Shown piece after piece: positions 1 through 64,000 of a stretch of 64,000 nucleotides of DNA (positions within the stretch are counted from its first letter, which is position 1; each line of letters opens with the position of its first letter). The DNA comes from Balanoglossus misakiensis (lineage: Eukaryota > Animalia > Hemichordata). The notes under the pieces are model-generated. The model saw only the letters and a program-made list of their open reading frames with translations, did no database searches and was not told the origin of the DNA. The DNA lies in contig CM082579.2 in assembly GCA_040954595.2 (NCBI GenBank), forward strand, positions 12,277,834-12,341,833. The letters are read 5' to 3'. Position numbers and translations under genes: made by a program.

Positions 1-406
1 AAAGAGGGACTACGTTTTGTTTGTAAACATTCAACGCAAAAAAAATCTACAGCTATGTTATGATCACCGAAAAATTGTGATTTTTCAACAATCTGGCATG
101 TCATTCCCAAAAATCGTAAGAATAACAAAACATTAAGTTGTCAGTATATTTGGAAACCTAAACAATTACGAAACTCTCCCGCTTTCGCCAGTGTTCTCAC
201 ATATTGCCGATGCGATCTCTCGACTCGAACTAAACCACTGATGAACTGCCCAAACATGACCCTTCTTTGCATAACACAATTGCATTTTTTTGTCCAATGA
301 ACGACCGTCCCAGGGTTAATACATCATCTCTGCCTCATCAATGTACTGAAAATCTAAACGCCAAGATCGAAACTTTTCTGAAAATCTGAGGAAATATATG
401 CACTGA

Positions 407-537
407 GAACTCCATGACCTCTGCTCGCGACCTGTGTCGTATAGAGCTGAAGTTATTTTCACGGGTGATGCGGTTAAATCTGCGGTAGTACTTTCACGTG
501 TGCAGCAAGCAGATCACGCGCAGAGGTCATGGAGTTC
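407..537. repeat. Small inverted-repeat element (MITE-like remnant)
   Basis: GAACTCCATGACCTCTGC (407-424) is the exact reverse complement of 520-537, with imperfect inward extension. No clear TSD. Confidence 0.55.
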
Positions 538-1854
538 GTTATAATATTATGCTACATGTATACGTTATTTGGCGCGTGCAAAACCAGTGCGGCACCAGTG
601 CTACACCATCATTCTTTTGAAATACGCGTGGTTTAGTGCATGTGTATAAGGTATACGTAATGTTGGATATGTTGTTTCAATTCATTTCATTCTATTGGAT
701 GCATCATTGTCGAGTTGGCAGAGTATGCTTTCACATAATGAGGCTTTGTTGGGAGGGGGTGGAGACCAAACACAATTACATGTAGGTGGCTTACCTGAAA
801 AGTGTTTGCAAGAAAAAAGTGACCCTCCCCTGCCTGTCACAGTCAACATACATGTGTCATAATTGTTATGGACGTTAAAAAATACTGTTAACCTTTACAA
901 ATAATCATTTTCTCCAAGATTCCAAGTAAATCAATGAAAAGAGACCACAAAGCACATAAATTATTATCTCTATACTACCTAAAGAGCAATTTCCTATTCG
1001 GGCGGTAATGTTTACTATATGCTAGTTTGGTTGGTGTTGTGGATGTAGAAAACACTATAATTTCACATATGAACCAAGTTTGGAAAATATTGAACATTTA
1101 CCCCCCCACCCCGACTACATGAAATGGTAAGACCTTTCGAAAATGCTTGCGCGAAAATGGCGACCCAATCCAAAGTCACCGGCCCTTCCCATCTATAATT
1201 TGTGTCCAGTCCCCAGTTTCTTCATTCCACTATTTCGTCGAATATCATTGGCTATGACCTCGGCTAGCAACATAAGAATGTGTGCATTGAGGACGACCCT
1301 AGCTTATCTTCAGTGCATGTCCGCAGTAATTCAGTTCAAATGTTACAGAAATATGTGCGGCGATAACCACAAGTGTATCGAAAGAAAGACGACTAAAGAT
1401 GCACCATGTGGATGCTTCATATATTTGGGTATTTTGAGAAATTCGGGAATCACTAAAATTGAGTTATTAAATTACGCTCCTACATAATGCGAATCAGTAA
1501 ATTGTCGAATGCACAACTAGTTCCCAAGCTGTTATTCACGGTGCCGACCCAAGACTGCCGTGGGGACAGACATGCAGGTATCGCTACTATAACACAACCA
1601 TGTGTTAATGCATTCAGATTGTGAACACTTTAGTCATGAAATGGCACGTCATCAGTTCTTGCGCTGATACCCGGAACTATGTTTATGAAAATCGCGACCT
1701 TAAATGTAAACAAACATAACCCGATACAGGGCCCGGTTTCATGAGATTTGATATACCGGTAGTCAACATCGAAAGTCATGGGGTTCTGATGGCCTCGGAC
1801 ATTTGTTATAAATAAAAGATTTATCTTGTATGATTGATTTAGAAAAAAACACGA

Positions 1855-2165
1855 TTGTCAGTTACACCTGTAAAAAATACCGCCTCGCTCAGACAGCAGG
1901 AAGAGATGTCAAACATCCTCGCCCAATCTTCATCCAAACACGTCGAAAATCGGGCAATTTCACATGTGAAATCTGGTTCGACCAGTTCAAGTACGTGTCA
2001 GATGGAAACGGCGACAAGGGTTGGTATATTTAGCGACGCAGTGATATATGGCGGCTCGTTCAATATCTGTACGTTTCCAATGCGACGTCGACGGGATCAT
2101 CCTCCATGACAGAGCCCCCGCCACCGTACAAACGACGCCGTCGTGCAGTCAGATATCACTCTCCG
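1855..2165 (+). pseudogene. Possible C-terminal remnant of a Crypton/DUF3504-type tyrosine recombinase
   Basis: Translation ASLRQQEEMSNIL...GIFSDAVIYGGSFNI followed by a basic PPPYKRRRR tail resembles the tail after the catalytic Tyr of animal Crypton/ZMYM-type YR proteins. Catalytic residues are not visible. Recognised by eye. Confidence 0.4.
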
Positions 2166-2662
2166 TGCTCATCAGAAAATTCACAAAAAATGAGCAGACT
2201 TTGAGACTCTTGAACTTTGAAATAAAAGGCCGCTGGCTTTATTTGCAATTTAACTAATTTCATACCGATTTTGAATTTCATCGCAATGTTGATGACGTTC
2301 ACTTGTTCGTTGTTGTTGTTGCACCGATTCAAGTTCAATTTTCAGAATGTGTTGTTTTGCATGATGCAGAGCGGTCCTTGAACAATTGATTATTCTAAAA
2401 CATCTTTGACTTACCGATGTTGTCGTTTCCTACCGTTATTTTACATCTTAACAGTTATCCTCATACTTTTACATAACCGTACGCTAGCGCTACACTTTAA
2501 AATGGCGGGTCACGTCAACATCATCATGAATGAAGCCGATTTACAATTTTATTAAAATATCAATGCGCTAGGCGGAATAAAATAATTCATAAAAATTAAA
2601 ATGTTCTTGTTTTATTTTTTCATTTTTCTTGTAAATTCCGAGGTTTCAGCATATGATACATC

Positions 2663-2810
2663 GGTTATCGCCCCATATCACCTCTTGTTGGGCCATATTT
2701 GCCGCGAGTGTGGGTTGTGAGCTGCATCACACTTCGACTCGTGTGATGCGGCTCACAACCCACACTCGCGGCAAATATGGCCCAACAAGAGGTGATATGG
2801 GGCGATAACC
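2663..2810. repeat. Near-perfect 148-bp hairpin, probable terminus of a hairpin-ended non-autonomous element
   Basis: GGTTATCGCCCCATATCACC...GGTGATATGGGGCGATAACC with ~70-bp arms, one mismatch and loop TTCGACTC, followed by TCATATTATATCA as in the other hairpin-ended elements here. Confidence 0.85.
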
Positions 2811-3631
2811 TCATATTATATCATTTTGCCTGAGAGTGTATCAAGAAAACTGCGCGTATTTATGACAAAATAGCTAATGTGCTCTGGTGGATGAGGTCAT
2901 GCTTTGCTTATGAAGTTTTAAAGTGGGAAATGCAACGTTTTCATTGTACTTGGCATTTTTCCCCGGTTGCAACAGATTTCCTTTGCGTTAAATGTTCATT
3001 TTAATAAGTATCTGATTTAAAATTGCATATGCACTCATACTCAGGGTTTATAGTATACTCCAGTGCATACATCTTTGTCATGACGCGCAACTGAGGGTTC
3101 ATAAAGGCCTTGTTGCAAGGGGAAAACTGAATATTCGCACCATCACGACATTCATTTCAATTTAGCACGAACAGCCAACATTAAGCCAGCATTCCCTTTG
3201 TCCATTTATCAGAATTGTAACTGTTAAGGGCCTTCTTTCATATTTTTCTCACCTTGGACTAAGAACAATAGGGTTGTCAACTCCCCTTGCACATTACTCA
3301 GGAGATTTTTGTGCGCATGCGTAAATAGCATGCAAATCCCTATTTTGACCCAGATAAGCGGCAGGAACCTCTGCAGGCTAGGCTATACTACGAAATTCGA
3401 TTTAGTAGCAACAGCCGCCAAACTAGCAACACCGTATTTCTTAGATTCCAGCAACATATTATGTCTGAAAGTGTAACAACGTCGCAATTTAGTAGACAAA
3501 GAGGCGTGATATTGCTGTGAGTGACGATTTGAGAAGCATGATGATCACCAATTTGAAAGAACTGCAAGTAGGCGGATATCGATGGTTGCACTTAGACTGT
3601 ACGATGACGCGATTTGTGGATGGATTTGCAG

Positions 3632-3870
3632 AGCTGAGTTCGTCGATTTGTCAGGGAACGCTCTAGGGGCGTTCCCAGAAGCGTTTTGAGGGATCCAGAA
3701 ACAAGCCTTGAAGTGAAACTGGACGGCAACCCTTGGAGATGCGACTGTCGAATTCTGTCGGTGGCTGAAAACAAACAACGGGTCCAGCGACGACCCGAGC
3801 CCGATTGCCGCTCGCCGGAGGGTATGAAAGTGAGGGACGTCGATTCACCGGCTGGCTGCACCGCTCCCAA
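3632..3870 (+). pseudogene. Leucine-rich-repeat gene fragment (last LRRs plus LRRCT cap), frameshifted
   Basis: AEFVDLSGNALGAFPEAF, then a frameshift near 3685, then LRDPETSLEVKLDGNPWRCDC...DCRSPEGM...C. NPWxCDC...CxSP is the LRRCT signature. Confidence 0.7.
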
Positions 3871-4004
3871 CATGACGTCTAACGAGCCTCCAACGCCACT
3901 TTAAGCCGCACTACAGTCGGATATCCTATCCCGGCTGCCAGACAGCATATGAAGGTGTCTGCGGCCTTTCTAAGATGATAAACATTTGTACAATGAATGC
4001 TTTG

Positions 4005-5022
4005 ACGTGTAACTAAACCTCTCTATATGTTCGATCAGTACGCGTAGCGTTGTTGTCATGTGATAAGCAAACGTCGCGTACGTTTAGAGCAGACGTTCGG
4101 AACGGCAAGCCGCCAAGCGACGCTTCTACGCGTAATATGAGGTTATTACGAAAATACCGCAAAGTATGCACGAGGACATTAGCGCCGAGTATGCGCTAAT
4201 GTCAGAGTGCATACTTAGCGGTATTTTCGTAATAACCTTATTATTATACATCTTACATCTCCGTTAGTTCTTGTTTGCATGTTACTTGGCTTTCAAAACG
4301 CCCCAAATGCCGATACAATCGATCGAAAACCGCTCAGTTGAGCAGCCATCTTTCTTTTTTGTTTACGTGTGTGCACGTGCGTTGGAGTGGGGGTGTCTTG
4401 AAACCGGCCGCATAACAACGCATACCTGTACACGGTGAGTTGGGGCGCCTTGAAACACAAGACTTATTTAACACGCGTTCCGTACGTACCGTTCCGTACG
4501 GCTTTTTATTGCACGCTAAATTCTATTGTTCTCAGTGCCAGATGTATAATAATCATGATTACGTGTAATATTTTTTTCGGAATTTCTCGATATTCTCTGT
4601 TTAATTTGAGCGATTATTCTCTAAAATGCATTTGTGATGTAGCCATCATCAATGTTATCTAAAAAAATTCTGCCATATGTGCTAAAACCGGCGGTATTTG
4701 ATGTTTTCAAAACATGAACACAAAACATTATTTCCATGCTAAGTTTTCAGTGGACGCCTCGACAAGGACATCGGAAAACTTCACTAAACTATATTTCCAC
4801 TGCAGTCAAGAAACTTATTGCAAGGGTGGTGATCTTAGAGAATATTCATCACACACAAAATTTATTTAAGTGAAAAATATTTGAATTTTCTATTGTTTTT
4901 AAATATTTTTGTTATTCAAAACGGACAACTAAACCGCAAAATTCACGCGTCGCTACGCATACGCGAACGCCACTGCCTGCCGTCAGACGTACGCGTATTT
5001 ACGTGTAACTAAACCTCTCTAT
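4005..5022. repeat. 22-bp direct repeat pair bracketing ~1 kb
   Basis: ACGTGTAACTAAACCTCTCTAT occurs at 4005-4026 and 5001-5022. Confidence 0.75.
4134..4553 (-). mobile_element. Hairpin-ended non-autonomous DNA element (Crypton- or Helentron-like), copy 1
   Basis: Hairpin GGTTATTACGAAAATACC...GGTATTTTCGTAATAACC (4141-4237) with short sub-terminal inverted repeats TATTATACATCT / AGATGTATAATA. The body is the reverse complement of 26053-26460. Confidence 0.75.
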
Positions 5023-5174
5023 TGTTTCCCCATTTCCCGGAGACATAACATCTCTATGGTCTAATATTAGTACAGTTCATGATAATTTCCCAAGGATTGT
5101 AGCTAGTGGAACTTTAACATTATAGCCTGATTTTAAGAACTATAATGTATATCAGTCAGTATACATGAATAAAC

Positions 5175-5367
5175 GGAAACATAGAATATTTATATTATTC
5201 CCCGTATTTCGAACGAGTGTGCCTACGTCGCGGACGAGTGATTCCCCGTATAGCGGCAGTATCCCTCCTCGCCTCCGGCTCGGAGGGATACAATACAGCT
5301 ATACGGGGAATCACGAATTCGCGACGCAGGTACACGAGTGAGGAATGCGGGGGAATTCTATGTTTCC
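5175..5367. repeat. Imperfect long hairpin with CTCGCCTCCGGCTCG loop (terminus of another hairpin-ended element, body probably to ~6230)
   Basis: GGAAACATAGAAT/ATTCTATGTTTCC and ATTCCCCGTATAGC/GCTATACGGGGAAT pair. The loop resembles the CTCGCCTGACGGCTCG loop at ~14714. Confidence 0.65.
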
Positions 5368-6229
5368 ATGAAATTGAGTTTTATTGTGAATTTAAAACAT
5401 TTCAGAGAAAAAACAGATATCACTATTTTAAAAGGATCGACAGATCATGTTATGCGGTCGGGGTCCCGGGCCGGAGTCACACGCAAACGGACATTAACCG
5501 CGATCAGCTGTTAGTAATAACTGCACACGAAGGTTAAGTTTATCGTGCTATTTCTGAGTGAAATCAGACGAAATACGAGAGACAAGAGGTATCACTTCAC
5601 CTGAAGATAATTTTTTTGCAGGTAAATATGGATGAAAACACTGATAACACGGCGAATTCAGAAAACTACGTAAACGTTACTTGGATTGATAGCGCGGCCT
5701 CTTGTTTACAACACCGGACCTTTTATAACGGGTTGAACAACATTGACTTTTCAAATAAAATTGCAAGCAGCATATTAATTTCTCATTTTTAAAACACTTA
5801 AGCAATAAAGTCATTGTTAAATATTGAAGACGTGTCAGTTTAAAATCTAAATGCAAACTCTTATCCAAGATTCACCGAGAAATTGCGGCATGGAAACCGA
5901 TAAACATCATGTATCTGAAACATTGAAAACAACAATAGTTCGTGATGAATCGATGTCAAACTTACTGAAAATGCTGGGAAATGACGAGAATAAATTGGCT
6001 TTTCTCCTACTACGTTTATATCCTGAGAAATGTCGTTGCTACTGCCTGAAATAAAACATGGTCATCGCTCGCCTGCTCGACTCGACCTGTTGACTGGCTG
6101 CAAGCTGCTGGTGTTGCGCAGTTCGATGCTCCAGCGATGTCGATTGTGACGTTTGACTTGTAATTTCTCATGCTCATTTTAATTTTAAAACATATGATTT
6201 ATTACCCCATATTTCCCTGTACTTCATAA

Positions 6230-9200
6230 GTAATAATAATAATAATAATAATAATTTATTTTTATACAGCGATTTCCATCAATAAAAACATCAAACCGCT
6301 TTACAATAAAAAAACAAGCTCAAAAAAATACAATATTAAAAACGTAAAGATACACTGATAAAATGGTCTACTCGGCATTAAAACTTTATAAAAATGTTAT
6401 TAGAAATAACAAAACAGTGACTAAGTCATGTACTTCTTAAAAAAGGTAAGTTTTGAGAGATGTCTTAAACGCAGCAACGGTTGGTGACAATCTAATTTCT
6501 TTTGGTAAGACATTCCAAAGAGTTGGCGCTGCATTAGAAAATGAACGGTAACCAAAGTGTTTCTGCTCCCAGTTCACTGGCTCTAAAGTTGGTGTGAACG
6601 CTGAGCGTGTCAACCGTTTAGGTTCATGAACTGTGATCAGATCAGACAGATAGGCAGGAGCTTGCTTGTGCAAAATTTTATAGACAAAAAGGAGAATTTT
6701 GAAATTGATTCTAGCATGGATAGGCAGCCAGTGTAGCTCCCGTTTCACTGGTGTGATATGCTCATGCCTTTTTGTGCGTGTGACGAGACGTGCAGCAGAA
6801 TTTTGAAGTAACTGAAGTTTATAAATGTGCTTATCTCCGATACCAAACAGCAAACTGTTGCAGTAATCTATGCGTGATGTTACGAAAGCGTGCACAAGTC
6901 TTTCAGTGTTTGAGCGATCTAAAACATTTCTAATACGTCCAATTCTATGGAGAGCAAATGACGCAGACTGACATAATTTGACAATGTGAGTACTCATAAC
7001 TGCATAGCGGTTTAAATAAACACCAAGATCGCGGACGGATCTAGACGTGGTTACATCAGTATTCCCTACTCTGAGAAATGGCAGGTCAACAGATTTCTTA
7101 AATTTCGAACGAAAATGGATCACTTCTGTCTTGTCATCATTTAAAACCAAACGATTTTCAATCATCCATTGACGAATATCATCAATACAATGTTCAACCA
7201 TAAATGACGAGTCCATGGCACGTTCACATATCAAATACAATTGAGTATCGTCAGCAAATAACATAAGATCCGAAGCATGTCTAATGATTATATCCTCTAA
7301 TGGTGCTGCATACAGTGTGAAAAGTATTGGGCCCAGTCCACTTCCCTGAGGGACGCCACAATCAAGATTACTTGGCTCTGATAATACACCATCAATACAC
7401 ACAGTCTGTGTTCTATCACATAAGTACGACTCAAACCAAGCAAGTGCCTTGCCCTTAATACCAAACCTATGTTCTAAACGATACAGCAATACCTTGTGAT
7501 TAATAGTGTCAAAAGCTGCTGTCAAATCAAGCAGTGTAAGAATAACTTCTTTATGACTATCAAGAGCACGTAAAATGTCGTTTTGAACTCTCAATAAGGC
7601 ACTTTCCGTGCTATGATGGTGTCTATAAGCAGACTGATATTTAGAATACAATGAAAACTGACTAAAATACTCGTCAAGTTGAATTAAAACAACACAGGCC
7701 TATAATTAGATAAAACATTGGAGTCGAGACTGGACTTTTTCAATAAAGGGCGGACTAGAGCCTGTTCGTACATTTTAGGAACTGTACTCGAATCGAATGA
7801 AGTATTAACTATTTTGACTAGATCATGTACTACATTTGGAAGACACAATTTCAAAAGTTTAGTCGGAATTGGGTCAAGTGCACATGATTTTGAGTTCATG
7901 GCATAAATAATTTTAGTAAGACTGGCCATGGTGACAGAAGTGAACTCTCTGAGGGAATGCGTTGGTACTTCATTGACCTTTTCTAAGGTCAAAGATCTAG
8001 GAAATTGCTTCTGAAGCTTGGATATTGTACTTGTAAAGAAATCGGCGAAAGACTGTGCCAACTTTGCTTTATCATCATGAATGGGTAAAATTGAAGCGGA
8101 GGATTTCTTTTCGCCTATTAAATCATCAATAATGCTAAATAGTTTAGTTTGATCAGCTGTTTCAATACGAGTCCTATGATACAATGCAAGTGCTTCATTA
8201 CAGAGTCTATTATAGTTCGCACGTTTTCCCATAAAGATCTGTCTATTTACTTCGAGTTGATGTCTTCTCCATTTCCTTTCAAATTGCCGAAGAGTACGTT
8301 TTTCTTCACGCAGAGTCTCATCATACCAGGGGGCGCGCGGTTTGTCACGAACGATCTTTACTTTGGCCGGAGCAACAATATCAAATACAGATGACATGTC
8401 CGCATGAAAGCACTCAGCCAAATCATCAACTGTGGTACAGTCCGTTATTTTGGCCTTTTGAATACTATTTATGGCCTGACTGAGGTTATCAGAGGTTACA
8501 GATGAAATATTACGTGAAATGCGTTTCCTATGGTGTACAGATGGACGTGACAGATCAGTAACAAAACTGATTAAAGTATGATCGGATGGGAGAATGTCAT
8601 TCAGCTGAAATTTCATGACACATGGTTCATACGAGTAATTACTAAATCCAGTGTGTGCCCCGTTCATGAGTCGGGCCCCGTACATGTTGTTTAAGACCAA
8701 GACTGTCTATCAAGTCAATGAATTGTCGGGTATCGTTGCGATTTTCATTTTCTACATGGAAGTTGAAGTCCCCTAATAAAATTAAGCGACCTGGTGAGAT
8801 TACAATACTCTCCATGAAAGTCTCCCACTTTTGGGTTTCGGGCATATTTCAGATCGAGAACAGGTGATTTTTGTTTGTTTACATAAAGAATATAGTCCGG
8901 GCATCCATATTTAACACATGTGTAATAAGGATTCGTCGAGGTCATATACCTATAGAGTGCCGTCACATTATAGGGATAACTGGGTCTATGTATGTGATAA
9001 ACAATTTTAACTGTATATATCGCATCGGTGTTACCTAGCTGTTAATAGGTTGTGACTGATAATTTAAATGTAACTGGAATGCCAAAGCATTTTTGTAAAA
9101 TTCCTCCTCGTATCTTGATTTGTTAGGGAAGATACAAGTCAACGAGTGCATTTTTAGAGAAACAGAGGGCTATAGATGTGAAGAATCAGCAGAATATGAC

Positions 9201-9660
9201 GAGTCAACGTATGTCCCACTATCAGAAAGGATACACGGGTTGGTTTGCATTTTGGACTATGAAGATAAGAGATTTGACACATACAAAGATAAAATGAAGA
9301 AGTACAGGGAATATTTCAAGAGTAGAGGTAAGTCTTTCTTTGATTATCATTTAACTGAACCTGCATGTCCAAATAGGATCATTTTCCAAAAGTAACTGTT
9401 TGCAAAAAAAGCCCGCACCATTGCTTCAAAAAGCAAATATAGGATTGTAAAATCTAGCAACGTATTTTGGCAAGAATTTTTCATGTATGTCAAAAAATAA
9501 ATCATTATCAATGCCCCTAGATTTTTTAGTAAAAACAATGAACAGATTTCCTGTCCTATATGGCTTCCTAGAGAGATAGTGTACTTATGCCATAGTCCGA
9601 ACAGTTCGAGCAGCAGGTCGGAGGATGGCCGTGTAGCGGCTCACTGACACGCATGCGTCA
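6230..9660 (-). mobile_element. L2/CR1-group non-LTR retrotransposon, near full length, degenerate (5' boundary approximate)
   Basis: APE endonuclease motifs (LLGDFNFH, GPTHERG), RT motifs (QSAYRHHHSTE, LDLTAAFDT, GVPQGSGLGP, FADD), L2-type end FKTSLKTYLF, and a 3' tail CGCTGTATAAAAATAAA(TTA)n at ~6230-6270. Confidence 0.9.
6437..8966 (-). pseudogene. L2-type ORF2 (endonuclease + reverse transcriptase) broken by frameshifts
   Basis: ORF pieces 8642-8845 (EN), 7684-8700 and 6437-7651 (RT) are collinear parts of one ORF2, with breaks near 8650, 8850 and 7680. Confidence 0.9.
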
Positions 9661-10524
9661 TTAGATTGATGGAATGGTTCCAGACGATAGTTGACCCGAC
9701 TCCATGAGATCAAATTATTAAACGTCTGTTCAGTCAATTGTAACATTGCGTCGTAAAGGCTCACGGCCTAATGTAGCTGTGGAAACGCAGCTGTTCCACC
9801 GGGGGTTTATGCTAAATACCCCGCGGACAGCTGCGGACCAACTCCGATACTCGTCTCGGTTACCCAGACTCCCATGCCTCTTCCGTTGCCCTCCAGAAAG
9901 AGGGTCTGGGGAAATACTACAAAAAATCTCCGGGCAAAGATGGCCGACTCGAGGCAAATGCATGCATGATTCGCGAAGGATCTGTCACGGTGCGGCACAG
10001 TGTGGGCGTCACAAGCGCGTGTCGCAGAACATGTTAAACCCGCGAAACGACTATGAACAGACTTAGTCTTATCCAAAGTAAAATGAGATTTTGTGCAATA
10101 AAAATGAGTTGGTGTGTTTGAGTATTTGTTATTTGGAGGATACAATATATTTAGGGGCCCAGATATGGTATTAATTATCGTTTCAGGTACCAAAGTCGCT
10201 CATTAAATGTTGGAGGACTATAGGTATCGACCAATTTCATTTATTTGGTCACCTATAAAGGGTTTGATTGTTTTTTCTTACGGTGAATAAAGTTCCCGAC
10301 CGGGTGATCGTGTCATGCCTTGTCTCTCTCTATTATATTCTAAGCGCTCGGTGCGACCTGTGGGTAGGGCTACGAACTTGCAAATAGACGTCTTCAAGAT
10401 ACCATGCTCTAGCATAGACACAGTAGATATTCTCACAATCAGGACTTTAGCCTTTACAGGTACCGTTAGATAACTATGAAATTACTTACTGAGCATTCCC
10501 GTCTGCTTGTGAGATTTCGCACAT

Positions 10525-10737
<213 letters not shown>

Positions 10738-10833
10738 TCGCCCGATCACATTACTTCGCTTTCATAACGCGAGGTAACCAGTAAAATTCGTTGGACTTGG
10801 ACCCCAAACCAAACCACGATGTCGCCCGTTGAC

Positions 10834-11420
10834 TATGGTGACCAATCCATGACAACATTACAACTCATTTTGTTATTCTTATTTCTATTCAACATTCCAT
10901 TTCACAGTTCAAAATTCGATTTCACAATTTAATGCAACATTCCATTTCTCAGTTCAAAATTCTATTTCACAATGCAACATTCCATTTCTCAGTTCAACCT
11001 TCGATTTCACAATTCGACTTACAGATTAAATCTGGGGACTGTCTATTCACGCATGTTGAATTCCTTTATTTAGAATTGGAATTTTGCACAATCAGCATAA
11101 TCTGGATTTTGCATAGTCAGCGACATTCAGAAATCTGTTCCAACAGACCGCTGACCTCGGTCGAATTTTTATCAACTTCTCGGAAGAGAAAGTGTGAAAG
11201 GGTTTTTCATCCATACACATCGTGCCCCAGCGTTTGTCCAACTCACCAAACTCTTTATTTATCGAATGCACACACTATGATGAAACTGTTAATGTGTTAA
11301 TTGTGAAATAGAATGTTGCATTGTGAAATATAATTTTGAACTGAGAAATGGAATGTTGAATAGAAATATTAAGAATAGCAAAATTAGGAGTTGTAATTTT
11401 GTCATGGCCTGGCCTCCATA
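10834..11420. mobile_element. Non-autonomous TIR element with TATGG...CCATA termini (IS3EU-like), 7-bp TSD
   Basis: CGTTGAC at 10827-10833 and 11421-11427. Long imperfect TIRs (>100 bp) are built of ATTCCATTTCACA/TGTGAAAT-type subrepeats. Confidence 0.75.
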
Positions 11421-11550
11421 CGTTGACACCCTTGCGTAGACTCGACTATGCTGTGTTTTTTTAGATATTACATTAATAACACGATTCCAATAGTGATATT
11501 TAAGGCATGAAATTGTGAATACTGATTATATTAAATATTTTGTACCATAG

Positions 11551-12658
11551 GGTTTTCTCCAGCCTCAGTTGTCCTTGCTAACAGGATCGGTGGTCTTGAG
11601 GAGGATGCATGCAAAGAGTTACAGAGTGATAAGATGATAGAAGCTATCCTTGCTACAGGTTCAGCAGTGGATCGCGCGTATTTGCTTAAAAATCATGCTG
11701 CATTAAGAACAGATATATCTGAGGGATCCACCGCCACTGTATTACAGATCCTAGAGAGCGCAATCAGAGGAGCAGAAATGTATATCAAGCTCGAACTAAT
11801 GCAAGAAAAATATAAAGAAGAATGCCTGCAAAGGCATTCTGGCAAAGTAGGTAAGGAAACATAGACGCATTCATTCATTCATTCAGTCATTCATTCATTC
11901 ATGTCATGTCATGTCATGTCATGTCATGTCATGTCATGTCATGTCTGCAGCGTGAGATGCACCAAAGTCAGTGCGTCAAAACATGTTCTATAGAGTCGTA
12001 CAATATCTTCCCATGTTTATAGGGTACGCGCAGAGGGGTAAGACTAAAACGAAGGACATTATTATCTCTATACAAAAGGGTGAATAAAGGCATCTTTATA
12101 CTGAAGGGCTAATTTTGGATGAACCAGGAATTCACGTGTAGGCCTATTTTCTCTAAGGCAGTGTTTGTTTAGAATTGTTTATTGTTTCGTGTAAACAGGA
12201 CACTCTAGTATGGCGTTACAACAATATGTACGTGGAGCTATATACACACAGGATGGTCGACGCCTTAGACTCATTTATTAAATTATTCTGATATTTTTTT
12301 AAATCTACCAAAAATTACTGGTTAGTTATCTTGGAACTTTTAAGAATTTGAACGTAGTCTACCCTACATTCTAACCCGTGTAACTTTTTTCAAAGTGTTT
12401 GCGATCTCATATAGCTCTATGTGTATGATAGTTTATCATATGTGCTCTTTTTTCAACTTTGCAGAACTTGGGACATTCTTTATAAATGTTCAGAAGAAGT
12501 ATTGTCTGAAAAATGAAGAAATTGAGAAATTAAAGACAACATGCAACAAGAAGTTTGTCTTCAGTGTAGATAAACTAAAACAGCGCTGGAATGGTATAAA
12601 GTCAGCTGTTCTGTGGGGCTTGGTACCAATTATCGAACACGAACTAAAACAATCATAA
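11551..12658 (+). CDS. IFI44-like GTPase paralogue 1, last two coding exons (11551-11850, 12465-12658)
   Basis: AG/GT boundaries with matching phase 1. GFSPASVVL...AILATGSAVDRAYLLKNH...ILESAIRGAEMYIK aligns with GIAPVTVIT...ASSATGSAIQHTHFIKNY...ILWDSLSVAERYIK of the downstream gene, with the same intron position. Upstream exons were not found. Confidence 0.65.
11869..11945. repeat. Intronic (TTCA)n and (CATGT)n microsatellites
   Basis: Directly visible. Confidence 0.95.
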
Positions 12659-12991
12659 ACATTTGCATATGAGGAACTTTTGATGTGTACAGGACGAAAG
12701 CTTTAGCATGTGACGAAAAAAGTTAAGGGATTGAGATTTTCTGTCAGGTTCCGAAAGTTCTAACCCTAAAGGTCTACGTTCTCTCGAAGCGAAAATCCTG
12801 ACTCACCTTGGTAACATCCTTCAAAACTGGTGATTTTTCATTCTGTCCTGCTATTGACTTGTATTTACCGTAATATCAGCCAAGTGTAACAACATAATTC
12901 TTCCGCACATACTAACGTGATTGTGGTTTAAATATGGAAAATAAGTTATGGTTTCAATTTTTCTTTTTCTTGAAAGGATACTTTATTTGTG

Positions 12992-15023
12992 ATTTTAGCT
13001 CACATAATCTTGAGCTAATGTCATACTGATTTCTGTCTATGATTCTGTGTGTGTCTGTCTGAAAACGATTTTTCAAGAAAGGCTGAGCGGATTTGTTACG
13101 CTAGTTTAGTTTTTGAATGGCAAGATCTGTTCAGATTTTGGTGGTCGAGGCTTCCACATTATTGAAGTTATCAGTTTTTTTTTTTCTTTTACGTGGTTGT
13201 CTATGGGAATAGCATTGTCATACAGAGAATCACTGCACCCATTTTAAAAAACCATCTACAAATCCGCTCATGTGCATATTCAGCTACCTTTTCTAATTAG
13301 TGCTACATTCCTGAACTTATTGCACCAAAGTTGATGAAAGATCCTACACATATTGATCTGGCCGAGATCTGACATTGTTATGAAACATATTTCATTTCAT
13401 GACCAATTGGACTCATAAATCCACAGATCAGGCACTAAATGTGATGAATCTTGCCAAATATATTGTTTTCATATCTTTTAAACTGTATTTAGTCATACAT
13501 TACTCTTTTTAACCAATATACTGCTCAATTGAATATTTTATGAACGTTTCTAATTAGTGATATAATTCTCAAATTTCAGCGACGACTTCGATGAAACATG
13601 CTACAAATGTTGATCTGACAAAGATCTGACTGTATTGTGATACATTTAGTAGTGTCATGTTAGTTAACGCTTATTTGCATAATTGACTATTTTGTGCAGT
13701 CAGCCCTTTCAATCCAGGGTTCCTGCACTGAATTTAATTAACCTGGTCAGAAATAACTGTTTTACATGAACTATGCTGTATTTTAAAACACTCTGCCAGT
13801 TTCTAACTCCAAATATGCATATTCAAATACTGTTCTTATTAGCGTTCTTTTTCTGAAATTACTGCACACGTGATGACAAACGTTTCAGTGATTGATCTGA
13901 CTGTGATCTGACAGTGATGAGTCAGTAAGCAGCCGTGTTTATCAACTGCTAATTTGCAAATTTAATGAAATTGTTTCTTTAAAAATCAAGAGATACTGAG
14001 CTATATTTGATGAAACTCGCCAGGCGTCGTTTTCACACTTATTCATGGTGAAAGACTTTATTTAGAGACACTGCACACTAACAGTGCACATTCATCATTA
14101 ATAAATTAATAAACCGCAAATTTTCTAATAAATGATATATTACTTAGATTACTGCATGTACGTTAATGAAACAAGGTACAGAGATCTGAATGTACTGGGA
14201 GACATTTGCCAGCGCCATGTATAGTAGGTATTATATTATATCATGCTACCGTCCGCCATTCTGATTGGACGAGAGCTCAATCCAGCGATGCTAAAATACT
14301 CAATATAGCACTGCTGAAACGGGCCCCAGAACCAGCATGCGGCAGCAAAAAGTGCGGTTAAACCACAGTTGCGTGTATTTAAACCAAATAAATAAAATAA
14401 AAATACTGTTGAATTAACGGACGTTTTATTTTGTAACTGCTCTGTGGAAATATTTGTCACTTTGCCACGTGCGATGCCAGTCTTTTCACTTTTTGTCGTC
14501 TGTTTCATGTTTAATGCTCGATCCCGGACCGCTCGTGTTTACATTCATTGTCGCCATTTTGGTTCACGATCGTAATTTTTCTTTCTGACGCTGTTTCGTT
14601 AAGAAAATGACACTGATATGCCACAAAATCAATTGTTGATATAATATAATAGCAATAACCCCCGCCTCAGTCGGGTATACACTCGATTCGGGTACAATTC
14701 GCTCCATATAGCACTCGCCTGACGGCTCGTGCTATATGTCTCGAATTGTACCCACATCTTGCGTATACCCGCCTGCGGCGGGGGTTATTGCTTAAATGAT
14801 TTAAATATTTAACAAAGTAGTGCAATAATAGCTTTGAACCGGCGGTTATTAAACAAGTTGTATGAAACTTACTTGAGAAAACATTTTCATAAAGATATTA
14901 ATGAAAAATAGACATCCGTTGTGATGAAAAAAGCTGAAATTGGTGATAACGTATTGCTTATATTTGCACATTTTCAGTCTTTTTAAAACTGTACACACGC
15001 GAGCAAATTCAGTTCATATCTGC
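12992..15023 (+). mobile_element. Probable non-autonomous Helentron (HINE-like), interrupted by the 14229-14792 element
   Basis: Starts TTTTAGCTCAC...GAGCTA followed by TGTCTG/TGTG microsatellite. Contains degenerate internal repeats (ATTGATCTGAC..AGATCTGAC) and ends GCGAGC...TCTG. Boundaries approximate. Confidence 0.45.
14229..14792 (+). mobile_element. Hairpin-ended non-autonomous element (Crypton- or Helentron-like)
   Basis: TATTATATTATATCA (14229) and TGATATAATATAATA (14637-14651) are inverted. They are followed by a ~140-bp hairpin AGCAATAACCCCCGCC...GGCGGGGGTTATTGCT with loop CTCGCCTGACGGCTCG. Confidence 0.75.
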
Positions 15024-15039
15024 TTAAAGACAGCAGTCG

Positions 15040-18000
15040 CTTTCTTTAATCCAATGTTGCAAATTCAATAAGTCGTCACCATGACTTATCAAAAAGCTCA
15101 TATCATCAGCATACGCTGATAAGCGACAACGTTTCCCAATATTAGAAGTTCAAAGCCACTCATATTACTCTGAGTACGAACTTTATGGAGGAAAGGCTCA
15201 ATACAGATTGAGTACGACTGGCCCGACAAAGAGCACCCCTGCCGGATACCGCGATTAAAAGAGATTGGTGCAGTAAGCCCATTATTTAGCTTCAAAAGAC
15301 TTTCAGTGCTAGAGTATAGGAGCTTTATATAACTAATAAGATTGGGGCCAAATCCAAAAGCCTGCAAAGTCTTAATCAAATAATTGTGATGGACCCGGTC
15401 AAAAGCCTTTTCCTGATCTAACGAAAAAACACCGATCATTAGCATATCGAACAACACCATGAATAAGATTGATATTCTCAGAAATATGCCTGCCAGGGAT
15501 ACAGTAACGTTGATCTATATCAATAGTATCTGATAAAACAGTCCAAGGCGAATTTACAAGGCTTCCGGTAAAATGTTGTAGACCGAACATAAGACAGAAA
15601 AAGAGGCCAATTGTTAATAGTGTACTTTCACCCGTTTAAAGTGAACCGACACCTTCCTTGTAGAGAGATTCTAATAAAATCTTTGTGAAAAACATGAGTG
15701 ATTTGCGTCGTTTTTATTCACTTTCACTTATCGCGCAGCAGCGTAGCGTCGATCTCGATATGCAGTGTGACGTCACCAACTACGCACCAGTAGCAGACGC
15801 CACCGTGCGCACGCTAACGTACACAGACAGTTGACATGGCTGGCTCCCTCGCAAGTGGGAGCAAAAACAGAGTTGGCAAAAACACGGTGAAAGGTTTTAT
15901 AAGAGTTCCCGACCCTTCGGTGGACAGTCAAAATGCAAATCGACCTGAAAAATGGGTGTCAAACATTGGCATATTATTTCGGTGCTTATTGCTGAGACAG
16001 ATGATACTTTTGCTTCGGAAATGTTCGTGTTCAACTAGGTCCTATATCGTGAAGCATATTGCAAAAAAAAAAAAAAAAAACTACACAGCAAAAATTGTCG
16101 AAACAGCCGGGGCTCCTGATTTCCTTTGATCACCATATGACGAAACCGAATTTTTGGCATTGTAAATCAAAACTCTGATCGGAAGAAAGTAGTGTGGCGG
16201 AAATAGGCCTACTAGTGAACACTGTTTTTGTCGCGTACCCAAGCTGTGAATGCATCGCAAAACCATTTCCAAAGACAAAAACGACCACGCGATATGGAGT
16301 TTTCAAACGAAGATATCGTCGGATTTTTGTACGAACCCGAATACAGCAGCGATGAGATGGTAGGCGACTCAAGTGAAACTGATTCCAATAGTACAGCGGC
16401 AAGTGTAGACAGCAAAGACGATCGAGAAGAGTGATCGGCTTCGTCTTTCGTCACGCTCATGCTCATGGTGTAGCTGCGCTGCGGTAAATGCGAAGTTATT
16501 TCTACTGTCAAGGAATGCCGGTGCTGCCATGAAATAGATGTCTTGACAAGGCAGTTAGATAAAGACTTGAATGACATATCACGAAGCCATGCGATAATTT
16601 TTGACATTTAGTCACCCATGTCATAATAGGGACCCTCGTGATTTCCCAAAAGAATAGAAAGTAAGCCTATTGTCACTCTCGCGAAAATGTCTACCACACG
16701 TGTCTACCATCCTTTACGTTGATCAACAGCTGTGAAAAGATGCGGCTTTGTTGATCAAAGGGAGGCAGAAACTCCGATTGTCATGTTTCGAGTACATCTG
16801 TGGTGCTTCCAGATGGTAGAGGTGGTCGTTTTTGTCTTTGGAAATGGTTTTGCGATGCATTAACAGCTTGGGTACGCGACAAAAACAGTGTTCACTAGTA
16901 GGCCTATTTCCGCCACACTACTTTCTTCCGATCAGAGTTTTGATTTACAGTGCCAAAAATACGTCCATGGTCATATGGTGATCAAAGGAAATCAGGAGCC
17001 CCGGCTGTTTCGACAATTTTTGCTGTGTAGTTTTTTTTTTTTTTTTTTTGCAATATGCTTCACGATATAGGGCCTAGTTGAACACGAACATTTCCGAAAC
17101 AAAAATATCATCTGTCTCAGCAATAAGCACCGAAATAATATGCCAATGTTTGACACCCATTTTTCAGGTCGATTTGCATTTTGACTGTCCACCGAAGGGT
17201 CGGGAACTCTTATAAAACCTTTCACCGTGTTTTTGCCAACTCTGTTTTTGCTCCCACTTGCGAGGCAGCCAGCCATGTCAACTGTCTGTGTACGTTAGCG
17301 TGCGCACGGTGGCGTCTGCTACTGGTGCGTAGTTGGTGACGTCACACTGCATATCGAGATCGACGCTACGCTGCTGCGCGATAAGTGAAAGTGAATAAAA
17401 ACGACGCAAATCACTCATGTTTTTCACAAAGATTTTATTAGAATCTCTCTACAAGGAAGGTGTCGGTTCACTTTAAGGGATTAGAGTTAAATAGCTCTTC
17501 TACAAGATAACGGAAGAGTACCATCCTGAACTGCAGCAGTGAATACATCGAAATAGTCTTTGCCAAGAATGGACCTTTTTTATAAAACTCTGCCGGGAGA
17601 CCAACAATACCCGGGAAGCGTCAGCGATTGCGTAACTTCCTCAAAAGAATGAGGCAATTCGGCAAATCTTTTAAAAAGTAACTCCTGAGCTTCAATCGAA
17701 ACAGCATCTGGAGAGTAAAGCTCAGAGAAGAAATCTCTCGCTAATTGATTCGAGGTGGATTTTTTGTGAGTTAACCATTCATCATGAAATTATTCACACC
17801 TTTGTGGCGTTCCAGATCATAAAAGAATGACGTAGAACTGTCACTTTCATTCAGCTGTTTGAACCTTGACCTAACAACAGCGCCTTGCACCTGCGAATGA
17901 ATAATCTTGTCCAATAGATTTCTCTTTTCAACAAAAGTGGCAAACGCTTCACAACCTCTCCCGTGAGTGATTTCAATTTTTGTATTTCACGTAATTCACA

Positions 18001-18400
18001 CTCCAGGTCGCGTTTCAGGTTTAATATCCCCCTTTTTTTCTTTCAGTACAATACTGCTGAGTCAGAAATTTAATTTATTGTTTCCCTATGTCCCATCACA
18101 CCTGAATGGAACTATAGAGTGTTTAACATAGTTTTCAGTTCACCCCTTATCAGCAATGATTTCGCACTAATCTTCGTCAGATAACAATTCAGTTTTTAAA
18201 CACCATACTGCACTACGCGGTTTAAAAGTGGATTGAGAAACGCCCATGTTGACGACTTCGTGATTAGACTTGAAACCAGTACTTAGTAACAATAGAAACA
18301 GGCTGAAATTTACTGCACAGATGTTTTGATTGTAAAAGCGATCAAGTCTTGCCGCACTACTCTGTCTTTTCCAGGTAAATGTCACACACCTAACTTTGGA
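15040..18400 (-). pseudogene. Tx1/L1-clade LINE ORF2 remnant, split by the Kolobok insertion
   Basis: FTWKRQSSAARLDRFY (EN), SLDQEKAFDRVHH and GIRQGCSLSG (RT). Removing 15640-17472 plus one TTAA rejoins TLIP*TG...NW, matching the ITLIPKxG...NWRPI region. Confidence 0.8.
15640..17472. mobile_element. Kolobok-derived foldback element: TTAA TSD, ~650-bp TIRs, KolX (P2X7 C-terminus-like) remnant
   Basis: TTAA at 15636-15639 and 17473-17476, termini AGTGAACC...GGTTCACT. Arms 15640-~16288 and ~16822-17472 are near-identical inverted copies. The centre reads FLYEPEY...acidic...CGKCEVISTVKECRCCHEI with stops. Confidence 0.85.
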
Positions 18401-18785
18401 AGCGTGAGAACCTCAACACGCCATGCATAGATGTAACTACATTTCCAAGGCGTGAACTCGCCCGCATGGGTTGGCCTTTCTGAATATCGGCGTTGAATCT
18501 ACACTCTACACGTGTTCCCGTCCCTCTTCATCATTCATCATCAACCGATATTCCGACCAGACCCAGACGAGCGTGGTCTACTCTTTGTTGGGAGACATGA
18601 CATAAAGTTCAGACTGCCCTGACCGTGAATATGTCGGAAGGAGAAGAAGAAGAAATCTACTATAAAACCAATAGGGGCCTCGCCCTTTTGGAGGCCTGGG
18701 CCCTTAAAAATAATGCAAACTTTGGCAATTATTAAGGCTTTAACTTTGATCTGTGCTTGTTTTGATAGCATTGATATCCCAACGC

Positions 18786-18793
18786 AATATAAA
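18786..18793 (+). promoter_or_regulatory. Candidate TATA box of IFI44-like paralogue 2
   Basis: AATATAAA lies ~140 bp upstream of the ATG at 18929. Positional evidence only. Confidence 0.3.
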
Positions 18794-18928
18794 GTAGGTT
18801 ATCGGGTTGATCATTAACTGGGCATACTTGGCGCTCCCGCATATAGTCCAGTGATCGTTGGATTTACATTCATAGTACTCCAGTCGACAATCTTTTACCT
18901 ATACATTGAACACTTCTCGTCGAAGAAC

Positions 18929-21900
18929 ATGGGAAACAAAGGGAGCAAAAAGGTGGAGACCAAAACGGTGGAGACCAAAAAGGTGGAGACCAAAAAGGTG
19001 GAGACCAAAAAGGTAACGTGTAAGCTAGTATCTCTATTTCATAAATAATTCGTTTATATCAGTGGATTTGTCTTTTTATGCTATTACATTGCTCTGGTCG
19101 GGCCGTGTCAACATTCGCGTTTTACTCGTCAGTGACAGGGCAATTACATCACTGGTACCTTCCTCAGCTGAACGAAAAAAATATTGCCGATTAATATACA
19201 GCTATCATAATTTCTATGTCAATTGATTCGAAAAGCGCGTGTTACTTTTCCAAACATTCTGCTCAATTTATCAACTTTTATTTCTTGTCATACGCCTTTC
19301 CCACCATTAAATTACCTGGTCTTAGGCTATACAGTCAACTTTGAACATGTTCCGTTACAACAAACTTTTAACAGTATAAATCAATGCGTGTATTGTTGAC
19401 AACAGAAGTTAAATTCTGATTTAAACATGCCATAAGACCTACATAGACCGACACAGGTTCATAATCCCCCTAATCCCCTAAATGACAGAAAAAATTGCAA
19501 TTTCCCAGATTAAAACAACAGTGGCATAGATGTGAACGTCTTAGTCAACACATGAAGGAAATTGTTCAGAAAGATGTGGTGTGTTGAGTTTGAGTGCAAA
19601 ACCTAGGCACGACACCCTTCTGTATTATCATGATAATCACACGCCACAAGTAGAGTTTGTGCTGAGTTTATTTCCCATGAGTTCAATGGTCAACGATAAG
19701 AATACTGACTGCACACAGCTACATGTAAATGGGTTACATTTTGATATTCAATGTTTGAGTTTAATCCGAAAATGTTGCGCGACTTCATTGGCTAAGCCCT
19801 TTACTATCGTACATGACTCATATTACACATGAAGTCTTGAAAAATATGACTCAAGACTTGAAAATTTAGCATAAAATAGAGGTCCTGGTACACTTGTTAC
19901 AATTATGTTTCGACGTCATCTGACCCCTGTATACCTGTGGTATGAGGCATCAATTTGCACAGTACTATCTTGAAATTGTAACGGAATTTTAGCAGAGGAA
20001 CAGAATGGATTGAGAAAGGATTGGTCTTGTCAACACCATAGTTATGTTCTGACTACATATCATCAGTGGTAATACAATGAATGAGAATATATCAGTGTTG
20101 CTTTATTTCTTGATCTACATAAGGCTTTTGTCTTTGTAGATAGAGTTTGTTTACTTTACAAATAATTGATGAATGGTATTATATGGTAAAATTGATTCCT
20201 CCATAAAAGCGGTTTATAGCAATACAAACGCACCGGTAAGTCCCAAGTGTAATCTATCAGCTACATTTCATACAACTACAGTTTTTAGACAAGGAGAAAA
20301 GAATCACTAACTCTATTTTCTTTTTTTAGTTCATGCACGAAGCGGTAAACTTATAGTTTAGGTCGGTGTTAGGCTATTCCTAGTTCATCAGCAATTTCAG
20401 CGTCGTTTGGGAAGTGATCATTGTGCAATTGGGCAATAAAGTTCTACAAAACAAATCGATTTGGTCACAATTCACTTTTTGGAAATTTCTCTGGGGTACT
20501 CAGAATAAATCGGAGTCCGAAGTCAACATGGGGAGCATGTGTCGTCTCACACTTTCATGCTAAACGTAGGGCTGTACCATTATTTACAGAAACGAATGGA
20601 TTAAACTACTACATTTGTATTTATTTACTCTCACACAGTTTAGACTGCCATTTCCTGCCATTTTGAAGTCACCTGACAAAGATTCCATTCTTACAACCTT
20701 TGAACCTTATTCTACCATATATGGAATAAATCATTAAATCACTCATTCCCTAAATAGAAACTATGGGATTTTATGGAATCAGTGCCTGTGTGAACGTGTG
20801 TCCATCCACATCAAAAACTTGGAAACCGCTCATGTTATCACGTTGATATTTGGTATGCAGTTGCAAACTGGCTGTAGATGGGAGTTTGTTCAAATTAGCT
20901 GGGATAACGTGAAATTGGTCAAAACTCAGAATATCAACAACTGCTGGGCAAATTGCTTTGTAAATTAAATTGGTATACATGTACAGATAAGTTTGTTTAT
21001 TTCTCAAAAAACAGAGTCACAGCCCATCATTTCCATAAGCGTACAAAATCAAAGAAAGAAACATATAGACACGTGACAATGAAAAATTATTAAGTTTTAT
21101 TTGCAAGTCAGACACAGGAAAAGCCATTGCTCTGATATTAGAGCTTCATCCCTTCTCAACATTGCTTTATGAATGAAAACAGATAAATTAAATAAAGTAG
21201 CAGGGTTCTTTGGCGAAAGCAGTGAAATGAGTTTTTCAGTTGTCGAGTGGACATTTACATATGCTGGCAACAACTTTCAAGTTCAATATACATCGGACAG
21301 AACATTAAGACATGTATTTCATTCTCCTGTATAATAGATTACGTTTCTCACAAAAGTAACAAGTTCTTCGTCTTTGGTCTGTGTGGGCATGTCTTCCGGT
21401 TTCAATAACGAGGCGATGGTTTGAGCAGCGAAATTTTGACAGAGAAAATTTATAGTTCAGTACTTGGCCATGCTGTATGTAGCACTCTGGTTCAAGTTGC
21501 GACTTGAAGAAAGAATAAAATCTAATTCGCGGGGATTAACTAACTACAACATGCCACTCTTGCCTATAATAGTATTTTAGTCTTTGATAAAAGACAGATA
21601 AAAACAAACTGTGATTTCCCACTTGCTGTTCCAGCCACACCTCCCCAAAAGCATATCTCATGAGAATGCCTTTTATTTTGTAACCCAATTAACTTTGCTT
21701 GATTCATCCAAGTTTTCAACATTTTGTAACATGCCTTCGGAAAACGAGAATCACTCATTTCTGTAAATTTAAGCCAGTAAGAAATGCATTGTTTCATGTA
21801 TGTACAGCCTAATGGGAATCTCCCACGTTCACCCAAAATGGCTTCATTATTCACACCACTCCCAAGACCAAGTAAAAATCTACATAACTGAAAATGAATA

Positions 21901-24900
21901 GCGTCGATAACAGGAGAGTATATGTATGTACATGTACCTCATGACAACCTCGCTGATTATATTTCAACAAATGTTTTTGCACAGATTCATTTTTATAATT
22001 GAAAGAACTGAATGGGCTTGGCTCCATATTAATGAAGTAAATATTACATGTTAGATCATGTGTGATTATCTTATGACCTGTGTGTTTCCTGTAAAATTTC
22101 TCCTCATTTGCATGTTTCATAAATTATTGTCATTAGTGCAGTCTATGATAGTCCCCCCCCCCCCCCTTCACACATGCAGGTGTTGACGTGGCTGTTATGG
22201 ACGTTTTGGCTGATAATGTCTATGTTGGCAATGCCTATTAATATTCACTCTCTGCAAATTTACCTTCACACTGAAAGTGACAAACTAGAGATTGGCTATT
22301 GCCTTAGTTACAAACATCAGTAGAGTCAAGGTGATCAGTACTGGCACTCAATATCAGATTATTGTTTGTGGTCTGACAGTACTACGAGAAAATTAAGCAC
22401 TGTCATGTCATGATCATTTAAAGACTCTATATTTTTCCATTTTTATTAAACTAAAAGGAACCAGTAAACACAACGCAGAAAACAATCGACGAAAAAAAGC
22501 AGCAAATGAAAAAGCTCTTCGATGTAACATTTCAAGAAGAAAATAAGAAATTGCAACGCTTAAGGGCAGAGAAACTCAAGGAAATTCAAAAGGTAGGGTA
22601 TATAAATTCTTGATAAGTTTTTTCACTTTAGTATGTCATATTTTAACAACTTGTGTGATAGAAACACATGGCGCGATTATGCAGCAGAGTACTAGTATTT
22701 GCACGAGTGCTGGTACTGTGTTCTGCGGCCCTTCCTCACCCTCGAAATCACTCATGTCAGGGTAGCAAACTAAACCACCAGCACAAATGCAAATATCCCT
22801 GGTAAATTGAGTTTGTAAGATCTAGCTGTGAGGTTTTGGGGCTCATGTGCCACACATATGAGTTAATACCATACCAATTCTGTCTGTTCGTCTGTCCATC
22901 CCTCAGTGTTCCTGTTTGTTAGCCCAATATCTCCAAACCGCCTTAATGGATTCAAGTTAAATTTGGTACACAGGTTCAAGTTTGGAATGGCAATATAGTA
23001 ATTATAATGGGGGCATCTATATTTACGTATAGTTAACAGGGGTTACGATGAAACTGACTTAAAATATTGATCTGACAGATATCTGACTGTGTTATGAGAC
23101 ATTTATATGTGTCATGTAAATGAATCCACTAGAAGATGAGGGTTACTTATATGTGGGTCAAACCAGATATACATGTATGTTCTTTCAAATATTGTTTCTG
23201 TGATTGGTTGAAAGTTCAAGGCATGTTCATCAATGCTATATTGCAACCCTCTGTCATTCCATTTTCTTTCTGGATGGTGTGGGGTGGTGTGGGACTTGGT
23301 AAATGTTGTCATTCTGCACAACGCCTTCATGAGTCTATTGTAAATGTTTCAGCCCTAGTCCGAACTTAAGCGCAGGGGTAATCCATAATGGCATATGAAA
23401 TTATTCAAAAGTAGTTTGGCCACTGTAGAGGCTTTCTGATTTGTGGTTGGTGTATCTAAAGAAATGGTCTGTAAAAACTAGTACATTTTTCTACACCACC
23501 CTTGGATGGCTCCAGTGTTATAGGAAGGCTACACACAAAATCCATATGCTCAGAAGTTCTGAAATTATCTTGTGATGGAGGGTCCATTCAGCTGTTTTCT
23601 GCAGACAACATAGCTCACATGTGTCACTCCATGTTTTTACCTAAAGATATATTCGAGAACAATAGAATCATGAACAAATGATCTCAAGTGTTTTTTCACA
23701 TCCTTGGTTACCCATTTGGTGATTAGTATTAACACATCTTTCCGCTAGATGCTCGTTGAATGTTCTTGATAATGATATCAATTTTTTTCAGCACTGTTAA
23801 GAAGTGTTAGTCTCCAAGACATGGCATCATCAACCTCTGAAATGTAGCAGGGGCATTCAGCAGACCAAATGCATTCTGTTTGTGTCAAATAATCCAATTA
23901 GGGAAGTAAATGATGTCTTGGCTTTGTTACTTTCTTCCTCTTCCACCTGCCAGTCGCCAGCAGTCAAATCTGAGGTGTGGAAATATTTGGCACCTCCCAA
24001 TGCCTCATGGGCATCAATAATGCACGGGGATACAGCGCATGTTTAATTGCCGACAATCTATGCAGATACTGAGACTACCATCTCACTGTTGAACTACAAC
24101 AACAGAGCAGTTAGGGCTCTTTCTTAGCCTTATTACACCAGATGCTTCCATGTGTTTCCTGGCTTCCTGCTACTGTATGCGATGTGTAGGTTGATTGAAT
24201 GGTCGGTTGTCAATCAGTGGTCTGTCCATAGTTGAGTACATTTTAGAAAAAAAACACATCAGTATTCTTCGATACATTTGAAAGTTCTTGCAAATTTTCG
24301 TGACGTGACTCTCCACTGCAACATTAGACATGTGTGATAGGGGAAAAACAACAGTTCATCCCTTAGGAGCATTTTGACTCTTACTCTGGTTTAGGGCCTG
24401 GTCAGAATTAACAGGGGGGGGGGGGGCTAGTGCGATTCGAAATCTGAATGCATGAAGAACACTGACCATCCACTGATTTCTTGCACAAAAAATGCTGACC
24501 CTCCCCCTTCTCCAGGAACAAAATCAAGTGACTCTCCCCACAGTACGTGAAATATCCCATGATTCATTCTGATTTGTACAATCAGAGATTACTCAGTCAA
24601 ACCAGGCAAAGTTCACATGTGTAGAGAAAATTGTAGACCACTAAACAGCGCTCCTATGAAAAGAATTTGAAACTGATGTATTCCCTCATCAGTGGGTATT
24701 CTGTGTTAGCAGACATTGTAAACCGAAAATTGAAGGGGGTGGGTTTGGGAGGGGGTGTCCCCCTGCCAAGTTAGAAAATTTTATAAAATACAGAGCTCAA
24801 AGGTGCATTTTAATGAACCAAAAAGCAAATTAACTCAACTACCTGTATGTTGGGAAGGGAAAATTTAACCTTCGCCGCTCAAAGTTAGCATGGGGGGGGG

Positions 24901-27900
24901 GGGGGGGGGGCAAGTCCCCTGACCTGGGACGTTAGATAAACCAGTCAATGATTGAAAGGTGTTGATGAATGAAGGGGGTTGGTGTGGGAGGGGGTGTCCC
25001 CCTCCCACATTAGAAAAAAATGAATTATGAAGGGTTCAAAACTGTATATTTGAGGACTCAAAACATTTTCGGTGTCATCCTTGCACAAAAATTAGTGACC
25101 CTCCTCCTGACTCGTGCCCAAAATGCAGCGGCCCTCCCCCGAACTGTTGCATGAAAAATGGTGACCCTCCCCCAATCGCACCAGCCCCCCCCCCTGTTAA
25201 TTCTGACCAGGTCCTTACATGAAATGTATATGCGGCCTGTTCACGTCTTTGCCTTGGTGTTGGTCTTCATGGCACCCTCAACTCATTCTGACTAATTCTG
25301 ATCACATTTGCTCCAATTAGCAAGGGCACCTCTTGCTGATATTCAGTAGTAGGTACAACAAACACAGGTCCGCTCAAAGAAGGTAAGGTCCAACCTGATT
25401 AAACTATGATGAGGAACATCTTTACCACTAGCACCTTGAATAAGGACATCTGTAGAATCAATCTCCATTTTATTCATATAACTATCTCACTGCTTTCTTT
25501 TTAGCCTATTGTGGAAGTGTTTTATAAAGACACCACTGAGGCAGACAAACGTGAGGCAAAAGAGAAAGCACAGCGGTCATTTTCAATGCAGGTTGAAGAA
25601 GACCGGAAACGATTGCAAGAAACTTTACAAAAGCAGGCACGTGAAATAGATATGGGATTCGAAAAACTGAAAGAAAGGAAAAGGAAAATTGTTACCTATG
25701 AATTTGGTGATCGGAATGGCCTAAGCTCATTTGGTAAATTAAACACAGAACGCATGAAGAAACAAGGAGCTGTCCGCATAGGTGTGTTTGGGCCAGCAGG
25801 CTCTGGAAAAAGCAGTTTCGTTAATTCTTGTGATCAAACCATTCGAGGAGTATATAAAGGTATGCTTTTTGGATATTTAAGCTGCTCCAGAGACATTGAA
25901 TTGAACACTATTTTATATGGCTCGCCAATATGACATGAAAATAGGCCCAATAACCGCTTTCCTGTATAATAACACATTCGTCTGTCTTGTGAAATTACAT
26001 ACTTGCATCTGTTTATGTATGTGTGTGATATTTTACACATCTTAGCACTTAATATACATCTGGCACCGAGAACAATATAATTTAGTGTGCACTAAAAAAA
26101 CGTACAGAACGGAACGCGTGTTAAATAAGTCTTAAGGCACCCCAACTCACCGTGTAAATGTATGCACTGTTATGACAGTTTCAAGACACCCCCACTCTAA
26201 TGCATGTAAACAAAAAAGAAAGATGGCTGCTCACTGTTTCAGCTGAGCGGTTTACGAACGATTGTATCCGCATTTTGGGCATTTTCAAAGCCAAATAATA
26301 TGGAACACAAGAACTAACCGAGATGTAAGATGTTTAATAATAGGGTTATTACGAAAATACTGCAAAGTATGCACTCGGACATTAGCGCAGCGCATCGTGC
26401 GATACCAGGCGCTAATGTCCTCGTGCATACTTTGCGGTATTTTCGAATAACCTCATAATATCAAATCCACATAATACCTTTAAAATGAAAAAAAAATAAA
26501 TACTGGAGAATACAGAGGTATATATTGGGGTATCAAGTTGTTCACAAATTCCTAGGGCAAAACTATGAGAGAGGCTTCCTTTAGAAAAGCATGCTCAGAT
26601 GTCTATATTTTCCGAAACTGTCTGCCATTTTTAAGAAGTGTCGACTGCTAGTCATTTTTCTTACTAACTTAGAGGGTCCAAATGCTGCTTAAAGCAGCGA
26701 GAATTTAGGTGAAATACACAGACATACAGATATGAGGTACATTGATACCATGTTCTGTATTTGCTCTAGGTTCGGCTGACGCCAACCCAGAAGGTGGAGA
26801 AGGTACAATTCGACTTTGTGACTACCTACATGGAGAATGGCATTTCGTACTTGTTGACTCACGTGGATTTGGTTCTTACAAGCAAGTTGAAATAGATGCC
26901 TTTCATGATATATTATATGGTAAAATAAAAATGGGCGAACAAGTAGAATATGGCGTCCAGCAAAGCCAACATGCAGACACAGTCTATAACACAGAAGACC
27001 ATATCCATGCTGTTATATTCGTTGTAAACGGAATAGACCCACACCTTGCCAATTTGGTTGGTTATTTGAATCCAATAAGGGAATATCTGAAAAAAAAGGG
27101 TAATTTGCTTCATTGTATTTGACAAAACCAATACGCTATACCATAGGCCTACATTGTACTTTAAACCACTGGGTAGACTATTAAATTGGTGGCTATTCAC
27201 GTTATGAGTGACAACAGGGTAAACTGATTGCTCACTGAAAATATCTGATGTCCGAATAGATCGACACGAACACTGTCAATTTATTATTTGAATAATCCTT
27301 ATCGAACACCTGCCCACTAAATGTGCTTAACCATTGCTATAAGTGTATAACCTAAATATCCTAGTTTACAAACGGTTCTGCCAGAATGACGCATTTTAAA
27401 TGAGTTTTCTTCTCAATCAAAATTATTTTTCTAATTTTTACACTGTGCCACTGACTGGAATCAACACTGACTTGACAAAGAAAGACATACATTCTCTAGC
27501 CTGTAGAAAAAAACATCAAAATGCAATTAATTATAGAAGGCCTCTGAAGGGTTCTGTTATGACAAAACGTTTTCTTGGTTGTATATCGAATGTAGTATAG
27601 AATAGAATAGACTAGACTAGAAAAGACTTACAAACATCTATTTCAGATTTAAGATGTTAATTGCATGTACCCCTTCTTTTAAAAACAGGTATTGCTCCTG
27701 TAACTGTAATAACGCATGTGGACAAGATAGAAGACAAAGATAAACATGCTATCATGGTAAATCGCATTTCTTATTTGTCTACAATATATAAAGGTAAAAT
27801 TTGGATTTATAGGAAAAAAAATCTTCATATTCTGTTTTGTTCAAAATGTATAGTTTGTAATGATATGAGAAGTTATAATGGTTAATGTTGTATTGGTGCT

Positions 27901-30658
27901 GCCTTCACTTTTGGAGTATCTGTTTGTATGTCCATGGGAATGAAGTGCATTATCTTGTGCTCAAATTGTGCTAACAAACAATGCGAATACTTACTATTTC
28001 ATTCTCTTCATCATATTTAATTGATCCTATCTGCCTTGGATGAATAGGTTGAGTTTACATAAAATATACTTTATATAGCACATGTTCAAAAAAATAATGC
28101 CCATAATAGAAGTTGTACCTCTAGGGGTCACAGGAATGTGCGTCGCTGTTTTGAGGAACCATCATGGCGCAAATCGCCAAAGGTGTCCTCTGTCACCACA
28201 ATTTCTGTGTTTGTGTCCGTCTGTTCATTCATGGACAGATATTGTTCCACTAACAACTTAAGAACTGTTGAGTTCAGTGTCATGTAATTTGGTATATTTA
28301 GTATTGTCATCATTAGATCTAGATATAATTAATTAAATAATGGTGGGTAATGGTGGGTGTGGCTTTCAAATAATAGGTCATTAGCATTTAATATTAATGT
28401 TTTAATTGGGTCATATCTCAAGAAGTACTCAACCATACTCATTTGGATATCCGTAAGGATTGTTCATGCAAATGTGATGTGACTGCACATACTTTTATGA
28501 ATTACTGAGCTAAAAGTTTGGTAAGCATTGCTGGTTAGGTACTTGCTCAAATGTTAATTTTTGAGGGAAGATCATAGACAGATCTATTGAAATTATGGAA
28601 TTATCCACTGCATATTTGTTTCTTTGCTATTTTTGCTACTTCCAGTCATTTTGTTTTTTGAAACTGATTATAATTGCATTGTAATTTGGTATGTTGGTTT
28701 CTAGGGATGATAAATGGATGTAGATGTCTTGACACAGGCATTAGAGCTATGAGTGTGCGTATTTCGGCGTGTGCTACTAATGACTGGCTTTGCGTAGGCC
28801 CTTATGTAACCCGCTTATCTCAAACGACAAGCCACTGCTACCAATCAGTGAATGTGAATAAAACTGACACAGATCACTCCAATTTTTCACACAAATGTTA
28901 TGACAACCTTTACTAGCAAGGTAACTGTTCAGTTTAATTCACATCACTTTTCTTTCAGTTGAGTGTAACCCATGAACCTTTCTATCCACATTGTGTATTA
29001 AATACATTTCGATTTCTGTCAAATTTTATTTTAAGCATAATGCTTCGTCCGCCACTGGCAGCGCCATTCAGCATACACACTTCATTAAAAACTATTTTGG
29101 ACATGAAGAAAAGTGCCTTGAAACAGAGCAGAACGTATGCGATATATTATGGGATTCATTGTCTGTGGCTGAGCGGTACATAAAGTTTGCATTGCATCGA
29201 GAAGAGAAGAAAGGTCCTCGTGATACAGAAACACAGAAGGCAGAGGAACATGGTATGACCTTGTTTATATTGTATATATAACGAAGTGAAATTATCGTAA
29301 CATCATAAATTTCTCCTGCAAATTTGGAAGAATTACCCATATGCACTTTACTAAAGGTTAAAAGTAAAATATTGTTCTTTACCCCTCTTCAGAAACTGTG
29401 TTATCTTTCCTAGAAAATGTTGCAGCATCTGATCCTTCGTTATCGGTGAGTGCATATTTCATGTATTACAATCTCTTTCATAACCGGAAATTGGCAATAA
29501 ACTAAAATATGGCATTCCCATTGCAAACCAAAATTGGCACAAGTGCAACCATCTATAATGAGGTTTCCAATAGTGAGATACATGATAGAAAATAAACAAG
29601 AATGAGGTGGTTTTCTGTTTGGAATCACTGAGGATCAAAGGGCCAAGAGGATAGGATAAAGTGTTTTCCATTTAAACCACAATCCTGCATGAATAAATGA
29701 AGTACATTCCTTACCAAACCTGCAGATCTGTAGAAAGCTGGTCTGCCATGGTTGTTCTCAGCTGTCACTGGTTGGCTGAAGATCCAATAGTCTATAAGAG
29801 ATTTTATAAAATGTGGCGGGAGCTCTATGTAGATAACTCACAACTGTAAACATTAATAATAACCTTATTTCGGGTCAAAACAAGAGGAAGGGCTAGCAAT
29901 CAGTTTGTTACCTTTAGTCAAGGTAATGTGTCATAATTAAATTGTGAACAAACTGCAAAAAGTTGGCAAAACATTGGACAGATCATTATTAGCCACCCTT
30001 TCTGTACAAACTACATGTATAAAGTGAATGTTCCATTTGCTGGAAAAGAGATGTGTTGCCCCTACGCGCAAAACACATTCAGCAACCAAGTAGCTGGATG
30101 ACAGTGTTGGTGAGAAACATTAAATGAACAGAAAGTTAATTCAGGTAGACCAACACACTTCAAGCTTCTTGAAATATCACATGATTTGTTATTGTTTGGC
30201 TCAACAGGGCACAACGTTTACCATTAAATCCTAATCACAGGGAATCAAACAGTTTAAAATATAACACACAGCAGGAGTCCTTCTTAAATTATAAGGCATC
30301 ATAAACCTGACTCAAACTAATTTTATATACATTTTAAATCACGTAATATTTCTGTTTATGATTATTTCCTCTTCAGTTAGAGATGGTAGAACAGTTGAGA
30401 TGTCAGTTAGACAACGCGGGAATAAGGACAGTGCTGGCATTGCACCTGGCTTGGGATCTCGCCCAGAAACGGTTGGACATCCCGGACGTGATGAGCAGCG
30501 CAATCAGGAACAAATTACGCCATAAATTTTATGCGTTCAACAATATCCCGAAAATCATCTTTACTTTGCTTTCTGCATTTATTTTCATTTTGAGTGTGTG
30601 CTATATTTTGGACAAGCAATTTGGAGATGGTCAGTATTTCTGTGCAAACATGTTTTAA
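18929..30658 (+). CDS. IFI44-like P-loop GTPase paralogue 2; exons 18929-19012, 22458-22592, 25505-25859, 26770-27099, 27689-27756, 29036-29252, 29414-29445, 30377-30658
   Basis: All introns are GT-AG with consistent phases (0,0,1,1,0,1,0). Motifs: G1 VRIGVFGPAGSGKSSFVNS, G2 GT, G3 LVDSRGF, DHIHAVIFVV, G4-like VITHVDK, FIKNY, a pattern typical of IFI44/IFI44L GTPase domains. N-terminus MGNKGS. The last two exons are less certain. Confidence 0.75.
18947..19012 (+). repeat. Coding 15-bp tandem repeat (AAAAAGGTGGAGACC, KKVET x4)
   Basis: Directly visible in exon 1. Confidence 0.9.
19950..20320 (+). pseudogene. Degenerate LINE RT fragment (intronic)
   Basis: NGILAEEQNGLRK...FLDLHKAF..VDR and a RQG-like motif, with frameshifts. 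Confidence 0.6.
21170..21875 (-). pseudogene. Degenerate LINE ORF2 3' fragment (intronic)
   Basis: LGLG...NNEAILGERGRFPL...YWLK...RFPKACYKML and a downstream FRCSNHRLVIETGR-like motif, typical of non-LTR RT C-terminal regions. Confidence 0.65.
23350..25450 (-). pseudogene. Degenerate Gypsy/Ty3 pol fragments (intronic)
   Basis: Minus-strand remnants such as RKHMEASGVIR (RT start) and an RNase H-like DA..GIG.VL segment, with many stops. Boundaries approximate. Confidence 0.4.
24394..25214. mobile_element. TIR MITE with TTA TSD (Harbinger- or Zator-like)
   Basis: TTA|GGGCCTGGTCAGAATTAACAGGGGGGG ... CCCCCCCTGTTAATTCTGACCAGGTCC|TTA, with internal TGACCCTCCCC subrepeats. Confidence 0.8.
26053..26460 (+). 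mobile_element. Hairpin-ended non-autonomous element, copy 2 (same family as 4134-4553)
   Basis: Reverse-complement match to 4134-4553, with terminal hairpin GGTTATTACGAAAATACTGCAAAG...CTTTGCGGTATTTTCGAATAACC. Confidence 0.8.
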
Positions 30659-31371
30659 TGACATTATTTTGAAAATGCCAAACTTTTAAAATCTTGGCTT
30701 TGGCTCCAATTTTCATGTGAATAACAGATGTAGCTTATGTTTGCCCCGCATGTCAATTTAAAGAACTTGTTCTTTTACAAGAGCTTTAATAAGCAAAAAA
30801 TGTATAAAAAATGTTAACTTACAAACCATGTTCGATTTAACAAAAAATAATTAAAAAGACGTACTCCTGTATAAAGAGCAACAAGCAAACATGTAAAATG
30901 TCACCTTTCAAACTGGGTTGCAATTAATTCAAATCATTCACCAAAATGATGTCCCCTTACAAAAGCCAACCGGCAAAAGATGTATGAAGTTAGACCTCTG
31001 AAAACGGGTTGTAAATGAAACTGTTTACAAAGCGGTGTGATTGGATAAACTAGCTGACTTAGTAATGCAACAATGAGCTTCGGTAGAATAATAATGAATT
31101 ATTTAACCAACTAGTATGTACGTTATGCCCACTAGATTTATGTATTCTTTCTTTACCATCTAGTGCAAGTTTTACCTGTTGCTGTAAGTTTAAGATTTAA
31201 TAACTCCCCACCCACCTGGTGCCTGTGGAGGGGTGTCCTTTTTGTGTCCCCTCTACAGGTGACCAATGTTCAGAAACACTATGTTTAAGTGATGTGTTTA
31301 TTTTACTACCTTCACCATATATTTGACGCAATTTTCATTTTGAAAAAAAACAAAGACATTTCTAAAATTAA

Positions 31372-31627
31372 AGGGATAAAGTTTCTCTCTCGCAGCCCTT
31401 TTTCCGTTAATTATGTGTGATAAAAGACACTGTTTATGTTAATGTACACGTGGATATATTTGAATAAACGTTCAATCACACAGTTTCCATCCCACTTGTA
31501 GAAACGAAAGTAAAAAACTCGCCAAAATGAATAATCAGTCTTTACTATTTATTCATTTTTGGCAAGATTTTTACTCTCATATCCTACAAACGGGATATGC
31601 AGCGAGGCAGAGAGAGACTTTGTCCCT
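31372..31627. mobile_element. TTAA-targeting MITE (Kolobok-type ends)
   Basis: TTAA|AGGGATAAAGTTTCTCTCT ... AGAGAGAGACTTTGTCCCT|TTAA, with an internal imperfect palindrome at ~31490-31594. Confidence 0.75.
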
Positions 31628-31974
31628 TTAAGGTATGTGCCATATTTGTAGGGCTGAGCAGATAATGATTTTGTTCGTTAAAGAAGATGATATATTCCTT
31701 TGTTTTTGGAGTGTGTGTACTTTTTCATTCTTTTGGCATTTACGTATTTAACATCTACTGAAGTGTCCGAAATGTGCTTTCTTCAAGGGCAACATGGAAT
31801 ACAGGGAGACATAAAAATCGCGTCAAGGACATGGCGATCCCATTGAGTTATTACACAAGAAAAAGTCTACACCAGAGTACATGGCCATATACATACAGAC
31901 AGACAGACACACAACACACACACACATAGCGATAGATCAATGGGCAAGCACTGACTGACCCATAAGCTGCCAAT

Positions 31975-32363
31975 GGTTATCATCTTAGCGTCCCGAAACA
32001 CTGATAAGAACTCCAATATAATTAGCCAGAGTAAACTGAGATTTTTATACTGAAGTCGGCATCTGGTTACGTTCGTTTTGATCATTAGAACTGATTAGAG
32101 CAGTTCTGTATCAACACACTCTGGGGGTGTCCTGCTTCGTACATGTCTGAAACACATGTGTACACATTTGTAAAGAGATTTTACACAGTGTCAGTTTTGA
32201 AGCAGGATGCCCCCTGTGGTACGTGTTGATACAGAGCTATGTAATCAGTTATAATATCATTGCAAATGTAACCATATGCCGACTTCAGCATAAAAATCTC
32301 AGTTTACTCTGGCTAATTATATTGGAGTTTTTATCAGTGTTTCGGGACGCTAAGATGATAACC
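31975..32363. mobile_element. Near-fully palindromic MITE (~390 bp)
   Basis: GGTTATCATCTTAGCGTCCCGAAACACTGATAA... pairs with ...TTATCAGTGTTTCGGGACGCTAAGATGATAACC over ~90 bp almost perfectly and further inward imperfectly. TSD not identified. Confidence 0.85.
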
Positions 32364-34992
32364 GTAGTAGAACAGCTGGCCTCTTTAAAACTTAGCCAGT
32401 TATGTAATCATTCAAGGAATTTGCTGTGTAAATCAATCACACTGGGAACTTCCTGCCTATTTAAAACAACTCAATACAGTAAATACATACCACATTGCAA
32501 AGCAATCTGACCAGTACTTCTCGAGTTACTGAGTTTTGACCAAATTCACATTTTTCCAGCTAATTTGCATATTTTGGGCCTGGCAACTTCGTTTGGACAA
32601 ACTCCCATCTACAGCCCAGCCTGCACCTACACACCAAATATTGAGGTGATACGCGCAGCGGTTTTCATGTTTTTGATGTGGACGGACATACAGACATACA
32701 TCCATGCATCCATACATACATACAGACGCAACCCATCCCATAAGGTCCCAGATATATATACCTATACAAATGGGACCTAAAAACAGGGATACCAAAATTA
32801 TGGTTGGACACTGTGAAGGGGAAAGGAATTGTGTCTCATCTAGCTAGTGTACATAAAATGAGAAAATAATTACTAGATAAGATCTACATCGTATGTTCTG
32901 GGCAGAAGATGGCACTGTTCAAGACTCCTAAACCACATCCCAACCTCTGAAATAGGTAGTTCAATAACCAAGAAAAGATTTTATAGAATTTTAATGGTCA
33001 GGACAGAAGGAAATAGATATAAACCATTTTAAAATATGCCCTTTGATGTTGTAGTGTGTCCATCGTTATGTACAAGCTTTCATCATCAGTTATTATTTTC
33101 TTTAAAAAACTAGCTTTATTTCTTACATACGCTTTATTTTGTTACAGGCGATTTAAATTTTTCATTTACCAAACAAATGTAGACAAAGACTGAAAAAGAA
33201 TGTATATAGTAATCTGTGATCCCAGTTTAATCTTTATCATAATTGGTCATTTTCAACAGAAGATCTTCTGTAAAAATCACTACAGATTCCAAACTTAACC
33301 CTGACTTGTTAGCTGTCTCAAGCAACAGATAGCGAATGGATGTGCCCACCAACTGAACACAACACCTTTATAGAAATTTTACTCAACTTTGACTCACCCG
33401 GTTAATTGCAACATGTCTATTAGAATCAGACAGCAAAGGAATCGCTATGCTTACCAACTAAACAGGTTAATAAGTCAACGTTGACTGTTTATTTACTTAA
33501 CAGATAAACATATCTAGATCTCTAATATCTGTCCAAAGACAAACAAGTAAATTAATAGTATATATTTCAATTCTAAAATGAAAGCAGAATAATAAGTCAA
33601 TGTTCCCAACATTTCCATCAAAATGCCATTTTAGGCCATCATTTTCTGTCCATTGCAAGCTTCAAGGATCAACAGTAAATCAACTTAATTATAATTTCAT
33701 ATCATTCAATCCCATGTATAGTAGAATACATTTCGAATTAAACTTATTTTAAATCCAACGAGATCAGTCTTCAATTTTGAGCAATTAGATACTTTGAACA
33801 ATTAGATAGCACTATTAAAATCAATTATCTTCTAGGTGGACTAATACTTTTTTTCTAATAATTTATTCATTTCATATCTCTTTTGCAGTGTGTCCACTTT
33901 AACTGCCACCAGCTAAATTTTTTGTCTTACACTTAAATTTTAGCATTTACCAAATGAATGCTGGTTAATTTCTAAAATGAAAATTATTTCGAATTAGTAT
34001 TACCTTTTCCTTGATGCTTGTAATAAGAGGCTAGGCATTAAACACTCAAGTGGAAATTATAATCATTGTTATTTATCATCTTATTATATATTGTAGTCCA
34101 CCTCAAGACTAGTCTTTATCCAAAATAGCATGTATTGATAAATGCTATAAACACCTCTTGAAATTAAATGAAAAACACTCCTCTTATAAAGCATGTCACA
34201 GCATGGAAAAACACACATTTGGGGCCCCTATTCAAACCACAGTATTTAACCATCTTCGCCAGCCAAGGTTTGTTTAATTCAGGCAGAGGGGCCTGACTAA
34301 AACATGAGGCGACTTAGCCAAGTCCTGTAGACTGGACGGTGAGTATTTATCTGGCATCTACCTCAACTAAATTTAACTGGTACAGAATGTCTCTACTTGG
34401 CAAAAATCAATATCGCAAATAATTGTGGATGAAATACAGTCTACCTGCCTGTTTACCTAACTGATAAATCACATTGATACAAAGGCTTACATGTCAATAG
34501 CTACATAAAATGATTAATGCGATCACCACCTATACAAATTGAATACAGCCGAAGTGTCTGTTTACTTTACTGATAAATCACACTGATATCTAACCAAACG
34601 CATTCCTGGTCCTCTCTGCCATGGTAGCCACTTCATTTGCTGAATATCTGTATTCTAAAATGAAAGAAGAATAACAATTCCATTTATCCAACATGTACTT
34701 GAGCATTAATTTAAGAAACATTCCTAGTCTTCTTAATGCAACTGCACGGTCAGTGGCTACTTATTTGCATTCTAAAATGAAAGCACGTAAAAATGTTTAT
34801 CTGACATCTAGATAATCTAGTTCAACTGATACAGAATGTCTCCACTTGGCAAAAATCGATAACACAAACAATAGGATATGATCAACAAGGCATTGTTCTC
34901 ATAAAACAAAATGATTAAAATAGTTAAAAGATGAGATAAAAAGACTCGATCAGCATTTATACCGGAAAATGGTTTAAGCTGAACTTGCCACG

Positions 34993-35295
34993 TTTGTACA
35001 TGGTTTTTGTCCGAGTAGACTTTCTGATACTGTTTTAGTTCCCATAGTAAAGGACAAAAACAACAATGTTAATGTCAAAAGTAATTTCCGTCCAATTGCA
35101 CTCTCTACAGTTGCTTCAAAGCTCATTGAGTTAATTTTACTTAGACACACTCATTGTTTTCTTGAGACGTCACATTATCAGTTTGGTTTCAAATATGGCC
35201 ATTCCACTGATATGTGCGTATTTGTTCTTAAAGAAGTAATCAATTTCTATAGAAAACATGGCAGTAATGTAATCATCGCCTTCATGGATGCTTCT
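34993..35295 (+). pseudogene. LINE RT fragment inserted in the satellite
   Basis: FVHGFCP...VLVPIVKDK...SNFRPIAL...QFGFKYGHSTDMCVFVLKEVINFY...AFMDAS, an open stretch of early RT domains. Confidence 0.8.
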
Positions 35296-38200
35296 TAGTA
35301 ATTCTCAAAGAAAACAGCTTTACCAAAATGTAGGCACCATTGACATTTGTCCATTACACTCTTATTTACATCAAAACTTATTAATATGCTCACCACCTGA
35401 ACACTGTGATTGTGTTTTTCCTTAACAAATAAACCCCTTCAATATAAGGAAACACATGCCTAGTTCTCTTTATGTTTGCATCCTAAAATGAAAGACCAAA
35501 AAACCCACACATAGCAAACTGATCGATGTGATTACCACCTAAATACGTTAAGCCCAATGTAACTGTTTGTGTACTTAACAGATAAACCATATCGACAGAT
35601 AAAAAACACATGCCTGGTTCTCTGTGCAAAGGCAGACATAACAATTGCTAATTATTTGCATCCTAAAATGAAAGCAGAAAAAAATTCATTTACGCAACAT
35701 TTTCATCAAAAACAAATTTCTGGCCATTTTTTCTGTTAAACTTCATGGACTGTTGTCAAACAAAGCAAACTGATGGCAAGGTTTATCATGGCAAAAAGCA
35801 AATGGCAAAAGTAAAATTGGTCCTCCACAACATTGGGTTTATTTGCTCTTGAGTTCATTAAAATGCAACTTTGAGCACCGTATTTTAATAAATTTTCTCA
35901 TGTGGGAGGGGGACACCCCCTCCCACACCCAACCCCGCCACATTTCTTGTTTTGCCAATTCTAGCAACTTTTGTATTGACTTGTCATTTTAATTTAGTCA
36001 TACATTTCTTTATTGCAACGATATACTATTATATACTTCAATTACTTTAAGAAATTTATAATTGACGTGTTAGGAGCCTCATTCCCTTTATTGCATACAG
36101 TGTACATACGATCAGGACGGCGAATGTTTTCGGTGTAGGGGGGTCATCATATTTTTGGGCCTGTCAAAGGGGGGGGGGAGGGGTCATCATTTTTTGGTCC
36201 TGGGTGAAGGGAGGGTTGGCATGATTTTGAAAACCGATGACACAAACTTGCCAGCCCACCCCCGGCCATAAAAACTGAACAGTCCCTTATGGGCAATTAT
36301 TTTCTCACTGAACACATTTTCAAAGAAAACAAACATTGTCCTCCATTTTGTGATATTAAATAACAAGATTTACATTTATTCATTTATTTTATTACTTTCA
36401 AAAGGTGTCAAATAGTTCACTTGTTCATAAACACCCATGCTTATTGACGCTGTAGTATGAATTAGACAAGTTCTAATTAAAACTAATTAATCATGGACAA
36501 TTTTCAACAATTACGCTCTACACAGCTCAAAGCATATCCTTCATTAGAATTAATGTGAATGTTTACTCGCCAGAGGTATTGTTTTCACACATATGCATTG
36601 TAATTTTTTTTTAGAAACACTGCACAGACTAGGTTTATCCAAAGTTGCGTTAATTAAATTGATACATTTGATGAAGGCCTCTGAAAATCAAACAAAAACC
36701 CTCATATAAACCCCACCAAATAGAACGACTCATTCCTAGTCTTTTAAGCAACTACACGGTCAGTTGCTACCTTATTTGCATTCTAAAATGAAAGAAGATT
36801 TAAAAATTGTTTATCTGGCATCTAGATAAACTAATTCAACTGATACAGAAGGTCTCCACCTGGCAAAATCGATAACACAAACGATTACATCTGAACAATT
36901 AGACATTGTTGATGAGATAATAATATGTAATAAGAATGTATACCTAGGTAAGTCTATTAAGCTGAACATTACACGCTACGTGTCTTAAATTCCAAACAAA
37001 TTCATGTGATAGCCACCTGATAAAATCAAACGCACTATGATTCTTTTTATATCAACAGTAAAACCACATGAAAATCTAAAATAACACATGCCTAATTCTC
37101 TGTGCAAATGTAGACACCTAAATCACTGTATATTTGCACCCTAAAATGATAGCAAAATAAAATCTCCAGTTTCCCAACATTTTCATCAAACACAAATTTC
37201 AAGCCATTTTATCTGTCGAAGCTCCATGGACCAATAGAAAACAAAGCGAGTCACAAAATTTGATCATCTATAACAAATTCACTTAGGTTGAACAGAACTA
37301 GTTCAAATATTCATTGACTGCAGTCAGTCTGATTTGCGCACTCAAAATTCAAGCGATAATATCCCCCAACACAAGAGCGTTGTTGTACACAATTTACTCA
37401 CTATCTTAAGTATCAGATAGCAAACTGATTGATGATATCATTACTGTGACTGTGTGTTTCCTAAATAGATAAGCCCCATGAAAATCTAAAATAACACATG
37501 CCTAGTTCTCTATAGAAAAGGCAGACATGTATTTGTATCCTAAAATGAAAGAAGGCTGAAAACCTAATTTTACCTAATGTTTTCATCTAATACATGGCCA
37601 TTATTTTCTGTCAAAGCACAATACACCAACAGCAAACCAAGAATACTAAAAAAATATCAAGTAAAACAAATATACAATTTACACTAAATATCTCTTCAAA
37701 GAAAACAAAATTATTCTCAACTTCTCAATAACAGATAACAAGATTTACATAGTCTTCTATGCAACTGCATGGTCAGTGTCTACTTATTTGCATTCTAAAA
37801 TGAAAGAAGATTTATAAATTGTCTATCTTTCATCTAGATAAACTAATTCAACTGATACAGAATGTCCCCACTTGGCAAAAATCGATGACTCAAACGATTA
37901 GATCTGAATAACTAGGCATTGTTGGCATAAAACGAAAATGATTAGAATAGTTCAAAGATGATACATTTAGAGACACTGCACAGTGAGACAAGGTTTATCC
38001 AAAGTAGTGAATTAAATTTATAAATTCGATGAAGCCTCAGCAAATTAAACAAAAACACTCATGTGTTTACTAAAGACATCAACTACATCAGTACATGGAA
38101 TAATACATTACTAGTCTTCTAGGCAACTGCGTGGTCAGTGCCTACTTATTTGCATTCTTAACTGAAAGAAGATTTAAAAATTGTTTATCTGGCATCGAGA

Positions 38201-38944
38201 TAAACTAATTCAACTGATACAGAATGTATCCACCTGGCAAAATCGACAACACAAACGATTACATCTGAACAATTAAACATTGATGATGATATAAAAATAT
38301 GTGATAAGTATGTATAAGTCGTTTAAGCTGAACTTTACACGCTACATGTCTAAAGTGCCATACAAATGTATGTGATAGCCAATTTAAACATTGTTTATCT
38401 GGCATCTAGATCAACTAATTCAACTGATACAGAAGGTCTCAACTAGGCACAATCTATAACACGACCCAATATATATCTGAACAACAAGACATTGTTCTTT
38501 TAAAACGAAAATGATTAAAATAGTTTAAAGCTGAGGTAATAAGACTTGAACAGCATTTACAAGTGGTTTAAGATGAACTTTAAATGCCACTTGTCTAAAA
38601 TGCCGAACAGATTCATGTGATAACCACCTTAACAAATAAAAAAAATGTGATTATAGTTTAACCACATAAACATCTAAAAAGCATGCCCAGTTCTCTGTGC
38701 AAAGGCAGGCATATTAATTCTATTTATTTGCATCGTAAAATGTAAGAACAAAAAATAGATTTATGCAACTGCATTTACGCAACAATTTTTTTGTAAACAC
38801 CAATTTCTTGCCATTTTATCTGTCAAACTGTATGGACTTTTGGTAAACAAAGCAAGTTGGAAATTATATCAACTTCAACAAATTCGCTGATGTTTCAACT
38901 ATAAAAATTCGCGCTTGTGTCTTTTACAAGTGCATCTACTCTGG

Positions 38945-41060
38945 GTATGATCTGCTGATGAGCGCCCCTTACTTCAAGCGGAAAATCCTGAAAGACAACC
39001 GTTTTAATACAAAATTGAGTCATCATTGATAACTGGTGATGATACAGTTATTTACTTCCAAACTGTCTAAACTCAACACCTTTATACAAAAATTTCTCAA
39101 CTTTGACACACTAACGTGCAATTTGTCTACGGGTTACAGACAGTAAACTGAATAATGCGGTCACACCCTGAACAGGTTAATCCCACAGTGACTCACCGCG
39201 AATGAGAAATTTAGCGACACTGCACAGTGAGACAAGGTTTATCTAAAGTAGCGTGAATTAAATTGATAAATTTGATGAACGCCTCAGCAAATTAAACAAA
39301 AACACTCATCTGTTTACTAAAGACATCAACCACATTAGTACATAAAAACACACATTCCTAGTCTTCTATGCAACTGTATGGTCAATGGCTACCTTATTTG
39401 CATTCTAAAATGAAAGAAGATTTAAAAATTGTTTATCTCGCATCCAGATGAACTAATTCAACTGATACAGAATGTCTCCACTTGGTAAAAATCAATAACA
39501 CAAACGATAAGATATAAACAACAATACATTGTTCTTATAAAACGAACATGATTAATATAGTTCAAAGCTGAGGTAATAAGACTTGATCAGCATTAACAAG
39601 TGGTTTAAGTTGAACTTTACATGCCACTTGTCTAAAATGCCGAACAGATTCATGTGATAACCACCTTAACAAATAAAAAACTGTGATTATAGTTTAACCA
39701 CATCAAGATATAAAAAACACGCCCAGTTCTTTGTGCAAAGGCAGGCATATTAATTTTATTTATTTGATTCATAAAAAAATACATCTACGCAACAATGTTT
39801 TTGATAACACCAATTTCTTGCCATTTTATCTGTCAAACTGTAAACAAAGCAAGTTGGAAAGATAACTCAATATAAACAAATTCGCTATTGATTCAACTTT
39901 TAAAATTGCGTGCGTCAACTTTGAGTATGATCTGCTGATGAGCACCCCTTACTTCAAGCGAAAATCCTGAAAGACAACCGTTTTAATACAAAATTGAGTC
40001 ATCATTGATAACTGGTGATGATACAGTTATTTACTTCCAAACTGTCTAAACTCAACACCTTTATACAAAAATTTCTCAACTTTGACACACTAACGTGCAA
40101 TTTGTCTACGGGTTACAGACAGTAAACTGAATAATGCGGTCACACCCTGAACAGGTTAATCCCACAGTGACTCACCGCGAATGAGAAATTTAGCGACACT
40201 GCACAGTGAGACAAGGTTTATCTAAAGTAGCGTGAATTAAATTGATAAATTTGATGAACGCCTCAGCAAATTAAACAAAAACACTCATCTGTTTAGTAAA
40301 GACATCAACCACATTAGTACATAGAAACACACATTCCTAGTCTTCTATGCAACTGTATGGTCAATGGCTACCTCATTTGCATTCTGAAATGAAAGAAGAT
40401 TTAAAAATTGTTTATCTGGCATCCAGATGAACTAATTCAACTGATACAGAATGTCTCCACTTGGTAAAAATCAATAACAAAAACGATTAGATGTAAACAA
40501 CAATACATTGTTCTTATAAAACGAACATGATTAATATAGTTCAAAGCTGAGGTAATAAAACTTGATCAGCATTAACAAGTGGTTTAAGTTGAACTTTACA
40601 TGCCACTTGTCTAAAATGCCGAACAGATTCATGTGATAACCACCTTAACAAATAAAAAACTGTGATTATAGTTTAACCACATCAAGATATAAAAAACACG
40701 CCCAGTTCTCTGTGCAAAGGCAGGCATATTAATTTTATTTATTTGATTCATAAAAAAATACATCTACGCAACAATGTTTTTGTTAACACCAATTTCTTGC
40801 CATTTTTCTGTCAAACTGTAAACAAAGCAAGTTGGAAAGATATCTCAATATAAACAAATTCGCTATTGATTCAACTTTTAAAATTGCGTGCGTCAACTTT
40901 GAGTATGATCTGCTGATGAGCGCCCCTTACTTCAAGCAGAAAATCCTCAAAGACAACCGCTTTAATACAAAATTGAGTCATCATTGACATCTGGTGATGA
41001 TACACTTATTTACTTCCAAACTGTCTAAACTCAACACCTTTATACAAAAATTACTCAACT
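38945..41060 (+). repeat. Recent ~980-bp higher-order tandem duplication in the satellite
   Basis: Anchor GTATGATCTGCTGATGAGC recurs at 38945, 39925 and 40903, and the intervening sequence is nearly identical. Confidence 0.9.
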
Positions 41061-41762
41061 ATGACACAGTTACGTGCAACTTGTCTTCTGGTAACAGACC
41101 GCAAACTGATTAATGTGTTCACCACCTGAACAGGTTAATCCCACAGTTACTCACTGTTTGTTTCCTTAATGGATAAACCGCATCAATACCTAACAAAATC
41201 CATGCGTAGTATTCTCTGTAATGGCAGACGTTTCAACTGCTATTTATTTGCAACCTAAAATGAAAGCGGAATAAAAAGACCATTGGCACAACATTTTCAT
41301 GAAAAACCCAATTCTGGCCATTTTTCTGTCAAAACTCCACAGATCAAGCGACGAAATCCTCAAACAAAATTTCCATCCTAATATGAAAGCAGGATAAAAA
41401 TCCTCATTTTTACCTAAATTTCATCAAATACCAGTTATGGGTCATTATTTTCTCACTGAACAAATTTTCAAATTAAAAAAAATGTACTCAGTTTGGCGTA
41501 ATTATACAACAGGATTCACATTGATTATTTTATTTCATTATTTAAAAAAAATCAAATATTTCATTCTGTTCATACACTCCATGCTTGTTAGCAATCAAAT
41601 AACATGTAGTATGTTTACTATGAATAAGACAGTTTCTAATTAAAACTAATTGATCATGGACGATATTCAACAGATACGCTCTACTCCGCTCATAGCATAT
41701 CCTTCATTTCACTTAAAGTGAACTTTTACTCGCCAGATGTATTGTTTTCACACACATTCATT

Positions 41763-42094
41763 GGGGGAGGGGGTCTGATTACCCCACACGGACGGCTGCG
41801 GGACGACCCTGGGTCAAAGTCCGCGCGCTGCCGGAGTGTTAACTCTCCGTTTACTCGGGTAGTACTCCTTGGAAAATCGGCTGAAATACGTAAACAGACC
41901 AGTGATTTTAAAGTTTCACGAAAGGGGTTTTGGGACCAGAAATAATCAGAGTTCAGGCTTGTACAGGGCGTTTATTGAATTATGCTCAGTTTGTTTTCTG
42001 TTGCCGTTTAAATGTTCCTACGCCAGTCGCGGCGGTGCAACTGTACGTTTAGTATGGGGGTCGTCCCCCAGGGTAATCAACCCCCCCCCCCCCC
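41763..42094. mobile_element. GC-richer MITE inserted in the satellite
   Basis: Imperfect TIRs GGGGAGGGGGTCTGATTACCC ... GGGTAATCAACCCCCCCCCC. TSD unclear. Confidence 0.55.
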
Positions 42095-42699
42095 AAACGG
42101 TAAAGCTGCGTACCACAGCTAGTCTTTTACCAGTGTGTCTTACTGTGAAAATAATTGGCAGTGATTACGATCTGCTGATTAACACCCTCTTAGTTAAATC
42201 AGAAAAAAATCATCAACATCTGTATAAAAAAAATACTCAACTTCGACACAGTTACGTGCAACTTGTCTTCTAGTAACAGACAGCAAACTGATTAATGTGC
42301 TCACCACCTGAACAGGTTAATCCCATAGTGACTCATTGTTTGTTTCCTTAACAGATAAACCGCATCAACACCTAACAAAATCCATGCCTAGTTTTCTGTG
42401 TAATGGCAGATGTATCAACTGATATTTATTTGCAATCTAAAATGAAAGCGGAATAAAAAGACCATTTTCACAACATTTTCATCAACAACCCAATTCTGGC
42501 CATATTGCTCCATTGACCAATAGGAAATCCAGCAGGTTGAAAAGGCTTTTCAACTAAAATAAATTCGCTAATGTTTCAAATATAAATGTCTTCGTGTCTT
42601 TTAATACAAGTGTGTCCACTATGAGTACGACCAGTCGCACAAGCGCCTCTTTAAGTTCAGGCGACGAAAGCCTTAAACACAACAGCTTTTATATACAGA

Positions 42700-42982
42700 T
42701 GATATTGTTCCTCCCTCGCATTCGAGGATGAGCTTGACTCCATATCAGGTCGAAGGTCAGTTGTTGTGGGTCCGGAGATGACTGATGAAGCCGATCCAGG
42801 CCCGTAGGGCACGCCCACATACGGGACATGTGTGGGTGGGTGCTGCGTTGGAAATGTTGGCGAGCTTTGCGCGCTTCACGTTTCTGCTGCGCTTTTGTCG
42901 TGCGTCGCTTCTCTGCTGCACGGGCGCCAGTGGAGACTTTGCTACGCCTCGTTGGGCGGTTGGTAGCAAGCTGCTCCCAAGA
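42700..42982 (-). mobile_element. RTE-clade LINE 3' end, copy 1
   Basis: C-terminal C2H2-like motif HTCPVCGRALRAWIGFISHLRTH plus a short 3' UTR. Confidence 0.85.
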
Positions 42983-45699
42983 GAAGCAGGTATATTTGTT
43001 GTTAGATATCAGCGTGATTTATCAGATAGGTAAACAGGCATATATAAGTCGAGATCGCATCAATAATTTTGCTGCCTGATCTCTGTGAGGATACAACTAT
43101 GTAGCAACTGACATGTCGGCCTTTGCAAAGGGAATTATTTTTAATTTGCTTTCATTTTAGGATGCAAATATACTGATTGAAGTTGCATAGGGACCGCTAT
43201 ATGTGTTCCATGTACTGACGTGCTTTATCCATTAAATATTTAAACATTAATGGATTTGCTTTAGGTGATGAGCTTTCCAACTTGCTGTGTTTGGTCCATG
43301 GAGTTTTGACGGGAAAAAATGGCCAGAAATTGGTCACATGTGTTTTTTTAGATATTGATGTGGTTTAACTTATACCAAACAGATATTCCTGTTTCTTTAA
43401 TTTCAGGTCGTTATTACATGGATTTGTTTGGCATTTTAGACATGTGGTATGTACAGTTCAACTTAAACCACTTATAAATGCTGATCAGATCTTTTTTATC
43501 TCATCTTTGAACTATTTTAATTATTTTCGTTTTATTAGAACGCCTAGTTGTTCAGACCTAATCTATTTTTGCCAAGTGGAGGCATTCTGTATCAGTTGAA
43601 CTAGATTATCTAGATGCTGGATAAACATTTGAATATGCTTTCATTTTAGAATGCAAATAAGTAGCCACTGACCGTGCAGTTGCATAGAAGACTAGGAATG
43701 TGTTTTCCAGTTGATGTGGTTTTTGTGAGTGTTTTTTATTTGATTTGGAAAGCCGTTAATCACATTTATCAATACTTTGGATAAACCCTGTCTCAATGTG
43801 CGGTGTTTCTAAATAAAGTTTTTTTATTCCACTTTCATTTTAGGTTGCAAATAAGTAGCAAGTGATACGTCCGCCATTACAGAGAAAACTACGCATGGAT
43901 TTTGATAGGTATTGATGCGGTTTTTCTGAAACAATCATTCACATTGGCATTAACCTGTGCAGGGTGTGACCGCATTAATCAGTTTGCTGTCTGTTACCAA
44001 AAGACAAGTTGCACGTTAGTGTGTCAAAGTTGAGTAATTTTTGTATAAAGGTGTTGAGTTTAGACAGTTTGGAAGTAAATAAGTGTATCATCAACAGATG
44101 TCAATTTGTATTACAGTTGTCTTTGAGGATTTAAGGGGCGCTCATCAGCAGATCATACCCAAAGTGGACGCACTTGTGAAAGACACGAACGCAAATTTAA
44201 TAGTTGAAACATTAGCGAATTTGATGCGGTTTATCTGTTAAGGAAACAAACAGTGAGTCACTGTGGGATTAACCTGTTCAGGTGGTAAGCACATTAATTA
44301 GTTTGCTGTCTGTTACCAGAAGACAAGTTGCACGTAACTGTGTCGAAGTTGAGTATTTTTTTTATACAGATGTTGATGATTTTTTTCTGATTTAACTAAG
44401 AGGGCGCCAATCAGCCAATCGTACTCACACCCAATCATTCTCATATCAGACACATTGATAAAAGACATGAATGCAATTTAAAAACTACCGTAATATATGG
44501 AACAGTGTCATTCAACCGAATTTTTAATTAATCGCGAATTTTGAGGTTTAATTTTGTAAAGGTGTGGAGAAAAATTCAGAGGTTTTGTTTTCACACATAT
44601 TCATTGAGACAAGGTTTATATCTAAAGTAGTGTGAATTGTATTGATAAATGCGATGAACGCCTTTCCAAATCAAACAAAAACACTTATATAAACACAACC
44701 GAATAGAAAAACACATTCCTAGTCTTCTAGGCAACTGCACGGCCAGTGTCTACTTATTTGCATTCTAAAATGAAAGAAGATTTATAAATTGTCTATCTTT
44801 CATCTAGATAAACTAATTCAACTGATACAGAATGTCCCCACTTGGCAAAAATCGATAACACAAACTATTAGATATGAACAACTAGGCATTGTTCCTATAA
44901 AACGACATTGATAAAATAGTTCAAAGATGAGAAATTTAGCGACGCTGCACAGTGACACATGGTTTATCCAAAGTAGCATGAATTAAATTGATAAATTTGA
45001 CACTCATGTGTTTACTAAAGACATCAATCACATCAGTACATGGCATAATAAATTCCTAGTCTTCTTTGCGACTGCACAGTCGGTGTCTACTTATTTGCAT
45101 TCTAAAATGAAGGAAGATTAAAAAATTGTTTATCTGGCATCCAGATAAACTAATTCAACTGATACAGAAGGTCTCAACTTGGCAAAAATCGATAACACAA
45201 CCGATATTTTCTTATAAATCGAAAATGATTAATATACTTCAAAGATGAGATAATAAGATTAGCATTTAAAAGTGGTTTACGTTGAACTTTTGCGTCCTAA
45301 TATGAAAGCAGGATAAACACCTCATTTTATCTAAATTTCTTCAAATTCAGTTATGGGCCATTATTTTTAAACTGAACATATTTTCAAAGAAAACAAAAAT
45401 TGTTCTCAGTTTTGCGTAATTATACCACAGGATTTACATTTATTAATTTATTTCATTATTTTCAAAACGTTTCAAATATTTCACTCAGTTCATAAATTCC
45501 CATGCTTGTTGACGCTCAAACAACGGAGAAAAATTCGGAGGTAACTGTGTATAAGTGTATGACTTGATATTTCATAGTTGATATACCTTCATAATTTGCT
45601 TGATTTGCCGTTAGTGCATTGAGTGTAGACAGAGGATAATGGCCTGAAATGGGTGTCTGATGTAAATGGAGCGTTTATTCTGCTTCCATTTTAATATAC

Positions 45700-46092
45700 A
45701 GATGATATTGTTCCTCCCTCGCATTCGAGGATGAGCTTGACTCCATATCAGGTCGATGGTCAGTTGTTGTGGGTCCGGAGATGACTTATGAGGCCGATCC
45801 GGGCCTGTATGGCACGACCACACACGGGACAGGTGTGGGTGGGTGCTGCGTTGGAAGTGTTGGCAGCTCGAGCTTTGCGTGCTTCACGTTTCTGCTGCGC
45901 TTCTGTCGTGCATCGCTTCTCTGCTGCGCGGGCGCCAGTGGAGACTTTGCTACGCCAGGTTGGGCGGTTGGTAGCAAGCTGCTCCCAAGTGCTGATGTTA
46001 TTATCCATGTCCTTGAGGGACGCTTTGAGGCTGTCCTTAAAGCGTTCCTTCTGTCCCCCAACTGAGCGCTTTGTCTGCCTTTGCAAAGAGAA
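45700..46092 (-). mobile_element. RTE-clade LINE 3' end, copy 2 (longer)
   Basis: KRSVGGQKERFKDSLKASLK...WEQLATNRPTWR...HTCPVCGRAIQARIGLISHLRTH, with the same flanks as copy 1. Confidence 0.9.
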
Positions 46093-47870
46093 CCGGGTAT
46101 ATTTGTTGTGATTTATCAGATAGGTAAACAGGCATATATAAGTCGTGATAGCATCAATCATTTTGCTGTCCGATCTCTTTGATGATATTCCTGTTTCTTT
46201 AATTTCAGGTCGTTATTACATGAATTTGTTTGGCATTTTAGACATGTGGTACGTACAGTTCAGCTTAAACCACTTATAAATGCTGATCAGGTCTTTTTTA
46301 TCTCATCTTTGAACTATTTTAATTATTGTCGTTTTATTAGAACAATGCCTAGTTGTTCAGACCTAATCTATGTTTGCCAAGTGGAGGCATTCTGTATCAG
46401 TTGAACTAGATTATCCAGATGCTCGATAAACATTTGAATATGCTTTCATTTTAGAATGCAAATATGTAGCCACTGACCGTGCAGTTGCATAGAAGACTAG
46501 GAATGTGTTTTCCAGTTGATGTGGTTTTTGTGAGTGTTTTTTATTTGATTTGGAAAGCCGTTAATCACGCGGTGTTTCTAAATAAAGTTTTACAATGAAT
46601 ATGTGTGAAAAAAATACCTTTGGCGAGTAAAAAATCAAATTAAGTGAAATGAAGGATATGCTATGAGCTGAGTAGAGCGGCATTGTTGACTATCGTTCCT
46701 GATCAAATAGTTTACTTAGAAACTGTCTTATTCACGTTACATGTTGAACAGAGTGAAATATTTTATTGTTTTTTTTAATGAAAAACATTAATAAATGTAA
46801 ATTCTGTTGTATAATTACGCCAAACTGAGTACATTTTTTCTTTGAAAATATGTTCAGTGATAAAATAATGACCCATAACTAGTATTCGATGAAATTTAGG
46901 TGAAATGAGGATTTTTATCCTGCTTTCATATTAGGATGCAAATTTTGTTTGAGGATTTCATCGCTTGAACTTAAGGGGCGCTCGTCAACAGATCGTACTC
47001 ATAGTGGACGCAATTGTATTAAAAGACATGAACACAATTTTATTATTTGAAACATAAGCGAATTTGTTTTAGTTTAAAAGCCTTTCCAACCTGCTGGGTT
47101 TGCTATTGGTTCATGGAGCTTTGACAGAAAAAAATGTCCAGAATTGGGTTTTTGATGAAAATGTTATGCAGATGGTCGTTTTATTCCACTTTCGTTTTAG
47201 GTTGCAAATAGGTAGCAAGTGATACGTCCGCCATTACAGAGAAAACTACGCATGGATTTTGATAGGTATTGATCAGTTTGCTGTCTGTTACCAAAAGACA
47301 AGTTGCATGTTAGTGTGTCAAAGTTGAGTAAATGTTGTATAAAGGTGTTGGGTTTAGACAGTTTGGAAGTAAATAAGTGTATCATCAACAGATGTCAATG
47401 ATGACTTAATTTTGTATTAAAGCGATTGTCTTTGAGGATTTAAGGGGCGCTCATCAGCAGATCATACCCACAGTGGATGCACTTGTAAAAGACACGAACG
47501 CAATTTTAATAGTTGAAACATTAGCGAATTTGATGCGGTTTATCTGTTAAGGAAACAAACAGTGAGTCCCTGTGGGATTAACCTGTTCAGGTGGTAAGCA
47601 CATTAATCAGTTTGCTGTCTGTTACCAGAAGACAAGTTGCACGTAACTGTGTCGAAGTTGAGTAATTTTTTTATACAGATGTTGAGGATTTTTTTCTGAT
47701 TTAACTAAGAGGGCGCTAATCACCCAATCGTACTCACACCCAATCATTCTCATATCAGACACATTGATAAAAGACATGAATGCAATTTAAAAAGTACCGT
47801 AATATATGAAACAGTGTCATTCAACCAAATTTTAAATTAATCGCGAATTTTGAGGTTTAATTTTGTGGAG

Positions 47871-47905
47871 TTAGGGTTAGGGTTAGGGTTAGGGTTAGGG
47901 TTAGG
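47871..47905 (+). repeat. Interstitial telomeric repeat (TTAGGG)5 TTAGG
   Basis: Directly visible, and absent from the paralogous satellite sites at ~44565 and ~58628. Confidence 0.95.
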
Positions 47906-48733
47906 AGAAAAATTCAGAGGTTTTGTTTTCACACATATTCATTGTAAAAAAAATTAAATAGACACCGCACACTGAGACAAGGTTTATCTAAAGTAGTGTG
48001 AATTGTATTGGTAAATGCGATGAACGCCTTTCCAAATCAAACAAAAACACTTATATAAACCCAACCAAATAGAAAAACACATTCCTAGTCTTCTAGGCAA
48101 CTGCACGGTCAGTGGCTACTTACTTGCATACTAAAATGAAAGAAGATTTAATTTTTTGTTATCTAGCATCTAGATAAACTAATTCAACTGATACAGAATG
48201 TCACCACTTGGCAAAAATCCATAACACAAACGATTAGATCTGAACAACTAGGCATTGTTCGCATAAAACGAAAATGATTAGAATAGTTCAAAGGTGAGAA
48301 ATTTAGCGACGCTGCACAGTGAGACATGGTTTATCCAAAGTAACATGAATTAAATTGATAAATTTGACACTCATGTGTTTACTAAAGACATCAATCACAT
48401 CAGTACATGGAATAATAAATTCCTAGTCTTCTTTGCGTCTGCACAGTCAGTGTCTACTTATTTGCATTCTAAAATGAAGGAAGATTTAAAAATTGCTTAT
48501 CTGGCATCCAGATAAACTAATTCAACTGATACAGAAGGTCTCAACTTGGCAAAAATCGATAACAGAACCGATAATTTCTGAACAATAAGACATTGTTCTT
48601 ATAAAACGAAAATGATTAAAATAGTTCAAAGATGAGACAATAAGTCTTGATTAGCATTTACAAGTGGTTTAAGTTGAACTTTACATGCCACATGTCTAAA
48701 ATGCCGAACAGATTCATGTGATAACCACCTTAA

Positions 48734-50055
48734 AGAGTTTATTATACCTATCAAAATGTATTTTTCATTGTTTGACTGTAAACTAAAATTGCATTCATGA
48801 TTTGAATTCTGGTGTCGTTTTTTTATTCTCGTCGATGAATAAATGTTATCCTGAAAAATTTTCACCCCTTCAAAAAAATCTCTGTCTGAACGGCCCCGTT
48901 ACGTGTGACGTCATTGGGGCTCTCCTTCGCTTTTAGTCTACAATTCATCGCATCGAGAAGCGTACATGTCGCGACGTCTACTTAACTTTTATGGCGTCAA
49001 CGGTTAATACGGTCAGTGACGAGGCAATTTTTTGGGAGAGTATATGATTCAGAAAGTAGCGATGGAGAGTTTTGGGCTCTCCATCGCTGCTTTCAAGGAA
49101 ATTCCTGGCCACAGCCGTATAGATTTGAACCAGCAAGGCGTGAGGTATCTCCTCAACCTGTTCGGGCTGGTGGGCAATCCGTCGATGTACCGAGCGAAGA
49201 AATGCCTGCAAGCGCGGGTCCAGATTCGCCTGAGCCTTCTCGAGTGGGAAATATAGATTGGTGAATAAGCATCATTTTCTGTTTTTTATTTTACAATAAA
49301 TATGTCCAATAAAATGGTCAGGGAGTGGTTCAGTGAAACTCAAATATTCTCGTAGCAGATCTGCCTCCCGATACGGAGGTCTGCGCTCGTCTGGTCACCG
49401 ATATATACACAAAGAACCCGACACGGTCCGTACTAAAATTTGTCTTCTGTATGCTTCTTTAGTATTAACGCTTAAAACATCATTGCTGACATTTCTGTTG
49501 TGAAAAAAAAAACGTAATGGGACGACAAATTTCATACATAAATATCACAGATAAACTCCCTGTTCACAAGCGACCGGTTACCCAAAACTGGCATAACACC
49601 AGTACAGTTCCATTCATCATTACCTTTACGGCGATGTAGTGACCTTTGGGCCGTTTTGTACGAAGCGCTCCCATTTTTCTCTCAGTCCTTTGCTTTTCGG
49701 AAATCTATGTACACTATGTACACTACGGATAGTGTTTTTACAGCCCCGACGACGCATCGTTTGACCATAATGATGGAAACGCGGGACCCTCGGTTTGGGC
49801 TAGGCTGTGCAACGATATCACTGTTTACATACTGGCAACGACTTCCCCCAATGACGTCATGTCACGTGGTCTATACACAGCAAATACGAATTGAGATTTT
49901 TTTTTGAGCGACATGAATTTCGACAATTTTATTAATGAATCATTAATTATAGAAAACCATAGCCAAAATATAATGTCTTGATTCGGATAAAATGGTTATT
50001 TTACTAAAACAATCTTTAGCATTTAAATGAAATAAAAATAGGTATAATAATTCCT
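48734..50055. mobile_element. Internally deleted Kolobok transposon (KolX start on +, THAP transposase start on -)
   Basis: TTAA TSD (48730-48733, 50056-50059) splits the satellite motif CCACCTTAACAAATAAA. TIR is AG..(A/T)TTATTATACCTAT. The + strand reads QPYRFEP...RVGNIDW|gt. The - strand from ~49768 reads MVKRCVVG/CKN...HRFPK...REKWERFV (THAP, frameshifted). Confidence 0.85.
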
Positions 50056-52665
50056 TTAACAAATAAAAAAAACGGTGATTATAGTTTAACGACATTAAGA
50101 TCGAAAAAGAATGCCAAGTTCTCTGTGCAAAGGCAGGCATATTAATTCTATTTATTTGCATCATAAAATGAAAGAATAATAACAAATACATATATGCAAC
50201 AAATTTGTGTAAACACCAATTTCTTGCCATTTTTTTCTGTCAAACTGCATGGACTTTTGGTAAACAAAGCAAGCTGAAAAGGTTAAATCAACTTAAACAA
50301 ATTCTCCAATGATTCAACTATTAAAATTGCGTTCGTGTCTTTTACAAGTGCGTCCACTTTGGGTATGGTCTGCTGATGAGCGTTACTTAAATCCTCATAG
50401 ACAACTGTTTTAATACAAAATTAAGTCGCCATTGACATCTGTTGATGATACACTTATTTACTTCCAAACTATCTAAACTCAACACCTTTATACAAAAATT
50501 ACTCAACTATGACACAGTTACGTGCAACTTGTCTTCTGGTAACAGACAGCAAAATGATTAATGTGCTCACCACCTGAACAGGTTCATCCCACAGTGACTC
50601 ACTGTTTGTTTCCTTAATAGATAAACCGCATCAATACCTAACAAAATACACGCCTAGTTTTCTGTGTAATGGTAGACGTATCAATTGCTATTTATTTGCA
50701 ACCTAAAATGAAAGCGGAATAAAAAGACCATTTGCACAACATTTACATCATAAACCTAATTCTGGCCATTTTTATCAAAACTCCACGGACTAATAGCAAA
50801 CCCAGCAGGTTGAAAAGGCTTTTAAACTAAAACAAATTCGCTTATGTATCAAATATTAAAATTGTGTTCATGTCTTTTAATGCCATTGTGTCCTCTATGA
50901 GTACGATCTGTTGACGAGCGCCCCCTTAAGTTCAAGCGACGAAAGCCTTAAACCATTGCGGCCCAAACGCCGCCCTCTCTGGGCAGTATTTCTGTGGCGC
51001 GTTTCAATAGCTTATGAATAATTAATTAGCGCGATCATGGCGGTCGCTCAGCGGAGCTGAAACCTGAATACAGTGAAATTCGGTAAGTGTTTCTTGTCAT
51101 TTTTTAAAGATCTACTGCACCATACATCATAGTGTTCACAGTAAACGAAACAAAATTATTATTTCATCTGTACAATTCATATTGAATCACTGAAATAACT
51201 TTAAAAATAACTGTTGCTGAGGGGTCAGGAGAGTAGCATAATCGAGGATAACCTTAATAAGATCAGTGCTGCTAAAAGACTAGTAAAACGGGCTAAAACC
51301 CGTCTTGCTAGACTTGAGCAGAGGAATAATAATGTGAGACAGGAGTTGGGTGCTAGGACCTACAGTATAAAGGTACAGTGAGTTTAAACGATTGAATAAA
51401 TTTAATTTGTCAGTTTTACTCAAATAGAATTCAATCATATGCACAGTTAGCAAATGTTAGAGGAACATCGTCTGTTTTTATCATGCGAATTTTGAATTTC
51501 TTGGGATTACTAGCTTGCTCCTATAATCACAATGAAATGCTCAAAATTTAGGCTGATAAATCCACTAACCTCTTCATGTACATTTTTTGTGTAATCTTGC
51601 AGAGAAAACTAGATGCTTTGCAACCCAGGTGGATTCACAAGAATTCAGAAGTGTGTAAAGATAACAGTGAGGTTTTGAAATTATCACGGCGTGAACAGTA
51701 TGAACGTAGATGTAAAACCTTGTCAGCCGCCACATCTATTCATGTATCAACAACCGATACCAGTTTAGCCACTGGTGTAGGTAATTTTACCAAATTGAAA
51801 CCTTCAAAAGCTGCACTTGATGGTTTGTGGTTCACCCTCATCAACTCTGCCAAACCTGAACAGATTGAAACCTATTTGAAAACATCACCTCAAATCAGAG
51901 AGAAATTAGTAGACAAATCTATTGATCAATTTGAAAAAAAGTGAAAGCAATTTAATAAGGAGTGTCAGAGTTCTGTATGAGGGTGGAGTGCTACCAAAAC
52001 GCAAATACACTTGTCTGAGGCTGAGTGAACTGCAAACATCATCTAAAATACAAAATCCAAGTAGAGCAATGCAGTTTCACTTTGGCTGCAGAATACCAAG
52101 ATTACTGACATACAACAAAGTTGTACGCTAAACAGTATAGAAAACATTTTCCAATTTCCGAAAAACCTCTTTTTTACATTATTACTGCTGAAAAAGTTAG
52201 AAATTTATGAAAATATTCCTTATTCTTTGCCAATTTCTAATGAAAAAATTACATAAAGGTATTCTTAGTCTCTTTCCTGCAGCTGTACAGCAGGAAAAAT
52301 GCATTTTGTCATATTTTGGCTTTAAACTCAAATTAAAATTTATCTGTGAAAAAACTGAGTCTCCTTCAAAGCCACGTACATGACAGTCCTTTTGATTTTT
52401 TTCTAATGAAATTTTGTCTCCATGTTTATCATGAGTAATATTTCTATTGAAAATTTGCAAGTGTGTGAATTGTTTGTAAAATTTCGCCAGAAAAAACAAT
52501 AGCATCAAAAAGTAAATCTGAAACCCAATATTTATTACAAGAATTGTTAGATTAATATCCGTATCACACAAATCCGTTGGATTTCGTATGAATTTTAGGA
52601 AATAAGCACTGCTAATTGACAAATCCATATTTTGCAGCTGAAATACTTGGAAAAGAGTCAGTGGC

Positions 52666-52977
52666 ATGTGAGAGCTTGGAAATTTCCAAGCACTGACAAG
52701 GGTCAGTGGTCGGAAATTTCCAGACACTCAGGGAATGTGAGAGCTTAGAAATTTCCAAGCACTGACAAGGGTCAGTGGTCGGAAATTTCCGGACACTCAG
52801 GGAATGTGAGAGCCTGGAAATTTCCAAGCACTGACAAGGGTCAGTGGTCGGAAATTTCCAGACACTCAGGGAATGTGAGAGCTTAGAAATTTCCAAGCAC
52901 TGACAAGGGTCAGTGGTCGGAAATTTCCAGACACTCAGGGAATGTGAGAGCCTGGAAATTTCCAAGCACTGACAGGG
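52666..52977 (+). repeat. 69-bp minisatellite, left array (~4.5 units)
   Basis: Unit GAATGTGAGAGC(C/T)T(A/G)GAAATTTCCAAGCACTGACAAGGGTCAGTGGTCGGAAATTTCC(A/G)GACACTCAGG, period 69 (52733 to 52802). Confidence 0.95.
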
Positions 52978-53046
52978 TCGTGGTAGTCCCCCGTACAGGT
53001 CTGCGTTCTCCCGGCGTTTAATACATGACTTCCACCACATCTCTGC

Positions 53047-53440
53047 AAGGCTCCATGGACAAAACTGATTCGTCTGAGATCCGGATCCGGACAGCAGCTT
53101 TTCGGCCGAGATTCGATTTTATCGGGGGGAATCTTTCCCCCGTCTACCCACAAATGACTCCAAATATGATGTAATTAACTTCCGAGCCGCTCGCTTTCTG
53201 ATTTTCTCTTGTGTTTACCTGTTGAGATCGCCATATTGAATACAGTGAGGTTATCTCAATGGGTAAACACAAAAGTTTCAGAAAGCGAGCGGTTCGGATG
53301 TTAGAAGAAGTCAATCGTGGAGTCGGTTATAACCGGTTAGTAGACAGGGAAAGGATATTCTCCCGATAAAATCGAATTTCAGCGAAAAGCTCTGGTACGG
53401 ATCTGGACCGCAGATGCAACAGGTTTGTCTAAGGAGCCTT
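53047..53440. mobile_element. Imperfect palindromic MITE-like core inside the nested element
   Basis: Paired segments AAGGCTCC/GGAGCCTT, ATTCGATTTTATCGGG/CCCGATAAAATCGAAT and CCGCTCGCTTTCTGA/TCAGAAAGCGAGCGG. Confidence 0.7.
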
Positions 53441-53889
53441 AGCGTCACAATGTTCATGACAGGCTTCGCCTACCAACTCCTCTGAGTTAGCCCATACACT
53501 AGTTGTTTATTGGGAATTGGTATTGTTTATCTGACATAATTGTTCTTTCTACTCTGTATACAAAGTCACAACTTCACAACTACCAAATGCTATTGTTCTT
53601 GAATTATGCAGTGTTACCAAATGTCACAGTTCAAACCACTGTTTATAAAGAAGTATTGGCCATCCCGCCTCTCTCTTCATTCCGAACCTATTCCCAAGTG
53701 TACGCGGTACATTTGTTGGTGCCGAGACCAGGATGTCGGGCATGGAGAGAGAGAAGAACAGCAGAAGAGGCCACCGCAGTCAAATGACCAATCTCATCCG
53801 TAGGGTTGAAGATATAAACACAGGCGCAGTTCCTCAACAGATCGTTTTCCTAAAGGCCATAATTTGAAACATGATAGAGAAACTCAAGA

Positions 53890-54525
53890 TTTCCAAGCAC
53901 TGACCCTGTCAATGCTTGGAAATTTCCAGGCTCTCACATTCCCCGAGTGTCTGGAAATTTCCGACCACTGACCCTGTCAGTGCTTGGAAATTTCTAAGCT
54001 CTCACATTCCCTGAGTGTCTGGAAATTTCCGACCACTGACCCTTGTCAGTGCTTGGAAATTTCCAGGCTCTCACATTCCCTGAGTGTCCGGAAATTTCCG
54101 ACCACTGACCCTTGTCAGTGCTTGGAAATTTCCAGGCTCTCACATTCCCTGAGTGTCTGGAAATTTCCGACCACTGACCCTTGTCAGTGCTTGGAAATTT
54201 CTAAGCTCTCACATTCCCTGAGTGTCTGGAAATTTCCGACCACTGACCCTTGTCAGTGCTTGGAAATTTCTAAGCTCTCACATTCCCTGAGTGTCTGGAA
54301 ATTTCCGACCACTGACCCTTGTCAGTGCTTGGAAATTTCCAGGCTCTCACATTCCCTGAGTGTCTGGAAATTTCCGACCACTGACCCTTGTCAGTGCTTG
54401 GAAATTTCCAGGCTCTCACATTCCCTGAGTGTCCGGAAATTTCCGACCACTGACCCTTGTCAGTGCTTGGAAATTTCCATGCTCTCACATTCCCTGAGTG
54501 TCTGGAAATTTCCAGACACTGACCC
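53890..54525 (-). repeat. 69-bp minisatellite, right array (~9 units, inverted relative to the left)
   Basis: Reverse complement of the left unit. It explains the spurious 23-aa repeat ORFs. Confidence 0.95.
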
Positions 54526-57282
54526 TTCTGGAGTGACTAGCAATTTTTGCAAATTGTACTATTAATTGAATTCATAATTTAATTATTAGTTTTTTTCAAT
54601 GAAATATTCAAATCCATACAACCCAAAGATGGCTCCTTCATTATTTCTATGGAAATTTCACAGTTTATTCTTTTCTTTCTGCACACTCGCAAACATCTTG
54701 AAAATAATCATAGAAAAATATCGAAATATATTGTACTGTGAACAAAACACTAATTTCCTTGAAAAAAGTTTAAAAAACGGCTACTTTTCGGAAATTGGAA
54801 AATGTTTTCTATACTGTTGCTATGTTAGTAATCTTGATATTGGTACTCTTGAACCCATTCTGACAGCAGAAGGGAAACAGGTAGGTTTGAAACGTAACAT
54901 TGAAGAGTTACTTGTTAAGATTGCCAATCTGTATTTACAAATGAAATCAACCCAGCCAGACATTCTTAACTGGTTTGATAGACATGAAGGTAACTTCCAG
55001 ATTAGTATAGGTGCTGATGGTGCACCATTTGGAAAACATGGCCAAGCTACTGCCTGGTTGGTCAGTTTTTTTTAATGTTGGACATCGTGTTGCAAGCCCA
55101 GATGATAATTTTCTACTGTTGGGGGCAAATCTCAAAGAAGATGATCCGATTATGATTGACTATGCACATTCATTATCAAAAGAGCTGGATTGTATCCAGA
55201 GACGTAAATACAATGTTGGCAATCTTTGTGTGACTTTCCAAGTTTCGCTCTTGCCTTTTGATCAGAAAGGTTTAGCTTCAATGTCTGGGGAGCTTTCCAA
55301 TGCTGCACGGTACTTTAGCTCTTTTGCTAATGTTTCAAAGTCAGATAGAGATTGTATTGGAGCAGATATTGGTCCAGGTAAAACATGGCAAGAATGGTCA
55401 TATGACAAACGCATTAAAGATGTTGAAGCTGTGGAGAAATTCAAATCGCAACCAAAAAATAGAGATGGCAAGCCAAAAACTGTGCTGCCAAAAGTCACTA
55501 AATTTATAGCCAGTAGAAAATCCAGACAGGAATGTGTACCCCCTCTTGGTCGATTTATCGACTGTGCTAAAGTTGAACCATTGCACATGAAAAACAATGC
55601 ATGGCAGTACTATTTCCAGATGTTGTTGATAGATGCAGTTGCTAACACTTCACAAACAGATGTTGATAAGGGAGTTAAGATTGAAAATCTCCCAAAGGAG
55701 TCTTGTCTATACAAATTCCTGTCTGCATTAAAATACCAAGTGAGAGCTGGAAAACTGTACAACAAAATTGGAAAGTTCTTTAGTGAAAACAATGCAAAAT
55801 CACTTTCTCAAATAAGTGCTGTTTATCGCTTTACTGGGGAAGAGTCCCGTAAGCTAGCATGGAAATTCATGTCACTGATTAAGACACTCATGGGTGATAA
55901 AGATAGTGTAATAAAGCGGCGAGCTCGATTGGCTCTTTTCACATATCTTGGGTTGATGCTGAGGGATATTACCTTGCTCTTTTCAAGGATTAATCTGAGT
56001 GAATGGGATTTACTTGTCCTGAAACAGAAATATACATGGTACTTTTACCTCCATTCACTATTTTTTTATGTAAATAATACTGTTTGGCATATTGGATACG
56101 CAGTACCTAAACATGCAGCAAGTGTGTATCAGCAATTCAAACTTGGTTTGGGGTTGAATACTATGGAAGGTCGAGAAGCAAAACATCTGCGTCTTCTTGA
56201 ATTGAGTAAGAATTTCACTCCTCAGAACAGGTGGACCCTCATATTCCGCCATAAATACACAATGCTGTTTTGGCTAAGAGAAAGAAATCCAGAAGCAGAC
56301 AAATATAGGCGGGCCAATCTAGTTCAGTATGAACTTAAAGAAAGAGAAAAATATATACCCAGTCTGTACTATGACAGTGCAGGTTACTGTATGTGTGGTA
56401 ACATGAAAGATGAAGCAGTGTCTGCATGTAAAATTTGTAATGACCCAGTTATGGCTGAAATAAAACAAGCAGCAGTGTCTGGCAAGCTGAGTAATAAACT
56501 GAAGAAAATTGTTCTGTGAAGTGTTATTGCCCTTCTGTGCAAAATGTTTCCTGTTTCAGTGTTTTTAACTTACCGTGTTGAAATGTTGTGAATGTCAAAT
56601 TGAAATGAATGATATTATTAACATGTATTAAACTGGAATTAAACTCTGCCACAGTTCTGTGTTCACAACTGTTACAACAGATGCATGTCAGGCCATTGTA
56701 ACAAAACGGTATATATGCAACATCATGAACTTCAGTATACTCACAGTGTACATAAACATGTCATGATTCTGATACAACTGCATGTTATCTGTACTAACAC
56801 AAACCTTAAATGCAGGGTTAATGTGAAATTCTATTACAGTCTAAATGAATTGATTTGAAAGGTTTGTGTCTTAAGTCTATCATATAACAATAATATTGAA
56901 TATAATTATAAGATTTCCTTGCTAAATAATTAACGATAATCAGAATACATTAATTTAATTTAGTTAAAATCACAATAAGTTAACTTTCAAATCCCATGAA
57001 TTGTATATATCAAATTGAATGATTTTATATTTATTGAATGCTGAGAAAGTTAAATGCAATTTATAATGAAATTCATGACAATTCCTTGTGCTTCTGCTGT
57101 ATTGCATGTAATGTTGATTGTTGGAATTGAATAAAGACAATACTACTTCATTTTCAATCTACTGTTTTTATTTCTTAATTAATGAGAACACAACACCGAC
57201 AAACTGTATATATTGACTGAAAGTGTCAAGAATATTGGACAGAAGGCCAATTTTGCATTAGACTTGCAAAGTTACTGATGTT

Positions 57283-57936
57283 CTAGTTCTCTGAGTGCAT
57301 TGGAATGCTGTGTTTATTCCAGGCTCCAAAGCAAAAGTTGACCACAACAGATTCCCTGTTCATGTAGTATTTGACAATACACGGCTTTGTTTCTGTGCAT
57401 ATGACAGCCACTCGCTTTCCTTTGACCACTCTCGCCAGCACATTCTCCTTATCTTCGGGTCCGAGATTTCTGTCAGCACAGCAACCTCTCCGCAGGACGT
57501 AAGTCAGCTTCAATAGGTTGGTAAAGGTCAAGGTTACGATGGCCTTCGACGTCTTCTCATGGATCCCAAAACTATTCCGAGTGGCGTCATGATGAAATAC
57601 AGCAAACACTTCCTTGGGCATTTGTCTAGAAAAGCCGCTTTTCCAAGGCGATCTCCACGAAGGTGAGGCTGACAGGCGTGCGTGGAAACAACGCAGCCAG
57701 TGACCCATTTCACGTTGGAAAATAGGGAATACCGCAACATCTCGATAACGAATTTTGTCTTTTGTAATCTTGTCGTTCCTCAGTAGAACCCTTTTGGCTG
57801 AATCGGACAATTCATCAAACAGGGAATGTACATGTATAACATCCAACATACATTTTCGACGCAGAATTAATGACTTAGCAGCTCGTAATTTGCGCTGTAT
57901 GATTTTCTCCGTATCAACCAACACGGCCGCCGCCGT
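57283..57936 (-). CDS. Unknown basic ~215-aa protein, convergent partner gene of the RAG1-like transposase
   Basis: An intron-less open frame inside the element, starting ~75 bp from its right end. The context CAAG-ACG-GCG-GCG-GCC looks like CAAGATGGCGGCG with ATG changed to ACG. No kelch or PHD pattern is visible. Confidence 0.6.
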   Translation of the reverse strand, partial: TAAAVLVDTEKIIQRKLRAAKSLILRRKCMLDVIHVHSLFDELSDSAKRVLLRNDKITKDKIRYRDVAVFPIFQREMGHWLRCFHARLSASPSWRSPWKSGFSRQMPKEVFAVFHHDATRNSFGIHEKTSKAIVTLTFTNLLKLTYVLRRGCCADRNLGPEDKENVLARVVKGKRVAVICTETKPCIVKYYMNRESVVVNFCFGAWNKHSIPMHSEN

Positions 57937-60900
57937 CTTGGAAAAAGCGTTGCTACGGTGATGGCGGCAATCGCGCTTCGCAGAATACTGCTCAAACTAC
58001 AGTGGCTCTGGCCTTTTGCATCCTAATATGAAAGCAGGATAAAACAACTCATTTTATCTAAATTTCTTCAAATTCAGTTATGGGCCATAATTCGCATTAC
58101 ATGTTGAACAAAGTGAAATATTTGATTGATTTTTAAAAAAATGAAATAAATTAATAAATGTAAATTCTGTTGTATAATTACGCCAAACTGAGTACAATTG
58201 TTGTCATTGAAAATATGTTCAGTGAGACAATAATGACCCATAACTAGTATTCGATGAAATTTAGGTATTTTGTTAGGTATTGATGCAGTTTATCTGTTAA
58301 GAAAACAAACAGTGAGTTACTGTGGGATGAACCTGTTCAGGTGGTGAGCACATTAATCAGTTTGCTGTCTGTTACCAGATAACAAGTTGCACGTAACTGT
58401 GTCGAAGTTGAGTAATTTTTTTATACAGATGTTGAGGATTTTTTGTCACGGATTTAACTAAGAGGGTGCTAATCACCCAATGGTACTCACACCCAATCAT
58501 TCTCATATCAGACTCACTGATAAAAGACATGAATGCAATTTAATAACTACCGTAATATATGGAACAGTGTCATTCAACCGAATTTTTAATTAATCGCGAA
58601 TTTTGAGGTTTAATTTTGTAAAGATGTGGAGAAAAATTCGGAGGTATTGTTTTCACACATATTCATTGTAAAAATTTTAATTAGACACCGCACACTGAGA
58701 CAAGGTATATCCAAAGTAGTGTGAATTGTATTGATAAATGCGATGAACGCCTTTCCAAATCAAACAAAAACACTTTTATAAAGCACTCAAAATAGAAAAA
58801 CACATTCCTAGTCTTCTATGCAACTGCGCGGTCAGTGGCTACTTATTTGCATTTTAAAATGAAAGCATGTTAAAAATGTTTATGTGGCATCTAGATAACC
58901 TAGTTCAACTTATACAGGATGTTAAGTGGTTTAAGTTGAACAAATTCATGTGATAACCTGAAAAAAAAAGAAAACTCTTATTGTTTACTTATAGTTTAAC
59001 CACATCAATATCTAAAAAGAACACATGCATAATTCTCCGTGCAAAGACAGACATATCAATTGCTATTTATTTGCATCCTAAAATAGAAGCAGAAAAATAC
59101 TTAATTACTAAACATTTACATCAAACACCAATTCCAGTCCTTATTCTCTGTCGACGCTTAATGCACCAACAGCAAATCAAGCAAATTGGCAAGATATATC
59201 AACTATGAAATATCAAGTCATACACTTCTACATATTTTTCCACTGAACTCACTTATTTATCAACTAATTTTTCTCCATACCTTTACACAATTAAACATCA
59301 AGATTCGCGATTTATTAAACATTCGGTTTATTGTCACTAATCCATATATTAGTTTTTAAATTGCACTCATGTCTTTTACCAGTGTGTCTGATACGAGAAT
59401 GATTGGGTTTGAGTACGATCGGCTGATTAGCGCCCTCTAAGTTCAATCGGATAAATCCTCAACACCTTTATTTATAAAACTCACTCGACCTTGACTCACT
59501 ACTCTAGCTATTTGTAGCACACCAGCTCAGTGAACAGGTTAATCAAACTCTGACTGTTTGTTTCTTTAACAGATAAACCACATAAACACAAACGATTATA
59601 TAAAATGAAAATGATTAAAATAGTTCAAAGATGAGATAAAAAGACCTGATCTACATTTGCAAGTGTATTAAGCTGAACTTTCCATGCCACATGTCTAAAG
59701 AGTCAAACAAATTCATGAGATAACCACCTGAACAAATAAAAACTGATATTTTTTACTCACATTTAAACCGCATCAAAGTCTAAAGTAACGTACCTAATTC
59801 TCTGTGCAAATGTGGACATTGATGTATATTTGCATCCAAAATTGACACCAGGATAAAAACTCCCTGGACATATAGCAAACCAATTAAATTCAAAAGGTTT
59901 ACAAACTAAAACAAATTCGCTAATGTTTCGAATTTTTTAATTGTGTTCGTGTCTTTTACCAGTGCGTCCACTATGAGTGCGATTCGCTGACGAGCGCCCC
60001 TTAAGTTCGAGCGGAAAAGTCTTCAAACACGACAGCTAAAAAATAACTCATCATTGACAATTGTTTATGACTCACTTGGTAACATGCATCCTGTTAAAAG
60101 TGTCAGATAGCAAAGTGATTCATGTGATCACCATCTGAATTAGTTAAGCCTACTGTCTGTGTACTTAACAGACAAACCACATCGATATCTAAAAACACAT
60201 ACCTAGTTCTCTGTGCAAAGCCAGACGTATCAATCGCTATGTTTGTATGCATACTGTGCATACATGACATTGCCGGTTGTCATGCTGATAGCGCCCTCTA
60301 TGCCCAAGTGAGAATTCCATCAAAATAGAAAGCTTTAATCAAAAGATCACTCAACATAGATAATTATTCATTTTTCATGGTCTGTTTTTGTCTTTATATA
60401 CTGGAACATCAGATTTTGCTTCATTTGAGATTTACATTTCTTCATTTTTGAAGAAAATATAGCAAGAGACTGAAAGAATATCCAGAGCAATCTGTAATAC
60501 AGGTTTTTGCATGCCAAGCCAGTCACCACCCACTCACTCACTCCACTTCACCATATCCATGCTGGTATATTTGTAGAATATTTCGTAAGTACACTGCTGC
60601 CAAACATCAGGTAGAAGATCGCCCTCTATTTTCAAACATGAATAATCTCAAGCTTTGACAGCTATAGTTGCCCAACAATTCAGCAATTAGTCTGTCAAAC
60701 ATTACATTACTCATCACTTGAGTCGAAATTTATGCTGGAATGGGGAAGTTAGTCTTGCTCCAGACTGTGATACTGAAATGGGCGTCCTTATTATGTATAG
60801 AACGTCCCGTGGACATGACGCTAATCATTCTATTCCTTATTGACCGGCACAGCAACTGTCATAGAGTCTATATGTGGGAGTATGCACTGCACTGAACGTC

Positions 60901-61634
60901 AGAGGGGAAATTGCATAGAGAACACTTACTTTTAATTTCATTTCAAGTGCAGTGTATAAGAACAGATCAGTGAATGCATTATGGACCTTACAGAACGTTC
61001 ACGCTCACTTCTGTCTTGAGCAATGCAACTTGATGAGATTCCAACCTTGTATTCATAGTGGTATCACAGCTGAAAGAATGTGATTGTTATAATTCCACAA
61101 TCATTTTCTTGGTACTTGGTAATGTTTGCTATTAATTCATTTGACAATACAATAGACAATAAAAGAGGTGACAATTTTGTTTTATGATCTCTCAACGGAG
61201 AAGAAGGTAATTAAGACACAACACCCCGGGCATACAAATACACATTGTATGGAGAGCCACTATTTCATAGAGACACATGCATGGGTAAACAGAAAAGGGA
61301 AATAAATGAATGCAGTCACTGAGACCATAATGTCTAAGTAATTCGGCACCTCCGTTGTGTGTTCTATCCTAACACTCAAATTAGTTGGTTCTTTGGCACT
61401 GACCATGTTATATATAAAACTTGTTCGTACTGTACAAAAAATAAGACGCAACAAAATGCAGCAAAATGTTACCCACTGAAAGAGTTGAACTTCAAGCCTC
61501 AGAAAGACAATCACAATGTTCATGAACATTTTGGGAAAAAAGTAAATTGTTCTCTCGAGACAAGTAGGTCAGAGAGCTCATTTTCACTGTGAGGAGCAAC
61601 TATTTGAGGTGTTTGCCATTCCATCTGTTTCATA

Positions 61635-64000
61635 TTAGGACAGATTGGTGTGCAAGGAACTCACACTGTCCCTTTTGATGGTTGACAATTGGCTGAAAGA
61701 CAAACAAAAAAGAGAGAAGAGATAAATACAGCGTCATAGTTTAACACAAGTAGTTCAATCTCCACCCATATATTCAGAAAGGCATGTCTGTACCTAGCAA
61801 TGTCTGTTCGATTAGATCATAAATAATACTTTATAAAGAACACTACATGAAACAATGAAAATGCATGAAGGCACCACTCTTTGCGTATAAAGAAGGAAGG
61901 GATTATGAGATGTAGCTAATGCCTTCTTCTCACAGAGTTTCAAGGCACTGAAAAAAACACCATTTGCAAATGATCAATTGAACCGGAGTTCAATGAGAAC
62001 TGACAATCCAAAACTGCATGCATGGCTGCCCATGTGTCAGTTAATAGCACTCTCTAACAAAATAAACTTTAAACTCCACGCCAACCTTAGTCCCATCCCA
62101 TCCAAAATTTACAATTTTAATCCACTCACAACAAATAATTCCAATTAGACTTCTTAATAAAACAGATACATTCTATGACAAATTTGGAATAAAAAAGGCA
62201 ACTTCTCATATTTTTTTCTCTACACACATTGCACGTACACTCATCTCTCTACATGTATAAGATAAATTCTACCCCATGCCACAAATGACTTGTAGTAGAG
62301 ATTACTACCATGACTGTGAATGACATCAATGAATGAATGAATGTGACTGGATCAAACATACCCGCAGACGTTCCACTGACTCAACAAACTCACTGTTGAC
62401 TTGAGAAAATTGTCCAAAATACATGCAAAGGTACAGGGCTGACTCAGAGAAAATTTTAGAAATCCCAGATTTAACTCAAAGTTTTTAAATATGTTTGTTA
62501 GAGGGCACACTGCATAACGGTATTACTATGTGAAATAAATTGAGTGCTACTGGGAACAGAATAGTTACCAGAAGTACTGTGCTTTCTTGTAAAGGTCGCG
62601 CTGGGTATAAAGGGTTGCAGCAACGCCCAAAGTCGCAATACATATTCAACTACAAACTTACCCTAAATTTTTCTAAACTTTGTAGAAATGTTCCAAGCAG
62701 TTCTACAATGTCCTCACCATGAGTGATCACCACACGCAGGAAATTCTGCTGGAGCTGCCGACTTGTGATGATACTGTCAAATTAATTAAAATTATGACCT
62801 AACCCTTCACCACCATGGTTCAGTCCAAACCCATTATTTTCTATGGTAATGTTGGACCTCTAAAGAGGGAACTGGGGGTGAAAGGGTTAAAGTAGGGGAC
62901 TATCCAGATTCAGTGCATGGTTCTCATATTCCATAGCTTTACATGTATATGTAGACTTTTGAAAAAAAAACAATGTTGTATAGAGAACACAATGTCACCA
63001 TGCTTGATTTTTTATAGAGCTGTTCGGAAATGTTTCATCATAGAAAATCTATAGCATGAGGATGTAAAGAAAGACCCCCTAACTGAAAATGGATTTGTAT
63101 TAAAAATTCATTGAAATACAATAAATATCAAAATCAGGAAAATGATAAGATTCTAAATTATGAGTAAGTCCTCTACCATTAATAATTAAAAAAGGAATAA
63201 GAATGCTGTTCCTAGCAAATTTTAGTGATTACCATGTGTAAAATGTGAAAATAAAAGTCATGTAAATGTTTTTCAGAGATAACGATGCAGTTGTGAAATA
63301 CGAAGCCATCAATGGTCATCACCACAATACATCTTTACTTACCATTACCTTTATATGTATTTCTCCAAAGTTCACGGATTTAATAATTTCTTCCATCTTC
63401 ATGGAATGGTACTTCTTAATGGCTCTGAAACAGAAAAACAAACCAAACAATAAAATCTATGCAAACATGTCTACAAACATCAGCATAGTTTACTTAATCT
63501 TTAAGGCATTTACAGTTCACACCCTCTCATGATTACTAAAAGCTTTCTTACCTATTAAGTGATTTGTAGTACATATCCAAGTCACTGCTTGCAACTCATT
63601 GATCTGAAAGAAGTAGAAAATAACAAACCTGCGTTCACTGATGTCAGTGTTCACACTCTAATGGCATGCTTATTACAGTACCGTATTAAACAGAAGAAAT
63701 ATACTGATCAACACAGACTTATATCAATGCGGACACAAACTAACCGTTCTCCATTCTCCTGTCAACTGAAAAACTACAGGCGGGACATACAATCACCGTT
63801 TGTCCACCAGAATACTATGACAATGAACATTTTCAACAGAAGTACAATTTGTCATGATAACATCAATTAATTTAATTCAAAGTATAAAAACACTCCTGGA
63901 ATTCAACAAACTCGTCTCTCAAAAAAGATACAAGATGCACGACTCACCCTCAACTTAACCATCTTCTCGCGATGCTTCTCCTCCGCATCTCTGTATATAT
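61635..64000 (-). pseudogene. RAD50: RAD50 3' end, unprocessed pseudogene (exons 63948->64000, 63552-63603, 63343-63424, 62662-62773, 61635-61692)
   Basis: YRDAEEKHREKMVKLR | ..ASSDLDMYYKSLNR | AIKKYHSMKMEEI../RELWRNTYKGN | IITSRQLQQNFLRVVITHGEDIVELLG/FYKV*KNLG | QLSTIKRDSVSSL match the RAD50 C-terminus in order with GT-AG sites. There are several frameshifts and a stop, and the signature/Walker B exons were not seen. Confidence 0.85.
62799..62891. mobile_element. Tiny TIR MITE (piggyBac-like CCCT ends)
   Basis: TAACCCTTCACC ... GGTGAAAGGGTTAA. Confidence 0.5.

Follow-up and report, generated by a model that had tools for sequence, protein, structure and literature searches.

The window analysed here, a stretch of 64,000 nucleotides from Balanoglossus misakiensis, contains at positions 50954-58013 a DNA transposon of the cut-and-paste type with two genes, in a copy that is no longer active. 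We have very little doubt that the element is a real two-gene transposon with a transposase of the RAG1 fold. The fuller reading, in which this enzyme has no C(2)C zinc pair while the convergent second gene, here called ORF2, is a likely helper for efficient transposition, is in our judgment reasonably probable.

The limits at 50954 and 58013, which were already given in a preliminary description of this DNA, proved to be correct, since empty versions of the flank were identified both within the window (46864-47273 on the - strand and 41341-41449) and in contigs of the runs X1 and X2, where the joint was 50953>58015. The flanks had previously been described as satellite. They do consist of repeats, which are diverged, occur in both orientations and form a mosaic at about 33.3-60.3 kb of the window, but no tandem array was reported for them by Tandem Repeats Finder (period up to 500), and satellite is therefore a loose term.

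The left terminus (50954..50990, + strand) starts with CAT, a variant of the CAC terminal motif, and contains an inner GCAGTATT block at offset 29. Next on the + strand, 51211..51372 may be a coding exon from the 5' part of the transposase gene, as suggested by an open frame and candidate splice sites; it has no start codon of its own, and 5' splicing of the gene with a candidate donor at 51083 and a candidate acceptor at 51602 is plausible from the sequence. The N-terminal part of the transposase was located at 51603..52130 (+ strand) by tblastn with residues 1-114 of the homolog P0001, and the core and C-terminus, an assignment supported by the fold match of the same homolog, lie at 54819..56519 (+ strand). 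Five motifs previously named for this gene were found in the claimed order on the + strand: GADGAP (55010-55027) with the first D, PFDQKG (55254-55271) with the second D, VEPLH (55572-55586) with the LH motif, RFTGEE (55827-55844) and GREAKH (56169-56186) with the E. A C-terminal CxC...CxxC motif is located at 56385-56438 (+ strand). The AT-rich spacer at 56520..57282 holds two predicted 3' ends, and putative poly(A) signals, identified as hexamer motifs only, are present on both of its strands. ORF2 is encoded on the - strand at 57283..57936 (217 codons, pI 10.0), within a confirmed open frame at 57283-57996. The right terminus (57984..58013, - strand) lacks the outer 7 bases, and its inner GCAGTATT block is at offset 29 if the missing bases are counted.

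The gap at 52131-54818, which had been taken for an intron of the + strand gene, is instead a nested, unrelated non-autonomous DNA transposon. Its terminal inverted repeats are 34 bp long and its duplication is the 4-bp GCTA, and it contains 69-bp arrays at 52658-52984 and 53889-54527 and an inner palindrome at 53047-53440. Transposase homologs read straight through its position, and the X1/X2 copy lacks it, with 2692 bases skipped and 4 letters that fit on either side. Compared with the X1/X2 copy, the window copy is damaged by two frameshifts, near 51934 in the N-terminal part (which is without a frameshift in X1/X2) and near 55069 in the core. It is also about 1 kb shorter at 51213-51219, where X1 has 996 other letters, has ACG rather than ATG as the start codon of ORF2 (57935), and has lost 7 terminal bases and the target duplication at the right end. 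We also noted intact copies, namely L081, Nematostella P0032 and the X1/X2 copy.

The 7 further bases at the right end in the X1 and X2 contigs complete a terminus that starts with CAC, and once they are counted the GCAGTATT offsets of the left and right ends agree. The same bases overturned our early reading of GGCC termini with a 6-bp duplication. The termini of the relatives start with CACGCYGGG or close variants thereof. Target duplications of 3 bp (ATT, AGC, TAG and ATA) were identified in 4 of 10 complete elements (chance P 2.6e-5), and duplications of 4, 5 or 6 bp in none of the 10. The 6 of 10 elements without a 3-bp duplication, one of which had 2 bp, have shared flanks that suggest chimeric assembly. 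The empty repeat units of L081 contained a single ATA in 18 cases and a double ATA in none.

The relationship of the + strand gene to RAG1 and Transib, as proposed in the preliminary description, was supported by the predicted fold of P0001, which is 79% identical to the window transposase and was modelled with a pLDDT of 92.1. Foldseek searches with this model identified RAG1 (E 1.7e-11), HzTransib (1.4e-7), BbRAG1L (2.7e-6) and the P element (9.5e-3). In the VIA comparison, the model was aligned to RAG1 with a Z of 21.9 (rmsd 4.1, 465 aligned), to BbRAG1L with 20.0 (rmsd 4.2, 461 aligned), to HzTransib with 14.5 (rmsd 7.1, 382 aligned) and to the P element with 12.3 (rmsd 5.7, 367 aligned), with the next match at Z 6.9. 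With regard to a possible equivalent of the nonamer-binding domain, one of 4 RAG1 rows aligned from model residue 4 to RAG1 411 (Z 17.1, rmsd 6.6), and the others started at 43-50; the LSRREQYERR motif, which had been compared with this domain of RAG1, is located upstream of the modelled P0001 sequence. The transposase is predicted to have an RNase H-fold core with a RAG1-type insertion domain. The identity to RAG1 after structural alignment was about 10-13%, and since neither Pfam nor the PDB sequences, which were queried with a single sequence and with two profiles, yielded RAG1 or Transib at the sequence level, the RAG1-fold assignment rests on the predicted model and on Atlas features.

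The D-D-E triad was invariant, with D181 in 63 of the 63 rows that have a residue at this position and D262 and E566 in 70 of 70. We infer that these pair with D600, D708 and E962, which we take to be the catalytic residues of mouse RAG1, because the structural comparison gave aligned ranges and not residue pairs. The LH motif, L369-H370, was likewise present in 70/70 sequences. The C(2)C pair after the second D was absent from all 70 sequences of alignment A1 and all 48 of alignment A4, and its positions read mostly S-x-x-A. An H(3-4)H pair before the catalytic E was present in 24/70 sequences in A1 and 9/48 in A4, with the second His in 66/70, and the first His is a Tyr in the window copy; an early reading of complete loss of the His pair was ruled out by its presence in the 24 sequences.

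By their defining features, the family is neither RAGL, Transib nor Chapaev3, because C(2)C is absent, the target duplication is of 3 bp and ORF2 is not a kelch protein. The features shared with RAGL/ProtoRAG are the RAG1 fold, with the best structural matches, D-D-E, CAC termini, a convergent two-gene layout (TIR-RAG1L-><-RAG2L-TIR), a Cys-rich C-terminal tail and marine invertebrate hosts. The second gene of these elements, RAG2L, encodes a six-bladed kelch propeller, whereas ORF2 is neither a kelch propeller nor PHD-bearing. The two further differ in the length of the duplication (3 bp here, 5 bp in RAGL), in the absence of C(2)C here and in the tail motif, which is CxC-x10-CxxC here and CCGHC in RAGL, and the identity is about 12%. 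Transib has CAC termini and shares the fold family, with HzTransib matched at E 1.4e-7 and Z 14.5, but contains a single gene where there are two here, generates 5-bp duplications, a length that was not found here, and has kept C(2)C. Chapaev3 shares the CAC termini, the 3-bp duplication and the LH motif, but differs from the family here by the absence of C(2)C, by H(4)H in only 24/70 sequences and by the conserved second gene. The N-terminal zinc finger Chapa of Chapaev and Chapaev3 is also lacking, with CxxC in none of 19 sequences that have at least 120 residues in the N-terminal part, most of which are gene-caller products that may miss upstream exons.

EnSpm/CACTA elements and the wider CMCT clade (Mirage, Plavaka, ESTA, Lanisha) have CA..TG termini, 2-5-bp duplications and a RAG1-related core in common with the family. 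A second gene is likewise known from CACTA elements; the differences are that the second gene is convergent here and that C(2)C is absent. No Pfam family of CACTA transposases or accessory proteins was matched by 70 transposases and 21 ORF2 sequences. In PMC12730594, the CMCT clade is defined by 5'-CA..TG-3' termini and target duplications of 2-5 bp, both of which were observed here, and C(2)C, which was not, is given as common to all described CMCT lineages there and in PMC4079192.

Homologs were identified in anthozoans, a hemichordate, lancelets, an annelid and a nemertean, and the family is large, with 3108 representatives at E<=0.001. No relatives were found in 41 stretches of viral contigs, and the single case among 84 stretches of prokaryote genomes was judged to be mis-binned animal DNA. 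Given its size and lack of Pfam match, the family is probably an unclassified part of the genomes of corals and other invertebrates. We found no description of it in a search confined to the literature; the supplements of RAGL surveys, with their hundreds of RAG1L and Transib sequences, could include members. It is quite possible, if short of probable, that Repbase or Dfam already lists the family, perhaps under the name of an EnSpm, Chapaev3 or Transib element of Nematostella or Acropora, and that only the second gene and the zinc loss have gone unremarked. The repeats of Nematostella, in which we found several near-identical annotated copies (a cluster of 9 proteins), were curated early, and the relatives of ORF2 bear a Pfam accession, PF26709 (26 of 29 matches). 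Furthermore, according to PMC12730594 and PMC4079192, EnSpm and Chapaev labels are in practice assigned on CAC termini combined with 3-bp duplications. Against this speak the absence of C(2)C, which is common to those lineages but was present in 0/70 and 0/48 sequences here, the duplications ATT, AGC, TAG and ATA, which are not the TWA given for Chapaev3 in PMC4079192, and the database names of the homologs, all of which are "uncharacterized" or "hypothetical".

ORF2 was found tail to tail with the transposase gene in 32 of 35 informative loci, defined by at least 1400 bp downstream of the transposase, whereas 3 lacked it and none had it downstream on the same strand, a count that is partly circular because the ORF2 profile was built from the same loci. 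The window ORF2 sequence alone gave matches in 31 of 80 loci (E<=0.003), and in every case the match lay downstream of the transposase and on the strand opposite to it. Such co-occurrence had been named beforehand as a test, and together with the fold match, and with no described two-gene family found in the literature searched, it supports the proposal of a separate RAG1/Transib-related lineage with a different convergent accessory gene. The distances of ORF2 and the transposase were correlated over 16 families (Mantel rho 0.754, p 0.0002), with matching clades in both trees, although linkage and congruent trees follow from residence in one element and are no proof of protein contact. The comparisons showed that the two genes are inherited together and that both are under purifying selection, with dN/dS values for ORF2 of 0.15-0.33 in the 5 pairs with dS>0.15; one near-identical ORF2 pair had 1 synonymous and 5 non-synonymous changes.

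The ORF2 protein is basic and about 210 amino acids long, with a pI of at least 9 in 14 of 16 full-length sequences; the longest of 37 aligned sequences has 254 amino acids, and CxxC was present in 1 of the 37. The only near-invariant residues are P, F, Y and N. As claimed before, it is not RAG2-like: the predicted model (pLDDT 87.3) has three long helices followed by a small alpha/beta domain, that is, a helical hairpin plus an alpha/beta domain and no kelch propeller, and this verdict was taken from the anatomy of the model itself and not from an absence in the fold-search list. No match at E<=0.001 was obtained with Foldseek in the PDB or among viral models. VIA returned helical hairpins of a generic kind (best Z 9.1, rmsd 1.3, 65 aligned) and, as weak matches, folds of the TBP-like, helix-grip and archaeal-virus types (Z 3.4-5.1), and listed no kelch protein, which is not exclusionary. 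Pfam and PDB-sequence searches gave no meaningful match for either protein, and a single-sequence protein search with ORF2 retrieved 0 of 722 candidates, so that the family was revealed only by the loci and the profile. Two candidate identities were rejected: Helicase_C, an Atlas lead (score 0.77) below chance level, and a copy of part of the transposase (hhalign probability 0.2).

Each end of the element has the start of one gene close by, and both genes face inward. By analogy with RAG1 and Transib, the transposase would bind the bipartite ends and cut beside CAC, probably via a hairpin on the flanking DNA, and the element would insert with a 3-bp stagger. We lean slightly towards ORF2 as a direct cofactor of transposition. 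Judged from its anatomy only, the protein may dimerise via the N-terminal helical hairpin and bind the transposase-end complex or the end DNA, and might by analogy fill the role held elsewhere by RAG2L, TnpA or the Harbinger Myb protein.

A less probable alternative is that ORF2 acts outside the cutting complex as a regulator or anti-silencing factor, such as a TET/JBP-like cargo or a protein that represses the promoters of the element itself. It evolves faster than the transposase (23% versus 41% mean identity), and the likeness of its C-terminal domain to TBP-like and helix-grip folds (Z 3.4-5.1) is weak and decides little. PMC12730594 reports chromatin-acting cargo genes in CMCT elements, with the TET/JBP cargo of fungal elements clustering by host genus and moving between superfamilies. 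Unlike such cargo, ORF2 tracks the transposase tree over the 16 families in a constant position and orientation, and no catalytic or chromatin-reader motif is conserved in it.

Descent from a RAGL transposon, with RAG2L replaced in place and the convergent layout inherited, is improbable: the layout is the same, the window ends are bipartite and symmetric, the host range resembles that of RAGL (PMC7204232), and the structure of the model agrees better with RAG1 and BbRAG1L (Z 20-22) than with HzTransib (Z 14.5, lowered because HzTransib is a shorter protein), but the identity of about 10-13% to RAG1 is below the 26% average across RAG1L core plus Transib proteins (PMC9435367), which points to a split older than that of RAG1L and Transib, the duplications are of 3 and not 5 bp, and end-linked promoters could independently yield inward-facing genes at both ends.

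We tentatively suggest that the transposons may represent an unnamed, superfamily-level RAG1-fold lineage, active in cnidarians and several bilaterian phyla, in which the zinc site regarded as universal in RAG1/CMCT enzymes was lost and a non-kelch obligate cofactor was recruited independently. How RAG1 became dependent on RAG2 has yet to be answered for the origin of adaptive immunity, and to our knowledge comparisons have so far been confined to the lone Transib and the RAG2L-bearing RAGL. If true, the lineage would be a second natural experiment in which a RAG1-type enzyme acquired a partner subunit, placed tail to tail as in RAG2. This third arrangement, in which a RAG1-fold enzyme lacks the C(2)C zinc pair and has another conserved partner, would make both the repeated recruitment of partners and the role of the zinc site testable.

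The preliminary description had the element at positions 50954 to 58013 of the window as an insertion in repeat sequence, and these limits agree with the break in the flanking repeat, which ends at 50953 and resumes at 58014-58015, and with the uninterrupted versions of the flank found in the window at 46864-47273 (minus strand) and near 41370. Position 50953 was also joined to 58015 in contigs of the sequencing runs X1 and X2, which represent one sample from one study. It is possible that the uninterrupted flanks are paralogous copies of the repeat unit and not the orthologous empty site. A second, very similar version of the element occurs in runs X1 and X2; in it, the 2,692 bases at 52127-54818 and both frameshifts of the window copy are absent, 51213-51219 is replaced by 996 other letters, and the second gene, ORF2 (57283-57936, minus strand), starts with ATG rather than the ACG of the window. 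This copy runs 7 bases past the equivalent of 58013 before a different flank begins; these bases complete a terminus with a CAC start, and when they are counted, the two ends have their inner GCAGTATT block at the same offset, 29. Because of its frameshifts, the ACG at the ORF2 start and the 7 missing end bases, the window copy is dead and its own target duplication is unreadable.

The plus-strand gene had been described as spliced. The gene is present, but its 2.7-kb gap is a nested non-autonomous DNA transposon (52131-54818), the intron reading being ruled out by 34-bp terminal inverted repeats and a 4-bp GCTA duplication. It contains a 69-bp unit in two inverted arrays of 4.8 and 9.3 copies, as well as a 394-bp inner palindrome at 53047-53440, and very high contig depth in X1 and X2 suggests a high-copy family. 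A 655-bp inverted repeat pair of 98% identity at 15636-17476 is possibly another recent non-autonomous element. It was also noted that 33350-60260 (27 kb) is a patchwork of diverged repeat fragments (65% to 95% identity) in both orientations, including some near-tandem 1-kb duplications (e.g. 38382-41154), that two long frames at 6437-8706 (minus strand) resemble by eye a LINE reverse transcriptase region, and that frames at 25505-27122 (plus strand) with a P-loop-like motif, GPAGSGKSSF, resemble exons of a GTPase-domain gene.

With the 481-aa C-terminal frame of the transposase as query, 204 proteins were found among 7,123 candidates; the best match was a Ptychodera flava protein with 79% identity (here P0001), and the other 119 listed matches were 34% to 43% identical. 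The window transposase grouped with the Ptychodera protein, which points to an acorn worm as the probable host. A profile search yielded 3,108 representatives at E ≤ 0.001, of which 150 were listed; named members came from Nematostella, Actinia, Actinostola, Porites, Acropora, Ptychodera, Branchiostoma, Owenia, and Lineus. A C-terminal SAP domain is found in a distant branch (P0313, P0328, P0330, and P0352), whose two named members are from Branchiostoma; two proteins of this branch also matched a C2H2 finger. Neither Pfam nor PDB sequence searches recognized the family. Atlas features linked it to clusters with RAG1 domains (scores 0.90 to 0.97), the top cluster having PF26100 in 10% of its members. 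The proposed relationship to RAG1 and Transib was supported by the predicted fold: an AlphaFold2 model of P0001, built from 70 sequences (pLDDT 92.1), had 49 matches in Foldseek at E ≤ 0.001, every one of those listed being RAG1, BbRAG1L, or HzTransib, and VIA-align returned Z scores of 21.9 for RAG1, 20.0 for BbRAG1L, 14.5 for HzTransib, and 12.3 for the P element, with the next entry at 6.9. Residues D181, D262, and E566 (P0001 numbering) were invariant in the alignment. The C(2)C zinc pair after the second D, described as common to CMCT/RAG1 transposases, occurred in none of the 70 close and none of the 48 diverse sequences, its positions being mostly S-x-x-A. The His pair was kept in 24 of the 70 and the second His in 66. 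A separate CxC..CxxC motif formed the protein end in 65 of the 67 close relatives and, among the diverse ones, in 25 of 42. Judging from these alignments, the core zinc site appears to have been lost in the family.

No protein was found with the window ORF2 alone as query. It matched 31 of 80 metagenome loci (the best 80 of 260 confirmed with the transposase alignment) at E ≤ 0.003 in this small database, always downstream and on the opposite strand. The convergent second gene recurs elsewhere: a profile detected it in 32 of the 35 loci with at least 1,400 bp downstream of the transposase (absent in L020, L063, and L077; 45 loci were excluded as too short), and in 33 of 41 and 20 of 21 loci at cut-offs of 1,000 and 2,000 bp. 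None lay downstream on the transposase strand, and a weak 33-aa match was seen upstream in 3 of 31 loci, all from one family. The ORF2-bearing loci and the relative L081 formed 16 families below 80% identity, for which transposase and ORF2 distances were correlated (rho 0.754, p 0.0002) and the main clades were common to both trees. These data demonstrate a long-standing linkage but not contact; nor are the families independent of one another. For ORF2, dN/dS in five diverged pairs was 0.33, 0.30, 0.32, 0.15, and 0.25; four near-identical pairs gave 0.5, 0.27, 1.53, and, in one case, an undefined value. The transposase gave 0.16 to 0.37 in six usable pairs of eight. The ORF2 proteins are about 190 to 250 aa, basic, and mostly start with MA; a profile search of 2,981 candidates found 29, of which 26 have PF26709 as their precomputed accession. 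That this gene is not RAG2 agrees with a model from 37 sequences (pLDDT 87.3), in which a small alpha/beta domain is predicted to follow three long helices, unlike the six-bladed propeller of RAG2 described in PMC7204232.

The relatives end in short inverted repeats that open with CACGCYGGG or a close variant, and the right-hand repeat lies within about 40 to 155 bp of the ORF2 start. Both ends with their flanks were available for ten elements; L018 was left out for want of a left flank, L006 because it had only an inner repeat, and L013 and L021 because of a mutated end. L008 and L009 each had two candidate left ends, of which the outer was used. In L007, L008, L009, and L033, which form one family, a second terminus-like repeat lies about 845 bp inside the left end. 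A perfect 3-bp duplication was found in 4 of the 10 (ATT, AGC, TAG, and ATA; P 2.6e-5 by chance), 2 bp only in 1, and 4 to 6 bp in none. In several of the mismatched cases, one flank also occurs at another locus, a pattern that chimeric assembly of multicopy elements would produce. The cleanest case was L081 (4241-12782; G001, contig 35). This element is complete, has both genes in open frames, and lies in a 294-bp satellite; empty units of the satellite have a single ATA in 18 cases and two in 0. Its contig is filed under a bacterial (Anaerolineae) MAG and is probably mis-binned animal DNA, because satellite makes up nearly all of the 34 kb of flank examined and no ORF there reaches 200 aa.

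In its mode of action the element resembles RAGL and Transib elements, yet it lacks defining features of each named family. The kelch partner, 5-bp target duplication, and C(2)C of RAGL are all absent, as are the single-gene organization, 5-bp duplication, and C(2)C of Transib, and the TWA duplication, Chapa finger, and C(2)C of Chapaev3 (PMC4079192 and PMC4411706). Fold and ends agree with the wider CMCT clade, whereas the zinc motif does not. After structural alignment, identity to RAG1 was about 10% to 13%, below the 26% average across RAG1L core and Transib proteins (Tao et al., PMC9435367), which favors an ancient divergence as a branch of its own and a tail-to-tail layout that arose independently. 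A search of openly available literature returned no description of the family; that it is already catalogued in Repbase, Dfam, Repbase Reports, or a subscription journal is a realistic, if lesser, prospect.

The data show the layout and ends of the element, the length of the duplication, the catalytic residues, the joint inheritance of the two genes, and selection on both. By analogy with RAG1 and Transib, the transposase would bind the element ends, cleave beside CAC via a flanking hairpin, and insert in a staggered manner. Going by its predicted anatomy, ORF2 would be a basic protein that dimerises and assists the complex of transposase and ends, which we consider somewhat more probable than the alternatives together; the main rival, a regulator or anti-silencing factor, is less likely. 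The widespread lineage of two-gene RAG1-fold transposons is real, and it is set apart by a partner gene other than RAG2 and by a degenerate zinc site.

What the first reader, a model, noticed from the sequence alone, without database searches (positions are those of the whole stretch)
57283..57936. Orphan partner protein in the RAG2 position, with a probable ATG-to-ACG start
Seen: a ~215-codon basic (K/R-rich) open frame with no stops, although the neighbouring transposase is disrupted. An in-frame CAAG-ACG-GCG-GCG lies at 57936. The protein is too short for a six-blade kelch domain and has no PHD Cys/His pattern. Inference: an accessory factor of unknown fold (DNA binding, target capture or regulation).
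Basis: partly seen in the sequence, partly recalled or inferred. Interest (0 to 1): 0.7.

Follow-up and report, generated by a model that had tools for sequence, protein, structure and literature searches.

The report
Transposon partner gene unrelated to RAG2
This is a broken copy, with a mutated start codon, of a small gene that travels tail-to-tail with a jumping-gene enzyme likely related to RAG1 (the cutter of our antibody genes); it is predicted not to fold like RAG2 and likely helps the element jump, so the RAG-like two-gene layout probably arose more than once.

Summary
Window 57936-57283 (-) is an open 217-codon basic frame (pI 10.0). Contigs of two DNA runs (one sample) read ATG at this codon, so ACG is a mutation in this copy, not a special start.

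It is not an orphan. It has 61 homologues. Of 80 metagenome loci of the neighbouring transposase family, 38 carry one, always convergent (18 of 18 with 2.5 kb or more downstream). Gene trees are congruent (Mantel rho 0.84, 20 families) and dN/dS is mostly 0.2-0.45.

The confident model (pLDDT 91.6) is three helices plus an alpha/beta domain, not a kelch propeller, with no clear PDB match.

The element (50954-58013) belongs to a family with CAC ends and 3-bp, AT-rich target duplications. Its DDE transposase resembles Chapaev/RAG1 but lacks the C(2)C motif, so it fails the RAGL/Transib tests. This copy is dead: nested insertion, frameshifts, clipped end.

Best reading: an accessory subunit of an apparently undescribed two-gene lineage of the CACTA-Mirage-Chapaev-Transib (CMCT) clade. 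Function and binding are untested.

The parts
50954..58013 (.). Whole two-gene DNA transposon copy (dead), inserted in a dispersed host repeat
   Evidence: Empty-site joint 50953 to 58015 in contigs of X1 and X2; empty paralogous repeat in the window at 47202-46864, minus strand
50954..50985 (+). Left terminus CATTGCGGCC (third base likely decayed from CAC); short imperfect match to the right end
   Evidence: the element contig aligns from 50957 with 5 unaligned letters before it
51603..56519 (+). Main exon of the DDE transposase, disrupted. Putative catalytic D 55016-18, D 55260-62, E 56175-77; C-terminal CxCG..CxxC; no C(2)C motif. The exon start is inferred from an AG acceptor
   Evidence: Profile hit 51645-56513; 61-81% identity in four pieces to a Ptychodera flava protein; invariant residues; frameshifts at 51934 and 55069 are absent from other copies
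52131..54818 (.). Nested 2,688-bp element with terminal inverted repeats and inverted 69-bp tandem arrays, 4-bp GCTA duplication; interrupts the transposase
   Evidence: Joint 52126 to 54819 in other copies
57283..57936 (-). Partner gene, one open frame of 217 codons, convergent with the transposase (the finding)
57934..57936 (-). Start codon, ACG in this copy, ATG in the high-depth contigs; lies in a family-wide ANATGGCG motif
57937..58013 (-). Right end and 5' leader of the partner gene; the last 7 bp of the terminus and the target duplication are lost in this copy
   Evidence: Contigs continue with CGTAGTG after 58013. The full terminus would lie 85 bp from the start codon; 71-132 bp in 30 related ends

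Best explanation
The ORF is the second gene of a two-gene cut-and-paste transposon family, here in a dead copy whose ATG has mutated to ACG, and its small basic product likely works as an accessory subunit that would bind the element's own DDE transposase and/or DNA during transposition, a job like that of RAG2 but with a predicted fold unlike RAG2. Shown: linkage, convergent orientation, co-inheritance, purifying selection, CAC ends, 3-bp AT-rich duplications, ATG in other copies. Predicted: three helices plus an alpha/beta domain. Inferred: transcription from a promoter inside the right end; a complex with the transposase through the conserved RR..PW, R..P..F and YG.WN..G.PQH positions; a role in end pairing or target capture.
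For: 38 of 80 transposase loci carry a homologue, all downstream on the opposite strand; 33 of 36 with 1.5 kb or more downstream, 18 of 18 with 2.5 kb or more. Trees are nearly congruent over 20 families, Mantel rho 0.84, p 1e-4. dN/dS 0.19-0.45 in most unsaturated pairs. Nine contig lengths are shared between one transposase cluster and one partner cluster. 40 of 50 family members have pI above 9. No acidic catalytic set: the best D/E columns are 31-36 of 50. Model pLDDT 91.6. Transposase D, D, E invariant; a homologue scores 0.96 to a cluster with DUF1280 (Chapaev; 16% of members) and 0.92-0.94 to RAG1_RNase_H clusters.
Against: No functional or expression data. Co-inheritance in cis fits any element-borne gene, including an anti-silencing factor. 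The partner diverges 1.9 times faster than the transposase. The 80 loci are redundant and were picked by transposase score from 271. 3 of 36 loci with 1.5 kb or more downstream lack a hit. Some pairs give high dN/dS: 1.49 for L023-L078 (6 changes), 0.60 for L007-L008, 0.47-0.65 for pairs with frameshifted L067. The transposase profile hits no RAG1 or Transib chain in PDB or Pfam, so its placement rests on language-model features, motifs and ends.
Confidence: 0.58

Rival explanations
1. The partner is element-borne but acts as a regulator: it binds the element's DNA or host chromatin factors to activate transcription or counter silencing, like CACTA TnpA or Mutator VANC proteins (recalled), and does not join the transpososome.
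For: Same linkage and selection data. Basic protein. CAC ends with 3-bp duplications are the EnSpm hallmarks (PMC12730594 passage), and EnSpm, MuDR and Harbinger carry a second regulatory protein (PMC1131882 passage).
Against: No known DNA-binding or chromatin-reader domain found. No subterminal repeat arrays were evident in the 60-bp ends aligned; longer ends were not tested.
Confidence: 0.27
2. The partner is a small enzyme (nuclease or end-processing activity) whose active site uses the conserved W, N, Q and H near its C terminus.
For: W206 47 of 50, N207 48 of 50, H214 48 of 49, Q 41 of 49.
Against: No conserved acidic or metal-binding set; no clear enzyme fold match, best Z for the alpha/beta part 5.0 or less.
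Confidence: 0.07
3. It is a captured host gene or passive cargo with no use to the element.
For: Most of the 61 homologues have no genomic context here.
Against: Fixed position 71-132 bp from the right end in 30 ends, congruent trees, multicopy clusters, dN/dS below 1.
Confidence: 0.04
4. It is a shrunken RAG2 homologue, or it is translated from a functional ACG start.
For: Same convergent position as RAG2L; ACG has A at -3 and G at +4.
Against: The model has three long helices and a mixed sheet, not a propeller; no kelch or PHD hit in 50 members; other copies read ATG.
Confidence: 0.03

Closest known systems
RAGL / ProtoRAG transposons (RAG1L-RAG2L; PMC7204232, 10.1101/2023.08.20.553239, PMC9435367, PMC4411706)
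   Same: Two convergent genes between CAC-starting ends; DDE transposase with language-model similarity to RAG1 RNase H; Cys-rich C-terminal tail; hosts include hemichordates and cnidarians.
   Different: Partner is about 210 aa, predicted alpha/beta, no kelch or PHD. TSD is 3 bp and AT-rich, not 5 bp. C(2)C is replaced by YFSSF. The tail is CxCG..CxxC, not Cx2Cx3GHx4C. No HMM hit to RAG1.
Transib
   Same: CAC ends, similar spacing of DDE motifs (by inspection against recalled motifs).
   Different: Known Transibs are single-gene with 5-bp TSD, although 3-bp exceptions with G-starting ends are reported (10.64898/2026.08.26.747230).
EnSpm/CACTA and Chapaev within the CMCT clade (PMC12730594)
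   Same: CAC..GTG ends and 3-bp TSD; the intact right end of this family reads CACTACGG; the top named Atlas cluster carries DUF1280 (Chapaev); EnSpm also has a second protein.
   Different: No hit to Transposase_21 or DUF1280 HMMs in 68 members; C(2)C absent and only one His of H(3-4)H kept; the second gene is convergent and has no Pfam-37-level family.
Pfam PF26709.1
   Same: Precomputed on five proteins found with the partner profile, two of them in the alignment.
   Different: Its name and description were not available here, so it is unknown whether Pfam links it to a transposon.

Membership tests
RAGL/ProtoRAG | Partner with six-bladed kelch propeller, usually plus PHD | tested here: not met
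   217 aa; model pLDDT 91.6 is helices plus mixed sheet; no kelch or PHD hit
RAGL/ProtoRAG | Convergent two-gene layout inside TIRs | tested here: met
   38 of 38 partner-bearing loci convergent
RAGL/ProtoRAG and Transib | 5-bp target site duplication | tested here: not met
   3 bp in 4 of 10 evaluable complete loci plus L081; none of 4-6 bp; not readable in the window copy
RAGL/ProtoRAG and Transib | Ends starting CAC | tested here: met
   Family consensus CACGCYGGG; CACTACGG in intact copies of this family. The relatives' ends were sought with a CAC pattern read off
RAGL/ProtoRAG | Transposase groups with RAG1L in a tree or superposes on RAG1 | tested here: inconclusive
   Atlas features 0.92-0.94; no HMM hit in PDB or Pfam; single-sequence model unusable, pLDDT 36.7; no RAG1 sequence on hand for a tree
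[quoted passage not shown] | DDE triad, CA..TG ends, 2-5-bp TSD | tested here: met
   D 67 of 67, D 68 of 68, E 68 of 68; ends and TSD; catalytic role inferred from conservation
CMCT clade | C(2)C and H(3-4)H motifs between second D and E | tested here: not met
   No conserved Cys pair after the second D; W338..H347 keeps one His. Hence called CMCT-like, not a member of a named superfamily
EnSpm/CACTA or Chapaev | Transposase_21 or DUF1280 domain | tested here: inconclusive
   0 of 68 members hit at E 0.1; Atlas cluster with DUF1280 in 16% of members scores 0.96
Any Repbase or Dfam family | Match to a deposited consensus | not testable with these tools
   No Repbase, Repbase Reports or Dfam library is held
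Transposase accessory subunits | Physical binding to the transposase | not tested

The most novel reading that the evidence does not exclude
An unnamed superfamily-level lineage of RAG1-fold transposons, old enough to span cnidarians and hemichordates, recruited its own obligate second subunit with a new fold, independently of RAG2. The subunit's near-invariant C-terminal WN..G.PQH motif docks on the transposase surface that lost the C(2)C zinc site and steers integration to AT-rich 3-bp targets, giving a second natural experiment in how a RAG-type cutter gains a partner.
Probability: 0.3. Interest if true: 0.78.

Novelty: new variant of a known kind. Interest (0 to 1): 0.5.

Why it matters
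Why RAG1 needs RAG2, and when a single-gene Transib gained a partner, is an open question. A widespread relative that uses an unrelated 210-aa partner in the same layout would allow a direct comparison of what a partner adds (target capture, activation, restraint). The window copy itself is dead and its ACG is an ordinary mutation; the value lies in the family. Earlier unchecked reports of this scan describe what appears to be the same family from cleaner copies in the same genome.

Tried and rejected
Word-index search with the single partner protein found nothing; the exhaustive search found 61. Pfam: no family for the window partner or main transposase frame; only scattered single-member hits in the alignments. 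PDB sequence searches: nothing significant. Fold searches of the partner model: no Foldseek match at E 0.001 in PDB or viral proteins; VIA best Z 8.1 over 62 residues of generic helical hairpin; alpha/beta part Z 5.0 or less (KICSTOR, RnlA, PilB, archaeal virus ORFs). The alpha/beta domain was not folded alone, so a new fold is not shown. Atlas search of partner homologue P0327: no usable feature hit, its model pLDDT 0.40. Single-sequence transposase model failed. No RNA holder listed. No whole genome held. No profile similarity between partner and transposase and no internal repeat. A partner-like stretch near the left end of L081 and L031 is a decayed inverted copy of the right end, not a transposase domain. 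Satellite targeting rejected: 1 of 25 flanks tandem. No relative in viral contigs; the one hit among prokaryote genomes (L081) is likely host contamination. Ten literature searches listed no paper describing this pairing; Repbase Reports and subscription journals are not covered, and the CMCT tree in the supplement of PMC12730594 was shown cut.

Full report
Observation. The minus-strand frame 57996-57283 is open for 237 codons. From the ACG at 57936 it gives 217 residues, pI 10.0, 39 K+R against 20 D+E. It faces a plus-strand transposase frame ending at 56519. The best named relative of that transposase is a Ptychodera flava protein at 79% identity; others come from Nematostella, Actinia, Actinostola and Porites at 36-39%. 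The window is therefore animal DNA, likely a hemichordate (inference). No whole genome is held.

The start codon. Contigs of two public DNA runs (one sample, one study) cover the gene. The high-depth contig in each reads A at 57935, which is ATG on the coding strand. The window differs from them at five more coding sites, three synonymous and two missense. In an alignment of the window protein and 49 of the 61 homologues, 43 of the 44 rows with a residue in that column have Met. In 30 related right ends an ANATGGCG-type motif (one mismatch allowed) lies 71-132 bp from the terminus; the window's value is 85. The motif resembles a YY1 site (recalled, not tested). The ACG is thus a point mutation in one copy. 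The runs may be another individual (they hold 51-56% of sampled words), so they show the prevailing form of the family, not this allele's history.

Not an orphan. A word-index search failed, but the exhaustive search gave 61 clusters at E up to 0.001, best 1.7e-13, the full-length ones mostly 200-250 aa and 19-31% identical. Nearly invariant positions are P97, F111, G204, W206, N207, G210 and H214. Five proteins found with the profile carry Pfam PF26709.1, a family absent from the local library and from the paper library.

Linkage. A scan with the transposase alignment (window plus 67 of the 120 listed of 204 hits) confirmed 271 stretches and kept the best 80. Of these, 38 carry a partner homologue, all downstream on the opposite strand. 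The share rises with available sequence: 38 of 47 with 1 kb or more downstream, 33 of 36 with 1.5 kb, 22 of 23 with 2 kb, 18 of 18 with 2.5 kb. The loci are redundant; 37 of them plus the window passed length filters and collapsed to 20 families. Over these the two trees are nearly congruent (Mantel rho 0.84, p 1e-4) and the partner diverges 1.9 times faster. Pairwise dN/dS of the partner, for pairs at 45-97% identity and 100 or more codons, is 0.19-0.45 for most unsaturated pairs (for example L014-L043 0.20, L010-L017 0.35, L004-L038 0.30). Exceptions are L023-L078 (1.49, six changes), L007-L008 (0.60) and pairs with frameshifted L067 (0.47-0.65); most pairs under 60% are saturated. The pairs are not independent.

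The element. Contigs join 50953 to 58015, the empty site of a dispersed host repeat; one empty paralogue lies in the window at 47202-46864. Intact copies end in CACTACGG on the right; the window copy has lost 7 terminal bases and its target duplication. It also carries a nested 2,688-bp element with a GCTA duplication, frameshifts at 51934 and 55069, and lacks about 1 kb near 51215, all relative to other copies. It is dead. Relatives end in CACGCYGGG. A 3-bp duplication flanks 4 of 10 evaluable complete loci and L081; none has 4-6 bp. The misses share one flank with other loci, as collapsed assemblies would (inference). Flanks are AT-rich: 39 of 44 have A/T at -1, and the three adjacent bases are 20% GC against 39% background.

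The transposase. D, D and E are invariant, as is a C-terminal CxCG..CxxC. The C(2)C motif that unites EnSpm, Mirage, Chapaev, Transib and RAG1 (PMC12730594, passages) is replaced by YFSSF, and one His of H(3-4)H remains. No HMM hit links it to RAG1 or Transib. Language-model features of a Nematostella homologue place it next to a cluster with DUF1280 (0.96; 16% of members) and RAG1_RNase_H clusters (0.92-0.94); DUF1280 is the Chapaev transposase (PMC3985635, passages). My own transposase model failed. It is best called CMCT-like. RAGL elements have kelch partners and 5-bp duplications (PMC7204232 and 10.1101/2023.08.20.553239, passages; PMC9435367, first half of text), and known Transibs encode one protein (PMC4411706, first quarter of text; PMC1131882, passages). 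A 2026 preprint reports 3-bp duplications in some Transibs (passages), so TSD length alone does not exclude Transib.

The partner's structure. With 50 sequences the model reaches pLDDT 91.6 and pTM 0.80: helices at 2-26, 33-54 and 69-88, then a domain of seven strands with three helices. This is not a propeller, and there is no PHD. No clear structural match was found, which does not prove a new fold.

Mechanism. Shown: the gene is a fixed, co-inherited, selected part of the element. Inferred: it is transcribed from the right end, and its basic product serves transposition. I favour a transpososome subunit (0.58) over a transcriptional or anti-silencing regulator (0.27), because it tracks the transposase across all families with enough sequence, keeps a compact aromatic and basic set of residues without a catalytic acidic set, and matches no reader or DNA-binding domain. 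These arguments are indirect; binding and expression are untested.

Novelty. Ten searches listed no description of this pairing, but Repbase could not be searched, and a Pfam family covers at least some homologues. Four unreviewed reports of this scan describe a like element from 5.5-kb copies in the same genome; sequence look-ups did not link them to this window, and they are not independent support. Verdict: a real gene, an ordinary mutated start, a dead copy of an apparently undescribed two-gene transposon lineage. Interest 0.5.

Noticed in passing
window 52131-54818: Nested non-coding-looking element with AACAGTATAG ends, 4-bp GCTA duplication and two inverted arrays of a 69-bp unit; very high depth in runs X1 and X2, so a high-copy family. 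Superfamily not determined.
   Followed up: partly
window about 33500-60100: Many degenerate copies, in both orientations, of a dispersed repeat that is the target site of the element; one empty paralogue at 47202-46864.
   Followed up: partly
window 51213-51219: Other copies hold 996 further bases here, likely including part of the first transposase exon; relatives have a conserved upstream exon with an RFPIG.Y motif.
   Followed up: partly
L081:2668-11209: Complete 8.5-kb element with ATA duplication, inside a 294-bp satellite, in a contig filed under a bacterial metagenome-assembled genome; likely animal host contamination.
   Followed up: partly
L081:3253-3594 and L031:84-775: Decayed inverted copy of the partner's 5' coding region near the left end, suggesting past homogenisation of the two ends over several hundred bases.
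   Followed up: partly
window 6437-8706 (-), 15098-15514 (-), 21564-21938 (-), 45760-46212 (-): Frames that look like fragments of non-LTR retrotransposons (reverse transcriptase-like motifs, judged by eye).
   Followed up: no
window 25505-25933 (-) and 26736-27122 (+): Exon-like frames with a GxxGxGKS P-loop and GTPase-like stretches, on opposite strands; possibly pieces of a host GTPase gene or pseudogene.
   Followed up: no
protein P0225 (558 aa): Partner domain at residues 354-557 of a longer metagenome gene call; true fusion or read-through not checked.
   Followed up: no
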